From contig JAUHWN010000003.1 in the NCBI GenBank assembly GCA_030424665.1, positions 6,996 through 70,995 of the forward strand: DNA of 64,000 bases, in the 5' to 3' direction. Of this stretch, positions 1-64,000 are shown in pieces. The stretch comes from Bdellovibrionia bacterium (GTDB lineage: Bacteria > Bdellovibrionota > Bdellovibrionia > Bdellovibrionales > JAGQZY01). The first letter of the stretch is position 1, and each line of letters begins with the position of its first letter. Under the pieces are notes generated by a model, which was given only the letters and a program-made list of their open reading frames with translations, had not been told where the DNA came from and did not search any database. Made by a program: the position numbers and the translations under genes.

Positions 1-363
1 CTTGAAAATGCCAACGGAACGATAACGCTGGTCATTCCCTATGCGACAATCGAGCCTATTAAACAAAAGTTATCAACTGGCTTTCAGGTGGAGTCAGATC
101 AGACTGATAAAAAATTATGGACCTCAATTATCGAACAGCAAATGTTAGACACTGAGCTCGATATACAAGTTGATCTTGGGCAGACAGAAATCACTCTCCG
201 CGACTTGATGGATTTAAAGGTAGGGGATGTCATTCCTCTCGATCAGGATGCGACCGGTGAATTTGATGTTCAGGTCGAAGGTGTAAAGAAATTTAAGGGT
301 TTTTATGGAATTAATCACGGTACGGTTGCCGTGCAAGTAACCAATAAGAAAGATCGTGATTAG
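1..363 (+). CDS. fliM: Flagellar motor switch protein FliM, C-terminal part (5' end outside window)
   Basis: Frame 1 is open from base 1 with no start codon in the window. The translation LENANGTITLVIPYATIEPIK...ITLRDLMDLKVGDVIPLDQDA...GTVAVQV matches the C-terminal SpoA-type domain of FliM. It sits directly upstream of fliN. Confidence 0.8.
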   Translation, partial: LENANGTITLVIPYATIEPIKQKLSTGFQVESDQTDKKLWTSIIEQQMLDTELDIQVDLGQTEITLRDLMDLKVGDVIPLDQDATGEFDVQVEGVKKFKGFYGINHGTVAVQVTNKKDRD

Positions 364-371
364 GGGGAGTT

Positions 372-746
372 ATGGCAGAAGATAAAATTGATGACCTTTT
401 AAATAGTTTAGAGGAATCAGAAGAGGATTCAAAGCAAGCAGCTCCTGCTGAACCGGAAACGGAAGAGGCGAAGTCGGAGAAGCAAGATCGAAATCTAGAA
501 TTGATTTTGGACATTCCTCTGAAGGTAACTGTTGAACTAGGTCGGACAAAGATGGTTGTGAGTGAGCTTCTCAATCTTGGGCAGGGATCAGTGATCGAAC
601 TGAATAAGCTGGCCGGTGAACCGATGGAAGTTCTCGTCAATGACAAACTAGTTGCACGCGGCGAAGCCGTTGTTGTGAACGAAAAATTTGGTGTTCGTCT
701 AACAGACATCATTTCACCAAGAGAAAGAGTAGAACAACTCAAGTAG
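372..746 (+). CDS. fliN: Flagellar motor switch protein FliN
   Basis: 124 aa. An acidic N-terminus is followed by the SpoA domain LELILDIPLKVTVELGRTKMVVSELLNLGQGSVIELNKLAGEPMEVLVNDKLVARGEAVVVNEKFGVRL. A GGGGGAG RBS lies upstream. Confidence 0.9.
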   Translation: MAEDKIDDLLNSLEESEEDSKQAAPAEPETEEAKSEKQDRNLELILDIPLKVTVELGRTKMVVSELLNLGQGSVIELNKLAGEPMEVLVNDKLVARGEAVVVNEKFGVRLTDIISPRERVEQLK

Positions 747-754
747 GAATTGTT

Positions 755-1972
755 ATGAAGAAAACTCACTTATTACTCAGTCTAATAATGTTACTTTTAC
801 CACTTTCAGCCGTTTCTAAGGTCGTGGTGGACGATGTGAAGGTATTTCGCGAGGGAGATCGATTCGTAGTCGACCTTTTTATGAATAATCCCCCAAAGAA
901 GAGTTCTCTAGAGGTTGATTTCATTCGCGAAACAATTCAGGTAAATGTTCCTGGTGTCAAAATATCTAAAGGTAAGAATCTGACAAGAGTATCGGATAGG
1001 ACAGTGAGAAGTATCTATACCTACGAACCAAGTGGTCGAATCTTGCGGACTCGGGTAATTCTTAAGAAAGGCATAGAGGCTGCGCGCTTCTTACATTCTG
1101 TTTCTTTTGAAAGATACGCCAATAAAATCAGGGTTGTTGTCGACGGAAAGGGTGATGCTGCCCTTGCTTCGAGAACGGGAGAGGAAGTTTCTGTGATTCT
1201 TCCTGTTGAAGAAATAAAACCAGAGAAATTAATCAGTCAGGTTAAATTAAATCCAACAATTCCATCTGCTATTAAAAATACTAAGTCAATTGTAATGCCA
1301 ACTGTATTACCATCTCGGGAGACGGTGGGTTCAGCCACAATTGAAAAGTCCAGCGATGAGTTGATTGCAAGGACAAAAGAAGAGGTTAAGAAAGAGGTTG
1401 AGGGATCTGAAGAAGAGTCTGAAATCCTAATTTCAAAGACAAAAGAGGATAAAAAGACTGAGGCTGATATTCCACTTTTTAAGACGTCTAAAGCAGAGGA
1501 GACGAGCTCAGTTCAACCTTCACTACAGAAGATTCTAATTTCTCTCGCTGTTATTCTAATGAGTTTTGTGGTGGCAGCCTATGCCATTAAAAAGTGGGGC
1601 AATAAAAAGGGCATCACAAATAGCAATCGAAGCATAAAAATCATTGCTCAGCACCATCTTGGACCAAAGCGAAGTATTGCGATTATTCAGGTTGCTGGGG
1701 AGAGCCTTCTTGTGGGAATTACCGAGCAGAACATTAGCATGCTCAAAACTTTGAATCTCTTAGACGAAGATATTCCGCAAAAGAGTTTTACGGGGGCCTT
1801 ATCACAATTTGATCAAGAGAATGATGCCTTCATAAGTAGTGGTAGACCACAGCCTGCTCAGCCAGCGATTTCGGCTAAAGTAAGTAATAACGAAGATAAT
1901 TATGCTCTAACGGGCTTAAGTGAAATTAGAGATCGAATTAATACTCGCCTTCAAGGAATGAAGCAGATTTAA
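755..1972 (+). CDS. fliO: FliO-like flagellar export protein with a long N-terminal periplasmic extension
   Basis: 405 aa. Residues ~260-345 carry the FliO signature: the TM helix ILISLAVILMSFVVAAYAI followed by IKIIAQHHLGPKRSIAIIQVAGESLLVGITEQNISMLKTL. The gene occupies the canonical fliO slot between fliN and fliP. The N-terminal ~260 aa (signal peptide, beta-rich segment, K/E linker) are additional. Confidence 0.7.
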   Translation: MKKTHLLLSLIMLLLPLSAVSKVVVDDVKVFREGDRFVVDLFMNNPPKKSSLEVDFIRETIQVNVPGVKISKGKNLTRVSDRTVRSIYTYEPSGRILRTRVILKKGIEAARFLHSVSFERYANKIRVVVDGKGDAALASRTGEEVSVILPVEEIKPEKLISQVKLNPTIPSAIKNTKSIVMPTVLPSRETVGSATIEKSSDELIARTKEEVKKEVEGSEEESEILISKTKEDKKTEADIPLFKTSKAEETSSVQPSLQKILISLAVILMSFVVAAYAIKKWGNKKGITNSNRSIKIIAQHHLGPKRSIAIIQVAGESLLVGITEQNISMLKTLNLLDEDIPQKSFTGALSQFDQENDAFISSGRPQPAQPAISAKVSNNEDNYALTGLSEIRDRINTRLQGMKQI

Positions 1973-1995
1973 TTCGAATACAGAAGGATAAAACA

Positions 1996-2745
1996 ATGCC
2001 AGGATGGCTCGTTTTCATCAAAATGACATTACTCATTTTAATTGCTCCGGAATTTGCCGATGCGCAAGTGACTTTACCCGACGTTACTTTGGGTTTTAAG
2101 TCGACCGAAAACCCGGAGGAAGTCGTCAGTACAATTAAAATTATTTTAATGCTGACGGTACTGACTCTAGCACCAGCAATCCTTATCTTGATGACCTCCT
2201 TTACGCGAATCATAGTCGTCTTTTCTTTTCTACGCCAAGCACTCGGAACCCAGCAGATGCCCCCCAATCAGCTATTGGTTGGCTTATCTCTATTTTTGAC
2301 ATTTTTTATTATGGGTCCCGCATTCTCCGAAATAAATGATAAAGCCTTAAAGCCCTATTTGAGCTCGGAAATTAGTCAGTCGGCTGCCCTTGATGAGGCG
2401 GCGAAGCCCCTTCGTCAGTTCATGTTTAACCAGACGAGAGAAGAAGATCTCATGCTCTTCTTAAAGATGTCTAAAGTCGATAGCCCACGGACTCGAGCCG
2501 ATGTTCCCACAATGGTTTTAATTCCGGCATTTGTAATTTCTGAACTGAAGACCGCTTTTCAGATTGGATTCATTATTTATTTACCTTTTTTGGTGATTGA
2601 TATGGTCATAGCAAGTGTCTTGATGGCCATGGGGATGATGATGTTACCTCCAGTCGTAATATCACTTCCCTTTAAAATTATGCTTTTTGTTTTGATAGAT
2701 GGATGGAGTCTCCTTGTAGGCTCAGTCGTAAAGAGTTTTGGATAG
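1996..2745 (+). CDS. fliP: Flagellar type III export gate protein FliP
   Basis: 249 aa polytopic membrane protein. It has FliP blocks (FTRIIVVFSFLRQALGTQQMPPNQ, PAFVISELKTAFQIGFIIYLPFLVIDMVIASVLMAMGMMMLPP) and lies in operon order. Confidence 0.95.
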   Translation: MPGWLVFIKMTLLILIAPEFADAQVTLPDVTLGFKSTENPEEVVSTIKIILMLTVLTLAPAILILMTSFTRIIVVFSFLRQALGTQQMPPNQLLVGLSLFLTFFIMGPAFSEINDKALKPYLSSEISQSAALDEAAKPLRQFMFNQTREEDLMLFLKMSKVDSPRTRADVPTMVLIPAFVISELKTAFQIGFIIYLPFLVIDMVIASVLMAMGMMMLPPVVISLPFKIMLFVLIDGWSLLVGSVVKSFG

Positions 2746-2748
2746 TCT

Positions 2749-3021
2749 ATGAATACTGATTTAGTTATGACATTAGGAGCAGAGACATTAAAGACTACGG
2801 CACTGGTCGCCTCGCCGATGCTCATCGCAGCCCTTGCAATTGGTTTAATTATTAGTGTTCTTCAGGCCATCACTCAAATCAATGAGGCAACCTTAACTTT
2901 TATTCCCAAGATGTTTGTTGTTGCAGCTGTCCTTTTAGTCGCAGGAAGCTGGATGCTTGATGTATTAACGGTTTTCTCAACAGGTTTGTTTGAAAATATT
3001 GCAGATTGGGTGAGGCAGTAG
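2749..3021 (+). CDS. fliQ: Flagellar type III export gate protein FliQ
   Basis: 90 aa two-TM protein (LIISVLQAITQINEATLTFIPK motif). It lies between fliP and fliR. Confidence 0.9.
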   Translation: MNTDLVMTLGAETLKTTALVASPMLIAALAIGLIISVLQAITQINEATLTFIPKMFVVAAVLLVAGSWMLDVLTVFSTGLFENIADWVRQ

Positions 3022-3797
3022 TGAATTTGTTTAACTTCAATGAATACGAAATTATTGCGTTTTTCTTAGTACTTCTAAGAATTTCGGCATTCATTGTTAG
3101 TTGGCCAGTATTTGGTAGTGTGAATGTACCTGGACCAGTTAAAATTCTTCTCGCCCTTGTTGTCACTATTTTGATATTCCCGGTTATTGCCATTCAAGCC
3201 ACTTTGCCAGAGCTTGAGTCCTTAGAGATGATAAGTTTCGCATTAAAAGAAGTTTTTACCGGATTGGTGATGGGTTATCTCTGTCGGCTTTTCTTCTTTG
3301 TCGTGAGTATGGCTGGTAACATCATCTCTTTGACAATGGGATTATCCCAAGGGCAATTATACAATCCGGCTTTGAATGCCACCGGAAACTCAGTCGAACA
3401 GTTTTATGTAATCCTCGGAACATTATTTTTTCTCGCGATCAATGGTCACCACTACATGTTAGTGGGTCTCCAGAAGAGTTTTGAATTTATTCCTGTTGCG
3501 ACGGCTTTCGGGAAAGTTGAGATTTTCGCGAACTTTGGAATGGTAGTGAATCAGCTATTTGAGTTTGGTGTTCGCATGGCTGGTCCCGTATTAGTAACAA
3601 TTTTATTCGCTAATATTGCGATGGGTATTATTGGTCGAGCGGTACCACAAATTAATGTTTTGATTACTGCACTGCCAGCCAATATTTTGGTGGGTTTGTT
3701 AGTCTTAATAATTTCTATACCACTATTAATCGCGCAGATGGGTGAACTCGTTGAGTTAATGGCAGAGCACTTGTTTGCATTTATAAAAGAGTACTAG
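3021..3797 (+). CDS. fliR: Flagellar type III export gate protein FliR
   Basis: Polytopic membrane protein in the fliR slot. The GTG at 3021 overlaps the fliQ stop (taGTG) and has GAGG 5 nt upstream. The track's alternative TTG start is at 3006. Confidence 0.85.
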   Translation: MNLFNFNEYEIIAFFLVLLRISAFIVSWPVFGSVNVPGPVKILLALVVTILIFPVIAIQATLPELESLEMISFALKEVFTGLVMGYLCRLFFFVVSMAGNIISLTMGLSQGQLYNPALNATGNSVEQFYVILGTLFFLAINGHHYMLVGLQKSFEFIPVATAFGKVEIFANFGMVVNQLFEFGVRMAGPVLVTILFANIAMGIIGRAVPQINVLITALPANILVGLLVLIISIPLLIAQMGELVELMAEHLFAFIKEY

Positions 3798-3800
3798 GTA

Positions 3801-4871
3801 ATGGCTGAATCGGATCAACAGGAAAAGACGGAAGAGGCGACACAACAGCGTCGCGAAGACTTTCGTAAGAGAGGGCAAGTCGCTCAGACTAAAGAGCTGG
3901 CAACAGTCCTTGTGCTCTTTTCTATGGCATTTGCCTTATTTTTCTTAGGCCGATTTTTTATGTCTCAAGTTATGGAGATTTTCACATCTTCATTTGACGA
4001 CTTCTTCGTGGCCGCTTCAAAGGATGCCTCTTTGTGGCCGGCAGTTCACTATGTGAGTGCAAAAGCGCTTAACATAATAGCGCCACTGGGTCTCATGTTT
4101 ATGATCATGTCTATTATGTCCACTTTGGTGCAAGTGGGAATTTTGCAAAACGAAGAGGCCATGAAGCCAAAGCTTGAGAAGTTAGATCCTACCAAGGGTT
4201 TGAAAAGAATTTTTAGTCTTCGCTCGCTTGTTGAGGGGATTAAGGCTGTCTTTAAAGTGATCTTGGTCATAGCAGTTGTGTATCTAGTACTAGAAAAAGA
4301 GATCTTTAGGGTTCCGCAGCTTATGCATTTTACTGTTGGGCAGACATTTACTTACGTGGGTGAGCTCAGTGTCAAAATCCTCGGAGCTGTGGGGGTCTTA
4401 ATGGGTTTTCTCGCTGCCTTCGATTATTTCTTCCAGCGCTTTGAGCTTGAAAAGCAAATGCGTATGTCTAAGCAGGAAGTCAAAGAAGAAACTAAATCTA
4501 GAGAGGGTGATCCGCTTGTTAAGGCTCGAATTCGTCGTGTGCAAAGAGAAATGGCACAACGAAGAATGATGGAGGATGTACCCAAAGCCGATGTGATCAT
4601 TACAAATCCCACTCATATTGCTGTGGCTCTTCAGTACGACCCTTCTAAGTTTGCGGCCCCTCGGTTGGTAGCTGCTGGCGCAGGGGCCATTGCCCAAAAG
4701 ATTAAAGAAGTGGCTAGAGAGAACAATGTGCCTGTAGTAGAAAACAAGCCTCTAGCGCGCACGATATTTAAAACAATGAAAATTGGTGAAGTTATTCCGA
4801 GAGAGCTTTTTACAGCGGTAGCTCAGGTTCTCTCATATGTATTTAAGTTAAAGAAAAGGGTAAGAGCATAG
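3801..4871 (+). CDS. flhB: Flagellar export switch protein FlhB
   Basis: 356 aa. It has an N-terminal TM domain and a C-terminal domain with the autocleavage motif NPTH (VIITNPTHIAVAL). Confidence 0.95.
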   Translation: MAESDQQEKTEEATQQRREDFRKRGQVAQTKELATVLVLFSMAFALFFLGRFFMSQVMEIFTSSFDDFFVAASKDASLWPAVHYVSAKALNIIAPLGLMFMIMSIMSTLVQVGILQNEEAMKPKLEKLDPTKGLKRIFSLRSLVEGIKAVFKVILVIAVVYLVLEKEIFRVPQLMHFTVGQTFTYVGELSVKILGAVGVLMGFLAAFDYFFQRFELEKQMRMSKQEVKEETKSREGDPLVKARIRRVQREMAQRRMMEDVPKADVIITNPTHIAVALQYDPSKFAAPRLVAAGAGAIAQKIKEVARENNVPVVENKPLARTIFKTMKIGEVIPRELFTAVAQVLSYVFKLKKRVRA

Positions 4872-6968
4872 ATGGAACAGGTATTTTTATTTTTCAAACG
4901 ATTTGAAAAATATACGAAGAACACCGATCTTTTGATCGCAATTGGCCTCGTTTGTGTTCTTGGCGTGATGTTGGTTCCTCTACCATCTTATCTTTTGGAT
5001 ATCGCTTTAACCGGTTCACTCACACTTTCTCTACTCGTCTTGTTGGTGAGTATCTATATCAATAAGACCTTGGACTTCAGTGTCTTTCCATCTCTTTTGT
5101 TGGTGACAACACTCTTTAGACTTTCTTTGAACGTGGCCTCTACGCGTTTAATTTTATCAGAAGGGCATAGAGGAGAGGCAGCGGCCGGTGCTGTTATTTC
5201 ATCATTTGGAAACTTCGTGGTGGGGAATAACTACACCATAGGTTTTATTGTATTTGTAATCTTGGTCGTTATTAACTTTGTCGTGATTACCAAAGGTTCT
5301 GGTCGCGTCGCTGAAGTTGCTGCACGATTTACTCTCGATGCTATGCCTGGTAAGCAAATGTCGATCGATGCCGACTTAAATGCTGGGTTGATCAGTGAAG
5401 AGGATGCTAGGAACCGTCGAAAAGAAATCGAAGCAGAAGCAGACTTTTATGGATCTATGGATGGTGCCAGTAAGTTCGTTCGTGGTGACGCCATCGCCGG
5501 AATAATTATCACGGTCGTTAACCTGATTGGTGGGTTGGCAATTGGGGTGATTCAAATGGGTCTGGATGCTAGTACGGCTGCTGACTATTATACGAAATTG
5601 ACGATTGGTGATGGCCTCGTTTCGCAGATTCCAGCCCTCATTATATCAACGGCCGCTGGTATCGTTGTAACTCGATCCTCTTCGCCTAAGAATGTTGGAT
5701 CAGAGATGGCCAGTCAGCTCCTTGTCTCACCAAAAGCCGTAGCTATTGTTGCGGGAATTCTCACAGTACTCGGGTTGGTACCAGGGCTTCCGACGGCTCC
5801 TTTTATAGGAATAGCTATGGTTCTTGGGATAATCGCTTACATGCTCTTTGAGTACAAGAAAGAAGAAGTGGCTCAACAAGAGGCTGCTGAATTGACTGAC
5901 TCTGAAGAAACTCCAAAAGAAAAAATTGAAAGTCTTCTCCCGCTCGACCTCGTAGAACTGGAAGTTGGTTACGGATTGATTAATATCGTTGAGAGCGAAG
6001 AATCTGGTGACCTCCTTGAGAGAATTCTTTCTATTCGAAAGCAATTTGCAATGGACTTAGGAATCATTGTTCCCAGTATTCACATCAGGGATAATTTGCA
6101 GTTAGCTCCTGGTGACTATCAGGTTCTTATAAAAGGAAATCGTGTAGCTGGTGGGACTCTTAAGCCAGATTATATGCTAGCGATGGACCCGGGCAATGTT
6201 ATGGATCCAATCGATGGTATTCCAACAAGAGAGCCGGCTTTTGGCTTGGATGCCCTTTGGATTAACCCAACGCAAAGGGAAGAGGCCGAAATAATTGGTT
6301 ACACTGTGGTCGATTTGCCGACGGTAATGGCGACTCATATTACTGAGATTATTAGAACTCACGCTCACGAACTTCTAGGTCGACAAGAGGCTTCAAATCT
6401 CATCGATAATTTTAAGAAGTCATATCCCAAGGTTGTTGAGGAGTTGATTCCTGATCAATTGCCGTTGGGTACGGTCGTTAAGGTCATGCAGAATTTGCTA
6501 CAAGAACAAGTTTCTATCCGCGATTTATTGACGATCTTTGAAACCTTAGCCGATGAATCGACTCGTACCAAGGACTCAGAAGTGTTGACAGAAAGTGTTC
6601 GTAAGAACTTAGCTAGAAATATCACTTCTAAAGTTAAGTCCGAAGACAACGCTGTCGCTGTAATGACCTTGGCTCCTCACTTAGAAGAACTAATTAATAA
6701 CTCTCTGATTCAAACGGAACAGGGTGTGCAGTTGGTGATGGATCCGCATCAGGCCCAGGCCTTGATCGGAAATATTGCTGACACCATAGAAACGAATCCT
6801 GAGATAGCCGGGCAGCCTATTTTGTTAACCAGCCCGACTGCTAGAAGACATATTTATAAACTCGTAAACCGATTTTTGCCGCAGCTTATTGTTTTATCTC
6901 ACAATGAACTTACTGCTGACGTAAATGTCAGCTCGATCGGACAGGTGGAGATGGCCCATGCAGGTTAA
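4872..6968 (+). CDS. flhA: Flagellar export apparatus protein FlhA
   Basis: 698 aa. It contains the FHIPEP block (GRVAEVAARFTLDAMPGKQMSIDADLNAG) and a large cytoplasmic C-terminal domain. The start codon abuts the flhB stop. Confidence 0.95.
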   Translation: MEQVFLFFKRFEKYTKNTDLLIAIGLVCVLGVMLVPLPSYLLDIALTGSLTLSLLVLLVSIYINKTLDFSVFPSLLLVTTLFRLSLNVASTRLILSEGHRGEAAAGAVISSFGNFVVGNNYTIGFIVFVILVVINFVVITKGSGRVAEVAARFTLDAMPGKQMSIDADLNAGLISEEDARNRRKEIEAEADFYGSMDGASKFVRGDAIAGIIITVVNLIGGLAIGVIQMGLDASTAADYYTKLTIGDGLVSQIPALIISTAAGIVVTRSSSPKNVGSEMASQLLVSPKAVAIVAGILTVLGLVPGLPTAPFIGIAMVLGIIAYMLFEYKKEEVAQQEAAELTDSEETPKEKIESLLPLDLVELEVGYGLINIVESEESGDLLERILSIRKQFAMDLGIIVPSIHIRDNLQLAPGDYQVLIKGNRVAGGTLKPDYMLAMDPGNVMDPIDGIPTREPAFGLDALWINPTQREEAEIIGYTVVDLPTVMATHITEIIRTHAHELLGRQEASNLIDNFKKSYPKVVEELIPDQLPLGTVVKVMQNLLQEQVSIRDLLTIFETLADESTRTKDSEVLTESVRKNLARNITSKVKSEDNAVAVMTLAPHLEELINNSLIQTEQGVQLVMDPHQAQALIGNIADTIETNPEIAGQPILLTSPTARRHIYKLVNRFLPQLIVLSHNELTADVNVSSIGQVEMAHAG

Positions 6969-8457
6969 GAAGTACGAAGCCAAATCGATGCAAGATGCAC
7001 TTAAAATGATTAAAATGGAGCTCGGCCCAGAGGCCATTATCCTTCAGGCCAAGAACCTTTCAAAGGGTTTTGGTCTTATGAATCAGGGAAGTGTTGAAGT
7101 CACTGCCGCAGTTTCTGAAGGAGTATTGAAGAAAAAGCAGCTCGTTGAATCACGAATGAGAGCGGTTGATAAGGAGCGTTTTTCAGCCATTCCAGCAAGA
7201 CGGCAAAAAGAAATGATCGAAAAGGTTGTTGGTCGTTATTCAAATAACAACAATAAAAATGTTAACATTACAGCGAAACCTTATATATCGATTTCTGATG
7301 ACGAAGCGAGCGAGACGAATGGGTCCCGGGAGCAACTCATCGATGAGGTCATCAATAAGAGTCTAAAGCAGGCTAAGCAGGCAGACACTCAGGTGAATAG
7401 AGACGAGGATGCCCGCAAAAGAGTTCAGAATGCTGCCAAGACGGCACTCGATGCCGGTAAGGATCTTTTTGCGGAAGATCAAAAAGATGCGGCCCCAAAG
7501 GTGGATCAGGCCTCTCGCTCTCAAGTCAGTTCCGGTCCGTCCGATGCTGAGGTTCATCAGTTAAAACAAGAAATAGCTCGCCTTCAATCTGTGATTCAGG
7601 GCTTTCAAAAGATGCCACAGACTTTTGTGACCGCTCACCCGGGAGCTCAATATGGTATTCCTTACGAATTGAATCCCGTTTTCGAAAAGTTGAGTCAAGC
7701 CGGGGTGAGTACTGAATGTGTTGTTGAAATTATTAAAGCGGCTCAAGGTAAAATGCCAGGAGATCAGTTAGTAAAAACACCTATGGTGGATGCTTTCGCC
7801 GCTCGTTACATTCTCGATCATGTGACCACTACTGACAAACCCCTTGAAAGTAAGTTCCACTCTTTTATTGGCCCGTCGGGTGGGGGTAAAACCTCGAGCC
7901 TCGTCAAGATGGCTAGTTATTTGGTGATTAAGAAGAAAAAGAAAATTGCCATCCTTAGTTCTGACATTTTCAAAGTTGGAGCCGTCGATCAGTTAAAAAT
8001 CTACTGTAAAATTTTGAATATTCCTTGTTTTGTGATGCGACCAGGAGAGGATAATGGCGACCTGATTAACCAACTCCATGGGTTCGACCATGTATTGATT
8101 GATCACCCAGGAATGTCTATGTCGAGTATTGAAGAAATCGACTTTACAAAGGGAAGTCTGCTTCCAGGCGTCACTGACCACAAGGTTCACCTCGTATTGT
8201 CTTGTTCTTTCAAAGAGCAGGATTGTCTTGAGTTAGCTCAAAGATTCAAAGTCGCTAAGTTTAACGACATTATTTTTACGGGCCTTGATCTTTCAAGGCA
8301 GCATGGCCTGATCTATAGCGTTCAGCAGAAGACGGGCTGTCCACTTCATTCTTTTGGAACTGGATCAAGAGTTCCTGAGGATTTTGAATTTGCAACAAAA
8401 GAGAGAGTTCTCGATCTCATATTTAAGTTATCAAGTTTAAAGGGTCAAAGAGGTTAA
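6958..8457 (+). CDS. flhF: Flagellar SRP-type GTPase FlhF
   Basis: The ATG at 6958 (MQVKKYEAKSMQDALKMIKMELGPEAIIL, typical FlhF N-terminus) has GGAG 8 nt upstream and overlaps the flhA stop. The track's ORF starts at 6925. The G-domain P-loop is FIGPSGGGKTSSLVKMA, followed by DIFKVGAVDQLK. Confidence 0.85.
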   Translation: MQVKKYEAKSMQDALKMIKMELGPEAIILQAKNLSKGFGLMNQGSVEVTAAVSEGVLKKKQLVESRMRAVDKERFSAIPARRQKEMIEKVVGRYSNNNNKNVNITAKPYISISDDEASETNGSREQLIDEVINKSLKQAKQADTQVNRDEDARKRVQNAAKTALDAGKDLFAEDQKDAAPKVDQASRSQVSSGPSDAEVHQLKQEIARLQSVIQGFQKMPQTFVTAHPGAQYGIPYELNPVFEKLSQAGVSTECVVEIIKAAQGKMPGDQLVKTPMVDAFAARYILDHVTTTDKPLESKFHSFIGPSGGGKTSSLVKMASYLVIKKKKKIAILSSDIFKVGAVDQLKIYCKILNIPCFVMRPGEDNGDLINQLHGFDHVLIDHPGMSMSSIEEIDFTKGSLLPGVTDHKVHLVLSCSFKEQDCLELAQRFKVAKFNDIIFTGLDLSRQHGLIYSVQQKTGCPLHSFGTGSRVPEDFEFATKERVLDLIFKLSSLKGQRG

Positions 8458-8462
8458 GTTTT

Positions 8463-9305
8463 ATGAGTTATCAGAGTCCAAATTTATATGGCCAACACGG
8501 TTCCCACACAAAAGTTTTGAGTATTGCCTCAGGTAAAGGTGGGGTGGGGAAGACGACAATTACTTCAAATCTAGCACTCAGCCTAGCATCTCAGGGTCAC
8601 AGGGTTCTAATACTAGACGGTGATCTGGGCATGGCGAATGTAGACATAATGTTTGGAGTAAGGTCGCAGCACCACATTGGAGATATTCTTCAAGGGAGAG
8701 TGAGTGTCGAAGATGCGATTCAAAGAATCGACAAAAATATAGACCTATTGTCTGGTGGTAGTGGGCTCTACGAAATGTCAAAAATATCTACAGTAGAAAA
8801 AGCGCAACTTATAGAGCAGATAAGTGAGATTGGAACACACTATGACTATATGTTAGTCGATACGGCTCCTGGTATTAGTGACCAAGTCCTCTTCTTAAAT
8901 AGTGCTGCTCAACAAATATGTGTTGTTATTACCCCAGACCCCGCATCGATTGCTGACTCCTATGCACTAATGAAGGTGCTGAATCAGCATTATCGTGAAC
9001 AAAGATTTTCTATTATCTGCAATCAAGTATCAGATGTTGCACAAGGAAAGCGTTTGTTTTCCAAAATTAATGATATCTGTTCAAAGTTTCTGTACTTGAG
9101 TCTTGATTATTTGGGTTCAATCCCTCAAGATAAAGTTCTGAGGCAAACAACACAAACACAAAAGCTTGTAGTTAGATCCCATCCAGACGCTATCTCGACT
9201 GTCTCAATACGAGAAATTGCAAATGAATTAAGTGGTTACAATCAAATAGACAGCTGTAAAGGAAGTCTACAATTTTTCTGGCGCCAGCTCTTAGGTGTGG
9301 CATGA
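8463..9305 (+). CDS. flhG: MinD/ParA-type ATPase FlhG (FleN/YlxH), flagellar number regulator
   Basis: 280 aa. It has the deviant Walker A motif SGKGGVGKTTITSNLA and sits between flhF and fliA. Confidence 0.85.
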   Translation: MSYQSPNLYGQHGSHTKVLSIASGKGGVGKTTITSNLALSLASQGHRVLILDGDLGMANVDIMFGVRSQHHIGDILQGRVSVEDAIQRIDKNIDLLSGGSGLYEMSKISTVEKAQLIEQISEIGTHYDYMLVDTAPGISDQVLFLNSAAQQICVVITPDPASIADSYALMKVLNQHYREQRFSIICNQVSDVAQGKRLFSKINDICSKFLYLSLDYLGSIPQDKVLRQTTQTQKLVVRSHPDAISTVSIREIANELSGYNQIDSCKGSLQFFWRQLLGVA

Positions 9306-9366
9306 AAAGATTTGGACTTTTGAGAACTCGTTCTGTTTGATACCTTTAAGTTATAAGGAAGGTAGA

Positions 9367-10146
9367 ATGTCCTCAAGCTTACTTAAAAAATATAAAGAAG
9401 AGCCTAGTAAGTTAACTCCTCAACAAAAAGATAAGTTGATTATGGAGTATGCGCCGCTCATTAAGTTTATCGCTCAGAAGATAGCCGTGAGACTACCTTC
9501 AAATATCGAGCTCGATGACCTTATTTCAAGTGGAGTAATAGGCCTAATGGATGCCATCGAGAAATACGATCCGACACGCGATAATAAGTTTAAGACTTAC
9601 GCAGAATTTCGTATTCGTGGTTCGATTCTCGATGAACTCAGAGCTCAAGATTGGGTACCCCGTTCGGTTCGAGATAAAGCAAAGCTCTTAGATCGAACAA
9701 TTGGGGAGCTAGAGACTGAACTTGGACGTTCGCCTGAGGACGAAGAAGTGGCTGCGAAACTTAGTATGACCATGGACGAGTTCTACGATCTCGTTAATCA
9801 GGTTCGGCCGGTGAGTGTCCTCTCAATAGATGAGCAGGCTACTTTTAGTAATGTCGATAAGAAGTCTATTTTAAGCATCCTAGAGGGTGCTAAATTAAAT
9901 AATCCATTTAATCAGTTGAACTCTAAGTCAGTAAAAGAAGTCGTCACTCGAGCCATCGAGGAGCTTCCTGAGAGACAAAGACTGGTTCTTTCTCTTTACT
10001 ACTATGAGGACTTAAACTTGAAAGAAATCGGTAAGGTCCTTCGCGTGACAGAAAGTCGAGTTTCTCAACTTCACGCTCAAGCTGTTGCAAGACTTAGAGC
10101 TAAGTTGCAGATCGTTTTCGGCGAACAAGAAATGGAAGCTTCTTAA
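9367..10146 (+). CDS. fliA: Flagellar sigma factor FliA (sigma-28)
   Basis: The ATG at 9367 follows AAGGAAGG. The track's ORF starts at 9295. Sigma-70 regions 2, 3 and 4 are present (DLISSGVIGLMDAIEKYDP..., LNLKEIGKVLRVTESRVSQLHAQAV). It is the last gene of the flagellar operon. Confidence 0.9.
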   Translation: MSSSLLKKYKEEPSKLTPQQKDKLIMEYAPLIKFIAQKIAVRLPSNIELDDLISSGVIGLMDAIEKYDPTRDNKFKTYAEFRIRGSILDELRAQDWVPRSVRDKAKLLDRTIGELETELGRSPEDEEVAAKLSMTMDEFYDLVNQVRPVSVLSIDEQATFSNVDKKSILSILEGAKLNNPFNQLNSKSVKEVVTRAIEELPERQRLVLSLYYYEDLNLKEIGKVLRVTESRVSQLHAQAVARLRAKLQIVFGEQEMEAS

Positions 10147-10173
10147 AAGATTCTTTTTTAATTCATAATTCGC

Positions 10174-10203
10174 AAAGGTCTAGTGATTCACTAGACCTTT
10201 TTT
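10174..10203 (+). terminator. Rho-independent terminator after fliA
   Basis: A perfect 12-bp stem (AAAGGTCTAGTG / CACTAGACCTTT) with a 3-nt loop, running into a T-tract. Confidence 0.8.
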
Positions 10204-10265
10204 AGTGTTTTAATCTTTTCGGGGCTCCTTGTTTCTCTTTAGTGGGTTAGGCTAAAATCGGTAGC

Positions 10266-11528
10266 ATGAAAATCTTGATTACATCTTATGGCACCCGTGG
10301 TGATGTGCAGCCTTATGTTGCCTTGGGGCTGGGATTGGTAGCCCGAGGGCATCAAGTATTGATTGTGACCAGTTCCCGTTTTGAAGAGTTTGTGCGGGGC
10401 CGTGGTCTTGATTTCTCACCTCTTTCGGATGAGTTATTGTCTATATTGGACCGACCTGAAGGAAAAGACCTTCTAGAGAAATCCAATAATTTGATTGGAA
10501 TGCTCAGCCAAGGAATCAAATTAAAAAAACAAGTTGGATATCTCAATGAAGAGCTTCTTCGTCAAAATTGGAAAATAGCAAAAGAGTTTTCTCCTGATTT
10601 AATAATATATCACCCCAAATCCTTTGGAGCACCTCATTGTGCTGAGAAATTAAAAGCTAAGGTTTTGTTTGCTACTCCGATTCCCATTTACATTCCTACT
10701 TCTGAATTTTCTTTTATAAACTTTCCGAGACTCGGTTTGGGTGGTTGGTACAATCGTTTGAGTTTTGGTTTCGTAAAAAAACTAACAGAAGTAGTAACGA
10801 AGCCCTATATCAACAAATTTAGAGATGAAATTGGACTCAAAATAGTAAGCAAGATTGATGTGACTCAGCTTCCACAAGGAGGTGAAATTCCAGTGATTCA
10901 TCTTCACAGTGAGTCTGTGCTTCCGAAGCCGAAGGATTGGCCGAAAACAGCCCATGTCACTGGCTATTGTTTTTTAGATGAAGAAGAAAGCTGGGAACCG
11001 CCTTCGGAATTGACCGATTTTCTTGGTAAAGGGGCTCCTCCTATTTACATTGGTTTCGGTTCGATGACAGGGCGAAACCCAGAAAGTCTAGCCCATATAA
11101 TTGTCGAGGCTTTAAAGAAAACAAATCAAAGGGGAATCATTGCCTCAGGATGGGGAGGGTTAGCTCCAAAGGATTTACCAGAAACTATTTTTTCTATAGA
11201 TCAAGTTCCCCATCATTGGTTGTTTTCTAGAGTTTCAGCAGTCATTCACCATGGAGGAGCCGGATCAACTGCCGCGGGATTGAGAGCTGGACGACCAACC
11301 CTCATCATTCCCTTTTTTGGTGATCAACCTTTTTGGGGCCAAAGAATTTTTGAAATAGGTGTCGGCCCGAAGCCGATTCCACGAAAGAAGTTAACGGTCA
11401 AAAAGTTAAGTGACGCGATTGGGGAGCTTGTAAATACGCCTTCGATCGCTCAAAGGGCCCTTCAAGTGGGAGAGGCAATTCGCTCCGAAGACGGTGTCTC
11501 CAGAGCAATAGAGATAATTGAAAGTTGA
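10266..11528 (+). CDS. GT1-family UDP-glycosyltransferase (MGT / sterol-glucosyltransferase-like)
   Basis: 420 aa. The N-terminal block MKILITSYGTRGDVQPYVALGLGLVARGH and the C-terminal donor-binding block HHGGAGSTAAGLRAGRPTLIIPFFGDQPFWG are hallmarks of this GT-B family. Confidence 0.8.
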   Translation: MKILITSYGTRGDVQPYVALGLGLVARGHQVLIVTSSRFEEFVRGRGLDFSPLSDELLSILDRPEGKDLLEKSNNLIGMLSQGIKLKKQVGYLNEELLRQNWKIAKEFSPDLIIYHPKSFGAPHCAEKLKAKVLFATPIPIYIPTSEFSFINFPRLGLGGWYNRLSFGFVKKLTEVVTKPYINKFRDEIGLKIVSKIDVTQLPQGGEIPVIHLHSESVLPKPKDWPKTAHVTGYCFLDEEESWEPPSELTDFLGKGAPPIYIGFGSMTGRNPESLAHIIVEALKKTNQRGIIASGWGGLAPKDLPETIFSIDQVPHHWLFSRVSAVIHHGGAGSTAAGLRAGRPTLIIPFFGDQPFWGQRIFEIGVGPKPIPRKKLTVKKLSDAIGELVNTPSIAQRALQVGEAIRSEDGVSRAIEIIES

Positions 11529-11633
11529 GTTCTCCATAAAACCAAGTGAACAAAATCTAGAGACTCTCTATCGGTTCGATATTCATTTGGAATAGGAGCA
11601 AACCTTTTATTGAAATTACGATTCAAATGAAGT

Positions 11634-13127
11634 TTACCCACGAACTGAAAGAACTTTATCTTTGATTTTCTTAATCACTCGGGCTTCCATTTGCCGAACT
11701 GCCTCGCGGGTGACTCCCCACTCTTCGCCGATCTCTTGCAGTTTTTTGGGGTCTTCAGAGAGAATACGTTCTTCGAGAATATAGTTTTCTTTTTCGTTAA
11801 GAGTTGGCTTCAGCTCTTCAACCATATTGTTGAGGGTAGCGATTTCCTCAAAGTGCCCAAGAAGTTCATCGGGGCTCACATCATCAGAGCTTTCAAAATC
11901 AAGAAGACGCGTACTTCCGCTAGCATCGACTGGAGCATCAAGACTAATATCTCGACCTTGCATGCGCTTTTCCATAAGTTTGACGTCATCATCACCGACA
12001 CCAAGGCGCGCACTGAGCAATTTGACGGTAGGCTCAAGGCCCTCTTGCTCAATTTTCTTTTTTTCTTTCTCAAGGCGATAGAAAAGTTTTCTTTGATTGG
12101 CCGTCGTTCCGATTTTTACCATTGAGTACTGCTTCATAAGATACTCTTGAATGTATCCGCGAATCCACCAAACGGCATAGGTAATAAGGCGCACACCTTT
12201 ATAGGGGTTAAACTCTTTAACTGCATGCATGAGGCCGACGTTGCCCTCTTGAATGAGATCAATGAGCTTTGCCCCAAACTTTGCGTATTCGGATGCCACT
12301 TTGACCACAAAACGCAAATTGGACGTCACCAAAATCTCTGCATCTTTAGGATCACCCTTTTCTTTATAGCGTTTGGCTATTATTTGCTCTTGTTCTTTGG
12401 TCAGGAGTGGGTACTTGCGAATTTCAGCGAGATACATCCCAAGCCCATCGGTAACGCTGGTTGGGAGGTGAGAGTATTCTTCTTCGGTTTCTTCTTTTGT
12501 CGGTTCCGGGATTTTGTCGACGACTTCGGCCTTGAGGGCCTTTTCACCAGAGTGTTTTTTTAGGTCAGAAGTGGTGTTGTCGACTCCTCGAGAATGAACT
12601 TCAATGGAGTCATGGTCCTTTGGCTTGTCTTTTTGTTGGCTAACTCGTTCTTTTTGCGAAGAGCCTTCGCTTTCCCAAGAGTCATCGTCAAGAATTTCGA
12701 CTTCGACCTTTTTGGCTTCACTCGCCGATGGCACTTCCGAAGAACTATTTGAGCGGATCTTTTTTCTTGAAACCTTCTTTGCTGAGGCTTTTCTTGAGAT
12801 TTTAGTGGCAGTTTTTTTCTTCGCAGTGGCCTTTTTCTTAGAAGGAGCTGATTTCTTTTTGCTAACTTTCTTTGCGGAAGCCTTCTTTGTGACTGTTTTT
12901 TTCTTCGTCATCGACTTTTTTGCGGATTTCTTTTTTTTGGTTTTTTTTGATGTCGACTTTTTCTTTACTGATTTCTTAGCGGATTTCTTCGCCGTAGATT
13001 TCTTCTTCTTTGTCGAAGACTTTTTAGCGGCCGCCTTTTTAGAGGACGATTTCTTTTTTATGGCCGTTTTTTTCTTTTTGCTCGAAGATTTTTTCGCCGA
13101 GACCTTTTTCTTTTTTGCTGCGGCCAT
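11634..13127 (-). CDS. RpoH-family (sigma-32-like) RNA polymerase sigma factor with a lysine-rich N-terminal extension
   Basis: 497 aa. The C-terminal ~275 aa carry sigma-70 regions 2-4 (DLIQEGNVGLMHAVKEFNPYKGVRLITYAVWWIRGYI; LQEIGEEWGVTREAVRQMEARVIKKI) and the RpoH-box-like QRKLFYRLEKEKK. The first ~125 aa are K/A/S/T repeats (AKKSSSKKKKTAIKKKSSSKKAAAKK...). Confidence 0.85.
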   Translation of the reverse strand: MAAAKKKKVSAKKSSSKKKKTAIKKKSSSKKAAAKKSSTKKKKSTAKKSAKKSVKKKSTSKKTKKKKSAKKSMTKKKTVTKKASAKKVSKKKSAPSKKKATAKKKTATKISRKASAKKVSRKKIRSNSSSEVPSASEAKKVEVEILDDDSWESEGSSQKERVSQQKDKPKDHDSIEVHSRGVDNTTSDLKKHSGEKALKAEVVDKIPEPTKEETEEEYSHLPTSVTDGLGMYLAEIRKYPLLTKEQEQIIAKRYKEKGDPKDAEILVTSNLRFVVKVASEYAKFGAKLIDLIQEGNVGLMHAVKEFNPYKGVRLITYAVWWIRGYIQEYLMKQYSMVKIGTTANQRKLFYRLEKEKKKIEQEGLEPTVKLLSARLGVGDDDVKLMEKRMQGRDISLDAPVDASGSTRLLDFESSDDVSPDELLGHFEEIATLNNMVEELKPTLNEKENYILEERILSEDPKKLQEIGEEWGVTREAVRQMEARVIKKIKDKVLSVRG

Positions 13128-13135
13128 AGGATTTC

Positions 13136-13441
13136 CTAAGCTAGAGCATTATCGAGTTTTTCTTTGAGGCTCGATTGAATTTTCCCTTTAAAGGGAGAGA
13201 GCATGAAGGGCAAATCAACCACGATTTCAACACTGGAACCATCGCCATCACCACTGACTCTCAACTGGGCAGAAAACTGTTTTCCCTTGGCCTGACCAGA
13301 ATGATTGGATTCGTTAAAATCAACCTTGTAGGACGGATCCAACTTTTTAAGGTCCGGGTCGTTAGAAATAAAGTCCTTAACCACCTCAAAGGCTTCGGCT
13401 TGGGTCTTAGCAGATTTGGAATTAACTGTTACTTTTGGCAT
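13136..13441 (-). CDS. Small conserved protein, resembles the putative polyhydroxyalkanoic-acid-system protein family (about 90-100 aa)
   Basis: Its layout resembles that family, with a C-terminal ...VEIVVDLPFMLSPFKGKIQSSLKEKLDNAL. The stop lies 8 nt before the sigma gene start, so the two are probably cotranscribed. The start could be 13441 (MPKVTV) or 13477. Family assignment is from memory only. Confidence 0.45.
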   Translation of the reverse strand: MPKVTVNSKSAKTQAEAFEVVKDFISNDPDLKKLDPSYKVDFNESNHSGQAKGKQFSAQLRVSGDGDGSSVEIVVDLPFMLSPFKGKIQSSLKEKLDNALA

Positions 13442-13597
13442 AGATACGAAATTATCGAGAAATTGCCCTTCTGTCATCAGAATATATATCGATCTGTGTC
13501 GAATTTCTCGCTGAGAGGCTTTGCCAAGCTGTGTTGTATCAGGTATTTAAGACTTTGGTTTTTAGCGTCCCGCCCAGGACCCAATAAGGAGAAATTA

Positions 13598-15413
13598 ATG
13601 AGTTTTATGAAGGAATGGAAGAGATCCAGCTACTGTGGAAGAGTTTCAACGGAGCAAGTTGGTGAAACCATTAATCTTATGGGCTGGGTCGATAATCGGA
13701 GGGACCATGGAGGCCTGGTGTTCGTCGATCTCAGAGATCGGGAGGGTACCGTACAAGTTGTTCTGGACCCGAACCAAGGTGCCATGAAAATTGCCAAAGA
13801 TTTCAAGCACGAAACCGTCGTTGCCATCCGCGGAGAGGTCAAAGCTCGCCCTGAGGGGATGATTAACAAAAAGATCCCTACGGGGGCCGTTGAGGTTTTG
13901 GCAGAGACCTGTGAGATTCTCTCTCAAGCGGAAACTCCACCCTTTCAGATCCATTCGACAAATGTATCTGAGGTGCTTAGACTTCAATACCGCTATCTCG
14001 ATTTTCGCACACCGAAACTCACCAACTACATTAAAACGCGCCACCTTCTCATGCAGAAGGTGCGACAATATCTGACCGAGAATGATTTTTTTGAAGTGGA
14101 AACTCCTATTCTCTATAAGAGCACTCCCGAGGGGGCGCGTGACTACTTGGTTCCTTCTCGAGTCCATCAAGGACATTTCTTTGCCCTTCCCCAATCGCCG
14201 CAAACATTGAAGCAGCTTTTAATGATTGGTGGGATGGATCGTTACTTTCAAATTGCTCGCTGTTTTCGCGACGAAGATTTGCGCGCAGACCGTCAGCCAG
14301 AATTCACTCAAATCGATATTGAGATGAGCTTTGTCGAAGCCGAAGACATTATGAGTATGACCGAAGAAATGTTGCAAAAAATATGGAAAGAGTTGAAGGG
14401 TGTAGAGGTGACGGAGATTCCTCGCATGACCTATCACCAAGCCATGGATCGTTATGGTTCTGATAAACCAGATATTCGCTTTGGTTTAGAAATAACGGAT
14501 TTAAAAGATGTAGCCGGAAGTATGGGCTTTCGCGTCTTTGACGATTGTCTATCGTCTGGCGGAATCGTTCGCGGAATTGCTCTCGCGCGGTAAGCTCGAT
14601 AAGCTGACAAGTATGGCTAAAAAAGCGGGAGCCAAGGGACTCGTTTGGATCAAGGTTGACGAGTCCGGCGCTTTGACTTCTCCAATCCTAAAAGCTCTCG
14701 GCGAAGAAAAATGCCAGAAATTATTCTCTGCTCTAACAAATGCTAAGAAAGGTCTCGCACTCCTGGTCGCTGATACCTACGACACCGCAAGTAGTGTACT
14801 CAGTAGTCTACGTCTTCATCTGGGTAGAGAGTTTGAACTCATTGATACGTCGAAAGATGCCTTCTGCTGGGTGACTGACTTTCCACTTCTCGAGTATGCC
14901 CCCGAAGAAAAGCGTTGGGTTGCAAGACACCACCCATTCACGATGGTTAAAGATGAATTTGTCGACAACCTTCTCGGTGATAAGCAAAATCAATCTCCGG
15001 ATACTTATTTGGCCAAAGCCTATGATCTTGTTTGCAACGGTTATGAGTTGGCTGGTGGAAGTGTTCGTATTCATAAGAACGAAGTTCAGCAAGAGATGTT
15101 TAACCTTCTTGGCATGAGTAAAGAAGAAGCCGAAGCTAAGTTTGGATTTTTCTTGGAGGCCTTGAAATACGGAACACCTCCTCACGGTGGAATCGCCTGG
15201 GGAATGGATCGACTTTCAATGATTCTTTGTGGAACTGACGCCATTCGCGATGTGATTGCCTTTCCAAAAACAACTAAGGCAACAGATCTTATGGCAAAAG
15301 CACCTTCGCGTGTTGAGCAGCAACAACTTTTGGAGTTAGGAATTCGCCTCGCGCCATCGGTTGAGAAGAAACTCGCAGAAGGCGAATCCACCCCCGTCGA
15401 TAACGAACTTTAG
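13598..15413 (+). pseudogene. aspS: Aspartate--tRNA ligase (AspRS), reading frame interrupted near 14576-14593
   Basis: The ATG at 13598 follows AAGGAG. The N-terminal part (13598-14593) has the OB-fold and class II motif regions (GWVDNRRDHGGLVFVDLRDREG; FFALPQSPQTLKQLLM; FRDEDLRADRQPEFTQID). It ends at a TAA right after GGIVRGIALAR. The rest continues in the +1 frame (14538-15413: LSRGKLDKLTSMAKKAGAKGLVWIKV...GGSVRIH...PPHGGIAWGMDRL). This may be a sequencing error. Confidence 0.8.
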
Positions 15414-15418
15414 CCACC

Positions 15419-15444
15419 GGTAGAAGCTTCCTTTTGGTAGTGCA
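15419..15444 (+). repeat. Dispersed short repeat, copy 1 (left arm of a 26-bp perfect inverted repeat)
   Basis: GGTAGAAGCTTCCTTTTGGTAGTGCA begins 6 nt after the aspS stop. Its exact reverse complement occurs at 15507-15532. Confidence 0.85.
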
Positions 15445-15452
15445 ATCGCGTT

Positions 15453-15484
15453 AAAAAAAGCCACTCAGTGAGTGGCTTTTTTTT
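15453..15484. terminator. Bidirectional Rho-independent terminator between convergent genes
   Basis: A7 tract, stem AGCCACT / AGTGGCT with a 5-nt loop, then a T8 tract. It serves aspS (+) and the 15511-15990 gene (-). Confidence 0.8.
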
Positions 15485-15506
15485 CTGACCGTTTTGTTGA
15501 CGCTAA

Positions 15507-15532
15507 TGCACTACCAAAAGGAAGCTTCTACC
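15507..15532 (-). repeat. Dispersed short repeat, copy 2 (right arm of the inverted repeat)
   Basis: TGCACTACCAAAAGGAAGCTTCTACC is the perfect reverse complement of 15419-15444. It supplies the last 7 codons and the stop of the minus-strand ORF. Confidence 0.85.
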
Positions 15533-15990
15533 GATAGGTGGCAGAGGTGATCTTCTTCGAAGAGTACTTCTGCCAATTGTCTTTCTTTTAAAAAGTCGAG
15601 TAGGACACAACTCGGGTTTTCGACATCAGATGAAATGATATTGAGCTTTCCACTGGAGCTAATGGGACGGGCGGGAAAGCTTGGTGAATCTATTTTAATC
15701 AGAAAATAGTAATCTTGAGAAGAAATTTGAATGACGCCACAAAACAAAGTTTGTTGAGGAGCAAAAAGGTATTGGCTAGCTTCGTGGGTCCAGAGTGTGT
15801 TTCGAATTTGAGTGACCACTGGTGAGGTCGGTAATTCCCCAAAAGTTGTCTTAGTATTAAAGAGAGGAGTGCTTGCTTGGCAGGTCCAGAAAGGGCCTTG
15901 GGACTGAGCTCTAGCCATTTCGTTAAAGCCAAGTATGAAGACAATAAATAGGAGCAAGAGGTAAAGGTTTGATCGATTGAAGTTTATCAT
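15511..15990 (-). CDS. Secreted hypothetical protein
   Basis: 159 aa with signal peptide LLLLFIVFILGFNEMARAQS and 4 Cys. No recognisable domain. Confidence 0.5.
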   Translation of the reverse strand: MINFNRSNLYLLLLFIVFILGFNEMARAQSQGPFWTCQASTPLFNTKTTFGELPTSPVVTQIRNTLWTHEASQYLFAPQQTLFCGVIQISSQDYYFLIKIDSPSFPARPISSSGKLNIISSDVENPSCVLLDFLKERQLAEVLFEEDHLCHLSVEASFW

Positions 15991-16169
15991 GCTGGTGTGA
16001 TCCTTTAATTCTGCTGCTAACCGATGGAATTCACAGAGTAATTTTATTAAGGTCTTTAGCCTAGCTGGGAATAGGATGAAGTCAATTCAGATTTGGACCT
16101 CGGTCCTGTTCATTTCATTTTGAAACAACCGAATAAATAGTAACCCTTTAATTCGACAGGAGGTCGGAT

Positions 16170-16598
16170 ATGGAAAAGATTAGCGGTATTATTCCAAAGG
16201 CAGGACGTCTGGGAATAAAAAACAACATCGATGGTCCCCAAAGAAGAACTGAAGCTGGGGCCGTTCCCTCAAAGCCTATGCCCAGTTCAATAGAAGCAAG
16301 TGTTAGAGCCCATCGTGAGCGCAGAGATTGGCGGCAAAAAGATTTGGCCCATGCACGAATGGCCGATGGAATCGCCACTGACTTTTTTGTTAAAAACCAG
16401 ATCAAACCAGATCAACTTTCGGTCAGTGAAATTCCGATGGATGATCCTTTAGATCCAGCTCCTAAGGTCATAGGTTCTACAAAAATTGAGCCGAGTCTCG
16501 AGCAACGAGAAGCTATTATTGACGACATGGGGTTCACAGAAGAGGATTTGCAGACAGGACTCTATCCCAAGGGATCTTTTATTGATTACTCTGCATAG
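16170..16598 (+). CDS. Hypothetical protein
   Basis: 142 aa with a strong RBS (AGGAGG 6 nt upstream of the ATG). Family not recognised. Confidence 0.55.
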   Translation: MEKISGIIPKAGRLGIKNNIDGPQRRTEAGAVPSKPMPSSIEASVRAHRERRDWRQKDLAHARMADGIATDFFVKNQIKPDQLSVSEIPMDDPLDPAPKVIGSTKIEPSLEQREAIIDDMGFTEEDLQTGLYPKGSFIDYSA

Positions 16599-16659
16599 AG
16601 TTTTCTCTTAAACAAATTTTCGATCTTTAATGGGTTTTAATCAATTGTTAAAAGCGGAA

Positions 16660-17649
16660 TCAATGGATTGAAATAGAGCAGTAGGAAAGTTCTTGATCGT
16701 GAGAACCTAGAGAACATTCCATCCACTCCCGAAGAACATTGGCCGTTTGATTGGCCTGACTCTCTTCTATTTTACTTCGAGCTGTTTCAATAACAGCGAT
16801 AGCCGGCTCAGAAAGTCGGCTTTCGTCGTTTGAAAGTAGGTTCAATGCCTGATCAATTAAATCGCCAATTTTTAAAACCACAAGCAATCCAGCTTCGAAA
16901 AATTCTCTGCGCCAGTCTTTTTGGTCGATTTGCTCATAAACCATCGGAGCTGAAGGAGAAAAGTTGGCAAAACCATTTTCGAGTTCACGGTAAGCTATAT
17001 TTAAGATCAAGCGTGCCCGTCCCTGAATTCCTGCAATTGAATCTTTAAGTTGCTGACTTTGCTCTTGAAGAACTAATAATTGCTCAGGATCAATATCTTT
17101 ATAAGTTTCCTTTAATTGATCGATTTCGACAAAAATTCGCTCATGAATTCGATCATAGCTATAAAGATCGAGGTCGAGACTCATTAGAGTTTGGTATTGA
17201 TTTAGTGTTTTTTGTGCATCGACCTGTCCGAGAGAAGGACTGCGCAGAAGACTCTTTTTAGTTTTAATCACTTGGCTCCAAAGAAGTTCATAGGGAGCCA
17301 TAAGGGTGTGAAGATTTCTTACATCTTCAGAGAGCTTTTCGATGTCCTGAGCAAAGGGCATTTCGATCTGTGCGGGAGGAGCTTCAGCTTCGGGATCTTC
17401 ATCACCCGGAAGCCCTGGATTAACCGGCTCTGGTTCGGTTTCTTCGACTGTGGGGAAAGGACTATCTGCCAAAGCGGGGTCCTCTTCAGCCTCAGTCACT
17501 GGCGCTGCGAAACCTGAACCCGAAAATGGATTAAAAGCCCCATTGGGGTCAAACGTACCCGTAAAAGCATCTTCGGCCACAGAGTGGCTGCTCGAAAATA
17601 GTAGAGATATTGCAATTAAAAAGGGCGCCAAGGGCTTTAGATATTTCAC
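16660..17649 (-). CDS. Secreted hypothetical protein (acidic/Pro-rich N-terminal part, helical C-terminal part)
   Basis: 329 aa with signal peptide MKYLKPLAPFLIAISLLFSSSHSVAED. No recognisable domain. Confidence 0.6.
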   Translation of the reverse strand: MKYLKPLAPFLIAISLLFSSSHSVAEDAFTGTFDPNGAFNPFSGSGFAAPVTEAEEDPALADSPFPTVEETEPEPVNPGLPGDEDPEAEAPPAQIEMPFAQDIEKLSEDVRNLHTLMAPYELLWSQVIKTKKSLLRSPSLGQVDAQKTLNQYQTLMSLDLDLYSYDRIHERIFVEIDQLKETYKDIDPEQLLVLQEQSQQLKDSIAGIQGRARLILNIAYRELENGFANFSPSAPMVYEQIDQKDWRREFFEAGLLVVLKIGDLIDQALNLLSNDESRLSEPAIAVIETARSKIEESQANQTANVLREWMECSLGSHDQELSYCSISIH

Positions 17650-17766
17650 AGAGGCTTTCTAGCACTCGGGCGAATGGGGGGCGAGATATAATTATGAGCC
17701 CTATTTACAATGACAAATATGGCAAACCACAGGCCGCATGAGACCAGAGTCCTGTAAAGATTTCTA

Positions 17767-18870
17767 TTACTTATCTGCAATCGGTAGTGTGAATTCGACG
17801 TAAATAGCCCCATTATCAAACTTGATGTCCAGGGAGCTACCGTGAAGCTTTAGAAGACTTTGTGATACGGCTAAACCCAGGCCAGTTCCCTGGCTGTGAT
17901 TCATAAAGTCCTCGTCAATAGTAAATGGTTCTAAAAGTTGTTTAATTCTATCTTCTGGAATGGGGTCTGAAGAATTAGAAAAAGTGAGTGTACAGTTTCC
18001 CTTACTGACTTTACAGGTGATTTGGATGGTTTCACCTTCAGGGGTAAATTTGGCAGCGTTTTGCCAAAGTCGATGGGTGACATTGCGAATCGCCTTTGGG
18101 TCTGCTTTAAGGTGAACCTTCTTTAGGGACTTTTTGACTTTTAAATCTTTTTTCTCGATCAGATTTTGTACGTCTTTAGGAATGGGTTCAATGAGATCCT
18201 TGAGGAGGCAGGTTTCTCTTTTAATTTTAATTTGTCCCGTTTCTGCTGAGACAATTTGCAGAACATCTTCGACGAGACGCTTGAGTCGATAAGAACTTTT
18301 AGAAATTCGATCAACATAGAGTTCTTGTTCGGGGTCCATATTACTTTCCCCGAGAAGTTCGACGAAACTTAAAATTGCTGTCAGGGGAGTTTTTAACTCA
18401 TGGTTTACCAAGTACATGAAATTCATTTTTGCAGCGTCGAGACTTTTAAGTTCTTCGAGCGCTTTTTCAAGTTCGATATTTTTCCGTTTAATTTCTTCTT
18501 GCAGTTCGTAGCGTTCGACAGCCCGGTCGACAGCTGTGGTTAAATCCACAGGGTCCCAAGGTTTAGTGACATATCGATAGACTTGACCCGAGTTGATGGC
18601 ATCGATGACCGAGTCGATATCGGTATAACCAGTGAGTAGAATCCGAATTGTATTGGGTTGAATTTTTAGAGAACGGCTAAGAAATTCAACTCCTGTCATT
18701 TCTGGCATTCTTTGGTCGCTAATGATAACTGTAACTGGATTTTCGTCTAGTATAGAAATCGCTTCTGGACCGGAAGTGGCTTTAAAAACCTTAAACTTCT
18801 TCCTAAATAGTCGCTCGAGTGCGTCTACATTATCCACTTCATCGTCAACACAGAGAATTGCATGCTTCAT
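17767..18870 (-). CDS. Hybrid response-regulator receiver / histidine kinase
   Basis: N-terminal REC domain (ILCVDDEVDNV...VIISDQRMPEMTGVEFL...KPWD), HisKA H-box VNHELKTPLTAI, and a C-terminal HATPase_c domain (GTGLGLAVSQSLLKLHGS). Confidence 0.85.
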   Translation of the reverse strand: MKHAILCVDDEVDNVDALERLFRKKFKVFKATSGPEAISILDENPVTVIISDQRMPEMTGVEFLSRSLKIQPNTIRILLTGYTDIDSVIDAINSGQVYRYVTKPWDPVDLTTAVDRAVERYELQEEIKRKNIELEKALEELKSLDAAKMNFMYLVNHELKTPLTAILSFVELLGESNMDPEQELYVDRISKSSYRLKRLVEDVLQIVSAETGQIKIKRETCLLKDLIEPIPKDVQNLIEKKDLKVKKSLKKVHLKADPKAIRNVTHRLWQNAAKFTPEGETIQITCKVSKGNCTLTFSNSSDPIPEDRIKQLLEPFTIDEDFMNHSQGTGLGLAVSQSLLKLHGSSLDIKFDNGAIYVEFTLPIADK

Positions 18871-19062
18871 GAAGTTTTATATTAAATTTGAGCTACTTAC
18901 AGTTCAACAGGAAGATCAATAAGGGGACTATGGCCCCAGTCGTTTTGTATCTTAATTGTAAAATCAAGCCTTAGGTCTGAATTGCGCTGAATTGAGTCAA
19001 GGTTCACTCCTAAAGTGTCGAAAAGAAGTTGATAGGAGATTTTCTCCACGGGAGTGCACTGT

Positions 19063-21417
19063 ATGAAATATACAAGTATTTTGGCAATTTTAGTAAGCAT
19101 GACCTTTCTGCTGACGACAATAAAGTCGGAAGCATTTTCTGGTTATGGATACGGAATGTATGGAGCCATGCAAGCTTGCCCTTTTGGCGTTTCAGGAGCC
19201 AATGGAGCGAGTGACGACGAAGATGCGATTGATGAACTTCGAGGGGATCGTCGTGAATTGCAAGATCAAATTAGAGATTTAGAACGACTAATTGGTCGCG
19301 CTGATGATCGCATTCTAGAACTTCAAGACAAAGTGCAAAGGGTTGTGAATAGCGATTACTGGCCAGCTGTTGAAGAACATATTCGCGATCAGAAAAACTG
19401 TTCTTGCGATTACAGTGTACAGCTTCTTGATCCAGCATTTGCTCCTTCTATTGTCGCTCCCACAAGAGGCAGCAAAGTTATGGTCACAACGATGACCCCT
19501 AGATCAACAAGAGCTCCAGCGTCTGTAAGTCGCGGACCGGCTGGTGTGAATGCCGAAGAGCAAGCACCAGATGGTGTCTGTAACACAGCTCAAGATATTA
19601 TTGATCCCGATTGTGATGGTGCATGTGACCTTCGTCATGAAAATACCGATTTAGACTGCAGACCTCAAGAACAAGCGGCTACCGAAATTGATTGTAGTCG
19701 GCCGGAAAATCGAAGTAACCAAGCCTGTGCGACAGCGGCTGATCCCGAACAAGTTGGCCGATCTGAAGAAACCATCGAAGTTTCAACAGATGGATATTGT
19801 GAAGCGGGAACTGCCGGTTGTTCTCCACGAGAAGTTGCAGTAGATCCTGCACCAACGGGTCGAGACCCAGCTTCTGAACCGGGCTGTGCTGAACGTTTAA
19901 GAGGAGTCGGTGTTACTGACGAGTCCTATATTGCACGTAACTGTGCGCCGAGTTCGGTGAGTGCGGGCTATGATGATGGCGGATCACCTTTTTGTGTATC
20001 ACCAGAAACAGCCCCAATTGTAGTTACTGACAACTGGAGACGAATTTGTATTTCGAATGGTGGAATTCGTGCAGCTGTCTGTGATGGTGCTGCTTATACA
20101 AGAAACGGTGTGAGTTCAAGAGATCGTTCCGATTGTCGAAACGCTCTCAATAGACTTCGCCAAGCTCAAGATCGTAGAGCTTCTCTTGAGCGAAGATTAG
20201 CTGAATACAACGATCAACTCGGTACAATCGAAGATGATCTTGCCGATGCAGAATTTCGCAGAGACTTTGACGATGATCTCGAAGCGGATTGTGCCGATGG
20301 TGAATGTTACACCCGTCGCCACAGAAGAGATCGCGATAGAAATAGTTCTACTTCAAGTATCATTGGTACAATTGGGTCAATTGGTCTTGGTGCTTTAGGA
20401 CTTTACTTAGGAAATCGTCGAGCGAAGGAAGCGATCAATACGAACGCTGACTTGGGTTGGCCGACGAATCCGTACCTCGCCAGTGGATTTGGTTTTCCAT
20501 ACGCTGCTGCCGGGTTATACGGCGCACTTAATGGAGGACTCGGAGCTGGTGGCTTTGGTTGCGGTGCTGGTGGACTCGGTCCTTTGGGAATGGCATCACC
20601 TCTTGCTGCCCTCGGTATGTACGGTGGCGGTCTTGGCGGTGGAATGTTTATGCCGGGAATGGGACCATGGGGAATGGCTGGCCTTGGTGGCGGAATTCCT
20701 GGAATGGGAATGGGCGCTCTCGGTGGCTTTGGTGCCATTGGTGGAGCTATGGCCCTTGGGGGTCTCGGCGCTTACGGAACTCTTGGTGGACTCGGTTACA
20801 TGGGGGCGCTTGGAGCTTATGGTGCTCTTGGAGGACAACTCGGTGGAATTGGTGCTTTAGGCGGACCCATTGGTGGTCTCGGTATGATTGGTGGAATTCA
20901 GGTTGGCGTGCTCGGTGGATACGGAGCCCTCGGCGGCGGACTCGGAGCCCTCGGAACCATTGGTGGTCTCGGCGCCCTTGGAGGTGGACTCGGAGCCTTA
21001 GGCGGTGGTCTTGGCGCTCTTGGAGGCGGACTCGGAGCCTTAGGCGGTGGTCTTGGCGCTCTTGGAGGTGGACTCGGCGCTTTAGGCGGTGGTTTGGGTG
21101 CCCTTGGAGGAGCGCTTGGCGGTCAATACACACAACAACTACTGCAGTTACAAATGCAACAACAACAGCAGCAAGCCGCTCAATTACGAGAGTACACATC
21201 TTTGATGCAAGAATACCAATCCCTTCAATTGAGACTGATGCAGTTTAACGGACTCGGTGGAGTTGGTGGTCTTGGTGGAGTTGGAGGACTCGGTGGCGTT
21301 GGAGGACTCGGTGGAATCGGTGGGGCCCTCGGTGGGGGAACTCTTCTTCCGACAAGTCCTACGACTCCAATTAATTCTTTCCCTGGATCGGGTACGACTC
21401 CTTCGCGAAGTCGATAA
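19063..21417 (+). CDS. Large secreted/membrane protein: coiled coil, Cys-rich region, TM-like segment, Gly/Leu/Ala-rich repeats, poly-Q
   Basis: The ATG at 19063 has GGAG 8 nt upstream. The track starts at the GTG at 19054. The signal peptide is MKYTSILAILVSMTFLLTTIKSEA. About 20 Cys lie between two coiled-coil-like segments. The hydrophobic segment IIGTIGSIGLGALGLYLG is followed by NRRAKE. Then comes ~320 aa of GGLGALG-type repeats, QQLLQLQMQQQQQQAAQL and GLGGVGG repeats. Confidence 0.75.
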   Translation: MKYTSILAILVSMTFLLTTIKSEAFSGYGYGMYGAMQACPFGVSGANGASDDEDAIDELRGDRRELQDQIRDLERLIGRADDRILELQDKVQRVVNSDYWPAVEEHIRDQKNCSCDYSVQLLDPAFAPSIVAPTRGSKVMVTTMTPRSTRAPASVSRGPAGVNAEEQAPDGVCNTAQDIIDPDCDGACDLRHENTDLDCRPQEQAATEIDCSRPENRSNQACATAADPEQVGRSEETIEVSTDGYCEAGTAGCSPREVAVDPAPTGRDPASEPGCAERLRGVGVTDESYIARNCAPSSVSAGYDDGGSPFCVSPETAPIVVTDNWRRICISNGGIRAAVCDGAAYTRNGVSSRDRSDCRNALNRLRQAQDRRASLERRLAEYNDQLGTIEDDLADAEFRRDFDDDLEADCADGECYTRRHRRDRDRNSSTSSIIGTIGSIGLGALGLYLGNRRAKEAINTNADLGWPTNPYLASGFGFPYAAAGLYGALNGGLGAGGFGCGAGGLGPLGMASPLAALGMYGGGLGGGMFMPGMGPWGMAGLGGGIPGMGMGALGGFGAIGGAMALGGLGAYGTLGGLGYMGALGAYGALGGQLGGIGALGGPIGGLGMIGGIQVGVLGGYGALGGGLGALGTIGGLGALGGGLGALGGGLGALGGGLGALGGGLGALGGGLGALGGGLGALGGALGGQYTQQLLQLQMQQQQQQAAQLREYTSLMQEYQSLQLRLMQFNGLGGVGGLGGVGGLGGVGGLGGIGGALGGGTLLPTSPTTPINSFPGSGTTPSRSR
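20977..21102 (+). repeat. Three tandem 42-bp repeats (two GGGLGAL heptapeptides each) inside the Gly-rich gene
   Basis: The unit CTTGGAGGTGGACTCGGAGCCTTAGGCGGTGGTCTTGGCGCT occurs at 20977-21018, at 21019-21060 (1 mismatch) and at 21061-21102 (more diverged). Degenerate copies flank it. Confidence 0.85.
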
Positions 21418-21442
21418 AAAACTTAAAAATTTGATTTTAACA

Positions 21443-21470
21443 ATGGGGCTTTTACAAGCCCCATTTTTTT
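21443..21470 (+). terminator. Rho-independent terminator after the Gly-rich gene
   Basis: Stem ATGGGGC / GCCCCAT with an 8-nt loop, followed by T7. Confidence 0.7.
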
Positions 21471-22086
21471 AGAAGCTGATGCTGGTTTGGGGCACGCGCG
21501 AAACCCTCTCTGTATCTGATCTCCTATTGAAATTATGCTGATAAATCTTAACCCCAGCGAAAACACCCAAAGCACCCAGTCCCCAGTACAGCCATTCCCT
21601 CTTCGAGGACCCTGCCACTCTATGTTTGGTCTCGGGGAGTTTTGGTGAATCTAGTACGCTAACGGAGCTGACAGCGAGTTCCTTTTCGTTTGCTTTTGTT
21701 GATTCATCGGAGGGTTTTTGATTGATGTACTCAAGAACTAAGGGAGGTGGAAAAAGCTCCAAGTCTATCCCACTGCCGTCTGCAAACTTCCAGGCTTTTG
21801 CCAGAAGTACTAATCGCAATTGCTCACGAGAGGTCAACTGGGCACATCGAAGGAGGGCGTAATGAAGTAACTCTTTTGTCGAACCCGTGAGTGTCTGATT
21901 CTCATATTTCTCTATCAGAGACATAAATTGATCACGAGCCTCGTTTAGGGTTCCTTCGTGATAAGTTTTCTGTGCCTTTTCGAAATCCTTGATGAGTAAT
22001 CCCTCAATTTCTTGAGAGGCATTAGCCCAGTGAAGGTTCCATGCACTCAGCGTGAAGAAAAAGATAAGTATATTCAAAAGATTCAT
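21469..22086 (-). CDS. Hypothetical exported protein with a helical (TPR-like?) region and a C-proximal TM segment; last gene of the Tad-like module
   Basis: 205 aa with signal peptide MNLLNILIFFFTLSAWNLHWANA and TM segment WLYWGLGALGVFAGVKIY. Its start overlaps the upstream gene's stop by 4 nt. Confidence 0.55.
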   Translation of the reverse strand: MNLLNILIFFFTLSAWNLHWANASQEIEGLLIKDFEKAQKTYHEGTLNEARDQFMSLIEKYENQTLTGSTKELLHYALLRCAQLTSREQLRLVLLAKAWKFADGSGIDLELFPPPLVLEYINQKPSDESTKANEKELAVSSVSVLDSPKLPETKHRVAGSSKREWLYWGLGALGVFAGVKIYQHNFNRRSDTERVSRVPQTSISF

Positions 22087-22613
22087 AGCTCCCCCAAAGT
22101 ATTTTTTAGATAAATGATGCGATCTTTGTTTGGATCTTTATCAATTTTAGTACCAAGTTTATTTGGGTTGTGAACGGCAACCCAGTAGAGACGGTCTTGA
22201 CTGAGAACTTGTGGAACTTCGGTCTCTGGGATTAAAATACTAACTTCAGATGCCCTCTGTGGGGACCTGAGAAGGCGCAGGGCTGATCCAATTCTTCTTG
22301 TGCTTTTTTCATCTGGATTTTTTCCGTAAAGATCTACAACAGCTTTATTTCCAATTATCGAGTCTAAATTCTTAGAATTTTGAATTTCAAGGGGAACGAG
22401 TACATAGCCCTGGGGAATGTAGGTATCGACCAACTGCTCGATGGGCTGTTTGTGGCCATCGGCATCTTTGAAACTATGAGCAATGAAACTAGAAGTAGCA
22501 ATGAGGAGGGCTCCATAAATGGGCCACCTGAATTGAATGATCTTCGCTTTAATGGTTTTGATTAATAGAGTGCTAGGAGCAGTAATTTCAGGGGCTTTTA
22601 GTGTGAAATCCAT
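22083..22613 (-). CDS. CpaB/RcpC-like pilus assembly protein (short, no obvious SAF domain)
   Basis: 176 aa with one N-terminal TM (WPIYGALLIATSSFIA). The pattern IPQGYVLVPLEIQ...IIGNKAVVDLYG...EVSILIPETEVPQVL...LYWVAVHNP follows the RcpC/CpaB C-terminal domain pattern. This is a motif-level call. Confidence 0.45.
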   Translation of the reverse strand: MDFTLKAPEITAPSTLLIKTIKAKIIQFRWPIYGALLIATSSFIAHSFKDADGHKQPIEQLVDTYIPQGYVLVPLEIQNSKNLDSIIGNKAVVDLYGKNPDEKSTRRIGSALRLLRSPQRASEVSILIPETEVPQVLSQDRLYWVAVHNPNKLGTKIDKDPNKDRIIYLKNTLGEL

Positions 22614-22734
22614 TTTCTATGACCTCGGTAGAAGTTGTTTCAAAATCAAAAAAAAGAATAAGAAGGGCCGAAAGAATCATAATGATGATTAAGAGCTCTA
22701 GGAGGCCCTGTCCCTTTTCAGATAGATACGCCAT
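22588..22734 (-). CDS. 48-aa Flp/TadE-type prepilin-like peptide (not in the ORF track, below cutoff)
   Basis: Hand translation gives MAYLSEKGQGLLELLIIIMILSALLILFFDFETTSTEVIENGFHTKSP. It shares the EKGQGxxE-plus-hydrophobic-stretch motif with the two neighbouring pilin-like genes. It overlaps both flanking genes. Confidence 0.4.
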   Translation of the reverse strand: MAYLSEKGQGLLELLIIIMILSALLILFFDFETTSTEVIENGFHTKSP

Positions 22735-23423
22735 GGTGTCTCTCCTTTAAAGTCGATTTGTGCTCGGCAACGAATAGGATCATTCTCAACTCCTCCAATT
22801 TTTTTTATAAAAGGATCAATGTAGGTGATTTTGTTTGTCCAACTCAGTGGTCTTGAGTTTTTGCGATGAGTGTCCCAGGAATAAGTCCTTCCAAGCCCTT
22901 TAAGAGACTCTGTTTTAGTTACCAGAAGATGGTGAAAACCCGGTTTAATATGAACGTGACACTCTCTTTTCAGAATGGAGTTGCTTCGGCAAAAGAACTT
23001 CTTAAGTTTGACTTTAAATCGACTGATGTGCAGTCGGCTCTTTCCTTGGGCCCCCAGTTCAATGAGGTCTTGTTTTTTCGCGATGTTTTGCAAATTCTTT
23101 CGCAGTCGATTGATTCGAATCAAAATTTTAGCTTTATGGGCTGGAGAGGGATGGGCTCCCAATTTGGCTATCTCAAGCGCGATTTTTGTCCGCAACCGGT
23201 AGACATGTGTGTTGGTATCAATGAGTTTTTGCGAAGCCTTAGCCAAAATCCAGTGGTGTTTAACAATAGTTTTGCGGCAAAGTTGTTTTTGCGCAAAATG
23301 GTTTCCCAGGGAATATCGAAAAAGTGAGCTAGCCAGGATCGACAATATAATTACGGGAAGAAGAAATCCGAAACTGACGAGTAGACTTCCATTATCATCT
23401 TTTGTCATTTGCGGTTCTTTCAA
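22698..23423 (-). CDS. TadG-like pilus-associated protein
   Basis: 241 aa. The N-terminus DNGSLLVSFGFLLPVIILSILA resembles the TadE/TadG-type N-terminal segment. The rest is basic and unrecognised. Confidence 0.4.
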   Translation of the reverse strand: MKEPQMTKDDNGSLLVSFGFLLPVIILSILASSLFRYSLGNHFAQKQLCRKTIVKHHWILAKASQKLIDTNTHVYRLRTKIALEIAKLGAHPSPAHKAKILIRINRLRKNLQNIAKKQDLIELGAQGKSRLHISRFKVKLKKFFCRSNSILKRECHVHIKPGFHHLLVTKTESLKGLGRTYSWDTHRKNSRPLSWTNKITYIDPFIKKIGGVENDPIRCRAQIDFKGETPWRIYLKRDRAS

Positions 23424-23784
23424 AAGGTTTCATAGACATCGTGTTAAAAAGCCTAAGGGGATGATTAAAAAAAGGAATAGGGTGTCCCCAAAGTTCTTGT
23501 TTTAAGTGCAGTTGACGGTTGAAACCCTTTTCAATTTTGACGTCTGACTTTAGGAGAGGAAAGAAGAAGCGACTTCTTTTGCGATATTCATCAAGACAAG
23601 GTTTTTCTCTCTCGACAATACTATGGCAAAGAAGTAATTCATGGCCGGCAAAAAGGTGAAGCTGTCGGGCCATACTCAAAAGACTTAGAAGTATAAAACT
23701 AAAAGAAAACAATAATAAAATTGGGAGGCAAAAGAGCGTTTCTATCGCGGATTGCCCCTTTTCGTTTTTTAAACCTATCTTCAT
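23395..23784 (-). CDS. TadE-like pseudopilin
   Basis: 129 aa. The N-terminus MKIGLKNEKGQSAIETLFCLPILLLFSFSFILL has the G/xxxxE processing-type motif followed by a hydrophobic helix. Confidence 0.55.
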   Translation of the reverse strand: MKIGLKNEKGQSAIETLFCLPILLLFSFSFILLSLLSMARQLHLFAGHELLLCHSIVEREKPCLDEYRKRSRFFFPLLKSDVKIEKGFNRQLHLKQELWGHPIPFFNHPLRLFNTMSMKPFERTANDKR

Positions 23785-23799
23785 CTTTCTACTCTTTTC

Positions 23800-24054
23800 T
23801 TACTGAGTTGCCACACCATTGAAAAAGTCAGACATGTCTTTTTTCTTAGTGTGACTTTCTTGCACCGGAGCGACTTTGATACGTTTTTTACTTCCCCCTT
23901 GAATGGCATAAGTGACTTGGGCGAATTTTGCACTGACCGTTTGATTAAGTGTCCTAACAATGGCTATGGTTGCAACTCCCATTAGGGCAACCAATAGTAA
24001 ATATTCAATCAGACCCTGGCCGTTTTCGTTTTTGTGGAATAGGTGTTTTTGCAT
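23800..24054 (-). CDS. flp: Flp-family type IVb pilin
   Basis: 84 aa. HKNENGQGLIEYLLLVALMGVATIAI matches the Flp motif (G/xxxxEY followed by a hydrophobic stretch). It is the first gene of the minus-strand module. Confidence 0.7.
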   Translation of the reverse strand: MQKHLFHKNENGQGLIEYLLLVALMGVATIAIVRTLNQTVSAKFAQVTYAIQGGSKKRIKVAPVQESHTKKKDMSDFFNGVATQ

Positions 24055-24280
24055 AATTCCTCCTCGATGGCCGGAAAGACTTCAAAATACGGGGCCCTCT
24101 CAGATTGAGTCAGGCTATAAGAAGAACTGTTTCATTCGGTTGTCCCGTTCGAAAATTGAACGTTTCAAAGGAAAACGTTAGTAGAAAAAACGCAGAATTT
24201 TTGCGACGAAAGGGTGAAAAATCCCGACCAAAATACCGATTTATTATACAATTAGAGATCAATTTGTTGAGGGCCTAAAA

Positions 24281-25435
24281 ATGAGAACGTTGACTGAACG
24301 GGCCGCAAAGATTCTCCTATGGAGGATCTTGCTAGCCTCTTTCGTTGTGTTTTCGCTCGGTTGCGAGGAAAACACGGTGGAGGATGGGGGTTCCACGGTC
24401 GACGTCATTCCGTCCGATCCTGATGACCCTTTCTTCCCCGGAGCATTCGTATGTGACGCCTTTAGTGGCGCGGACGATATCACTGATGTCAGTCAGGGTA
24501 TCGTAGGGTCCCTGTTTTATCTAGAAGACGGGGTGACTCCCTATGGTAACGTTCACGACTATATTAATCTCGGTACTGAAGTGACCGATGTCTCTCTCTT
24601 TTTTAACCAGATTAACATTCCAACCCGGCCATGGGATCGCGGGTTTGTAACACGCGATGGAGAAGTCATTCAAACAGAGGATGGAGATACTTTGTATGAG
24701 TGGTTTGCCATGAACATGGATACAGATATTGTTTTAACCAGCGAAGAGCCCGAGGGTGATTATCAGTTCGCCATACTATCAGATGATGGCGCAGTACTTA
24801 CGATCGATGGTCAAGTCATCGTCGATAATGACGGTGATCATCCAACGCGCTTTGGCTGTGCTGATACGCCGATTAGTATCGACCAAGCCAGTCGCCTCGA
24901 GGCGAATATCAAGTACTACCAAGGACCTCGTTACCACATTGCCATGATTGTTATGTGGCGTCCTTGGCCTGAAAACATTGCCGATGTCGATGACCCCGAG
25001 TGTGGAAGAGAAGGGAACTCGAGATTTTTTGATTCGACTCAAGACCCGCCAACACCCCAACAAAGCTATCAAGATTTACTCAATCGTGGGTGGGCTCCTT
25101 TGGGAGCAGCCAATTTTAAAGTGCCTGGAGACATCATTAATATGTGTAACTTTCCGGCACCAACAATTTCTAGTATTCAATTTAATGACCTTGGGTCGAC
25201 CTATGTAGAACTCATGTTTTCTACGAATATTCCATCTAAGTTTTATATAGAGGTCACAAACCTAGCCACTGGAGAAGTCACTCAATCTCCGGTGAGTGAT
25301 AACTATGTGAAAAATCATATGGGTTCAGTCACAAGTCTGGAGCCATTTACACTTTATAAGGCAGAAATAGTCGCGAGTAGTGTTTCAGGAAGAGAGACGA
25401 GAAGCGCCCCACTCAACTTTAGGACGCGTCCATAG
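24281..25435 (+). CDS. PA14-domain exported protein (possible lipoprotein) with a C-terminal FN3-like module
   Basis: 384 aa with a signal sequence ending in a Cys (FVVFSLGCEEN). The PA14 signature is GDYQFAILSDDGAVLTIDGQVIVDNDGDHP. The C-terminal ~90 aa are beta-sandwich-like (YVELMFSTN...YKAEIVASS). The stop abuts the next gene's ATG (TAGATG). Confidence 0.7.
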   Translation: MRTLTERAAKILLWRILLASFVVFSLGCEENTVEDGGSTVDVIPSDPDDPFFPGAFVCDAFSGADDITDVSQGIVGSLFYLEDGVTPYGNVHDYINLGTEVTDVSLFFNQINIPTRPWDRGFVTRDGEVIQTEDGDTLYEWFAMNMDTDIVLTSEEPEGDYQFAILSDDGAVLTIDGQVIVDNDGDHPTRFGCADTPISIDQASRLEANIKYYQGPRYHIAMIVMWRPWPENIADVDDPECGREGNSRFFDSTQDPPTPQQSYQDLLNRGWAPLGAANFKVPGDIINMCNFPAPTISSIQFNDLGSTYVELMFSTNIPSKFYIEVTNLATGEVTQSPVSDNYVKNHMGSVTSLEPFTLYKAEIVASSVSGRETRSAPLNFRTRP

Positions 25436-27514
25436 ATGAAAGTAAAATTTTCGATTCGATATAAGTTTTTGGCTGTTACCACTTTGCTCTTGCTGAGTTG
25501 TGTAACTTTATATTTGCTTCTCGCTTCAACCATTTTTAGTCGCGATAAAACAGAGCTTGTTTTTGATTTAAACAAGTCCACTGTTCATAATATTCGCTCA
25601 GAGATGGAAGCGGTCTTTTCTTCTGTGAGTGATAAGTTAGAGCTTTTTGCTTTGATTTCTCAATCTAAGCTCAAAGTCAAAAAAGAATTTCATCGCATTC
25701 TCGATAATGACGACACAATAGTTTATGTCCATTCTACGAATTCCAATAAATTTCAAAAGACGAGTGAATACAGTCAAAAGAAGTTTCTTCAGACTTATGG
25801 TCTTGAGGAAAAGTACTTTAAAGAAACCCTTCCGGGTATTAGAGCCGTTCCGATGGATGAGATTAAAGCCAATGGTCTTGCCTATTGGAATGCGACAGTG
25901 GATGGCGGTCCATTTTTAGTTGGAGTTGGTCGAAGTGTTGTACAAGAAGATTCCCGTGGCGTGGCCGTTTCACAGTTTGCTGTTATTAGTTATGTGCGAA
26001 TGGATCGTATCGCCAAAATGATAAACGAACTTCGAACCAACGAGGTGAGTATTGTCAGTGATCAAGGACAAGTTATTGTTGGCTACGGAGCGAAAGAAGC
26101 AAAGCCATGGGAGCTCTTTAGTCTTGCTCAAAGGAATCCTTTGAATTTAGGTGTTCTTGAGTATCAAGATCAGCAGGGTAAAAAGATGCTCGGCGGATTT
26201 TCTAAAAGTACGAAAAATCGTTTTTATGTACTTTCGCGGGTCGCGTCTGACAAGGTATTCGCTGTGGTCGAGAATCTCGTCTATCGCTCCATTGTGTTCG
26301 GCCTTATTATTGTGACATTGACCTTTATTGCCGCGATATTATTTTCACGCTCTATTACCCGACCTCTAGACACTCTCGTTGATGGTATGAAAGAAGTTTC
26401 TGGGGGAACATTATCTAAGCATATCGAATTGCGAACGATTGACGAAACAGCAGTTTTAGCCTCTTCTTTTAATCGAATGATTGATGATTTAAAAGAGTCT
26501 CGAGATCAACTTGAAGAGATAAATCGCGATCTCGAACAAAAAGTAAAAGATCGCACTAAAATGCTCGAAGAGCAGAATCGCGCGGTCAAACAGGCTCAAG
26601 AAGCATTGCTAAAGACGACCCGCCTCGCCTCGGTTGGAGAGATTGCGGGTCGCGCAGCTCATGAAATTCTCAACCCTTTAACGTCGATCATGACCAGAAT
26701 TAAGAAGGTGAGCGATAAGATAGAAGGTAATGCTGTCACAGATATTCAGTTTTTGGCCGAAATTCAGTCGAGCTGGGAAAACGACTTTAAATCGGGTGGC
26801 TTTGAAAAGTTGATTGCAGAGTGGCAGAAACCCTCTGAGGTAGATCAAGACAGTAATCTGTGGAACGAAGACATGAGTCATCTTAAAGAGGTGAATAAGA
26901 GTGTTGTCGATCAACTGACCTCATTGACGAACGATATGAAATTCCTGCTGAGTGAGTCTCAGAGAATTAGTAAGATTGTTCAGAGTATGAGATCCCTGTC
27001 TATAGTTAAGGGGAACAAGGCCAAGTATTCGGCCCATAAGCTTCTTCATGAGTCTGTGAATATAATGGGTGACCTCTTTGCACAGAATGAAGTTGAAGTC
27101 GTTGAGTGGTACGAAGCCAAAGAAGATGAAATTGTTGTTGATCGCGATGAATTCATCCAGAGTTTGACGAACCTTCTGCGCAATTCTCTGCAAGCAGTTC
27201 AAGAGATCGACAGGGACGGTTACAAACCGAAAATAGGATTGTTAACACGAATCGAAGAAGGCGAATTGATTATCGAAGTTGTTGATAACGGCACAGGGAT
27301 CGAGCCAGAACATAGAACTAAACTTTTTGAAACCCAGTTTTCTACAAAAGATCGCGAAGAGGGGACCGGCTTGGGCTTAAGCATCTCAAGACGATTTATT
27401 CGCGCCTACGGTGGTGATATTAAATTCATGGGTGACAACGAAAATTGGAACGCAGTCTTTCGTATTACGCTTCCCGCAAAAGAAGTTGAAAGACCGATGG
27501 AGGCCGCAGCATGA
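25436..27514 (+). CDS. Sensor histidine kinase (two TM, ~260-aa periplasmic domain, HAMP, HisKA, HATPase_c)
   Basis: 692 aa. TM1 is FLAVTTLLLLSCVTLYLLLAS and TM2 is IVFGLIIVTLTFIAAILFS. HAMP region: RPLDTLVDGMKEVSGG...FNRMIDDL. H-box: AAHEILNPLTSI. G-boxes: DNGTGIEPE and GTGLGLSISRRF. Confidence 0.85.
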   Translation: MKVKFSIRYKFLAVTTLLLLSCVTLYLLLASTIFSRDKTELVFDLNKSTVHNIRSEMEAVFSSVSDKLELFALISQSKLKVKKEFHRILDNDDTIVYVHSTNSNKFQKTSEYSQKKFLQTYGLEEKYFKETLPGIRAVPMDEIKANGLAYWNATVDGGPFLVGVGRSVVQEDSRGVAVSQFAVISYVRMDRIAKMINELRTNEVSIVSDQGQVIVGYGAKEAKPWELFSLAQRNPLNLGVLEYQDQQGKKMLGGFSKSTKNRFYVLSRVASDKVFAVVENLVYRSIVFGLIIVTLTFIAAILFSRSITRPLDTLVDGMKEVSGGTLSKHIELRTIDETAVLASSFNRMIDDLKESRDQLEEINRDLEQKVKDRTKMLEEQNRAVKQAQEALLKTTRLASVGEIAGRAAHEILNPLTSIMTRIKKVSDKIEGNAVTDIQFLAEIQSSWENDFKSGGFEKLIAEWQKPSEVDQDSNLWNEDMSHLKEVNKSVVDQLTSLTNDMKFLLSESQRISKIVQSMRSLSIVKGNKAKYSAHKLLHESVNIMGDLFAQNEVEVVEWYEAKEDEIVVDRDEFIQSLTNLLRNSLQAVQEIDRDGYKPKIGLLTRIEEGELIIEVVDNGTGIEPEHRTKLFETQFSTKDREEGTGLGLSISRRFIRAYGGDIKFMGDNENWNAVFRITLPAKEVERPMEAAA

Positions 27515-28815
27515 GTAGCGAGAGAGCAAAGAGCCTTCAAGAGATTGAAGAGCAGAAGAAAAATAAGTTAAGAGACGTCTCTTATAATCGTCGAATCTTA
27601 GTCGTCGAAGATGAGCCTGAGATTGCCGACTCCTATCGCAGACTTCTTGGGCAGCCCATTCAGCAAAGAAAACAAAGAAGATCTTCGCGAGGTGGAATGC
27701 AAAAGATGGCGTCGGCCGGGAGTGAGAGTTTAGAAAGAGAAAAGTTTATTATCGATATTGTCCACACGGCTGAAGATGCCCTAGTGCGCATTGAAGATTC
27801 TGTCGATGAAAATCGACCCTATGCCATGGCCTTTGTGGATGTCTTACTCGGTGAGGGAAAAGATGGAATTGAGCTTGTTCGCGAAATATTTAGCATGGAT
27901 AGTGACATCAATTGCGTATTTGTTACAGCTTACCAAGATCGTTCGGTTGATTCGATCCACGATCTCCTCGGACAGGAAAATAGCAACCGTTGGGATTACC
28001 TTAATAAACCCTTCTCTGATGGGGAAATTCTGCAAAAGGCTCGAAGTTCGATTAGTCTTTGGAACATGAGGCAACAAAGAGATCTCAAGCAACAGGAACT
28101 ATCGGAGGCGCGATCTCGATTACTGAGTTCTGAAAGAATGGTTTCAGTGGCAGCGGTAGCTAGAGGCGTTGGTCACGAGTTCGGAAATATACTCCTGCAT
28201 ATCATGGGTCGAGCTGAGCTCTCACGAATGGGCGAAGAAGAAGACATGAAGCACGGTCTCGATGTCATTCTTAAGGCCTGTGAAACAGCTACAGGTATTT
28301 TAGAAAAATTTAACGGCCTTGCAAAGCCGAGTGAAGAAAAGAAGAAACATCAGAGTATATTGGCTATGCAGCCTTTGAATGAAGCTTTAGATTTGATGTC
28401 TCACCAGTTGATGAGTTTTGAAGTCAACATCACCGCAAATGAAGATGATGTACTAACTTGTGAGGCTTCCAGTCATTCGTTGGTACAAGTCTTTGTAAAT
28501 TTAATTATGAATGCCATGGACGCCATGGGCGAAAGTGGCCGCATAGATATTTCATTGAAAGATGATGGAGATTGGGTTGAGTATCGAGTGAGGGATTTTG
28601 GCCCAGGAATTCCAGAACACATAATTGATCACGTTACAGAAGCATTTTTCACAACTAAGGGAAACAACGGGACAGGTTTAGGATTAGCCATCTGCCGCGA
28701 GATTGTTGAAATCGAGCACGGTGGTGAGTTCGTTGTTAAAAACCATTGTCAGCAAGGCGCAGAATTTGTGATCAGAGTGCCAAAAACGCAGGCATGGGAG
28801 GGGAAAAGTGAGTAG
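27511..28815 (+). CDS. Hybrid receiver / histidine kinase
   Basis: 434 aa. REC domain (RILVVEDEPEIADSY...FVDVLLGEGKDGIELV...KPF), then H-box GVGHEFGNILLHIMGRAEL and HATPase_c (DFGPGIPEH, GTGLGLAICREIV). It overlaps the upstream kinase gene by 4 nt. Confidence 0.85.
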   Translation: MSSERAKSLQEIEEQKKNKLRDVSYNRRILVVEDEPEIADSYRRLLGQPIQQRKQRRSSRGGMQKMASAGSESLEREKFIIDIVHTAEDALVRIEDSVDENRPYAMAFVDVLLGEGKDGIELVREIFSMDSDINCVFVTAYQDRSVDSIHDLLGQENSNRWDYLNKPFSDGEILQKARSSISLWNMRQQRDLKQQELSEARSRLLSSERMVSVAAVARGVGHEFGNILLHIMGRAELSRMGEEEDMKHGLDVILKACETATGILEKFNGLAKPSEEKKKHQSILAMQPLNEALDLMSHQLMSFEVNITANEDDVLTCEASSHSLVQVFVNLIMNAMDAMGESGRIDISLKDDGDWVEYRVRDFGPGIPEHIIDHVTEAFFTTKGNNGTGLGLAICREIVEIEHGGEFVVKNHCQQGAEFVIRVPKTQAWEGKSE

Positions 28816-29233
28816 TGAAAATGATTTGAGCATCGTTGTCGTCGATGACGACGCATTGGCCAGATCAATTATCGTCGAGTTCTTACAGTCCTTTGGATAC
28901 TCGAAGATTAAGCAATTTGGTTCTGGAGATCAGGCTATTAAATATATACAAGATGTGAATAACCCTGTGGATCTTGTGCTTTCCGATTGGGAAATGCCCA
29001 ATGGCACCGGTTTAAGTTTATTAAAAGCAGTACGCTGTAATACCGTTCGCAAGGACCTTCACTTTATGATGGTCACAAGTCAGCGCTCCCAGGAGCGATT
29101 TAAAATTTCTCAGGCTGCAAAATGGCGGGTTGATGCCTATTTAATTAAGCCTTTTCGCGGTAAAGTCTTGCGCGAAAAAGTAGACGAACTCGCCCAAAGT
29201 GCCATGCGGGAAAGAGCGAAACAGGCCAGCTAA
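28808..29233 (+). CDS. Single-domain CheY-like response regulator
   Basis: 141 aa with a GTG start after GGGAGGGG. REC residues: VVVDDD, LVLSDWEMPNGTG and YLIKPF. It overlaps the upstream gene by 8 nt. Confidence 0.85.
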   Translation: MSSENDLSIVVVDDDALARSIIVEFLQSFGYSKIKQFGSGDQAIKYIQDVNNPVDLVLSDWEMPNGTGLSLLKAVRCNTVRKDLHFMMVTSQRSQERFKISQAAKWRVDAYLIKPFRGKVLREKVDELAQSAMRERAKQAS

Positions 29234-29367
29234 TTATGTAAACTCAGTTCCCTTTTAAGTGAGATTTGGGAACTCGATTTTAGTCAGTATGTGTCCTCGA
29301 TCAAGGTTTGTAGGACTGTGTGAATTTTTTAAGGTGTGGGATAATTAAAGTGAGAAAGAGGAACTGG

Positions 29368-31122
29368 ATGAGAATCCTTTTAGGCACTTTAATTTTAATC
29401 TTCTTAGTATCGTCGCCGGTAAGTGCACAGGTGGGTGATAGCTTTGAAGTGGATATCACTTTTGATATGATCGACCGATCAACTTCAACGTTTTTTATAA
29501 ACGATCAAGATGGATTATTAGAGCCTCCTTTTTATGTCTACCAGGCCAATGATGGTCTCACGGGTTTATTTAACAAAAATATAAATGTGGGTGATGGTAG
29601 TGATGGGGTTTTTAACGCGACAACTTACGCTCAGTTTAGTGAGGGTGGCGATTTGTCCGGCAATATCATTCGCCTGAATCTAGCAACCTATCCGGAACTC
29701 AATGTGACCGAATTTGATCTCGAAGCCGGATGGACCATTGAGCCCATCGGTAACACTCCCTTGATTATTCGGAGCACTGGGACTGTAAATATTGCTGGAA
29801 CCATAGATTGTTCTGGAGAAGATGGCGAAGACGGCCGTGCTGGTATGGGTGATCGCGATGTGGTTTCATTGGGTGGCCAAGGTGTTTGCGGCGGTGGCAA
29901 CGGTGGAGATGGTGGATATCAATCGACCAACGCTACAAATGGTACAGAGGTCGGTGTTTTACCTATCGGGCCTGGTCAGGCGGGTGGTCGAAATACGGCT
30001 GATGCCAATGGGGCCGGTGGCGGTGGCGGCGGTGGTGCATTCGCTCCCGATACCCCTGGACTCGATGGTCCTTCAGACGGAAAAGACAATGGTGGTTTTG
30101 CCCTTGGCGGTCCCCGTGGAACTTCTTTTGAAGACAATGTGATTGCCACACAAGGTGGCGGTTCCGGTGGCGGCGGCGGCGGATACGCAGATTTCGGCGG
30201 TTCCGGTGGAACCGGCGGCGGTGGCGGTGCTGGCGGTGGCTCAGTTTATATATTCGCTCGCGGTAATATTGATATTGATGGTTTTATAGATGCCAGTGGC
30301 GGTGATGGTGGAGCTGAAGCCGACACCAGTGGCCCTGGTGGTGGTGGCGGTGGTGGTACCGTCTTTATTATTTCTCGAGGTATTATTAATGTTGCGGGTA
30401 ACGTCAATGCCGAAAGGGGCCAAGGCGGTAGTAGCGCTGGCAATGATGGTGATGGTGGTCAAGGTCGAACTTTCGTTAATGATCTAACCGACGACAATGA
30501 CTTTGGCTTTACAGGAGTTGCAGCCAATGTTCTTCCGCCTGCACTTTTCGCGGACTGGGGAAAGACTTTGTCTCGAGTTGCTGGACCGGCGGCAGTGGCG
30601 GATCCGACAGAGGTGAGTCCCGCTGATTACTACGAAATCGAAACTCAAGTTCTCGATACTGAGGCTCGTTCCTTTGAGGTCACAGACTTTACTGTCTATG
30701 GTAATAATCCTGGAAATGGAATTGTAGTCGTGCAAATGAAGGGCGCTCGCACCGAGGCAGCTCTAGAGCTGACTGATTACGAAACCTTGGCTTCGGGTAC
30801 CACCAAGGTCTTTCAAGACTCTCGTTTTTATAAAGTGAGAGTACGAGCCACAAATACAAGTCGACAAAATCCACTTCAAATCACGGGATTGGTTGTTAAT
30901 TTCTCAAAGTCTCAAGTGAATAGTTTTGAATTCAAAAGTGATGGGGGCGGTTGCGGAGCTATTTTACCGCTTGTGGGCTCAGGAGGCTCTGGCCCGGGTA
31001 ATGCCGATGGTTTAAGAGAAGCTCTATGGTGGCAGTCGCTTCTACTTTTGACCCTACTCCTCGCTCCCTTGAGTCTTATATTTTTCCGAAGGAAAAAAAG
31101 ATTTCAATTGAGCACTATTTAG
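29368..31122 (+). CDS. Exported glycine-rich, probably beta-helical surface protein with a C-terminal TM-plus-basic tail
   Basis: The ATG at 29368 (MRILLGTLILIFLVSSPVSAQ) follows GAGAAAGAGGA. The track starts at 29320. Poly-Gly runs (GAGGGGGGGAF, GGGSGGGGGGY, GGGGGAGGGSVYIFARGNIDIDG, PGGGGGGGTVFIISRGIINVAG) alternate with short beta-strand-like segments. The C-terminus is GGGCGA...WWQSLLLLTLLLAPLSLIFFRRKKR. Confidence 0.7.
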   Translation: MRILLGTLILIFLVSSPVSAQVGDSFEVDITFDMIDRSTSTFFINDQDGLLEPPFYVYQANDGLTGLFNKNINVGDGSDGVFNATTYAQFSEGGDLSGNIIRLNLATYPELNVTEFDLEAGWTIEPIGNTPLIIRSTGTVNIAGTIDCSGEDGEDGRAGMGDRDVVSLGGQGVCGGGNGGDGGYQSTNATNGTEVGVLPIGPGQAGGRNTADANGAGGGGGGGAFAPDTPGLDGPSDGKDNGGFALGGPRGTSFEDNVIATQGGGSGGGGGGYADFGGSGGTGGGGGAGGGSVYIFARGNIDIDGFIDASGGDGGAEADTSGPGGGGGGGTVFIISRGIINVAGNVNAERGQGGSSAGNDGDGGQGRTFVNDLTDDNDFGFTGVAANVLPPALFADWGKTLSRVAGPAAVADPTEVSPADYYEIETQVLDTEARSFEVTDFTVYGNNPGNGIVVVQMKGARTEAALELTDYETLASGTTKVFQDSRFYKVRVRATNTSRQNPLQITGLVVNFSKSQVNSFEFKSDGGGCGAILPLVGSGGSGPGNADGLREALWWQSLLLLTLLLAPLSLIFFRRKKRFQLSTI

Positions 31123-33539
31123 AATTGAATTCCTAGAAAGACTTCGCCTTTAAAGCTCGAGGAGAAGTCTCTTTCACCGAATTTTATTTGTCTGTAGTTG
31201 GCTCGCGGCTCTAGGGTTAATAGAAAGTGTTCAAAATCAAATAGGATCACATGCCAAGAGGGTTGGATTCCCCACTCTAGAACTTGATCACCAGCTCGAA
31301 GACTCAACTCAGTTTTGAAGCGGTGGTTGCGACTCAATGGGTAGTCGACCATCACATAGGCCCCGTAAACAAATTTTTGTCTAAAGGCAATGGCTTCGGC
31401 ACTTGCCCTGTAAACTTCACTGACTTCACCAAAGCTAATACCGTAGTTAAAAAGGTAGTCCTTCTGTTCTGCTCCCAAGTCGACGGACCAAACAGTTTCT
31501 TTGAGGCGAGGAGTTCCTTCGGTTTGCCCGAATACCACCTCTTTCCATGTACTCTCGTGGTATTCGGCATCGAGATACAATAAGTGACTACCAAAATAAT
31601 CAAGAGCCATACCGATTTTTCCGTTGATAAGTTGAAGACCCGCAAATTCACCACTAGAGCTTTCGGACCCTTCGAGCTCATTGACGACATAGGCCGCCCC
31701 GTAGCTCATCCAAAACCGATTTTGTGGAGGTTCTTCTGGAGTCGGTGCCACCTCTACGATGGGCTCGGGGGTCGGCGTTGGTTTTGGTTTAGCCACAGGT
31801 TTTGGCGTCGGAGTGGGCTTTGGCGGTGCTTTCCTCACATTAATGCTCTTGCTGATGCGCACTGGAGTTATTGATTTAGCCTTGGCTCGAAGATCTCGCA
31901 TATTGAGTTCTTCGATTTCACTAAACAAACCCATTCGGCCGTCATTGGCTCCACCGGCAACCCGCCAATAGATATTTCCTTCGGCTGTCGTCTCCCAAAA
32001 ATAGCGCGTCGTTTTGACTTTTTGAGTGTGTAGTAGATCCCTAAAATCCGAGCGCTTAGAAATTTCGATGACATAGTGATCAGCTCCGTCAACCTTCTCC
32101 CAGGCAAATCCAATCTCTATGCGCTGGCCAAAATCTTTACTACTTTTTTTCTTAGATTGAGCGGCTGATTTTCCAATGATCACTGCAGATAAGGTCCCTA
32201 CTAAGTCAAATCGATTCGAAGAATTTTTGTAACTTCCTTGCTCCTCTTTTTTGTCCTGCTTTTGATCGTTCTTTGAAGAATCATTAGGGTCAGTGGTTCC
32301 AGGTTTATTTTTTTCTTTGGAGTTTGATGGACTTCTTTTTGACTCTTCTATTTTCGACCTTTTAACTGCCGATGTCGATTTCAATTTTGGGGCACTTAAA
32401 GGCCTTGGAGTGATAAAAATGGGATTTGAATAAAGGGGAGGAATTTCAAAGCCATCTTCATCAAGGGCGATCACTTCCCAATGTTTTTGGCCCACTTCAC
32501 TTGGACGAATATTTTTACTCGTTCCTTTGGCTTCAAAACTCTTTTCATCGGATTCGTTTTTAAGCTTTAATTTGAATTGATCGATTTGTGCGCGACTCAA
32601 CCATTTAAAAGAAACATCAGTTCCCGCAGGAACTCGGTCCCGCGGTAGTGGAGAAATCAGATGAACGATGGGCGCTGGTCTGACCTCAATGGTTTTTGCT
32701 AAAGAAAGTTCATTTTGACCTGCGACTCTAACGTAGTAAGTCCCTGGAAATAGAAATACATCTTGCTCTGAAAAGTCAGAGCGGATGGGAATTATTGTTT
32801 CTTCGTTTCCTAGTTTTTCGAGGCTAATACTTTCTGCAGGCCCTTCCCATTGAATGGGATAGCGGATTGGGAAGGTGTGGGAGTAAACTCTTTCGAATTC
32901 GTTGCCCTTAACTCGCATTTCAAGGGAGACTTCATTCACTTCAAAACTTTGATCACTATTGAACTGGGTGAGGGTTCCCGAGTCAATTCGTGTGACCTTT
33001 TCTGTTTCAGGCGATGAGAGCTCGACTGCTCCATCAATGACTTCAAGTTCGAAATTATCTTTGAAGGATCTGATTTCAATCTGCGAACCCTCTTCGGCCG
33101 ATATACTATAGGATTTGGTTTCAAGAGTTGTGTTCTTAGAAAGTCTCCCTGTACGAAGGGCTCCCTGCTCAAACTTTAAACGGATCTTTTTATCGGCCTG
33201 TTCGGTTTGCTCTTGCTCCAAAAACACAAGAGTGTTTTCTGATAGAGAAAGTTCGACCTCATTATCGAGAATTATTTTTGCCGAAGAGTTGTCGAGGGTG
33301 AGAAGAGTGTCTTTGTTGTAAATTTTTGAAGCGGCTCTGCCATCTTCCCAAATCAGATTGTTGAGAGATCGTCTTCGAACGTTGTTGTGAACAAATTGAA
33401 TTTGGCCAATGATGGCCTCGCTATTTTCAATCTTGTTTTTAGAAAGCCATGGGATATGGATCACTTGTAGGTCATTGAGTAGCCAAGTGCTCAGAATAAT
33501 TAATATGCTAGTTGCGATTGATATTAGCCAGCGATCCAC
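31119..33539 (-). CDS. Large envelope protein: N-terminal TM, FecR-like domain, Ig-like middle, Pro/Lys linker, C-terminal probable beta-barrel
   Basis: 806 aa. TM: LISIATSILIILSTWLL. FecR-like: IGQIQFVHNNVRRRSLNNLIWEDG...TLLTLDNSSAKIILDNEVELSLSENTLVFL. Linker: PPKPTPTPKPVAKPKPTPTPEP. The C-terminal region has alternating hydrophobic residues and ends in ...VFLGIQF (terminal Phe). Domain calls are motif-level. Confidence 0.55.
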   Translation of the reverse strand: MDRWLISIATSILIILSTWLLNDLQVIHIPWLSKNKIENSEAIIGQIQFVHNNVRRRSLNNLIWEDGRAASKIYNKDTLLTLDNSSAKIILDNEVELSLSENTLVFLEQEQTEQADKKIRLKFEQGALRTGRLSKNTTLETKSYSISAEEGSQIEIRSFKDNFELEVIDGAVELSSPETEKVTRIDSGTLTQFNSDQSFEVNEVSLEMRVKGNEFERVYSHTFPIRYPIQWEGPAESISLEKLGNEETIIPIRSDFSEQDVFLFPGTYYVRVAGQNELSLAKTIEVRPAPIVHLISPLPRDRVPAGTDVSFKWLSRAQIDQFKLKLKNESDEKSFEAKGTSKNIRPSEVGQKHWEVIALDEDGFEIPPLYSNPIFITPRPLSAPKLKSTSAVKRSKIEESKRSPSNSKEKNKPGTTDPNDSSKNDQKQDKKEEQGSYKNSSNRFDLVGTLSAVIIGKSAAQSKKKSSKDFGQRIEIGFAWEKVDGADHYVIEISKRSDFRDLLHTQKVKTTRYFWETTAEGNIYWRVAGGANDGRMGLFSEIEELNMRDLRAKAKSITPVRISKSINVRKAPPKPTPTPKPVAKPKPTPTPEPIVEVAPTPEEPPQNRFWMSYGAAYVVNELEGSESSSGEFAGLQLINGKIGMALDYFGSHLLYLDAEYHESTWKEVVFGQTEGTPRLKETVWSVDLGAEQKDYLFNYGISFGEVSEVYRASAEAIAFRQKFVYGAYVMVDYPLSRNHRFKTELSLRAGDQVLEWGIQPSWHVILFDFEHFLLTLEPRANYRQIKFGERDFSSSFKGEVFLGIQF

Positions 33540-33625
33540 ATCTAACTTATCGGAATAGCTAGCTTTTTATTGGCGTTTCTGGAGTCTAATTCGGACCTTC
33601 GGCGGGTCCTAAAAAGTGCATTAAA

Positions 33626-33841
33626 TTACTTCTTCTTTTTGCTGGCTTTACGTCGCTGGGAGATCTGGTCAAGAATGGCAAACGCTTCGGCGCGAAGGTC
33701 ATTTTCGTAGACGAAACGATAAAATCCCTCAATTTCGGGGCTCTGACGAAACTTCTTCATAGAAGATGGCATGTTTTCACTGGTAGTGAAGTCGATGGTA
33801 CCGTCGCTAGCTACGCGAACCTTTTTTCTGCTTTTAGTCAT
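33626..33841 (-). CDS. Small basic hypothetical protein
   Basis: 71 aa with a GGGGAGAA RBS. It has K/R-rich termini. Family not recognised. Confidence 0.45.
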   Translation of the reverse strand: MTKSRKKVRVASDGTIDFTTSENMPSSMKKFRQSPEIEGFYRFVYENDLRAEAFAILDQISQRRKASKKKK

Positions 33842-33961
33842 AGATTTTCTCCCCTGGACCTAGTTCTATCGGTCAAAACCGGTTCTGGTCAAGTTAGGAC
33901 CTTGGTTTTGGTGGGATTTGTGTTACAAATTCCTGTGAAAGTGGCCAATTGGGAGGGATCC

Positions 33962-34819
33962 ATGAAAGTTTTGAGTGGAAAAGAAGTCGCAAAAGTTCGA
34001 TCCGATGACCTCAAGGCCCGGGTGGCCCAGTTTAAAGAAGCCAAAGGCCGAGCCCCCGAACTGGCAGTGATTTTGGTCGGAGAAGACCCAGCCTCCCAAG
34101 TCTATGTTCGCAACAAGGGCAAAGCCTGCGAAAAAGTGGGTATTCACTCCATCGAAAAAAAGGTACCAGCGGACATTACTGAGGCCGAACTCTTTAAATT
34201 GATCGATGAATTTAACGAAAGTAACACGGTCGATGGAATTCTTGTGCAGTTCCCACTGCCAGGGCACCTTTCTAAGGAAAAAGTGCTAGCGCGAATCCAA
34301 CCCATGAAAGATCCCGACGGTCTCACCTACGAAAATCTCGGTCTGCTTTGGGCTGGGCAAACACGAGTGGCTTCGTGCACTCCATTGGGGGTGATGAAAA
34401 TTCTAGAACACTATCAAATTCCGATCGAAGGAAAGAGGGCCGTTGTTATCGGTCGAAGTAATATTGTGGGTAAACCCATGGCACAACTTCTTAACGAAGC
34501 CAATGCTACCGTTAGTATTTGTCATTCGCGAACCAAAGATCTTCACGCCTACACTAAAGAGGCTGATATCGTCGTTGTTGCTGCTGGCAAACCGCGGTTT
34601 GTTGGTAAAGAAGCTTTTAAAGAAGGGGTCGTCATTGTTGATGTGGGTATTCACCGAATTGAAGTGGATGGTAAAAATAAACTTTGCGGTGATGTTCGTT
34701 ATGAGGAGCTTGAGGGGTTAGCATCTGCGGCCACCCCCGTTCCTGGTGGGGTTGGCCCGATGACAATCCAGATGCTATTGGAAAACACTTTGCATCTGGC
34801 TGAATTGAGAAATCAATAA
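33962..34819 (+). CDS. folD: Bifunctional methylenetetrahydrofolate dehydrogenase / methenyl-THF cyclohydrolase
   Basis: The ATG at 33962 follows GGGAGGGA. The track starts at 33902. Motifs: PELAVILVGEDPASQVYVRNK, DGILVQFPLP, VVIGRSNIVGKPMAQLL and PVPGGVGPMTI. Confidence 0.92.
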   Translation: MKVLSGKEVAKVRSDDLKARVAQFKEAKGRAPELAVILVGEDPASQVYVRNKGKACEKVGIHSIEKKVPADITEAELFKLIDEFNESNTVDGILVQFPLPGHLSKEKVLARIQPMKDPDGLTYENLGLLWAGQTRVASCTPLGVMKILEHYQIPIEGKRAVVIGRSNIVGKPMAQLLNEANATVSICHSRTKDLHAYTKEADIVVVAAGKPRFVGKEAFKEGVVIVDVGIHRIEVDGKNKLCGDVRYEELEGLASAATPVPGGVGPMTIQMLLENTLHLAELRNQ

Positions 34820-34820
34820 A

Positions 34821-35303
34821 TTAGAAGCTCTTTTTAGTCTTCCAAATTCTGTACTTAAGAACTTCGCCTTTTTTCGTGTAAACAACGATTGGAAGACGAG
34901 AGTTATATCGAACCGTAAGTACTGGTCCACCAACAAATCGAGTTGTCATTGTAGGATCATTGCAACCCATAAGAGTAGTTGTCGTCATACCGAGCTTAGA
35001 GAGATAGGCGGTAAAACCCCAACCATCAACATTCACTTCCTCGATCTCGCCGTAGGTGTGATAGTGGTTACAAGCATCAGTTTTCATCATGCTTCCAACC
35101 ATGATTTCAACTTTAGACATGTGTTCTTTTTTAAGGGGTTTGAGGTAGATGACGTTTCTAACTTCATCAGCTTCAGGCATAGGGAAGGCTTTAAGATAAC
35201 CTTTTGCTTCTTTTGTACCAGCCATTGAATTGAACACGGTTGTAATTTCAGCTTGAGCGAACTGAGCTCCCAAAACCATCATCAAGATAACCAAAAATTT
35301 CAT
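34821..35303 (-). CDS. eco: Ecotin (periplasmic serine-protease inhibitor)
   Basis: 160 aa with a signal peptide. The C-terminal RYNSRLPIVVYTKKGEVLKYRIWK closely parallels E. coli ecotin RYNSKLPIVVYTP..VDVKYRVWK. The conserved Cys pair and DGWG block are present. Confidence 0.85.
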   Translation of the reverse strand: MKFLVILMMVLGAQFAQAEITTVFNSMAGTKEAKGYLKAFPMPEADEVRNVIYLKPLKKEHMSKVEIMVGSMMKTDACNHYHTYGEIEEVNVDGWGFTAYLSKLGMTTTTLMGCNDPTMTTRFVGGPVLTVRYNSRLPIVVYTKKGEVLKYRIWKTKKSF

Positions 35304-35463
35304 TTGTTTCTCCTTAGAAAATTTTGGCTGGAGACTAAATTAATTCTATTTTGGAAAGTAGAAGTTTTTGAAATTTGTTATGGCTATGCAAGTCAAACTC
35401 TGTGTAACTGTGCATTAGTGATTTGTTTTTACATCGTAATTTACGGAACAAACATTATTTCGA

Positions 35464-37104
35464 TTAACATTCAGGTTCAGTCGGAGTGTAGGGGCGTGCC
35501 CTGGGAATACTGTAACCATTGGCTTCTGGGTCACCTATGAGTGAAAAAATTCCCAAAAACTTTGTCACATAACTAACGCGAAATTTTGGAATCATATTAA
35601 ATTGCACCATGGTCCAAAACTGAAAACCTTCGTCGTGAGCTCTTTCAAGACTCGAAACTTTTCCGCGGACATGACCTATTCCCCAGTTGTAAGAGAGAAC
35701 GGCCAAGTGTGGATCTTTAGGAAAGCTCTTTAAAAGCCAGGCAAAATATTTGGCGGCAGCTTCAGAAGCCTTCTTTAAATTGGCTCGTTCGTCACAGCGA
35801 TTGTGAACTTTCTTGCCGTTTGAATGAATCAAATCAAAAACGCGAAGATTCATTGGGTTTCCTCGGCCCGTAGCCTTCATAATTTGATAGGGACCGACTT
35901 CACCATCAGCTCCAATGCGAACCGGGTAACCAGGGCTCGTAAAGTAATCGGACTCCGTCCAAGTAACCATCATTAATTCCTGAGGAACTCCATGTTCATC
36001 AAAGTAAGGTGTAATCTCACCCAAACGCGGAATCAAACCGTTGATATAGTTCTGCACGCGATCGGTCGTCTTAAAAGAATTTCGTTTCTCTATGACCTTG
36101 TCGCGAGTAAACGACTCCCTGAATTTTTTTGTAACATAAGAGTTCCAATTGATTCTTAAATAACCTTCATTTTTTCCATCGTCGATGTGGGGCGGTTCGT
36201 CTTCGAGTGGAACATCAGCAACTAAGTCGAGTTCCCGGTCAGTAGTAAACAAACTCATAAAAAGACTTGAGTCATCTTTAAAGAAAATCTGAAAAATCCA
36301 ATCTCCGCTGTTCGTGTTTCCAACGAGAAAGGCCGATTTTATATTAAACGTTTCTTCAAAGTCTGACTTTGCACAGGCTAGGTTGAGGCTCTCATCGGTT
36401 TCATTGGTTTCAATGAGTTCAGCGCGGAAGCAAAATTGATCCGATACATTGGCCTGGATCCAAGCCGGGCCATGGGCGACCTCGACACTCGTAATGTTAA
36501 CTTCTGCTATAGATCTGGTGTGTGCCTTTAGCTGAGCCGAGTGACTCGAAGGACTGGCTCCATAGCTTTTAAAATGAGCTTTATTATTTCGCAAAACAAA
36601 ACCAGCCACGGCATTTGGATTTTTTGCTCCCCCTAAAAAGAGCATAATCATACTGAGATGGCACTTCCGATCAAAACAAGTCAGCATGGTCGTGTACTTG
36701 TGATTCGAAGGGTCTTTGAGTTCTTCAGATTTGAGGTGATTTCCATCTTCTTCCATTTTTCCAGAAAACTTGAGAAGTGTTTTTTGCTCACTGAAAGGAT
36801 CGATCAGCTCGATTTCTAAGTCATAGGTTTCATTCTTGTAGGAGTTTTTCACTTGGATGAGTGAGTTGCCCAATTTTTGATTTCCAAAGTTATAGGCATC
36901 AATTTTGGTTTTTACATCTTGCAAGAGGTGATCATTTGAAGCAGCGGTATAGGGGACGTGATCACCTGGGCGAATTCCTCCTGTATAGTCGCGAAGCTGC
37001 CTGAGCATCAGACTATCTGAGGCCTCCATACCAGCAGTACAACCACCGAGATGGACCGAAATTAGAATTGCATAAATAGATACTAAACCACGCGACCAAC
37101 CCAT
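35464..37104 (-). CDS. Lipoprotein with a C-terminal lytic transglycosylase (SLT) domain
   Basis: The probable start is 37104 (MGWSRGLVSIYAILISVHLGGC, lipobox LGGC). The track starts at 37146. SLT motifs: WTESDYF, GPYQIM and AVLSYNWG. Confidence 0.75.
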   Translation of the reverse strand: MGWSRGLVSIYAILISVHLGGCTAGMEASDSLMLRQLRDYTGGIRPGDHVPYTAASNDHLLQDVKTKIDAYNFGNQKLGNSLIQVKNSYKNETYDLEIELIDPFSEQKTLLKFSGKMEEDGNHLKSEELKDPSNHKYTTMLTCFDRKCHLSMIMLFLGGAKNPNAVAGFVLRNNKAHFKSYGASPSSHSAQLKAHTRSIAEVNITSVEVAHGPAWIQANVSDQFCFRAELIETNETDESLNLACAKSDFEETFNIKSAFLVGNTNSGDWIFQIFFKDDSSLFMSLFTTDRELDLVADVPLEDEPPHIDDGKNEGYLRINWNSYVTKKFRESFTRDKVIEKRNSFKTTDRVQNYINGLIPRLGEITPYFDEHGVPQELMMVTWTESDYFTSPGYPVRIGADGEVGPYQIMKATGRGNPMNLRVFDLIHSNGKKVHNRCDERANLKKASEAAAKYFAWLLKSFPKDPHLAVLSYNWGIGHVRGKVSSLERAHDEGFQFWTMVQFNMIPKFRVSYVTKFLGIFSLIGDPEANGYSIPRARPYTPTEPEC

Positions 37105-37471
37105 ACGTCGTTCTAAGGAGCAATGGAAGTGCCACGAGAAACACATGAAAACCGAGTATGGGCAGTTTCGTCGAGTAATAATTACAGAACTGACCGCATT
37201 TTGAACGAAAGCTCGCGAGTCACAAATTTTGTTAGTTTGCCTAATAGTTTAACAGAGACGAAAAATCGAAGGTTTGATCCTATTCGCAATTTTTATCCTC
37301 TTAGTAGGGTATTTTTGAAAGGGAGTAAAATTTGATAGATAGAATTGAATTTTAAAGCCTAGAATATGGGAATAGACCTTGCTACTACTTTCTATTACTA
37401 GAGTGGGATTTTAGAACTGGTACTGAGTCAAAAGCATTGACTACATATCAGTGTTTATTCAGGAGACTTGA

Positions 37472-39286
37472 ATGAAAATCCTAGTCCTATTCTTTTCTAT
37501 TGTTTTAATAAGCTTTCCCATGACATCGATTGCCCAGCGAGATTGCCAGGATCACATTCGTGATCTAATTGGTAGTCCCCATTTGAATGATCCGGGTATT
37601 TACCAAAATGTTTGGAATCGAGAAATCATTCAGCAAAGGGGACTTGAATTGGCCCCGGTGGAGTCTCAATCAGAAAATTTATTCCCAAATATTAATGTCT
37701 TTTTGCAACGAGCCAGTGAAGAAGAGAAATCTGTATTGTTTGGTCTCTTTGGACCAAAGAAGTCTTTGGGTAATATTGGTTTAACTAAACAGATGGCCTC
37801 GATTCTGTCGGCTGATGACGACTTACGAGGGATTATTGGTAGGCGTCTTGAAAACAATGAGCCAATATCATCTGTGACTATGTCCGAGATAATTTATTCA
37901 ATTAGGATGAGTTTTAGAAAGACTTATAGTGAAAGTCGCGAAGCCATCAGTGAAATTCGAAGTTTAGAAGAGAGATTGGCGGAATTACTCAAAGCATCTG
38001 GTGAAGATCGAAACCGGCAACAAGTCGACCTTCTAGTAGACAGAATTATGAGACTGCAAAATTCGATTTCTCATTTTGAGGAAAAAGAAAGTCTTTTTGA
38101 TTATTATGAACTTTTCGATGAAGATGTCGCCGCATATATTTTAAATGATTTAATTCTAGTAGGGATTATTGAATCAGGAATAATCAGTCCCCGCTATATA
38201 ACGAATAAACAAAGGATTCGATACTACTTTTCAAATCCTTTTTCGGATTTTTATCAGAGACGATTGACCTATTATTTGTATAGCGAACCGATTGATGGCT
38301 CTTACAATCTTGATCGTAGTATTTTTTCTTTAGAGTCCTATAGAGATAGTGAAATTTGGAATCCAATATTTACATTGATGACCGGAGGCGTGCTTGTTTC
38401 ATTGGGAACCCAGGGACATATTCTTAAGGAAATGGTGTCTGTCGGCCTCCCTTCGATCCTTGCAATTTCTAGTGTATTACCTGGCTCTGTTACCCAAAGA
38501 CTCGTAGCATTTTTTAGAAGAGCAATCTATCAGTCACGATTTAAGTCAATTCGAGATAAAGTGGGCGTAATGATCAGAGATGGGAAATTTGGTTTTACTG
38601 AGGAAAGTGGACATGGTGAAGAAAATGACTCTTACGACCCCGTCGAATTTGAAGTGATTGACCCTCTAGATCCTATTCGAATAAGTCGTCAGATTCTTGA
38701 GGCTCCAAATGCAGAACAAAGGGCGCAAGTCGTCAGTCATATGGTCGAGCGAATTGAAAAAGAAATATTAGTTTCATATTCGGCTCTACTTGCTCAAGAC
38801 AGAGATATTTATCCAATTATGAAATACTTACGAATGTGTAACCAATTGAATGAATGCAGCCCTTACAAGTCGCCGAGAAGAGTGTTACGCAAAGCTCAGT
38901 TACTTCTCGACCGGCACAATGTTATTTTGACAAGAAAACAAAACGTTCTATCTCCTTTGAAGGCTAGTTTGCTTCAAGTTAAAAGTAATTTAGAAGAAAC
39001 AGGCGATTCATCGGAGAGTGTTGAGCGAATCACCTTGCAGCTTGAGAACGTAGAATTACTTATCAGATTGAGTCAAAAACTCTTGGAGGGATACGAAGTA
39101 GTAACTAATTTATTAATTCATGGATTTCGATTTAAAGAAAATTACCAGGAAATTATTGATGAACTCTTGGCTATTGAGCTACTGATGTCAAATTCAGGAT
39201 TAATAGGTGATGTCTTGAATCCAGAATGGATCCTCCCTCAGCTTGAAGAGTTGGGTGTTTCGATCGATGAAGGTGGCTTCCATTAG
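37472..39286 (+). CDS. Large hypothetical protein (signal peptide, internal hydrophobic segments), AT-rich gene
   Basis: 604 aa with signal peptide MKILVLFFSIVLISFPMTSIAQ and a GGAGA RBS. No recognisable domain. Confidence 0.55.
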   Translation: MKILVLFFSIVLISFPMTSIAQRDCQDHIRDLIGSPHLNDPGIYQNVWNREIIQQRGLELAPVESQSENLFPNINVFLQRASEEEKSVLFGLFGPKKSLGNIGLTKQMASILSADDDLRGIIGRRLENNEPISSVTMSEIIYSIRMSFRKTYSESREAISEIRSLEERLAELLKASGEDRNRQQVDLLVDRIMRLQNSISHFEEKESLFDYYELFDEDVAAYILNDLILVGIIESGIISPRYITNKQRIRYYFSNPFSDFYQRRLTYYLYSEPIDGSYNLDRSIFSLESYRDSEIWNPIFTLMTGGVLVSLGTQGHILKEMVSVGLPSILAISSVLPGSVTQRLVAFFRRAIYQSRFKSIRDKVGVMIRDGKFGFTEESGHGEENDSYDPVEFEVIDPLDPIRISRQILEAPNAEQRAQVVSHMVERIEKEILVSYSALLAQDRDIYPIMKYLRMCNQLNECSPYKSPRRVLRKAQLLLDRHNVILTRKQNVLSPLKASLLQVKSNLEETGDSSESVERITLQLENVELLIRLSQKLLEGYEVVTNLLIHGFRFKENYQEIIDELLAIELLMSNSGLIGDVLNPEWILPQLEELGVSIDEGGFH

Positions 39287-39523
39287 TTTATTAAAGGTTT
39301 TTTGAGGATCCTGATGATGCGCCACACAAACCATCAGAGGGGCTCAATAATATGCGGGTTTGCTTGTACTTAGTCGGCCAAGAGCTTTTTATTCTACTTG
39401 AAGTATCAATCATTCGGTTTTAAATATTGCTTTCGCGACTCTATAAATGCTGGATTCCTTATCTCTAAATCTGTTGGATGGTTTCAACTACAGGAAGGAA
39501 CCCTAAATCTTGTAGGAGTAATC

Positions 39524-40612
39524 ATGTCTGACTCTAAAAAAACCCCACTATATCAATGGCACAAAGACCACCAGGGTCGAATCGTAGATTTTGCTGGTTG
39601 GCAGATGCCCGTGCAGTACGTGGGAATTAAAAACGAACACCAGGCAGTGCGCGAGCGCGCCGGGCTTTTTGATGTCTCTCACATGGGAGAAATTCTTGTT
39701 GAAGGCCCCAAGGCTTTAGAAACCCTTCAGTGGCTGACGAGCAACGATGTTTCAAAACTCAAGGAATACCAAGCCCAGTACACTTTGCTCATGAATCCCG
39801 ATGGTGGAATCGTTGATGATATGATCGTTTATTGTCTCGATAAAAATCACACTAAGTTTCTTCTGTGCGTAAATGCTGCCAACGAAGCTAAGGACTGGGA
39901 GTTTATTCAGCAACATAATAAAGGAGCTGAGCTTCGCAATGTGAGTTCAGAGTGGGGGCAAATTGCACTTCAAGGTCCGAAGGCCATGGAAATCTTAGCG
40001 CGGGTATACGGTGACGATGTAAAAGATCTAGCTGGATTTTATGTCCTGCCGACACCCTATAAAGGAACTCCGAGTATGATTGCTCGAACGGGCTATACCG
40101 GCGAAGACGGAGTAGAAATTTTTGTTAAATGGGATCAGACTCTGAATCTTTGGGAAGATCTTCTTGAGGCCGGTAAATCTGAAGACCTCATTGCATGTGG
40201 ATTGGGGGCTCGAGATACCTTGCGCCTCGAAAAGAAGTTTCCTTTGTACGGGCAAGAACTCACGGATGCGACCAATCCCTATTCGGCCGGACTCGGTTGG
40301 GTCACAAAACCGAAAGCCAAGGACTTCCTCGGAAGGGATAAAGTCCTCGCCGAAAAAGAAGCTGGAATTAAACAGAAAATGATTGGCTTTGAACTGATCG
40401 AAAAGGGGGTTCCCAGAACCGGTTACTCCTTGATTTCCTTTGACAATCAGGAAATCGGCAAGGTAACTAGTGGGACAATGTCGCCTTCTCTGGATCGCCC
40501 CATCGGCATCGCTTACATTGACGCGGGTCACAGTGAGGTGGGTAGCGAATTTTATGTTGAAATTCGCTCTCGGAAAGTTAAGGCTAAGGTCGTTAAAACT
40601 CCTTTCGTATAG
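39524..40612 (+). CDS. gcvT: Glycine cleavage system aminomethyltransferase (T protein)
   Basis: The ATG at 39524 follows AGGAG. The track starts at 39398. Motifs: [37 protein letters not shown] and [14 protein letters not shown]. Confidence 0.92.
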
Positions 40613-40623
40613 TTGAGGGAAAA

Positions 40624-41010
40624 ATGGGATTTCATATACCAGAAGAAAATTATTATACAAAAGATCATGAATGGGCCCAAGTTGACGAGAATATCGTAAC
40701 TGTTGGGATTACTGAGTTCGCCCACGATCAACTCGGTGAAATCGTCTATATTGAGCTTCCTGAAGAAGGCCAAAAGGTCACGCAAAACGAAGCTTTTGGC
40801 GTGGTTGAAAGTACGAAGGCCATGAGCGATTTAATTGCTCCCGTTTCTGGTACTGTTATTGAGGTCAATTCAGAGCTCGAAAACGACCTCAATATATTAA
40901 ATGACGATCAAATGAACCAAGGTTGGATGATTCGTATAGAGATGGAAACTGAGAAAGAGCTCGCCAATCTCATGAAATCAGTGGATTACAAGAAGCTCAT
41001 TGGTAACTAG
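40624..41010 (+). CDS. gcvH: Glycine cleavage system H protein
   Basis: 128 aa. YTKDHEWAQVDENIVTVGITEFA is present, and the lipoyl-lysine motif is VESTKAMSDLIAPVSG. Confidence 0.92.
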   Translation: MGFHIPEENYYTKDHEWAQVDENIVTVGITEFAHDQLGEIVYIELPEEGQKVTQNEAFGVVESTKAMSDLIAPVSGTVIEVNSELENDLNILNDDQMNQGWMIRIEMETEKELANLMKSVDYKKLIGN

Positions 41011-41041
41011 AGTTCTTAAATAAAATCAGGGTTTTAAATAG

Positions 41042-41070
41042 GCAGCGATAAAAAGTCGCTGCTTTTTTTT
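41042..41070 (+). terminator. Rho-independent terminator after gcvH
   Basis: Stem GCAGCGA / TCGCTGC with a 7-nt loop, then T8. Confidence 0.75.
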
Positions 41071-41176
41071 ATTCCACTCAAAGAATCATTGATCTGAAGG
41101 CAATTTTACCTTACAACTAGGGGCTCATTTCGATTGGAATTGATAGGCCTCGGTCACTCAGTTCGAAAAGTGCATT

Positions 41177-41261
41177 GCCCGCGTGGTGGAATTGGCAGAC
41201 ACGCTAGACTTAGGATCTAGTGCCGCAAGGCGTGGGGGTTCGACTCCCTCCGCGGGCACCA
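41177..41261 (+). tRNA. tRNA-Leu (anticodon UAG), CCA encoded
   Basis: Perfect 7-bp acceptor stem GCCCGCG/CGCGGGC. The D-loop is AATTGGCAGA. The anticodon arm CTAGA-CTTAGGA-TCTAG places TAG at positions 34-36. The long variable arm TGCCGCAAGGCGT is class II. The T-arm is GGGGG-TTCGACT-CCCTC and the 3' end is ACCA. Confidence 0.9.
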
Positions 41262-41500
41262 TCTCACTTCAGATAAACTTCGTGAATTTAATTCTTTATA
41301 TCGGTTCGGGTTCGGTCATGTGGCTCGGTCCACACTCCCTTCACCTCTCACCTCATAAAAATTTAATTCACTTGTTTCTCTGTGTGAGAGATTGAGCCTC
41401 GCCCCTCGCTGTGCTCGAGGCTCTCAAATTACTCTCCGCGGGCAAATCTCACCTCATAAAAATTTAATTTACTCGTTTCACTTTGTGAGAGAGTTGGGCC
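41262..41500 (+). repeat. Tandem degenerate repeats of the tRNA-Leu 3' end plus downstream sequence (att-like remnants)
   Basis: The 23-nt sequence TCTCACCTCATAAAAATTTAATT is perfect at 41346-41368 and 41447-41469, within ~53-nt units of about 85% identity. A diverged copy (TCTCACTTCAGATAAA..AATTTAATT) follows the tRNA at 41262. CTCCGCGGGCA from the tRNA acceptor/T region recurs at 41434-41444. Confidence 0.75.
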
Positions 41501-41707
41501 TACTTCTATCGATCCATACAGTTGTAAATTTTCTTCAACTATCAAATTGTACTTAACTGTGGTTCGTAATGAGTCATTTTCAGGCTTCAATCTAATTTTG
41601 GGGCAGATATTTTCAAAAATGTATGGGTTTTTTAGTCCGCTAAAAAGAGATCATTGATTCATAGGTTGGGGCCTCACAGATCAGCCTCAATAAAACGGGG
41701 GAAAATC

Positions 41708-43108
41708 ATGAAAATTTTAATGTTTTTTAAAACTCTATTTTTATCATTGTTAGTAACAATCAATGTACAGGCCTTCGATGTCGGTGGACTTGTCGGTGAT
41801 GGTGAAGGAGGATATTCGGACGTAGGATTTGGTGGCATAGACGGTTCTGGAGACCTCGGAATTTCAGATGCTGATCTTGGCGGAGGTTTTGGAGTTTCTG
41901 ATGGTCAAGATTCCGAATCAGGCGCCAATGCAGGGTCGGAAAGTTCTGCTGATCCTTATGGCGGAGGAGAGGGTGGCGATGTCCTTGGTGGTTCCGGCAC
42001 TGATAACCTAGGGAGTCCAAGTAATGGAACCCGTGGGATGATTGAGACATTTACCAAAAATGCCATCGACCAAGCTCTTCCCAGTAAATCACAGGTTCAT
42101 AGAGATTTTATAGCTCAAGGAATTATAGATCGAAACAAAGATTTTATCGATCATGTCGATGGTATGTCACATTTTAGTCCAGACAACTTTAATGACCTTG
42201 CAAACGAAATCGATAAAGAAATTCAAGGTATCGTAGATTCACTTTCACAGCTCACAGGTAAAATTACAGTCGATAAAGTAAACATGCTTAACTACAAAAT
42301 CGATCAGTACTCTAAAAACTTATCCTATCACTTACTCGAGTCTTTAAAGAAAGCTAAAATGCTCGATCCATTGACTCGACTTGGGCTTAAAGGAGTTCGA
42401 ATTGTCGTAATGGAAGACCTTCCGAGCTCTCTCTATGCTAAAAAACTGGATATCATTTACCTTTCTCGCCAAGATATAAAAAAGTATGGCGCTGTCGTTC
42501 TCTATCATGAACTCATGCATGCGGGTTTAGAAAAAGCGAAAAAATCAGGTGCCATTTCAGAAGAGAATTATATTCAACTTAGTGAGCTCAATCAGACGCA
42601 ATTTGGACATTTAGACGGCTATGTGGGTAATGCTAGAGGCTACTATAAAGCCGACGGTTACGCCTACCAAGAAGCCTTGGTTATAGGCTGGAGTTATCAA
42701 AGACTTCTTGCGCGAATGAAATATCTACCAGAAGGTATGCAACCAAAGTCAGAGCAATACTTGAATGACATTAAAAACAATATTCCGATCATTTGGCTTG
42801 AAAAAGATAGAGCATTGCGCATGATCAGCTCGACTACTAAAAATCAAAATCAAGTGTATGAGGAATTTACTAGTCATTTTCTAAAAGCTCAATCTCCGTT
42901 GAGGCTCAGCATTCTCGAAGTTCAATCCCAAGTACGAGATGAGCTACCTGATCTGTGTACTCCTGGCACTGTGAAAATTAAAATAAATAGGTACTGCGGT
43001 AGTAATTACGAAAACTTTTATGCCACCGATAGTTGGACCTGTAGCAGTAACTATCGATTCAATGAAGTAACGCACACCCCATGTGGACAATTTACCCCCG
43101 ATAAATAG
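41708..43108 (+). CDS. Secreted hypothetical protein with an HExxH motif (possible zinc metallopeptidase)
   Basis: The ATG at 41708 gives MKILMFFKTLFLSLLVTINVQA. The track starts at 41654. A G/D/S-rich ~100-aa N-terminal region is followed by VVLYHELMHAG and a Cys-containing C-terminus. The protease call rests on the HExxH motif only. Confidence 0.5.
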   Translation: MKILMFFKTLFLSLLVTINVQAFDVGGLVGDGEGGYSDVGFGGIDGSGDLGISDADLGGGFGVSDGQDSESGANAGSESSADPYGGGEGGDVLGGSGTDNLGSPSNGTRGMIETFTKNAIDQALPSKSQVHRDFIAQGIIDRNKDFIDHVDGMSHFSPDNFNDLANEIDKEIQGIVDSLSQLTGKITVDKVNMLNYKIDQYSKNLSYHLLESLKKAKMLDPLTRLGLKGVRIVVMEDLPSSLYAKKLDIIYLSRQDIKKYGAVVLYHELMHAGLEKAKKSGAISEENYIQLSELNQTQFGHLDGYVGNARGYYKADGYAYQEALVIGWSYQRLLARMKYLPEGMQPKSEQYLNDIKNNIPIIWLEKDRALRMISSTTKNQNQVYEEFTSHFLKAQSPLRLSILEVQSQVRDELPDLCTPGTVKIKINRYCGSNYENFYATDSWTCSSNYRFNEVTHTPCGQFTPDK

Positions 43109-43133
43109 TTCACATTATTTTTTGCAAACCGAG

Positions 43134-43159
43134 GCGACCCTTCTGAGGGTCGCTTTTTT
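43134..43159 (+). terminator. Rho-independent terminator
   Basis: Stem GCGACCCT / AGGGTCGC with loop TCTG, then T6. Confidence 0.8.
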
Positions 43160-43248
43160 ATTTAGGTAACAATGAGCTAGCTCGAAGTTAATTAGTACCT
43201 TGTTAAAGGCACTTGAAAATGAGAGAGATTTTTAGTAGGAAGTCGTAC

Positions 43249-43479
43249 ATGACAGATAAAGAATTAAAATTGGGTGGGATTTACGAGCACTATAAGGGTA
43301 AGCGCTATGAGGTTATCGATGTGGTGAGACATAGCGAAACTCTTGAAGAAATGGTGCTATACAAAACTCTCTACAAAAGTGAGTTAGGTCCCCTCTGGGT
43401 GCGGCCCAAAGAAATGTTCCTTGAAGTGATCGAGGTAGACGGAAAAAAAGTCGATCGTTTTCGATTTGTTGAAGGGTAA
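43249..43479 (+). CDS. DUF1653-family small protein
   Basis: YEHYKGKRYEVIDVVRHSETLEEMVLYKTLY...LWVRPKEMFLE matches the DUF1653 pattern as I recall it. The ATG at 43249 follows AGGAAG. The track starts at 43213. Confidence 0.65.
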   Translation: MTDKELKLGGIYEHYKGKRYEVIDVVRHSETLEEMVLYKTLYKSELGPLWVRPKEMFLEVIEVDGKKVDRFRFVEG

Positions 43480-43534
43480 GCTCGTTTTGAGCCCTTGTGT
43501 GAACATCTTTAAGGTTTGAACTTTACCATGTAGT

Positions 43535-45208
43535 TCACTCGCTGAAATGATCAATACATTGTTGCGTATGACTTCTCAGTAGTGATATTTGTTCTTCCCA
43601 CGTTGTTAGCCTTCGACCCATTCGAGTTCGATTTCTCTTAGAGTGTTTAAACCAATGCTCAGGATCAAAAAGGTAACCCATTATTTCTCCACTCCTGTTA
43701 TAAATGTAAAGATTGGTGCCATCGGTTTTGAAAACATAGGGGCCTCCCAAAGCGCTCGGATTGAGAGTGTGGAATCGGGAGGTGTTTAGTACATCCTTAA
43801 TAATCTTTTTTCCGATAGATTTTGGAAAATCAACGAGATTGAGCTGCTCGATTCGATAATTGACCACATCGACATAAAGTGTTCTTACCATCTGAGCGGA
43901 CCAGGCAGCTAGTCCCTTTAAAGGGACTTTTCCGTCGACCTTTTCTTCGAAGTTAATTCCCATTTCATATTGGCTGAGGTTAGTACCTTTCTGCATTAAG
44001 GCTTCGATTTTAGCTGAGGGCTCAAAATCCTCCCCCAATTCAAGTCTTGCCTGGGAGACATACTCTTCAAAAAATTTCAGAAGAATTGAGCGTTTCTCTT
44101 CGAAGTCAGAAGTTAAAGCGACAAGAGACTGCAGAGTATACAGGGCAAACTGTGCACCTGGCTCATCAAGAGCGACCCATTTCTTATAGCCTTCAACATT
44201 ATCTGAATTCCCTTTATTTAGGGTGTAATTAGAAACATTTCTTTCTGGGTCAAACATGTTCGAACTTGCATCGATGGCAATATCCCTTAAGTCTCTAAAA
44301 ATAATATCCTCAATATGTCCAGATGATTCGTCAAATGAGACTGTGGTATTTTGTCCGTGCGATGCATGGAAAATTCCATAGCCATAATTAAATATCGCTA
44401 TCTTGCGCGCAAAAAGCGGAACGAGCTTATCTCTGATGAATTCGAATCGACTTATTCCATTTTTCTCAGCGAGACTGTTGACTATTGAAGGATCGCCTAT
44501 AAACCCGAACCATGGAGCGACTCTTTTCGAAGATCCATCGGGATGAGAGATGAAACTGGGTCTAACAATATTTGATATTATGAGAGACCCATCAAAAGGA
44601 CTTTGAACACTAAGCCTTTGAGCCACCTCGGGGACTAAGGTGATTGTTTCAAGGTCTTCGTGTACTCTCGCCATATGAGTGTTGCTATAGTAGTCTTTTG
44701 CGCGAGCATCTCTTGCAAAAGTTGACTTCCAAAAGAAAGGAGTCATTTCGGGAGATTCTGTGCTCCAAATCCACCACGTATCGTGACTGGCCACTTTGAC
44801 GGCATTGGCTTTGGTAAATAGGGATTCAGCAAAAAACTTCCGCAACCATTGGTATTGCTCTTCATCGAGGAGAACCTGCTCTTTAATTTCAATTGCCTGA
44901 AGCCTAAGACTGCCAAGGGCAGGTAGTTGCTGAGTCGAAAAGCTCACCTTCAATGAAGGGTTGTAGCGTCTCAATATGTCAGCAGAAATGACGTAAACTT
45001 TTTTTGTTTCTCTTCCAAAAATTTCTCGCCCAACAGTGTTAAAGAAATTGTCTCGATCCAGGTAGAATTGCTCACTTTCTGAAACCCCTTGAAGTCCCCA
45101 AGCAGCTAGTTCTATAGTCTCACTTTCTTGAGCCAACAGAATCGCAGATGAAAAAACCAAAGCGACGGCAATAAATAGAGATTTTATTAGTGAGGCCTGA
45201 AACTTCAT
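43535..45208 (-). CDS. Secreted hypothetical protein; weak motif resemblance to the IucA/IucC (NIS synthetase) core
   Basis: 557 aa with signal peptide MKFQASLIKSLFIAVALVFSSAILLAQE. The segment FHASHGQNTTVSFDESSGHIEDIIFRDLRDIAID resembles the H-x-Q-N ... R-D block of IucA/IucC enzymes. No other support. Confidence 0.5.
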   Translation of the reverse strand: MKFQASLIKSLFIAVALVFSSAILLAQESETIELAAWGLQGVSESEQFYLDRDNFFNTVGREIFGRETKKVYVISADILRRYNPSLKVSFSTQQLPALGSLRLQAIEIKEQVLLDEEQYQWLRKFFAESLFTKANAVKVASHDTWWIWSTESPEMTPFFWKSTFARDARAKDYYSNTHMARVHEDLETITLVPEVAQRLSVQSPFDGSLIISNIVRPSFISHPDGSSKRVAPWFGFIGDPSIVNSLAEKNGISRFEFIRDKLVPLFARKIAIFNYGYGIFHASHGQNTTVSFDESSGHIEDIIFRDLRDIAIDASSNMFDPERNVSNYTLNKGNSDNVEGYKKWVALDEPGAQFALYTLQSLVALTSDFEEKRSILLKFFEEYVSQARLELGEDFEPSAKIEALMQKGTNLSQYEMGINFEEKVDGKVPLKGLAAWSAQMVRTLYVDVVNYRIEQLNLVDFPKSIGKKIIKDVLNTSRFHTLNPSALGGPYVFKTDGTNLYIYNRSGEIMGYLFDPEHWFKHSKRNRTRMGRRLTTWEEQISLLRSHTQQCIDHFSE

Positions 45209-45627
45209 GACACTGACATTTGCAATCGAGAATCCAGTAGAGAACTGAACTTTATTTCAGATTTACCTCTATTTGCAAAATAGCGGGTTATGAGCCCCTA
45301 GTGAGCCGTAATTCCAAGAGTAGACTGTCTATTTTCTAGGATTTGCAGGCAAATATCGGTTCCTAATGAGTGGATCCCAAAGAAATGTTTTTTGAACCCC
45401 CAGAGTTGGATGGAATAACAGTCGATCGTTTTAGAAATATACCGTCTCAATACAATACGTAGATCTTTAATACAGTCGCAAATCATCAAATCAAATACAT
45501 ATCGTTTATACAATGAATGAGTCTCAGATCGAAATATTTGAGTTCTCGGCCCAAAAACTATGGAATAGACCTTGCTCATTATTGTCATTGGGTGGTTTGA
45601 AAAAGTTAATTAAATTTGGGGGGCCGA

Positions 45628-46362
45628 ATGAAGCTTAGTTTCGTTTTTGCGATGGTCATCGCACTTATTTTTTCTGTGAATTGTTCTCAATCCAACAATA
45701 GATTGCCAACAAAGACGAGTGTTAATACAGATAGAGAGTCTGGTAACCGAGGGGGAACCATTCCGAGCGTGCCAGAAGCTGATAATGGCAACAACTCTCC
45801 AAGTTCTACTCCGACTCCTACGCCTGTTCCAAGCCCTACTCCTGCTGCTCTCACTGGAAATCAAAAAGTGGTCAATGATGCCTATCAATTCTTTTTTGAA
45901 AGGGATGCTGAGCAAGCTGGTCTCGATTACTGGGTCCAACAAATTGTCAATCGAGGCAACGATAGTGAATCTCGAATAAGTGTCTTAGCCGATATCGTCA
46001 TTTACTCAAATGTTGCAAATGGAGATAGAGCTAAGTCGATTAATAATGACAACAAAATCAATGAAGCAATCGATTTAATCCGAGACGCCGATAGAACCTT
46101 TCCCAACTTTTTAAGGGAGGAGTATATCAATGCAATGTATCTAATGTATTTTGGTAGAAATGCAGAACAGGCTGGGTTGGATTTTTGGATAAGTCAGTAT
46201 AACCGAGCTAGTGAGTTTTCTGCCAATATTCAATTTGAATCAGATTTACTCCACGGTGCCCAAGGCATTGACCGAACGGCAGTGCTTATCAATGCCAATC
46301 GAAGGGCATGGGCTGAAGAAATTTTTGATGAGGTCAATTCAACTCCACAGTGGTACCAGTAG
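45628..46362 (+). CDS. Exported protein with two DUF4214-like repeats
   Basis: Signal sequence MKLSFVFAMVIALIFSVNC, then a Pro/Thr/Ser linker. Two repeats, FFFERDAEQAGLDYWVQQI and MYFGRNAEQAGLDFWISQY, fit the DUF4214 pattern. Confidence 0.6.
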   Translation: MKLSFVFAMVIALIFSVNCSQSNNRLPTKTSVNTDRESGNRGGTIPSVPEADNGNNSPSSTPTPTPVPSPTPAALTGNQKVVNDAYQFFFERDAEQAGLDYWVQQIVNRGNDSESRISVLADIVIYSNVANGDRAKSINNDNKINEAIDLIRDADRTFPNFLREEYINAMYLMYFGRNAEQAGLDFWISQYNRASEFSANIQFESDLLHGAQGIDRTAVLINANRRAWAEEIFDEVNSTPQWYQ

Positions 46363-46410
46363 ATGTTATGCCCCCATATTTTAAGTGGGGGTATAATCCA
46401 ACTCTCAAAG

Positions 46411-46440
46411 GAAATTCTCGTATAAAGAATTTCTTTTTTT
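46411..46440 (+). terminator. Rho-independent terminator
   Basis: Stem GAAATTC / GAATTTC with a 9-nt loop, then T7. Confidence 0.7.
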
Positions 46441-46441
46441 G

Positions 46442-47479
46442 CTAGATATCGTCTTCTGAGTAGGGAAGGCCAAGTCGAATCCACTCTTTTATCACTTTAA
46501 TTTCCTCTTTGGTTGCCGGTGGGATTTCTTTTATTACATCGTCAGCAGAAATATTGAGAGGCATTGGATCAAAGAAAAACTCATCTTCGTCGACTCTTCC
46601 GATCAGAGCTCCAATGAAGTGACTTTCGTGGGGATCTTCTTTGTTGAAAAGTAGCGGATTAGTCTGAGCCCACCCGAGAAGGGCTTGGTAGGTGCTCATA
46701 TCTATACCGCGACTTCTTAGTCCGAAAGAGTTGTGGCAAAGAATGCACTTAGGACCCAGGACTTGGTTTCGAAGAGAAAGCCAGTTGGGTTTTAGTTCAG
46801 TTGTCGTTTTTAAATACGAAGAGCCATCGCTGTACTCAGCCATTCCTTGGTTGATCCATTTCATAAGAAACTCTTTTTGCCCTTCACTTACGACTAAGGC
46901 TTCTCCGCCAGGCTTTGCTGGAAAGGGCATGCTTTTAGATAAAATAGATCCCAATATTTGTGAAATATCATTTCGAGTTGTTGTGTAATCCTTGTATTGA
47001 GAGTGGCAGGTGAGGCAGCGGTTGGGTTTAAGAACCTTATCTTTAACCTCTTGAAATGAAATATAAACTTTTGGCTTTGGAAGAGTGTTGGAGTCATTCG
47101 AGGTTTCAGGGGCTCCAGACTCGATCCAATTCGTGAGAAGTTGCTTTTCGAGACCCGGCAATAATCCCTCTTGGAGGGGCGGCATCCGTCCGGGACCAGG
47201 AGAGTTAATTCGAGCGAGTATTTTTCCTGCCGAAGCTTTAACCACTTGGTAGTTTTCAAAGACCTGATGGCGACCAGTGTGACAGCTAATGCAGTATTTA
47301 TCGAGAACCTGGGACTTGATATCTGCAAATCCCAGTGTTTCTGTCTGTGGTTTTTCAAAAGTTTCGGGAACAGGGTCATGACGAGAGCCTTCACTAAAAT
47401 ACTTTCCACAGGACGAGAGGCCCATTGCAAAGCAAATCAAAGTAATCGATTTTAATATTTTTTGGTGAAGTCGAGTCAT
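46442..47479 (-). CDS. Triheme c-type cytochrome lipoprotein
   Basis: 345 aa with lipobox AMGLSSC. Three CxxCH motifs are present (CISCH, CLTCH, CILCH). Confidence 0.7.
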   Translation of the reverse strand: MTRLHQKILKSITLICFAMGLSSCGKYFSEGSRHDPVPETFEKPQTETLGFADIKSQVLDKYCISCHTGRHQVFENYQVVKASAGKILARINSPGPGRMPPLQEGLLPGLEKQLLTNWIESGAPETSNDSNTLPKPKVYISFQEVKDKVLKPNRCLTCHSQYKDYTTTRNDISQILGSILSKSMPFPAKPGGEALVVSEGQKEFLMKWINQGMAEYSDGSSYLKTTTELKPNWLSLRNQVLGPKCILCHNSFGLRSRGIDMSTYQALLGWAQTNPLLFNKEDPHESHFIGALIGRVDEDEFFFDPMPLNISADDVIKEIPPATKEEIKVIKEWIRLGLPYSEDDI

Positions 47480-47509
47480 TGTTCAGTCCCATTTTTCTCT
47501 GAGGAATAT

Positions 47510-48001
47510 TTACTGAATTCCTCTTGGTGCTTCGCCAGTTTCTGAAAACCAAAAATTGTCGGCTGCTTCCTCGCGTCTTTGTAATTGGGCATCAAATCGC
47601 GCCTTAGCTCCACGGCTGATGAAAAAGTGCATGCGATCGCCATTTCGAGTGTAAAGCTTGGGATCAATATCGGCGTAAGCATTGTTTGCCATGGCCCATG
47701 CGCACCAGCCACCGTAGGTCGGTTCATACTTAAGGGGATTCGCAATAAATTCATTAAGGTTTTCTTGAGAAGAAAAATAGTAAACGACTCCACCGTAGTT
47801 TGTCGATATACTTTGATTTCCGGGAATGGCTCGATCTACGGTAAAATAGGCGACTGGGTCGTAACCTTTGAGTCCGAGTTGAGTTTGCTCTAGGTTGTAG
47901 TGAGTCAGCACATCAGCTCGATCTTTTTGTTCCAGTGTTCTTTGGGCCAAAGCGAATTGTGAAAAGATCAGGATTAAAGTCGTTAAAATTAAATTATTCA
48001 T
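47510..48001 (-). CDS. Exported YHS-domain-like protein
   Basis: The ATG at 48001 follows GGGGGAAC and gives MNNLILTTLILIFSQFALAQ. The track starts at 48067. GYDPVAYF...YGGVVYYFSSQENLNEFIANPLKYEPTYGGWCAWAMA fits the YHS-like family pattern from memory. Confidence 0.6.
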   Translation of the reverse strand: MNNLILTTLILIFSQFALAQRTLEQKDRADVLTHYNLEQTQLGLKGYDPVAYFTVDRAIPGNQSISTNYGGVVYYFSSQENLNEFIANPLKYEPTYGGWCAWAMANNAYADIDPKLYTRNGDRMHFFISRGAKARFDAQLQRREEAADNFWFSETGEAPRGIQ

Positions 48002-48581
48002 AGGTTCCCCCTGTTTGTTTTCACCATTTAATTCGCACTTGAATAAAAAATGTAACTGAAGAGGCAAAAAATAGACTGAATTTAACTATTTAGAATACCG
48101 AAGGATTTGGATATTCCTTGAAGGAAAGTCATGGCGAGTTGAATCTGGGGAAATTGACTCACCATCAGTTTTCTTTTGCAGTGAAAAAATTAGAAAACAC
48201 CTATAGGGTCCCTCGATTTTTTAAGAAGCATTTATTGTTCCGCTTTCTTTTTTTCTAAACCCGAGTGGAGAATCGGTAGGCGATGAGTGCGAGCAAAAAC
48301 AATGTTACCAAAGAAAGTCTCAAATTTTTCATATATAAATATCGGAAGTCTATAAGAAATTCTATAAATTTCGAGCTGCTAGAACTAATCTTCGTTTGCA
48401 TTAGGCGGCAGAACCTCTCCAGGTTGTGGCATGATAAACTCCGTATTAGCTCTTTCGTTGCATAGCCTCTGAAGTTCCTGTTGAATTAAAGGGCCATGGG
48501 CGCTACCAAAGGTTACAAGTCCATCACCGGGCTGTTGAATAGCCCTTTGTGCAGCCGTCCTACTTCTCGCATCTGACGTAT

Positions 48582-49373
48582 CTAAGAATGAGTTAAATAA
48601 GTAAAGGTTTGAATAAATAGCGACCGAACTCCTGGGTGCTCAAATCGAGCGACATAGGTATCTATTTCTTCGTCTGTAAAGCGCCTGTTGTTTTTAAAAC
48701 CACTATTTACATAGTCTCTAAAAGCAACATACTGATCGGGAGTCATATGCCCCGCCATTCCGAGATCGATAAGGCTATCATAGCCCTCGTCCATCATATC
48801 TATGTAGTCCCCTGCGAGTTCTTTTTGTTCCGTGTCGTCGAGCGCAACATTGCGGATAGATCGAAAAGCTTCTGGGTTTGTAGCGCGTGCAATAATATCA
48901 GGGCTATACATTAAGTGCATGACCGCATCAGTTTGCTCAGGGGTCAGGATTTCTGAAAACGTGCCTCGCAAGCCCGTATAGTCGGCTACCATGGCCTCAT
49001 AGGGCGTGCCATTAGATAGTTCTCCAGGAGATACTTCTAAACCAAGCCATTGAAGTCTTCCGCTTTCGACACTTTGAAGAATAAGCGCGACATCGGATCG
49101 TTCCTCTCTGATTCGAGCTGCATTATCTGGCTGAGCAATGTACTCGTCAATCGAAGCTCTAAAGCCATCAAGAGACTCGGCTCCTTCTAGTAAAGCCATA
49201 ATTTCTTGGTTTTGATTTGTAAGATGAGAAGAGAAGTGAGTTGAGATACTAGCACCACCGGAATTCATAGTTGGAATTCCCTGGCCGTTGGCTGAAAAAC
49301 TACATTCGTTTGCGAACAAACTCCGAGTGAAGGTAATAAAGCTAAAAATAATAATGAATCTAAAATATTTCAT
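48582..49373 (-). CDS. Secreted hypothetical protein
   Basis: Signal peptide MKYFRFIIIFSFITFTRSLFA. No recognisable domain. It overlaps the upstream gene's end by 4 nt. Confidence 0.5.
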   Translation of the reverse strand: MKYFRFIIIFSFITFTRSLFANECSFSANGQGIPTMNSGGASISTHFSSHLTNQNQEIMALLEGAESLDGFRASIDEYIAQPDNAARIREERSDVALILQSVESGRLQWLGLEVSPGELSNGTPYEAMVADYTGLRGTFSEILTPEQTDAVMHLMYSPDIIARATNPEAFRSIRNVALDDTEQKELAGDYIDMMDEGYDSLIDLGMAGHMTPDQYVAFRDYVNSGFKNNRRFTDEEIDTYVARFEHPGVRSLFIQTFTYLTHS

Positions 49374-49945
49374 CGTTTCACCACCCATTTAGCTGCTGGC
49401 GAGGCAAAAACTTTCTTCTTCAATCGGTCTTGTTCTTTCACAAAATTTTTGCAGCTCTTTGATTTAAAACAAAGAATTTTTATTTTAATGGCGAAGTTCG
49501 TCCATTCCCTTGTATGTTGGGGATGAACAAACTGGGCGGATGCTTTTTTGAGATCTTGCTTACAAAATATCCGAGAATTTTTATCGGTATTTGTTATCCA
49601 CGCATTTGGGCCATAAATCGGAGTTAAGCACTTTTTCACCAGCTTAGCACTCGTAAACATTAAAAAGGAGTCTAAAAAGGCGTACCCTTTTTTATTGGCA
49701 ATTTTAACTAATCCTCGAAGGTATTGTTGTCTTTGTTTGAGTGGAAGGTCTCTTAGCTCTTGGGCTGAGGGCAATTGAGGGCTAATAACACTTGAAGGTT
49801 TTCTTGACGCTCGTTTTTTTGGGGCAGTAATTATTTTTTTAGAATTATAGATTCTTCTTTTTTTCTTCGTCTTTGCGGAAATATCACTCTGTCCAAAACT
49901 AAAAAATGCAAAGGCAATAGTTAAAGCAAGAAATGCTTTACTCAT
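49370..49945 (-). CDS. Secreted basic hypothetical protein
   Basis: Signal peptide MSKAFLALTIAFAFFSFGQS, then a K/R-rich region and 4 Cys. The track starts at 49966. Confidence 0.5.
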   Translation of the reverse strand: MSKAFLALTIAFAFFSFGQSDISAKTKKKRRIYNSKKIITAPKKRASRKPSSVISPQLPSAQELRDLPLKQRQQYLRGLVKIANKKGYAFLDSFLMFTSAKLVKKCLTPIYGPNAWITNTDKNSRIFCKQDLKKASAQFVHPQHTREWTNFAIKIKILCFKSKSCKNFVKEQDRLKKKVFASPAAKWVVKR

Positions 49946-50137
49946 AAAACCACCAATCCCTCTCATCTACTCTCAGTTATTATATCTTTAATTGAGACAA
50001 AAGACAGCATGGCCTTCAAATCGGGTTTAATCGCTTCAATATGAAACAATAGGTGAGAAAAGGTACAAGTTCTCCTGTTGGTATAGGAGTCGACAGCTCC
50101 CGTATCAATTTGAGATTCGGGAACAATCAATGACTAA

Positions 50138-50169
50138 TGCAATTGCGCTACCAAAAGGAAGCTTCTACC
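50138..50169 (-). repeat. Dispersed short repeat, copy 3
   Basis: CTACCAAAAGGAAGCTTCTACC (50148-50169) is identical to 15511-15532. The 10 nt of flank (50138-50147) is also similar to the other copies. The repeat's last base is the first base of the EgtD-like gene's stop codon (50169-50171). Confidence 0.8.
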
Positions 50170-51179
50170 TAAAGGGGGTTGACGGTGGTTTTTTTGACAC
50201 ACCAAAGGGAATCGACAAAATTTCGTTCGCTATCAAAGAAGTTTTCGACTTGTAAAAAGCCCGTTTCGTTAGCCATGCTTTGAATATCTTCGAGCAGATA
50301 TTTGTTCGAATATTCGAGGTGAATCGGTTCATAGGCTTTGAAGTGAAAAGTCTTTTCGATCTCTTTGATAAATACGGATTGGTCCTTGAGTGAAACTAAG
50401 TAGCTTTCCATCGCTCCAATGACTGGGTTGTAAAACCCATAATGGGTGAAATTCTCAATGTTAAAAGTTCCACCCAGTTCATTGTTAATTCGACGAAGGA
50501 CATTAATATTGAAATCAGCTGTCACGCCTTCAGTGTCATTATAGGCTTGGGTGAGGCGTTTAAGGTCCTTTTTTAAGTCAAAGCCAATGAGCATATAATC
50601 GTCGGGGTTAAGATGCTTCCAAATTATTCGTAAGAAGACGAAAGCTGCCTCAGGATTGAAATTTCCGATATTAGAGCCGAGGAATAGCAAAACATTTCTG
50701 CCTGCGGAGTTTTCACGAATATCGTCGAGGGCATCAATGTACTCTCCAACCACTCCTTTTATTTTCAAACCATCAAACTCTTCTTTAAACTTTGTGGTCA
50801 TATTGGCTACAGCAGATTCTGAAATATCGACTGGGATATAAGTGAAATCCATTCCCTTTCGCATAAATTCATCGATAAGAACCTTAGTTTTTCGGCCATC
50901 GCCCGCGCCGAGCTCGATAAGATTAAAGTGTTCCTTGCCTATGGCTCCGGCAATATTGCCTTTGTTTTTCTCAAAAACTTCAAATTCACATCGTGTGGGA
51001 TAGTAGTCTACTTGATCTGTGATCTTCTCGAAGAGAATAGATCCGCGCTCGTCATAGAAATACTTCGAAGGTATGTATTTTTTCTGGGCTGAAAAACCAG
51101 TGAGAACATCGAGGGCGAATTGCTCCTTGAGAGCATCTTTTTTCTGATTTCGAATCGAATCGAGTACCTTATAGTCCAT
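50169..51179 (-). CDS. EgtD-like SAM-dependent L-histidine N-alpha-methyltransferase family protein
   Basis: 336 aa. KYFYDERGSILFEKITDQVDYYPTRCEFEVF, LIELGAGDGRKTKVLI, FLGSNIGNF, AYNDTEGVTADFNINVLRRIN and HLEYSNKY follow the EgtD/Methyltransf_33 blocks. Confidence 0.8.
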   Translation of the reverse strand: MDYKVLDSIRNQKKDALKEQFALDVLTGFSAQKKYIPSKYFYDERGSILFEKITDQVDYYPTRCEFEVFEKNKGNIAGAIGKEHFNLIELGAGDGRKTKVLIDEFMRKGMDFTYIPVDISESAVANMTTKFKEEFDGLKIKGVVGEYIDALDDIRENSAGRNVLLFLGSNIGNFNPEAAFVFLRIIWKHLNPDDYMLIGFDLKKDLKRLTQAYNDTEGVTADFNINVLRRINNELGGTFNIENFTHYGFYNPVIGAMESYLVSLKDQSVFIKEIEKTFHFKAYEPIHLEYSNKYLLEDIQSMANETGFLQVENFFDSERNFVDSLWCVKKTTVNPL

Positions 51180-51310
51180 AACTTACCCTTATCTGGTCTT
51201 TATTTGGCTTTTATTTGGAACGGTTGGTCACGACCATTGGCCCGTGGGCAGACTACCGCCTCAATCCCCTAGGTCAAGGGATGACACTGGGATTTGACTG
51301 GAATCAAACG

Positions 51311-51333
51311 AAAAAAGGGCTCCAGTGGAGCCC
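51311..51333 (-). terminator. Rho-independent terminator (minus strand)
   Basis: Read on the minus strand, stem GGGCTCC / GGAGCCC with a 3-nt loop is followed by T6. Confidence 0.65.
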
Positions 51334-51403
51334 TCAAGAGTGGGGGGGTTAAATGTTATAATCTCAGACATTGAAGTCATTGAGGTTTAATTTAAATCTC
51401 TCG

Positions 51404-51688
51404 CTATTCTTTATCGTGCTTAGCTTTAAAGATGGCCCTAGATTCGCCTCTTTCAGCCCTACGGATCCGTCTTGCTTCTTTCTGCGTAACTTCTCCATCT
51501 TTAAGGGCGCGACGCTCAACTCTTCGTGCTCGACGTCTTTTGCGGCCGATTTTCTTAGCCTCTTGGTTATCTATACTTCCATTCTTAACTCCATGGGCGG
51601 TTCTCAACACCTGTCCGCGTCTGGCGTCGGCATCGAAGCTAAAACTAAATATGAGAGCCAAGCTCATCAGTGCGATTAGAGTTTTCAT
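51404..51688 (-). CDS. Small secreted, highly basic hypothetical protein
   Basis: 94 aa with a strong RBS (AAGGAGG) and signal peptide MKTLIALMSLALIFSFSFDA. An R/K-rich helical region follows. Confidence 0.5.
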   Translation of the reverse strand: MKTLIALMSLALIFSFSFDADARRGQVLRTAHGVKNGSIDNQEAKKIGRKRRRARRVERRALKDGEVTQKEARRIRRAERGESRAIFKAKHDKE

Positions 51689-51974
51689 AAGTCCTCCTTA
51701 CCTGCTTTCATAACCAAAACACAGCAGGTATGAGAAAGTTTCGCGAAGTCGTTATTTTTTTTGAGGCTGTTCAAAGTTTTTTGAAAAACCCTAGTAAATC
51801 TATAGCTTTATCTGGTTTTGAGATATCCTGCCAACACAAGAGCTCCAGGAGTTCGGACCAGTTTGAGCCGAAAGTAGGGGATCTTTGTAAAGAATCAGGC
51901 ATATATAAGTTTAAAGAAGACTTATTCTATAACCCTGTGTTAATGTTTAGGAAGTGTTGAACAGGAGATTGGAA

Positions 51975-52490
51975 GTGAAAGCTCTATTGTTGATGATTGC
52001 GATTCTCAGTCTTTCTTTTTCGGCGGGTGCTTCCGAAAAAGAACTCCTATTGGCGAGTCTCAAGGGTGAAATGTCCAAGGTCGACTCGTTAATCTCAAAT
52101 GGAACCGATGTGAATTTTGCCAATGGTAAAGGCTTAACTCCTCTTATGTTAGCTGCCCTCAAGGGACATACCCAGGTGGTTCAAAAGCTGGTCGGAAGTT
52201 CGGCGGATATTAATCTTAAAGATTCATCGGGCCATACGGCAATGATGGCGGCTTGCCAGCAAGGGCATACCAATGTTGTGGATATCTTGTTGAAAGCTGG
52301 TTCGGATATAAACGATGCTAACGCAAAAGGTGCGACTTGCCTCTTTCTAGCGGCTCAAGCTGGAAAAAAGGATATGGTGCAATTCCTTGTTTCAAAGGGT
52401 GCCGATAAATCTAAGAAAAACAATGCTGGGCTTTCGCCGAAAGAAGCAGCATCTCTATCTAATCATTCTGATATAGCTTCGATGCTGTAA
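51975..52490 (+). CDS. Secreted ankyrin-repeat protein (paralogue 1)
   Basis: The GTG at 51975 has AGGAG 8 nt upstream. The track starts at 51954. The signal peptide is KALLLMIAILSLSFSAGA. Ankyrin repeats are present (GLTPLMLAALKGHTQVVQKLV, GHTAMMAACQQGHTNVVDILL, GATCLFLAAQAGKKDMVQFLV). Confidence 0.85.
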   Translation: MKALLLMIAILSLSFSAGASEKELLLASLKGEMSKVDSLISNGTDVNFANGKGLTPLMLAALKGHTQVVQKLVGSSADINLKDSSGHTAMMAACQQGHTNVVDILLKAGSDINDANAKGATCLFLAAQAGKKDMVQFLVSKGADKSKKNNAGLSPKEAASLSNHSDIASML

Positions 52491-52587
52491 TTCTCGATAT
52501 TTTCATTTGATCAAAATTTCTCTCCTAGGGCTGTACTTTTTTGGGACTAAGTAGTCTAATATAATCTAGATTCAACTAGGGGAATCG

Positions 52588-53100
52588 ATGCGAGCACTGA
52601 TTTTTTGTATTAGTCTTCTTGCCGCCAATTATGCGCAAGCTACTGGCAAAGAGCTGATATTGTCTGTATTAAAAAATGATATGGGTAAAGTCGAATCCCT
52701 GATTTCTGCAGGTATAGACGTTAATTATGCCAATAAAAAGGGCATAACTCCTTTAATGCTGGCTGCTCTGAGTGGAAACTTAACAATCGTTAAGTACCTT
52801 GTTTCAAAGGGAGCGGACTTAAATAAGAAAGATGATAAAGGAAATACAGCTTTTCACGCCGCTTGTCGGGTGGGGCACAAAGATGTAATTGCTGAGTTTC
52901 TCGATAAGGGTGTCGACATTAATTCGGTCAATAAAAAGGGTTCAACCTGCCTTTTTCTTTCGGCCCAGGCTGGAAAAGTCGAGGCCATTGATTTGCTGAT
53001 TTCTAGGGGTGCTGACAAGTCCCTAAAAAATGTAACGGGCTTAACTCCTAAAGAAGCTGCTAGCATGTCTAATCATTCAGAGGCAGCCTCGAAACTTTAG
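52588..53100 (+). CDS. Secreted ankyrin-repeat protein (paralogue 2)
   Basis: 170 aa with signal peptide MRALIFCISLLAANYAQA. It is colinear with, and roughly half identical to, the upstream ankyrin protein, including the C-terminal LTPKEAASMSNHS. Confidence 0.85.
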   Translation: MRALIFCISLLAANYAQATGKELILSVLKNDMGKVESLISAGIDVNYANKKGITPLMLAALSGNLTIVKYLVSKGADLNKKDDKGNTAFHAACRVGHKDVIAEFLDKGVDINSVNKKGSTCLFLSAQAGKVEAIDLLISRGADKSLKNVTGLTPKEAASMSNHSEAASKL

Positions 53101-53785
53101 CCCCACAAAGAACATCTTCTCCAGTTTCAAAAACGAAGATCTGTGTTCTTGCCAAAATCATTACCAAAGCAAGACCAAGGATGACCGCTTTCAAATAGGT
53201 GAGGCTCTTGTGACTCACTTTGTTCTTAACAAATGAAAATAGGTAAGATTGATAACTGAAAATCGGAATTGTGCCAAACCAGAAGGCGATAATTAATAGC
53301 AGTGAATAGTTAAATTTCAATGAGAAGGTTATTAGGAGTACAAGGTAAAAATAAGAACAAGGAAGTAAAAGGCTAAACAAACCGAAGAGAAATGGCCTTG
53401 ATTTTCGCCTTTTGATAACTTGATTTTGTGCCGCCTTTTTGAGGTTAATGAATAACTCTGACTTTGCAAGTTTTCGACTCGATAGCCAAAACAAAAGAAG
53501 AGTTGATAAAATCGCTAAAAGACCCAACCAAGGGTAAGAATGACTCCATTGAAATAATTGTGTTCCCATCAAAGAGAATAAACTGGCGGCTATAAGATAG
53601 GCTAGAAGTCGACCTAAGTGGTAGATAAAAAATCCATTCTTCGTGGTTGAAGTATTTGCCAATGAGAAAAGTGGGCCGCACATGATTCCACAGTGGAGAC
53701 TCGAGAATATTCCTAAAATCACCATTGTAAGCGGTAGCAGAAAAAAAGGAATTTGGGAGCTAAGATTGAGGATAAGGTCCGGCAA
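53069..53785 (-). CDS. DsbD_2 / TauE-SafE-like membrane protein associated with the cco cluster
   Basis: 238 aa polytopic protein with the Cys motif SLHCGIMCGPLF in the first helix. It lies immediately downstream of ccoG. Family call is from memory of cco-linked genes. Confidence 0.55.
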   Translation of the reverse strand: MPDLILNLSSQIPFFLLPLTMVILGIFSSLHCGIMCGPLFSLANTSTTKNGFFIYHLGRLLAYLIAASLFSLMGTQLFQWSHSYPWLGLLAILSTLLLFWLSSRKLAKSELFINLKKAAQNQVIKRRKSRPFLFGLFSLLLPCSYFYLVLLITFSLKFNYSLLLIIAFWFGTIPIFSYQSYLFSFVKNKVSHKSLTYLKAVILGLALVMILARTQIFVFETGEDVLCGAKVSRLPLND

Positions 53786-55205
53786 TTTTTAACTCTCTTG
53801 TTTTATAGATGACTTTTGAATCAAAATCGATGATTTCAACTTTAACTCGTATGTCTTTCATTTCGTTAAAGGCTTCAGCCCGAGTTCGAATAAAGAAGGG
53901 TGCTCTTTGGCTTTTCTTCGTATCAACAGTTAAGTTTTGTAATGGAAAAATAAGTTCAGCATGAGCTGGGCTATTTTGAATTCGTGCGATCAGCTTATGG
54001 GGTTTGTGACTCTGATTTTTTATATTAATGCTAAATTGATTGAGGACAAACTTTTGCCCTTGTTCTTCAACGATCTGAAACGGGCTGTTTTTAGTTCGAG
54101 TGACGTGTATTGCAAGATCAGTTCTTCCACCGATCGCAATGGTCGCTCCTACAATTATGACTAATAGTAAGATCCCATAACCAAAGACACGTGGAGAAAG
54201 TAATTTGCTCGGTATCTTTTTTAAGTCATTGATTGAGGCATAGCGAATAAGTCCTTTGGGCCGATTGAGTTTTGTCATAATTTCATCACATGCATCGATA
54301 CAACGAGTACAGGCAATACACTCAAGTTGTTGTCCTCGTCTTATATCAATACCTGTCGGGCAAACTGAGACGCATTTAAAACAGTCAACACAATCCCCAG
54401 CATTTGGGTCCGATTTTTTTCCTCGAGGTTCGCCACGATTGTAGTCATAGGTTACCGTTTTACTGTTTTCATCCATGAGGACGGACTGAAAGCGACCATA
54501 AGGGCACATGATGATACAGAATTGTTCTCTGAACCATCCAAAGTCGAAGAGGATAACTCCAGTAATAAAGGCCATTATCACAAAAACGGTCCAGCTTTCG
54601 GCAGGAGGAGCACTCATCATATGAAATAGGTTTTCTCGACCCACGAAGTAGGCCACAAGGGTATGACTGATCACCAGTGATAGAAAGAGAAAGAGTCCCC
54701 ACTTAGTTGAAAGCAAAAAGAATTTTTTAAGATTCATCTCTTGCTTGTAGAATTTAATTTGCTTTTGCCGGTTCCCTAAAAGCAGCTGCTCAATTCCTCT
54801 AAAAATAGTTTCAATAAACACTGTTTGTGGGCAGGCCCACCCACACCAAACGCGCCCCCACAGTGCTGTGACCAAAGCCAGTACTAAAGCTCCTCCACCC
54901 AAAATAAAAAATACCTTTGGTGCATCATGGGCAAAAAAGATAAGACCGAAAAAGTTAAAGACACGATCAGGGATATTAAAGAGAAGTGCTTGCTCACCAT
55001 TAATTTCTATCCAGGGAAGAGCAAAAAGGACAAAGATGAGAAAGATATGCATGAGTCGTCTTTTATTCTTCCAGAAGCCAGAAACTTCAGCTGGGATAAT
55101 GTTGACGTGATCTCCGTGTTCATCGGTGGTGGAGAGTCTTTCTTCGGGTAGGTTTCTAAAATCTAATTGACTCATCTTCTTTAACTTTCTCGAAGTGGAC
55201 CCCAT
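53760..55205 (-). CDS. ccoG: cbb3 oxidase accessory protein CcoG/FixG (4Fe-4S ferredoxin-type)
   Basis: 481 aa with TM helices. Motifs: CGWACPQTVF and CIIMCPYGRFQS. Two ferredoxin clusters are present (CVDCFKCVSVCPTGIDIR, CIACTRCIDACD). An alternative start is at 55175. Confidence 0.88.
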   Translation of the reverse strand: MGSTSRKLKKMSQLDFRNLPEERLSTTDEHGDHVNIIPAEVSGFWKNKRRLMHIFLIFVLFALPWIEINGEQALLFNIPDRVFNFFGLIFFAHDAPKVFFILGGGALVLALVTALWGRVWCGWACPQTVFIETIFRGIEQLLLGNRQKQIKFYKQEMNLKKFFLLSTKWGLFLFLSLVISHTLVAYFVGRENLFHMMSAPPAESWTVFVIMAFITGVILFDFGWFREQFCIIMCPYGRFQSVLMDENSKTVTYDYNRGEPRGKKSDPNAGDCVDCFKCVSVCPTGIDIRRGQQLECIACTRCIDACDEIMTKLNRPKGLIRYASINDLKKIPSKLLSPRVFGYGILLLVIIVGATIAIGGRTDLAIHVTRTKNSPFQIVEEQGQKFVLNQFSINIKNQSHKPHKLIARIQNSPAHAELIFPLQNLTVDTKKSQRAPFFIRTRAEAFNEMKDIRVKVEIIDFDSKVIYKTRELKIAGPYPQS

Positions 55206-55224
55206 GTGAGGCCCACGAGTTCAC

Positions 55225-55836
55225 TTAATTGAAGCTGACTTCATTGCCTTCAGGCGCTTTAGGATTCGTTGGACTGGAGCCTTGAATTGAGCGAATGTAG
55301 ATAGTTACATTCTGTACTTGCTCATTATCAAGGACGGCCTCCCAAGGGGGCATACCGGTTCCTGCGATTCCGGATCGAACGACGCTCGCAATATTTCCCA
55401 TGCTCACATCATCCATTTTCCAAAAGTTATCGGCGAGGTTGGGGCCAATCAATCCGCCACCGTCGGGTCCATGGCAGGAGGCGCAGTAGGTGCCGAAGAC
55501 AACTTTTCCTTTTTCGACAAGGGAAGAGTCTGAGGCGAGTTTAATAAACTCTTCTTCAGGAAGTGTTTTTCGTTTCGCCTTAGCATCGGCCCGCATCTTA
55601 TCTATTTTTTGAGCACCTTGGGCGATTTGTTCATTCAGAGACATTCCTCCGCCATCGAGGTGGTAATGGATAAAATAAATGAAGCTGAAAATTATTGCTC
55701 CAAAGAAGGTCCAAAGCCACCACATGGGTAGTGGATTGTCGAGTTCTCTAATTCCGTCGTAATCGTGGTCGAGTAAAAGACTTTTTTCGTCGTCGAGAAC
55801 TTTTACATCTTTATCTTCAAATTGATCATTACTCAT
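55225..55836 (-). CDS. ccoP: cbb3-type cytochrome c oxidase subunit CcoP, short single-heme form
   Basis: 203 aa. It has the N-terminal CcoP block DHDYDGIRELDNPLPMWWLWTFF and a single CxxCH (CASCH) with GMPPW. Confidence 0.8.
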   Translation of the reverse strand: MSNDQFEDKDVKVLDDEKSLLLDHDYDGIRELDNPLPMWWLWTFFGAIIFSFIYFIHYHLDGGGMSLNEQIAQGAQKIDKMRADAKAKRKTLPEEEFIKLASDSSLVEKGKVVFGTYCASCHGPDGGGLIGPNLADNFWKMDDVSMGNIASVVRSGIAGTGMPPWEAVLDNEQVQNVTIYIRSIQGSSPTNPKAPEGNEVSFN

Positions 55837-55837
55837 A

Positions 55838-56005
55838 TTAGTTGTCCTCGCTTTTTAAAGGTAACTCACTCAAATCTTTAAAGTGCTTGCGATTCGATTT
55901 TTTAAAAATCCAAACAATGGTGCCAAAAAATACGGCCATAAAAATGAGCATTGCAATAACGTTTAAATATCCCAAGGTGAAATACGAAAATGCTTCTTGT
56001 TTCAT
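55838..56005 (-). CDS. ccoQ: cbb3 oxidase small subunit CcoQ/FixQ-like (55 aa, below ORF-track cutoff)
   Basis: Hand translation gives MKQEAFSYFTLGYLNVIAMLIFMAVFFGTIVWIFKKSNRKHFKDLSELPLKSEDN. This is one TM followed by an xSNRKxF...PL..ED tail, as in FixQ. GAGG lies upstream, and the gene sits between ccoNO and ccoP. Confidence 0.6.
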   Translation of the reverse strand: MKQEAFSYFTLGYLNVIAMLIFMAVFFGTIVWIFKKSNRKHFKDLSELPLKSEDN

Positions 56006-58215
56006 TCCTCACCTCCGCTCTTTGAATTTGAACGAGCAGATTGAACAACCTCTGAAGAACCCGATGGGGCTCCAGATACTTCTGCTGAACCCACGCTCGT
56101 CTTTTGACCGAGAGCTTGTAAATAGGCAATAAGGGCTACGATCTGCTTATTTTCTAAACCCTTAGGTGCCCCTTTTTCTTCGAGAAATGCAGCAATTTCT
56201 TTGGCCTGTTCCTCGGCGTGTTTATCTGCATTTCCAACTTCATCATCTGAGTAGGGCACACCCAACTGTTTTAGGACTGAGAGTTTTTTGCGGATGTGCA
56301 TGAAATCGACTTTTTTCTCTGCGAGCCAGGGGTAGGGTGGCATAATTGATTTATCAACCATTGAGCGTGGGTCGATCATGTGACTGTAGTGCCACATGTG
56401 ATCGTACTTCTTGCCCACTCGAGCTAGATCCGGACCAGTGCGCTTGGAACCCCACTGAAATGGATGGTCGTACATGGATTCAGCGATGGTCGAGGCAGCA
56501 CCGTAGCGAGCATAGTCGGATTCGTGCTTAAGGATTTGTTGAGAGTGGCAGACGTAACAGCCCTCTTTGACGTAGATGTCTCTACCCTCTTGTTCAAGGG
56601 CGGTAAACGGAAGCGTTTTTACATCTTGTGGAACGTACTTGTGAATAGAAAGAGTCGGAACAATTTCAATCACAGAGCCAACTAGAACAGCGAGAAAGGC
56701 GAGAACAGAAAATAATCCAGCCATTCCCTCTAGTCTTCTATGGGGAGCCTCGCCTTCAGAAGATGTAGGAACGAGAGCGTAGGCTTGGTATGTCTTTTCT
56801 TCGACATTCTTAGGAGCTTTTTGAAAGGTTTTAATGACATTGTAAACCATGATGAGGTAACCGGCGATGTAGAGAAGTCCGCCAAAGGCTCTGACATAAT
56901 ACAGAGGCATAATGTTCATAACTGTTTCTACGAACTCATAAACAGGATATCCGTTTTCACCGATTTCCTTCCACATAAGACCTTGGGTAATTCCAGCAGA
57001 AACCATTGAGATGTAGTAAGTGAGAACACCAATCAGTGCGACCCAGAAGTGGTAGTTCATCAACTTCTTGCTGTACATTTCTGTTTGCAGAAGTTTTGGT
57101 AAAATATAGTAGACCATTCCAAAAGTCAGAAGGCCATTCCAACCGAGGGCTCCGGAATGAACGTGCCCAATAATCCAATCGGTGTAGTGGGCAAGAAGAC
57201 TGACAGACTTGATAGATAGAAGTGGGCCTTCAAAAGTACTCATGCCGTAGAAGGTAACGGCGGCGATGAGAAACTTAATAATGGGTTCTTCTCTTAATAA
57301 GTGCCAAGCGCCCCGTAACGTGAGAAGACCGTTGATCATGCCACCCCAGCTCGGTGCCCAAAGCATTAAACTAAAAACCATCCCCAGTGTTTGTGCCCAC
57401 TCAGGAAGGGAAGTGTTGAGAAGGTGGTGGGGGCCCGCCCAAATGTAAATAAAAACAAGTGACCAAAAGTGAACGATCGAAAGGCGATAGGAGTAGATGG
57501 GGCGTCCGGCGGCCTTAGGAATATAGTAGTACATGAGGCCAAGAAATGGTGTGGTTAAAAAGAAGGCAACGGCATTGTGCCCGTACCACCATTGAACTAG
57601 AGCATCTTGAATTCCTGCATAGACGGGGTAGCTCTGCAGAAAACTCACTGGAATTTCAATAGAGTTTACTACGTGGAGAAGGCCTACTGTGAGGATCGTC
57701 GCTATGTAAAACCAAATAGATACATAGATGTGCTTCTCACGCCTTTTCGCAAGAGTTGCAAAAAAGTTGATTCCAAAAATGACCCAAACAACTGTGATCA
57801 TCAAGTCGATCGGCCATTCTAACTCCGCATATTCTTTACTCTGTGAAAAACCGAGAGGGAGAGTCACTGCCGCTGCTAAGATGATCGACTGCCATCCCCA
57901 AAAATGGATTCGACTAATTTTATCGGACCACATTCTCGTCTTTAAAAGTCTTTGCGAGGAATGGTAAATTCCTGCAAAAATAGCATTTCCAGCAAAGGCA
58001 AAGATTGCCGCGTTGGTATGCAGGGGGCGAATGCGGCTAAAGGTTAGCCATTCTAAGTTGAAGTTCAATTGCCAGAATGCCATCTGAAGTGCTGCCAAAA
58101 GGCCAACGAGAAAGGCAGTTCCTGCCCAAACCATTGTTGCAATCAGAAACATCCTTACAATCTTGTCGTCGTATTTAAAGCTCTCGAGCTTACCTTCCAT
58201 TTTCCTCTCCATCAT
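56002..58215 (-). CDS. ccoNO: Fused cbb3-type cytochrome c oxidase subunits I and II (CcoN-CcoO)
   Basis: 737 aa. The N-terminal ~480 aa are the polytopic heme-copper subunit (HFWSLVFIYIWAGPHH, GHVHSGALGW). The C-terminal part has the CcoO anchor helix, the heme motif CYVCHSQ and YDHPFQWGSKRTGPDLARVGKKY...WHYSHMIDPR. Confidence 0.9.
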   Translation of the reverse strand: MMERKMEGKLESFKYDDKIVRMFLIATMVWAGTAFLVGLLAALQMAFWQLNFNLEWLTFSRIRPLHTNAAIFAFAGNAIFAGIYHSSQRLLKTRMWSDKISRIHFWGWQSIILAAAVTLPLGFSQSKEYAELEWPIDLMITVVWVIFGINFFATLAKRREKHIYVSIWFYIATILTVGLLHVVNSIEIPVSFLQSYPVYAGIQDALVQWWYGHNAVAFFLTTPFLGLMYYYIPKAAGRPIYSYRLSIVHFWSLVFIYIWAGPHHLLNTSLPEWAQTLGMVFSLMLWAPSWGGMINGLLTLRGAWHLLREEPIIKFLIAAVTFYGMSTFEGPLLSIKSVSLLAHYTDWIIGHVHSGALGWNGLLTFGMVYYILPKLLQTEMYSKKLMNYHFWVALIGVLTYYISMVSAGITQGLMWKEIGENGYPVYEFVETVMNIMPLYYVRAFGGLLYIAGYLIMVYNVIKTFQKAPKNVEEKTYQAYALVPTSSEGEAPHRRLEGMAGLFSVLAFLAVLVGSVIEIVPTLSIHKYVPQDVKTLPFTALEQEGRDIYVKEGCYVCHSQQILKHESDYARYGAASTIAESMYDHPFQWGSKRTGPDLARVGKKYDHMWHYSHMIDPRSMVDKSIMPPYPWLAEKKVDFMHIRKKLSVLKQLGVPYSDDEVGNADKHAEEQAKEIAAFLEEKGAPKGLENKQIVALIAYLQALGQKTSVGSAEVSGAPSGSSEVVQSARSNSKSGGEE

Positions 58216-58369
58216 CTATAAGGATTTCGTCTTCTTCATCATTTAAAATTCGCCACTTTGGCGAATACAGGTCAGAAAATTGATTGTGATCGGCAGCCCA
58301 AAAAAAGGCATAGATAAACGAGCCTGCCAATATCACTGAGAGGGCGAGCATTACATAGATAATTTCCAC
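58190..58369 (-). CDS. ccoS: cbb3 oxidase maturation protein CcoS/FixS-like (59 aa, below ORF-track cutoff)
   Basis: Hand translation from the GTG at 58369, after AAGGAGGG, gives (M)EIIYVMLALSVILAGSFIYAFFWAADHNQFSDLYSPKWRILNDEEDEILIDDGEENGR. This is one TM plus an FxWAxxxxQFxDL motif and an acidic tail. It lies between ccoI and ccoNO and overlaps both. Confidence 0.65.
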   Translation of the reverse strand: MEIIYVMLALSVILAGSFIYAFFWAADHNQFSDLYSPKWRILNDEEDEILIDDGEENGR

Positions 58370-60474
58370 TGACCCTCCTTCATTCTATAAAAACTAAACA
58401 TAATTACTAAAATTGAACTCATAGGCATGAGCAGTGCTGCGACAAGAGGAGTAATATAACCCATCAAAGCGAGTACTGCGCAAACTACATTGTAGCTAAT
58501 TGAAAAGAGGCTCAACCAGGTGAGCGTTTTAATTATGTGATGGCTGAGTGCGAAGACTTGTGGAATGTGCTTGATTTGGTTGTTGAGTAGTACGATGTCG
58601 GCTGTTTGTAATAGCTTTTCGATAGGACCGGCCATGGCAACGGAGACGTGAGAAGCCGCAAGCGCAACGCTATCGTTAATTCCATCGCCAATCATCATTT
58701 CTTTGCCTGAATGTCTTTTGATGATCTGGAGCTTTTCTTCAGGAGAAAGTTCAGAATAATACTTATCTATTCCGAGGTTCTCGCCAGTGAATGCGACACT
58801 TTTTTCATGATCACCACTTAAAATATAAGATTCAAGTTTGATTTTCTTTAAATACTCGACACTCTTTTTGGATTGATCCCGCAATTCATCTTCGAGACTA
58901 AATCGACAAATAAGGTCTTCGTTTGCATAAAAGTCGACGACATTATTATTATCCTCGATCGCATTTGAGTCGGCCCTGCGAACTGAATACTGGATCCCTG
59001 CATATTCACCAAAAACACCCTTTCCCAACTCTTCGTGCACCGGAAACTCTTGGCGTGAAAAAAATCGAATATCTTGGCTATCGGTTTTGAGATGGCGAAT
59101 AAGGGCTTGAGCCACCGGGTGTTGGCTATGACTTTCTAGGTGAAGGAGGATCTGCTTCTGTGCTTCTTCGAGCGGATTTGACTGTTCGATCACCTTGAGT
59201 TGGCCTTGGGTCAACGTACCGGTCTTGTCGAAAAATATGTTTTTTACTTCAGAGATTTTTTCGAAAATGTCGGCACTTCTAACCAGTAGCTCTAGATTGC
59301 GAGCTCTCTGTAGACCTAAGCTGAGAACGAGTGGAAATCCAAATGCAAGGGCGCAAGGGCAGGCGACAACGAGAAGAGCGAGGGTGCGGTCGAAAGCGGC
59401 GAGTTGATCTCCTATGAGCATAAAATAGCTAAATCCAGCCAAAGAGAGAAGGAGGACTCCAATTGTAAAGTTCTGTCCTAAGCGATCGATAAAGCTCACA
59501 AAATTTGAGCGATCGAGTTTTAACTGAATCGAATCATTCAGAATTTGACCAATCCGCGTTTGATCTTTAAGTGAAGAGACTTTGTAAGTGAGTTGTGGAC
59601 TGAGCAACTGCGTGCCGGCATATATAGGAGAGCCCGGTCCTACCAGATAGGGAGTGGATTCACCAGTAAGCAAACTTTGGTTAACGTAAACTGAAGCGGT
59701 CCCCATGCGACCATCCCCCGGGATAATTTGATCTTGCAGCACTTGAATTTCATCCTCAGGGCCGAGTTCTGAGGCTTTTTTCTGTATCCAGCCCGCTTCA
59801 GTTTTTACTTTGTAAGAATAATGATCGGGAATGATTTGTACTTTTGACTCCAAGAGTGCCTTGGCTTGAAATTTTTTAAGAAAGAAACGTCCTATTAAAA
59901 GTAAGAAAATAAGGTTGGCAATAGAGTCGAAGTAAATTCCCTCGGATCCGGCCAGTAGATTATAAAGGCTCAACAGGGTTCCCAAGCCGAGAGCAACCAC
60001 AATTGGCGTATCAATACTGGCTTCTCGTCTTTTGAGACTCGCCCAAAAGCCATTGAAAAAAGTTTGTCCAGAATAGAGAAGGCTTGGAAGCAAAAATAAA
60101 AAGCTCCCCCAGTTAAAGAGCTGGGCAAAGGAGCCCTCAGCTCCCGTGTAGACGGCGCTTGAAAAAAGCATAATGTTCCCGGCACTAAAGCCGGCGACAG
60201 CGAGTTTTTTTAACTCTCTCTTATGCTCTTTTCGTTCCTGGTTATCCTTATCTGTGAGCTGGATTTCGCGACTGGGATGCCCCAGTCTTTCAAAGTGCTC
60301 AGTGAGGTCGTGACATATTTTCTCATTCTCGGCCTTAAGTTTAAGCTGGCCAGTGGCAATATTGAGATCAAAAGACTGAATACCAGAAAAGTTCTGTGCC
60401 TCTTTCTCCAGTTTAAACGCACACTTAGGGCATGATATATTCTCGAGCTGATAAGTTCTCAATTGATTTTCCAT
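58351..60474 (-). CDS. ccoI: Copper-translocating P1B-type ATPase CcoI/FixI
   Basis: 707 aa. N-terminal metal-binding-like motif CPKC, TM motif CPC (VVACPCALAF), phosphorylation site DKTGTLT, and hinge GDGINDS. Confidence 0.88.
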   Translation of the reverse strand: MENQLRTYQLENISCPKCAFKLEKEAQNFSGIQSFDLNIATGQLKLKAENEKICHDLTEHFERLGHPSREIQLTDKDNQERKEHKRELKKLAVAGFSAGNIMLFSSAVYTGAEGSFAQLFNWGSFLFLLPSLLYSGQTFFNGFWASLKRREASIDTPIVVALGLGTLLSLYNLLAGSEGIYFDSIANLIFLLLIGRFFLKKFQAKALLESKVQIIPDHYSYKVKTEAGWIQKKASELGPEDEIQVLQDQIIPGDGRMGTASVYVNQSLLTGESTPYLVGPGSPIYAGTQLLSPQLTYKVSSLKDQTRIGQILNDSIQLKLDRSNFVSFIDRLGQNFTIGVLLLSLAGFSYFMLIGDQLAAFDRTLALLVVACPCALAFGFPLVLSLGLQRARNLELLVRSADIFEKISEVKNIFFDKTGTLTQGQLKVIEQSNPLEEAQKQILLHLESHSQHPVAQALIRHLKTDSQDIRFFSRQEFPVHEELGKGVFGEYAGIQYSVRRADSNAIEDNNNVVDFYANEDLICRFSLEDELRDQSKKSVEYLKKIKLESYILSGDHEKSVAFTGENLGIDKYYSELSPEEKLQIIKRHSGKEMMIGDGINDSVALAASHVSVAMAGPIEKLLQTADIVLLNNQIKHIPQVFALSHHIIKTLTWLSLFSISYNVVCAVLALMGYITPLVAALLMPMSSILVIMFSFYRMKEGQWKLSM

Positions 60475-60780
60475 TTATTCCTCACAACCTCCACAGAGCA
60501 GGGAGTGAACCAGCCGTTCTTAAATGTATTCGCCCTAGAGATTATCTTCGAGACAAGATGGCTCATATAAGGAGGATTACAAGGGACAGTTTTTTCCCAT
60601 AATTAAAAATCCTGAGACATGCTTGTAATTTTAACAATAAAACCAAGTTGGTTTTCTTCTAACCATAAGATCTTCTTATGGGAAGGTGCTCTAAAATCAA
60701 CTGATTCCACTTTGGAACCAGTTTCCCTTTGACGGTCTAAGAAAAATTTAGTTTAAAGATTCGACCTGGAGGGGGTTCAT

Positions 60781-61173
60781 ATGAAAAATATTTTTCTTAC
60801 AATTATTCTGTCACTTTTTGTAGGGACTGGATTTGCCCACGAATTAAGCTCCGACGGAATTGGTTTCTCGGTCAGTGAAGGAAACCTAAAAGGTGAACTT
60901 GTCATGAAAGTGCAAGATTTAACCAAACAACCAACTCTTTGTGATTATACCTTCGACTCTTTTAAGTATGTCGAGTCTTTGAAAGCTCTCCTTATTGATG
61001 TTTCTAGAGAGCAATGTGGATTGGAAGCCGAGGGAATCGGTCATGGTCAAATGACCTGGAGACTTCCAATGGCCTTGCGTGGATATTCTGAGCTCAAGGT
61101 GGTTCTTAATGGTGTCGTTATTGGCTCTATTGTTTCGGGTCCACGAGAAAATAAGTTAGTTCAAGAGCAATAA
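60781..61173 (+). CDS. Small secreted hypothetical protein
   Basis: 130 aa with a GGAGGGGG RBS and signal peptide MKNIFLTIILSLFVGTGFA. Confidence 0.5.
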   Translation: MKNIFLTIILSLFVGTGFAHELSSDGIGFSVSEGNLKGELVMKVQDLTKQPTLCDYTFDSFKYVESLKALLIDVSREQCGLEAEGIGHGQMTWRLPMALRGYSELKVVLNGVVIGSIVSGPRENKLVQEQ

Positions 61174-61225
61174 AGAGAAGGTTTCGAGGGGATAGATAGT
61201 GAATCAAATTTTAGGGGGAAATAAA

Positions 61226-62776
61226 ATGAAGGGATTTGTACTAGCAGTTTTAGTTTGCTGCTTTTCATGGACAGCATGGTCCCAAGTCAAAATTGATCCA
61301 TCACTTGCTGGATTTGTTCGAGGAGAAACGGGTCATGCCTATGTCAAAGTCCTCGTACTTATGGAGTACATTCCCATGGAAGCGACTCCAACGATCTACA
61401 ACCGCCAAGAAGTTGTTGATTATTTAAAATACCAATCTCGAGGCGCTTGGTCCTATATCAACAATCACCTCGGAGATAATGAACCGACGGTAAATAACCA
61501 TCTTCAGCCTCTTTACCTCTTTTGGTTGAATCAATCCTTCTCGGCTAATTCGACGCCAGAGGGGATTCAAATTTTGGCTCGAACTCCTGGAATTAAAAAA
61601 ATCTACGCCGATCACTCTATTGAGTATCAAGATCCAATTGCCGGTCGCTGGGCTCAACCCAATTTTCCGGGGTTAGAGAATGATTTACCTTATAACTTTA
61701 AAGCCATTGGTTTAGATCGCTTGATGGCGGAACTTCCCGAAGTCAACGGTCAGGGCGTATTGATGGGATCCATCGATACAGGTGTCGATGCCACACATCC
61801 AGATCTCCAAGGCAAGGTGCCTCTCTTCTTCGATTCACAAAATGGTCAAGTAACAGAACCTTTTGATATGCAATTTCACGGAACACACACCATTGGAACA
61901 ATGATTGGTACCCGTGAAACTGGAATTGGTATTGCTCCCAACGCCCAGTTAATTGCAGCCGGAGGTCTTCAATGGGAAGGTCAAGTCCGTGCGATGGAGT
62001 GGATGCTCAACCCTGACGGTAACGACCAAACTATGAACGATATGCCGAGAGTGGTTAACAACTCTTGGAACTCGCGAGCGGCACCTGACCAAGAGTTTCA
62101 TTACAGAGCTATTTCTGCTTGGGAAGCCGCTGGAATTTTACCTGTCTTTTCGGCTGGAAACTCGGGCCGTAGTGGCCCTCGATCGATCACTCCGCCTAAG
62201 GAGCATCCTGCGACTTTAGCTGTGGGGAACCTCCAACAGGACGGAACTATCAACGAAAGTTCAAGTATTGGACCTGCAGTTTTTGAAGGCAATGATATCC
62301 AGAAGCCAGAGATTTCTGCTCCGGGAACGGATATTAAATCGACAATGCCTGGTAATCAATATGGTGAGCTCACTGGAACGTCAATGGCAGCGCCCCATGT
62401 GTCTGCGGTTGCAGCTCTCGTTTTCCAGGTGGCTCCAAATCTGACTCCTGCCGATGTTAAGAGTCTTCTTATTCGCACGGTAACTCCGCATAACCAAATT
62501 GGTGCACTCGACGGTGTTGGTAACTGGAATCCGAAGTATGGATACGGAAAGTTGAATGCTTACAATGCGGTGAGATCGGCACTTGAAATGGCCAGAAGTG
62601 GTAACTTAACAATGAGCTTTAATGCTGTGTTACCGCGCCAAATGCAAATTGGTCCTCGTTTGAGTAGCCAAGAAGTACTTGAAATGGCAACGCCTCGTTT
62701 ACATCAGGTACTCAATATGCCAAAGCGTTTTGAAGGTCGCACTTGGTTAACGCTGGATCAAATTTATTCTATGTAA
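61226..62776 (+). CDS. Secreted subtilisin-like serine protease (peptidase S8)
   Basis: The ATG at 61226 gives MKGFVLAVLVCCFSWTAWSQ. The track starts at 61199. The catalytic triad blocks are GSIDTGVDATHPDL, HGTHTIGTM and GTSMAAPHVSAVAAL. Confidence 0.88.
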   Translation: MKGFVLAVLVCCFSWTAWSQVKIDPSLAGFVRGETGHAYVKVLVLMEYIPMEATPTIYNRQEVVDYLKYQSRGAWSYINNHLGDNEPTVNNHLQPLYLFWLNQSFSANSTPEGIQILARTPGIKKIYADHSIEYQDPIAGRWAQPNFPGLENDLPYNFKAIGLDRLMAELPEVNGQGVLMGSIDTGVDATHPDLQGKVPLFFDSQNGQVTEPFDMQFHGTHTIGTMIGTRETGIGIAPNAQLIAAGGLQWEGQVRAMEWMLNPDGNDQTMNDMPRVVNNSWNSRAAPDQEFHYRAISAWEAAGILPVFSAGNSGRSGPRSITPPKEHPATLAVGNLQQDGTINESSSIGPAVFEGNDIQKPEISAPGTDIKSTMPGNQYGELTGTSMAAPHVSAVAALVFQVAPNLTPADVKSLLIRTVTPHNQIGALDGVGNWNPKYGYGKLNAYNAVRSALEMARSGNLTMSFNAVLPRQMQIGPRLSSQEVLEMATPRLHQVLNMPKRFEGRTWLTLDQIYSM

Positions 62777-62828
62777 TTAAAATTCTTTTCTGAGAAACCT
62801 TAAGGGGTTTTAAAGTAAAGAGGGGGGT

Positions 62829-62860
62829 AGGAGAGAAGCTTTTGTTTCTCTCCTTTTTTT
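62829..62860 (+). terminator. Rho-independent terminator after the S8 protease gene
   Basis: Stem AGGAGAGAA / TTCTCTCCT with an 8-nt loop, then T7. Its 3' end touches the stop of the convergent gene. Confidence 0.75.
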
Positions 62861-63947
62861 ATTCTTCGTCTTGTTTTTTGATTTCCTCGGTTTCTTGATT
62901 GGGGTCGATCTCACTGGTTTTGACGTATTCGTTGCCTCGAATCTCGGGGTCGATTTCAGGGTAAATTTCGCCGGTACCGGGCTCACCATCGGAAGCTTCA
63001 CTGTTAGCTAATGGGAGAGCGTCTTCAATGTCCTCAGTTTTTTCAAATTCCTCTTCCTCGGTGGGAGCGGCAGCTAGCTCCGCGGGAGATTTTCTTTTGG
63101 ACATTGGCTTGAGTTTAGTAACCAGAAATTGACCAATGAGTTTCGCAAGAAGCTCTGCTCCTTTTGTGTTTATGTGCACGAGATCGGTAGTCCACCTCAT
63201 GCCGGTTCGTCTGCGAGTTTCGCCGACTTGTTCCCATAGGAAATAATATCGAAAGAGAGTTTCACGCATTAATGATCCGCCATCATAGTCTCTGGCGATT
63301 CGACCTACTTGACCTTGACCGAATATGAGATCTTGAAGGGCTTTGTTAAAATCAATAACGATACAATTGTTTGTGCCACCAACCCTGCGAATGACCTCGG
63401 AGTATATGAGGCTTTGTTCTTGCCCCCAGCCATCGACAGTTTCCCCGATCGTTGGCAAGGTGAGCAATACGATTTGAGCGTCGGAGACACCTTGAATAGC
63501 TCGAACAAGATTATTGTAGCGGTCACCAAAATCGTCGGGACCATCGCTAGGGTGATTTCTTGCGACAATCCGTCCCCACATTCCCATGTGGCCGTGTCTT
63601 GAATTTACGATATCGAAAGTTCCGACAAGTATGAAAATATATTTGAAGTTCTTTGTCTTAATCCACGGTACCTTTTGGTAAAGATCTTCAACACAAGCGA
63701 AGTTGTATCCACCATTATAAAACTCGTAATCGGAGAGGCTCTTTTTTTCGGTAATTCGACCGATGAGATTAGCCGCCAATTCACCTCGAATGTTGCTGTC
63801 TCCAAGGAGAAGTACTGAAGTTTTTCCAGGCGAAGTGTCGATGACTGCAGTAAATTCTTTTCCCGATAGAGGGGGGCGCGGCGCGAATTTAATCGTCCAA
63901 ATGAGGAGTGTTATTAGTATTAGGACGCAAAGTATAATAATCATCAT
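62859..63947 (-). CDS. Membrane-anchored SGNH/GDSL-family hydrolase with an acidic C-terminal tail
   Basis: 362 aa with an N-terminal TM (MMIIILCVLILITLLIW). Block I is VLLLGDSNIRGE and block V is DLVHINTKGAELLA. The C-terminal ~70 aa are E/D-rich. Confidence 0.65.
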   Translation of the reverse strand: MMIIILCVLILITLLIWTIKFAPRPPLSGKEFTAVIDTSPGKTSVLLLGDSNIRGELAANLIGRITEKKSLSDYEFYNGGYNFACVEDLYQKVPWIKTKNFKYIFILVGTFDIVNSRHGHMGMWGRIVARNHPSDGPDDFGDRYNNLVRAIQGVSDAQIVLLTLPTIGETVDGWGQEQSLIYSEVIRRVGGTNNCIVIDFNKALQDLIFGQGQVGRIARDYDGGSLMRETLFRYYFLWEQVGETRRRTGMRWTTDLVHINTKGAELLAKLIGQFLVTKLKPMSKRKSPAELAAAPTEEEEFEKTEDIEDALPLANSEASDGEPGTGEIYPEIDPEIRGNEYVKTSEIDPNQETEEIKKQDEE

Positions 63948-64000
63948 TGGATATTTTAAAGTTTAACGAAGTCCGTATTGATTTCAATTGTTTATGGGAA

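Follow-up and report, generated by a model that had tools for sequence, protein, structure and literature searches.

The window, a 64,000-nucleotide stretch of DNA from a Bdellovibrionia bacterium, encodes an exported glycine-rich protein whose C-terminal tail forms the membrane anchor of a protein family specific to Bdellovibrionota, and the gene lies within a conserved cluster. The family is new and unannotated, no Pfam or NCBIfam model covering the window protein or its tail, and the tail is a new form of Cys-type tripartite tail. Judged by its residues, it resembles a myxobacterial surface-sorting tag, and this likeness would be compatible both with a tail that is cut off and with one that simply holds the protein in the membrane. 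We tentatively prefer the latter, at a little under an even chance: the tail would be a retained inner-membrane tether in a trans-envelope signalling module.

The exported protein and its three-part tail

The protein runs from a signal peptide through a Gly-rich β-solenoid and a β-sandwich to a Cys motif, a linker, a transmembrane helix and an RRKKR cluster (Table 1). An RBS-like AAGAGGA is located 5-11 nt before the ATG, and the starts of homologues coincide with the same point; an alternative GTG start is found at 29320 (+). One entry in the public collection (P0001) is 100% identical. An earlier note, made from the DNA alone, had described a signal peptide, a VGDGSDGVF lead-in and runs of 5-7 Gly, and all are present in the translation. 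VGDGSDGVF occupies residues 74-82, residues 130-149 read PLIIRSTGTVNIAGTIDCSG, and Gly runs of 7, 6, 5 and 7 are found at residues 217, 267, 283 and 324. Residues 283-321 and 322-360 form two 39-aa repeat units, which include SVYIFARGNIDIDGFIDASGGDGG and TVFIISRGIINVAGNVNAERGQGG and share ~46% identity when aligned by eye. At the DNA level, tandem repeats in the gene are limited to short Gly-codon runs, and a promoter and terminator scan around it gave nothing above shuffled expectation.

Table 1. Positions in the window of the tail gene, its parts and its neighbours
Feature	Position	Strand	Basis or remark
CDS, 584-aa Gly-rich protein	29368..31122	+	likely ATG start 29368
Sec-type signal peptide MRILLGTLILIFLVSSPVSA, followed by QV; residues 1-20, site VSA/Q	29368..29427	+	sequence
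Conserved VGDGSDGxF motif and first solenoid rung, residues 74-150, ends IDCSG	29587..29817	+	alignment, AF2
Gly-rich solenoid, residues 151-380, 36% Gly	29818..30507	+	sequence, alignment, AF2
C-terminal β-sandwich, ~residues 385-522, last strand conserved F-x-F (F520)	30520..30933	+	AF2, alignment
Cys motif DGGGCGAI; invariant Cys529 codon 30952-30954	30940..30963	+	sequence, alignment
Flexible linker, residues 533-552, Gly/Ser/Pro-rich	30964..31023	+	AF2, sequence
TM helix LWWQSLLLLTLLLAPLSLIFF, residues 553-573, with Pro567	31024..31086	+	AF2, sequence
Cytoplasmic basic cluster RRKKR and FQLSTI	31087..31119	+	stop codon 31120-31122
384-aa PA14/fn3-like protein	24281..25435	+	homologue ~3.9 kb upstream, same strand, in 14 loci
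HAMP histidine kinase, two TM segments	25436..27514	+	Pfam, neighbour clustering
Hybrid kinase, receiver and HATPase_c domains	27511..28815	+	Pfam, neighbour clustering
Single-domain response regulator	28808..29233	+	directly upstream of tail gene in all loci read
Convergent partner gene, 806 aa	31119..33539	-	3' end overlaps tail gene by 4 nt

The AlphaFold2 (AF2) model of the window protein, built with the family alignment (pLDDT 85, pTM 0.81), agrees with the solenoid with Gly turns that had been proposed. Three-strand rungs recur at residues 132-147, 292-308 and 331-347 with Gly-rich arcs between them, and DSSP gives a recurring strand pattern of 6, 3 and 3, with pLDDT >90 at the rungs. 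The model thus predicts the stacked, recurring short-strand rungs of a parallel β-helix or solenoid. The C-terminal part is modelled as the β-sandwich, a disordered segment at 530-543 (pLDDT <50) and a helix at 549-582, and the signal peptide as a helix over residues 2-13, after which pLDDT is low at 15-21. In Foldseek searches the solenoid had no significant match in the PDB (a tailspike match has probability 0.18), and in BFVD it matched predicted Gly-rich ‘collagen-like’ giant-virus proteins (E 6e-10). The β-sandwich weakly matched MAM, ephrin-receptor and F5/8-type jelly rolls in the PDB (E 6e-3).

The tail of the window protein reads DGGGCGAILPLVGSGGSGPGNADGLREAL-WWQSLLLLTLLLAPLSLIFF-RRKKR-FQLSTI and then stops. 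The three parts distinguished in the earlier note (Cys motif, hydrophobic helix, basic cluster RRKKR) are present, and this architecture recurs in 158 homologues of ~30-40% overall identity. Tail carriers number about 170-370 cluster representatives, Bdellovibrionota in every named case, and all those found are homologous along their full length. A manually built DNA pattern for GDGx[DH]GxFxxxxYxxF located relatives on genome contigs; metagenome scans with one member alone (P0004) and with a 15-sequence GDLSGNII alignment each gave 0 confirmed relatives. The tail Cys is invariant in 67/67 aligned sequences; all 158 collected tails also have it, but they were picked by the Cys motif. It is preceded by G/A/S in 140 and followed by G/A in 154 of the 158, G/A/S-Cys-Gly being the most frequent context. 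The helix, with a family median length of 17 aa, contains a Pro in 131/158 tails (83%); in 70 of these it stands exactly 8 residues ahead of the first basic residue. The 8 residues past the helix carry a net charge of +2 to +4 in 124/158 tails. The consensus, GCGxxx...LLLPxxxxxxLR, has no conserved Asp and places the Pro ~20 residues after the Cys. The last few residues beyond the basic cluster are unconserved.

The Cys is found 6-7 residues past the conserved Phe of the sandwich's final strand in 60/67 sequences, whereas anything from 2 to 49 aa separates it from the helix (median 12, interquartile range 9-14). The spacing of ~23-27 aa in the window protein, which had been taken as a possible sign of a new variant, turned out to be an outlier of a single lineage. 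The mature window protein has three Cys residues; C148 and C174 are both invariant in the family, and C529 has no obvious partner.

A conserved gene cluster with a convergent partner

The tail gene follows genes for a HAMP kinase, a hybrid kinase and a response regulator, and faces a convergent FecR-domain gene. Neighbour clustering across 72 loci found only the kinase/regulator genes (61 loci), the FecR partner (52) and a 381-aa protein (14). The partner was found in 51/57 loci with room for it and was convergent in 51/51; the pairing is kept for the distant 384-396-aa relatives. A receiver-GGDEF gene is present too in many genomes. Pfam and NCBIfam hold no description of the solenoid-FecR/barrel cluster.

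The partner is predicted to consist of an N-terminal TM helix, a FecR domain, Ig-like domains, a Pro-rich spacer and a C-terminal barrel (AF2 pLDDT 83). The barrel is predicted to be 10-stranded and OpcA-like, with Phe as its C-terminal residue; it matches OpcA 2vdf at E 2e-5, with a TM-score of 0.61 normalised to the target. The translation of the window partner contains zero Cys, which excludes a disulfide between the tail Cys and this protein.

At its 3' end the partner gene usually runs into the tail gene, and in many loci the two share 4-63 nt. Such overlaps, together with the unconserved residues past the basic cluster, could suggest that the tail is a product of chance or annotation, either because it reads through into antisense sequence of the convergent gene or because the ORF is mis-called. 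However, the Cys motif, linker, helix and basic cluster are all upstream of the overlap, which is 4 nt in the window, the tail parts are conserved across the 158 diverged homologues, and a tail HMM parts family tails from other ORFs almost completely. The conservation data refute this explanation, and the chance that it is right is practically nil.

Comparison with described C-terminal signals and signalling systems

MYXO-CTERM, JDVT-CTERM and Synerg-CTERM, which are Cys-type C-terminal signals, are the closest described counterparts of the tail, and MYXO-CTERM, which is paired with the myxosortases MrtX/MrtC/MrtP, is the closest among them, at scores below threshold. The window tail has no match at E<=10 to the MYXO-CTERM model (TIGR03901; curated cutoff 20 bits). 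TIGR03901 weakly matches 7/112 family tails (best E 4e-4) and is the most often matched NCBIfam model; a hand-made consensus tail scores 15.8 bits against it, below the cutoff, and covers model positions 2-34 of 34. PEP-CTERM, GlyGly-CTERM and other NCBIfam CTERM models each match at most 1/112 tails, at E 0.05-0.5. The only NCBIfam CTERM match of the window tail is to Heimdall-CTERM (E 0.74). A literature search for a Bdellovibrio CTERM signal found nothing relevant.

Like MYXO-CTERM proteins, family members have a signal peptide and, at the C-terminus, an invariant Cys amid small residues that precedes a helix and then a basic cluster, and the total tail length of ~34 aa in typical members is similar. 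They differ in holding one Cys and never GCGC, and in forming the one protein family seen here, against 3-73 MYXO-CTERM clients per proteome. MYXO-CTERM proteins run in the order domain, linker, motif, helix, whereas the order here is domain, Cys, linker, helix. The family Cys abuts the folded domain, whereas the MYXO-CTERM Cys comes after a disordered spacer. In MYXO-CTERM proteins a disordered region adjoins the MYXO-CTERM region (PMC11980579). MYXO-CTERM helices contain neither Pro nor charged residues (Haft 2023), unlike the Pro-containing helices here. The phylum is also different: in more than 14,000 representative proteomes, the myxosortase core model matched outside Myxococcota in Bradymonadales only, and no myxosortase core has been reported in Bdellovibrionota.

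JDVT-CTERM, which is paired with the CPBP protease MrtJ, shares with the family a single invariant Cys, a conserved residue within a Leu-rich helix and usually one client per genome. However, its near-invariant Asp-Pro nine residues past the Cys is absent from family tails, none of which match its model (NF033191), and its clients are often unrelated, whereas all family carriers are homologous. A CPBP protease is often encoded near the JDVT-CTERM client (near 17/36 clients, directly adjacent in 16/17; 10.1101/2023.06.07.544157), whereas no protease neighbour is conserved in the 72 loci here. Synerg-CTERM (TIGR04564), associated with MrtS, has a similar Ser/Gly-rich run up to a single invariant Cys, and its Leu-rich helix likewise contains a conserved Pro; its Cys, however, is directly at the helix instead of at a median of 12 aa from it, its model does not match and it belongs to a different phylum. 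One distant homologue (P0206) has at its end a PEF-CTERM match (TIGR03024) of 19.4 bits against a cutoff of 23, which shows that elsewhere the Gly-rich domain can be displayed via a sorting tag. PEF-CTERM is paired with archaeosortase; the window tail has neither a PEF motif nor a TIGR03024 match.

The gene arrangement recalls TraA/TraB of Myxococcus xanthus, in which adjacent, overlapping genes encode a MYXO-CTERM protein and an outer-membrane barrel (PMC11980579). In both cases the gene for a Cys-tailed exported protein overlaps a neighbouring gene for an outer-membrane barrel protein. The genes are co-directional there and convergent here. TraB combines its barrel with an OmpA domain and the partner with FecR and Ig-like domains, and the two pairs share no sequence similarity; a functional link between the two proteins described here would be putative. 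FecR-type trans-envelope signalling offers a second parallel, with a FecR protein bearing an N-terminal membrane helix and signal-transduction genes beside it. However, no sigma/anti-sigma gene or TonB-dependent transducer is found at the tail gene cluster, in the partner a single polypeptide combines the FecR domain with Ig-like domains and an outer-membrane barrel, and the signalling genes of the cluster constitute a two-component phosphorelay.

Retention or cleavage of the tail

The sole real ORF in the window that ends in such a tail is that of the 584-aa protein. The tail HMM scores nearly all family tails at 11-46 bits (3-7 bits for a few with very long linkers, the window's included), and on all ORFs in 1.14 Mb of fetched loci it gave no match outside the family (best 6.5 bits). 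The ~0.26 Mb sampled outside the conserved cluster contained no unrelated tail carrier, a sample small enough for clients to be missed. A tail-only profile run on a 5.8-billion-protein collection returned 611 candidates, 0 of them at E<=10; family members were missed too, so this reflects a limit of the method and is no proof of absence.

CPBP, rhomboid and exosortase genes were not found near the tail gene in the 72 loci, neighbour clustering of the same loci revealed no conserved polytopic neighbour protein, and loci read with Pfam labels list no PF02517 or PF01694 within +/-10 kb. The earlier statement that the window holds no candidate processing enzyme agrees with our survey: polytopic ORFs run on Pfam have other identities (flagellar export proteins, cbb3 oxidase, CcoG, DsbD_2, P-type ATPase), Pfam gives no match for the ORF at 37472-39286, and no myxosortase core (NF040914) is found. 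A few loci (L121, L102, P0026) encode Peptidase_M48 3-5 kb from the tail gene, but most lack it. The N-terminus of the L121 protein is of lipoprotein type and no TM helix is predicted in it; on these grounds Peptidase_M48 was rejected as the processing enzyme. Haft's working criteria look for a tail shared by unrelated proteins or a dedicated membrane enzyme that is co-distributed with it or encoded next to it; here the carriers found are homologous and no adjacent enzyme occurs in the 72 loci. Of the lineage-specific sorting signal that had been proposed, the conserved tripartite design and the invariant Cys stand, but the tail was seen on one homologous superfamily only, with no protease near the gene in the 72 loci.

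These results fit best with retention, although we infer the fate of the helix, the location of the protein, its contact with the partner and the role of the Cys. Sec would export the protein via its signal peptide, the C-terminal helix would stop transfer with the basic cluster remaining cytoplasmic, and a flexible stalk of 10-45 aa would tie the periplasmic solenoid and β-sandwich to the inner membrane. In the periplasm the protein may act together with the convergently encoded partner, whose FecR domain, Ig-like domains and Pro-rich spacer should be periplasmic because they are N-terminal to the barrel. The co-oriented three-gene phosphorelay, in many genomes along with the receiver-GGDEF protein, would complete a module that spans the envelope and serves in sensing or as a structure. 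In it the invariant Cys would be a juxta-domain functional residue, possibly the site of an intermolecular disulfide or of acylation, rather than a signature that a dedicated sortase-like enzyme cuts at. The Cys tracking the folded domain and not the helix, the full-length homology of every tail carrier found, the regular presence of the partner, the lack of an intramembrane protease near the gene in the 72 loci and the reported range of the myxosortase core all argue for a tether.

A plain anchor, however, leaves unexplained an invariant, apparently unpaired Cys amid small residues, which is a hallmark of Cys-type sorting signals. Outside sorting systems, moreover, bacterial proteins seldom have both a cleavable signal peptide and a C-terminal stop-transfer anchor. 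A MYXO-CTERM-like sorting signal is the other main explanation, which we consider less likely. After Sec export the helix would keep the precursor in the inner membrane, Cys529 would be lipidated, and an unlinked CPBP-type or other intramembrane protease would strip off the linker together with the helix and basic tail. The solenoid, now lipid-anchored, would then reach the outer membrane or surface and pair with the neighbour-encoded barrel, as in TraA/TraB, whose overlapping genes offer a precedent. The invariant Cys without an obvious partner, the tripartite, positively charged tail, the end-to-end alignment of the consensus with the MYXO-CTERM model, the P0206 tail and the Pro at fixed register, shared with Synerg-CTERM and JDVT-CTERM, favor this scheme; conserved in-helix residues of JDVT-CTERM have been read as intramembrane-protease recognition (10.1101/2023.06.07.544157). 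In the MYXO-CTERM model, Cys lipidation, perhaps by Lgt, comes before cleavage (PMC11980579), so a long linker need not block cleavage. On the other hand, the window tail reaches no model's cutoff, MYXO-CTERM helices lack the Pro, the number of residues between Cys and helix varies, the sampled loci yielded no second client family, 0/72 loci have an adjacent protease, no myxosortase core is reported beyond Myxococcota and Bradymonadales, and a cut at the Cys would strip the mature protein of its stalk. The full scheme is unlikely: a phylum-wide, single-client, MYXO-CTERM-like Cys-type signal with a Pro helix, processed by an unlinked enzyme that is no recognisable myxosortase, yielding in predatory Bdellovibrionota a TraA/TraB-like pair of lipid-anchored solenoid and OpcA-like barrel under phosphorelay control, with a receiver-GGDEF cyclase in many genomes.

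Helix-destabilising residues promote regulated intramembrane cleavage, and FecR-type pathways employ regulated proteolysis. The helix Pro at its fixed register and the association of the gene with a FecR-domain protein and a phosphorelay could indicate that the helix is normally retained but that a general site-2 or rhomboid-type protease releases the periplasmic domain on a signal, as a step in FecR-like signalling. We consider this highly improbable. The cytoplasmic part consists of only ~10 unconserved residues, so no cytoplasmic effector would be set free, and the invariant Cys is left unexplained.

Cys-type tags were linked to CPBP proteases only in 2023-2025 and are known from Myxococcota, a few Pseudomonadota, Synergistota and Thermococcales. 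If the tail is a related tag, it would carry this mechanism to another predatory phylum and imply a further processing enzyme. Whether the tail is a tether or a tag, the gene marks an unannotated phylum-wide cluster that combines a Gly-rich solenoid with three signalling proteins and a FecR/barrel protein spanning the envelope. This cluster is a candidate for envelope sensing in bacteria that live by surface contact, and the invariant juxta-membrane Cys provides a simple experimental handle.

The tail protein and its predicted structure

The open reading frame proposed in the earlier note is real. AAGAGGA precedes its ATG, homologues begin at the same point, and all features listed for the protein in that note were found in the translation (Table). 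The window protein matched no Pfam or NCBIfam model; its 80-aa C-terminus gave a single, meaningless NCBIfam hit (Heimdall-CTERM, E 0.74). No other real ORF in the window has a hydrophobic-plus-basic C-terminus.

Table. Coordinates of features in the window and in fetched homologous loci (L numbers)
Locus	Position (strand)	Feature
Window	29320/29368..31122 (+)	Tail gene
Window	N-terminus of product	Sec-type signal peptide, ending VSA before Q
Window	N-terminal of Gly-rich part	VGDGSDGVF and PLIIRSTGTVNIAGTIDCSG
Window	residues 151-380	Gly runs of 5-7; 36% Gly
Window		Two 39-aa repeat units, containing the strands quoted in the earlier note
Window	C-terminus of product	Tail: DGGGCGAI / linker / WWQSLLLLTLLLAPLSLIFF / RRKKR
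Window	31119-31122	4-nt overlap of tail gene and FecR-domain partner
Window	31119-33539 (-)	FecR-domain partner gene
Window	19054-21417 (+)	Second Gly-rich protein, 787 aa, no Pfam match
Window	37472-39286 (+)	604-aa protein, about three hydrophobic segments, no Pfam match
Window	755-10146	Flagellar export operon (leading ORFs by Pfam: fliO/P/Q/R, flhB, flhA)
Window	53069-60474	cbb3 oxidase cluster: fused CcoN-CcoO, CcoG, DsbD_2 protein, P-type ATPase
L002	14439-15350	Receiver-GGDEF (diguanylate cyclase)
L006	14310-15242	Receiver-GGDEF (diguanylate cyclase)
L119	14167-15093	Receiver-GGDEF (diguanylate cyclase)
L120	14206-15153	Receiver-GGDEF (diguanylate cyclase)
L122	14257-15174	Receiver-GGDEF (diguanylate cyclase)
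L114	8307-9956	'Collagen' Pfam protein
L115	377-2161	'Collagen' Pfam protein
L118	4299-5081	'Collagen' Pfam protein
L121	14787-15581	Peptidase_M48
L102	3762-4976	Peptidase_M48
P0026 locus		Peptidase_M48

A word-indexed search returned 82 homologues, and an exhaustive search of representatives 368 at E<=1e-3 and 173 at E<=1e-10, mostly 500-600 aa long. For all family homologues with a source name or record title, it indicates Bdellovibrionota; the window protein clusters (at least 90%) with a protein of 'Bdellovibrionia bacterium 7_bin.39' (917-kb contig). Neither the family nor its gene cluster is described in Pfam or NCBIfam. In an alignment of 67 sequences with the window protein as query (~31-40% identity), the invariant columns are Gly, F82 and the three cysteines C148, C174 and C529; F520 and G530 are conserved at 90% or above.

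The AlphaFold2 model obtained with this alignment (pLDDT 85, pTM 0.81) has a small beta domain at the N-terminus and three-strand rungs that recur at 132-147, 292-308 and 331-347. The Gly-rich segments joining the rungs are modelled confidently and lack regular secondary structure. A beta-sandwich (~385-522), a disordered stretch (530-543) and a helix (549-582) follow. Foldseek gave weak PDB matches for the sandwich only, namely MAM and ephrin-receptor jelly rolls (E 6e-3); in BFVD the Gly-rich part matched predicted giant-virus 'collagen-like' proteins (E 6e-10, TM-score ~0.25). The rungs therefore support, as a prediction, the solenoid with Gly turns that the earlier note had suggested checking in this way; its type is not assigned.

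Giant proteins of 5,600-7,400 aa hold up to eight copies of this Gly-rich domain. The solenoid unit occurs 5-8 times in P0166 (7,437 aa) and P0197 (5,597 aa), whose C-termini are without the Cys tail. In the distant homologues P0072 and P0206, the domain weakly matches the NCBIfam model for the N-terminal domain of AgmC, a Myxococcus gliding protein (NF047640; best E 1e-5, 24 bits versus a cutoff of 275). The 'Collagen' proteins in the Table are encoded upstream of distant 384-396-aa relatives, directly so in L114 and L115, and have no Cys tail. The second Gly-rich protein of the window is unrelated. It has a hydrophobic N-terminus and is probably exported, and its gene sits in a GC-rich patch (GC 0.51 versus ~0.43). 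Its Cys-rich acidic middle and coiled-coil-like stretches are followed by ~250 aa of GGLGALGG-type repeats and a poly-Gln segment.

Tail anatomy and known Cys-type signals

The anatomy of the tail is conserved across 158 homologues. Its consensus is [small][G/A/S]-C-G-[R/S/L]-[V/I], a linker, a Leu-rich-Pro-Leu-rich helix and [R/K]x[R/K]. Gly, Ala or Ser precedes the Cys in 140/158 tails, and Gly (133/158) or Ala (21/158) follows it. The helix Pro is present in 131 tails, in 70 of which it lies exactly 8 residues before the first basic residue. The spacer between Cys and helix is 12 aa long at the median (interquartile range 9-14, range 2-49). The long spacing remarked on in the earlier note thus holds for the window protein (~23-27 aa) but not for its family, in which it is an outlier; because of this length the window tail scores 7 bits against the family tail HMM. 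In 60 of the 67 aligned sequences, the Cys is 6-7 residues past the conserved Phe at the end of the sandwich. With this distance near constant and the spacer variable, the position of the Cys is tied to the folded domain and loosely to the helix.

A tail retained as a membrane tether, a reading we hold at close to an even chance, would account for the order of domain, Cys, stalk and helix and for the variability of the stalk. It does not account for the invariant unpaired Cys or the fixed-register Pro; in a tether, these residues might serve in a homodimer disulfide, in acylation without cleavage or in contacts between helices.

The earlier note had likened the tail to sortase-type signals. 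When 112 family tails were run singly against NCBIfam, MYXO-CTERM matched seven (best E 4e-4) and every other CTERM model at most one. A hand-made consensus tail aligned to MYXO-CTERM positions 2-34 of 34 with 15.8 bits (cutoff 20). The invariant Cys is common to the tail, MYXO-CTERM, JDVT-CTERM and Synerg-CTERM, and the helix Pro is shared with the latter two. However, the tail fits none of them in full. MYXO-CTERM has no Pro in its helix and frequently GCGC, JDVT-CTERM carries a DP motif nine residues past the Cys, and Synerg-CTERM lacks the spacer and has an invariant helix Pro (Haft, 2023; 10.1101/2023.06.07.544157). The likeness holds for the Cys/helix/basic design, which is conserved, but extends to no named family, and we would class the tail as a new form of the Cys-type tripartite C-terminal design. 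A literature search turned up no report of a C-terminal sorting tag in Bdellovibrio.

Some relatives end differently. Homologues from other phyla (P0079, P0174, P0176, P0183 and P0193) stop at the last sandwich strand and have no tail. The distant homologue P0206 (695 aa) ends in ...PEFSAIGVLLLISITIIGIFLWRKRK, which nears the PEF-CTERM threshold (19.4 bits versus 23) and matches Loki-CTERM more weakly; its sequence suggests an archaeal relative that may be displayed by an archaeosortase.

MrtX cleaves MYXO-CTERM, for which Cys lipidation, then cleavage, then T2SS export has been proposed (Guo, Haft and Wall, 2025; PMC11980579). Processing of this kind, which we consider less likely than not for the family tail, would make sense of the Cys and the Pro, of the weak similarity to the model and of the PEF-CTERM-like end of P0206. 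It would, however, leave a stalkless mature protein, and no system-level sign of it turned up in the sampled loci. Regulated intramembrane proteolysis is a third and improbable option, and an artefact as the source of the tail is excluded.

Survey for clients and a processing enzyme

In total 121 loci (1.14 Mb) were fetched, some through a DNA pattern encoding GDGx[DH]GxFxxxxYxxF that was run on GTDB genomes and others through exact-protein look-ups. The tail HMM, run with filters off on the C-termini of all stop-to-stop segments, matched family members exclusively at E<1 (7-46 bits). No unrelated protein in these loci has the tail (best non-family score 6.5 bits); ~0.26 Mb lies outside the conserved cluster, a sample that could miss a signal with about ten clients per genome. 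When the fetched loci were scanned generically for C-terminal helices with basic residues, only the family, its distant relatives and ordinary polytopic proteins came up.

The clustered neighbours of 72 loci include no conserved polytopic membrane protein, and the loci with Pfam labels show neither a CPBP nor a rhomboid domain within +/-10 kb. The window's polytopic ORFs given to Pfam are all flagellar, respiratory or transport proteins, in agreement with the earlier note, which saw no candidate processing enzyme there. For one-client JDVT-CTERM, the protease gene is within 4 kb in 17/36 clients and directly adjacent in 16 of these 17 (Haft, 2023). The core myxosortase model of that study has no matches beyond Myxococcota and Bradymonadales in >14,000 representative proteomes. 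A retained tether would account for a tail confined to one family with no enzyme seen, and the evidence so far slightly favours a plain anchor over a new sorting signal.

The 604-aa product of 37472-39286 is the window's only membrane protein without an assignment. A few loci (Table) have a Peptidase_M48 gene 3-5 kb away from the family gene; it is not a conserved part of the cluster. In L121 the N-terminus of this peptidase is of the lipoprotein type, and the protein is predicted to lack a TM helix.

The conserved gene cluster and its FecR/barrel partner

The gene cluster is conserved, and this context is a useful lead. The tail gene is fourth in a co-oriented set, after genes for a HAMP kinase, a receiver-HATPase hybrid and a single-domain regulator, whose stop is often overlapped by the tail-gene start. 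Neighbour clustering of the 72 loci found the kinase/regulator genes upstream on the same strand in 61, a FecR-domain gene downstream on the opposite strand in 52 and a 381-aa protein in 14. The FecR-domain partner (740-1,000 aa) was found in 51 of the 57 loci with room for it, convergent with the tail gene in every case. In ~30 loci the two genes share 4-63 nt at their 3' ends, so the last tail codons are antisense to those for the conserved C-terminal strand of the partner; there is no room for a terminator-like site between the genes. The distant 384-396-aa relatives keep the partner with a different signalling set (HAMP-SpoIIE, kinase, regulator). In L002-L004, L006, L119, L120 and L122 the gene directly after the partner encodes a receiver-GGDEF protein, which the window lacks at that place; this is a hint that c-di-GMP signalling receives input from the phosphorelay of the cluster.

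The partner has no Cys and no family annotation other than FecR. Its AlphaFold2 model (45 sequences, pLDDT 83) predicts an N-terminal helix, a FecR-like domain, Ig-like domains, disordered Pro/Lys-rich, TonB-like spacers and ten long antiparallel C-terminal strands with Phe as the final residue. These strands match the barrel of OpcA (2vdf; E 2e-5, target-normalised TM-score 0.61). Since both ends of an outer-membrane barrel are on the periplasmic side, the soluble domains of the partner are expected in the periplasm, with which a tethered tail protein is compatible. As modelled, the partner looks like a single-chain envelope-spanning architecture. What is said here of topology and location, of contact with the partner and of what becomes of the tail is inferred. 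The flagellar and cbb3 genes of the window fit a motile, microaerobic Bdellovibrionia-like organism.
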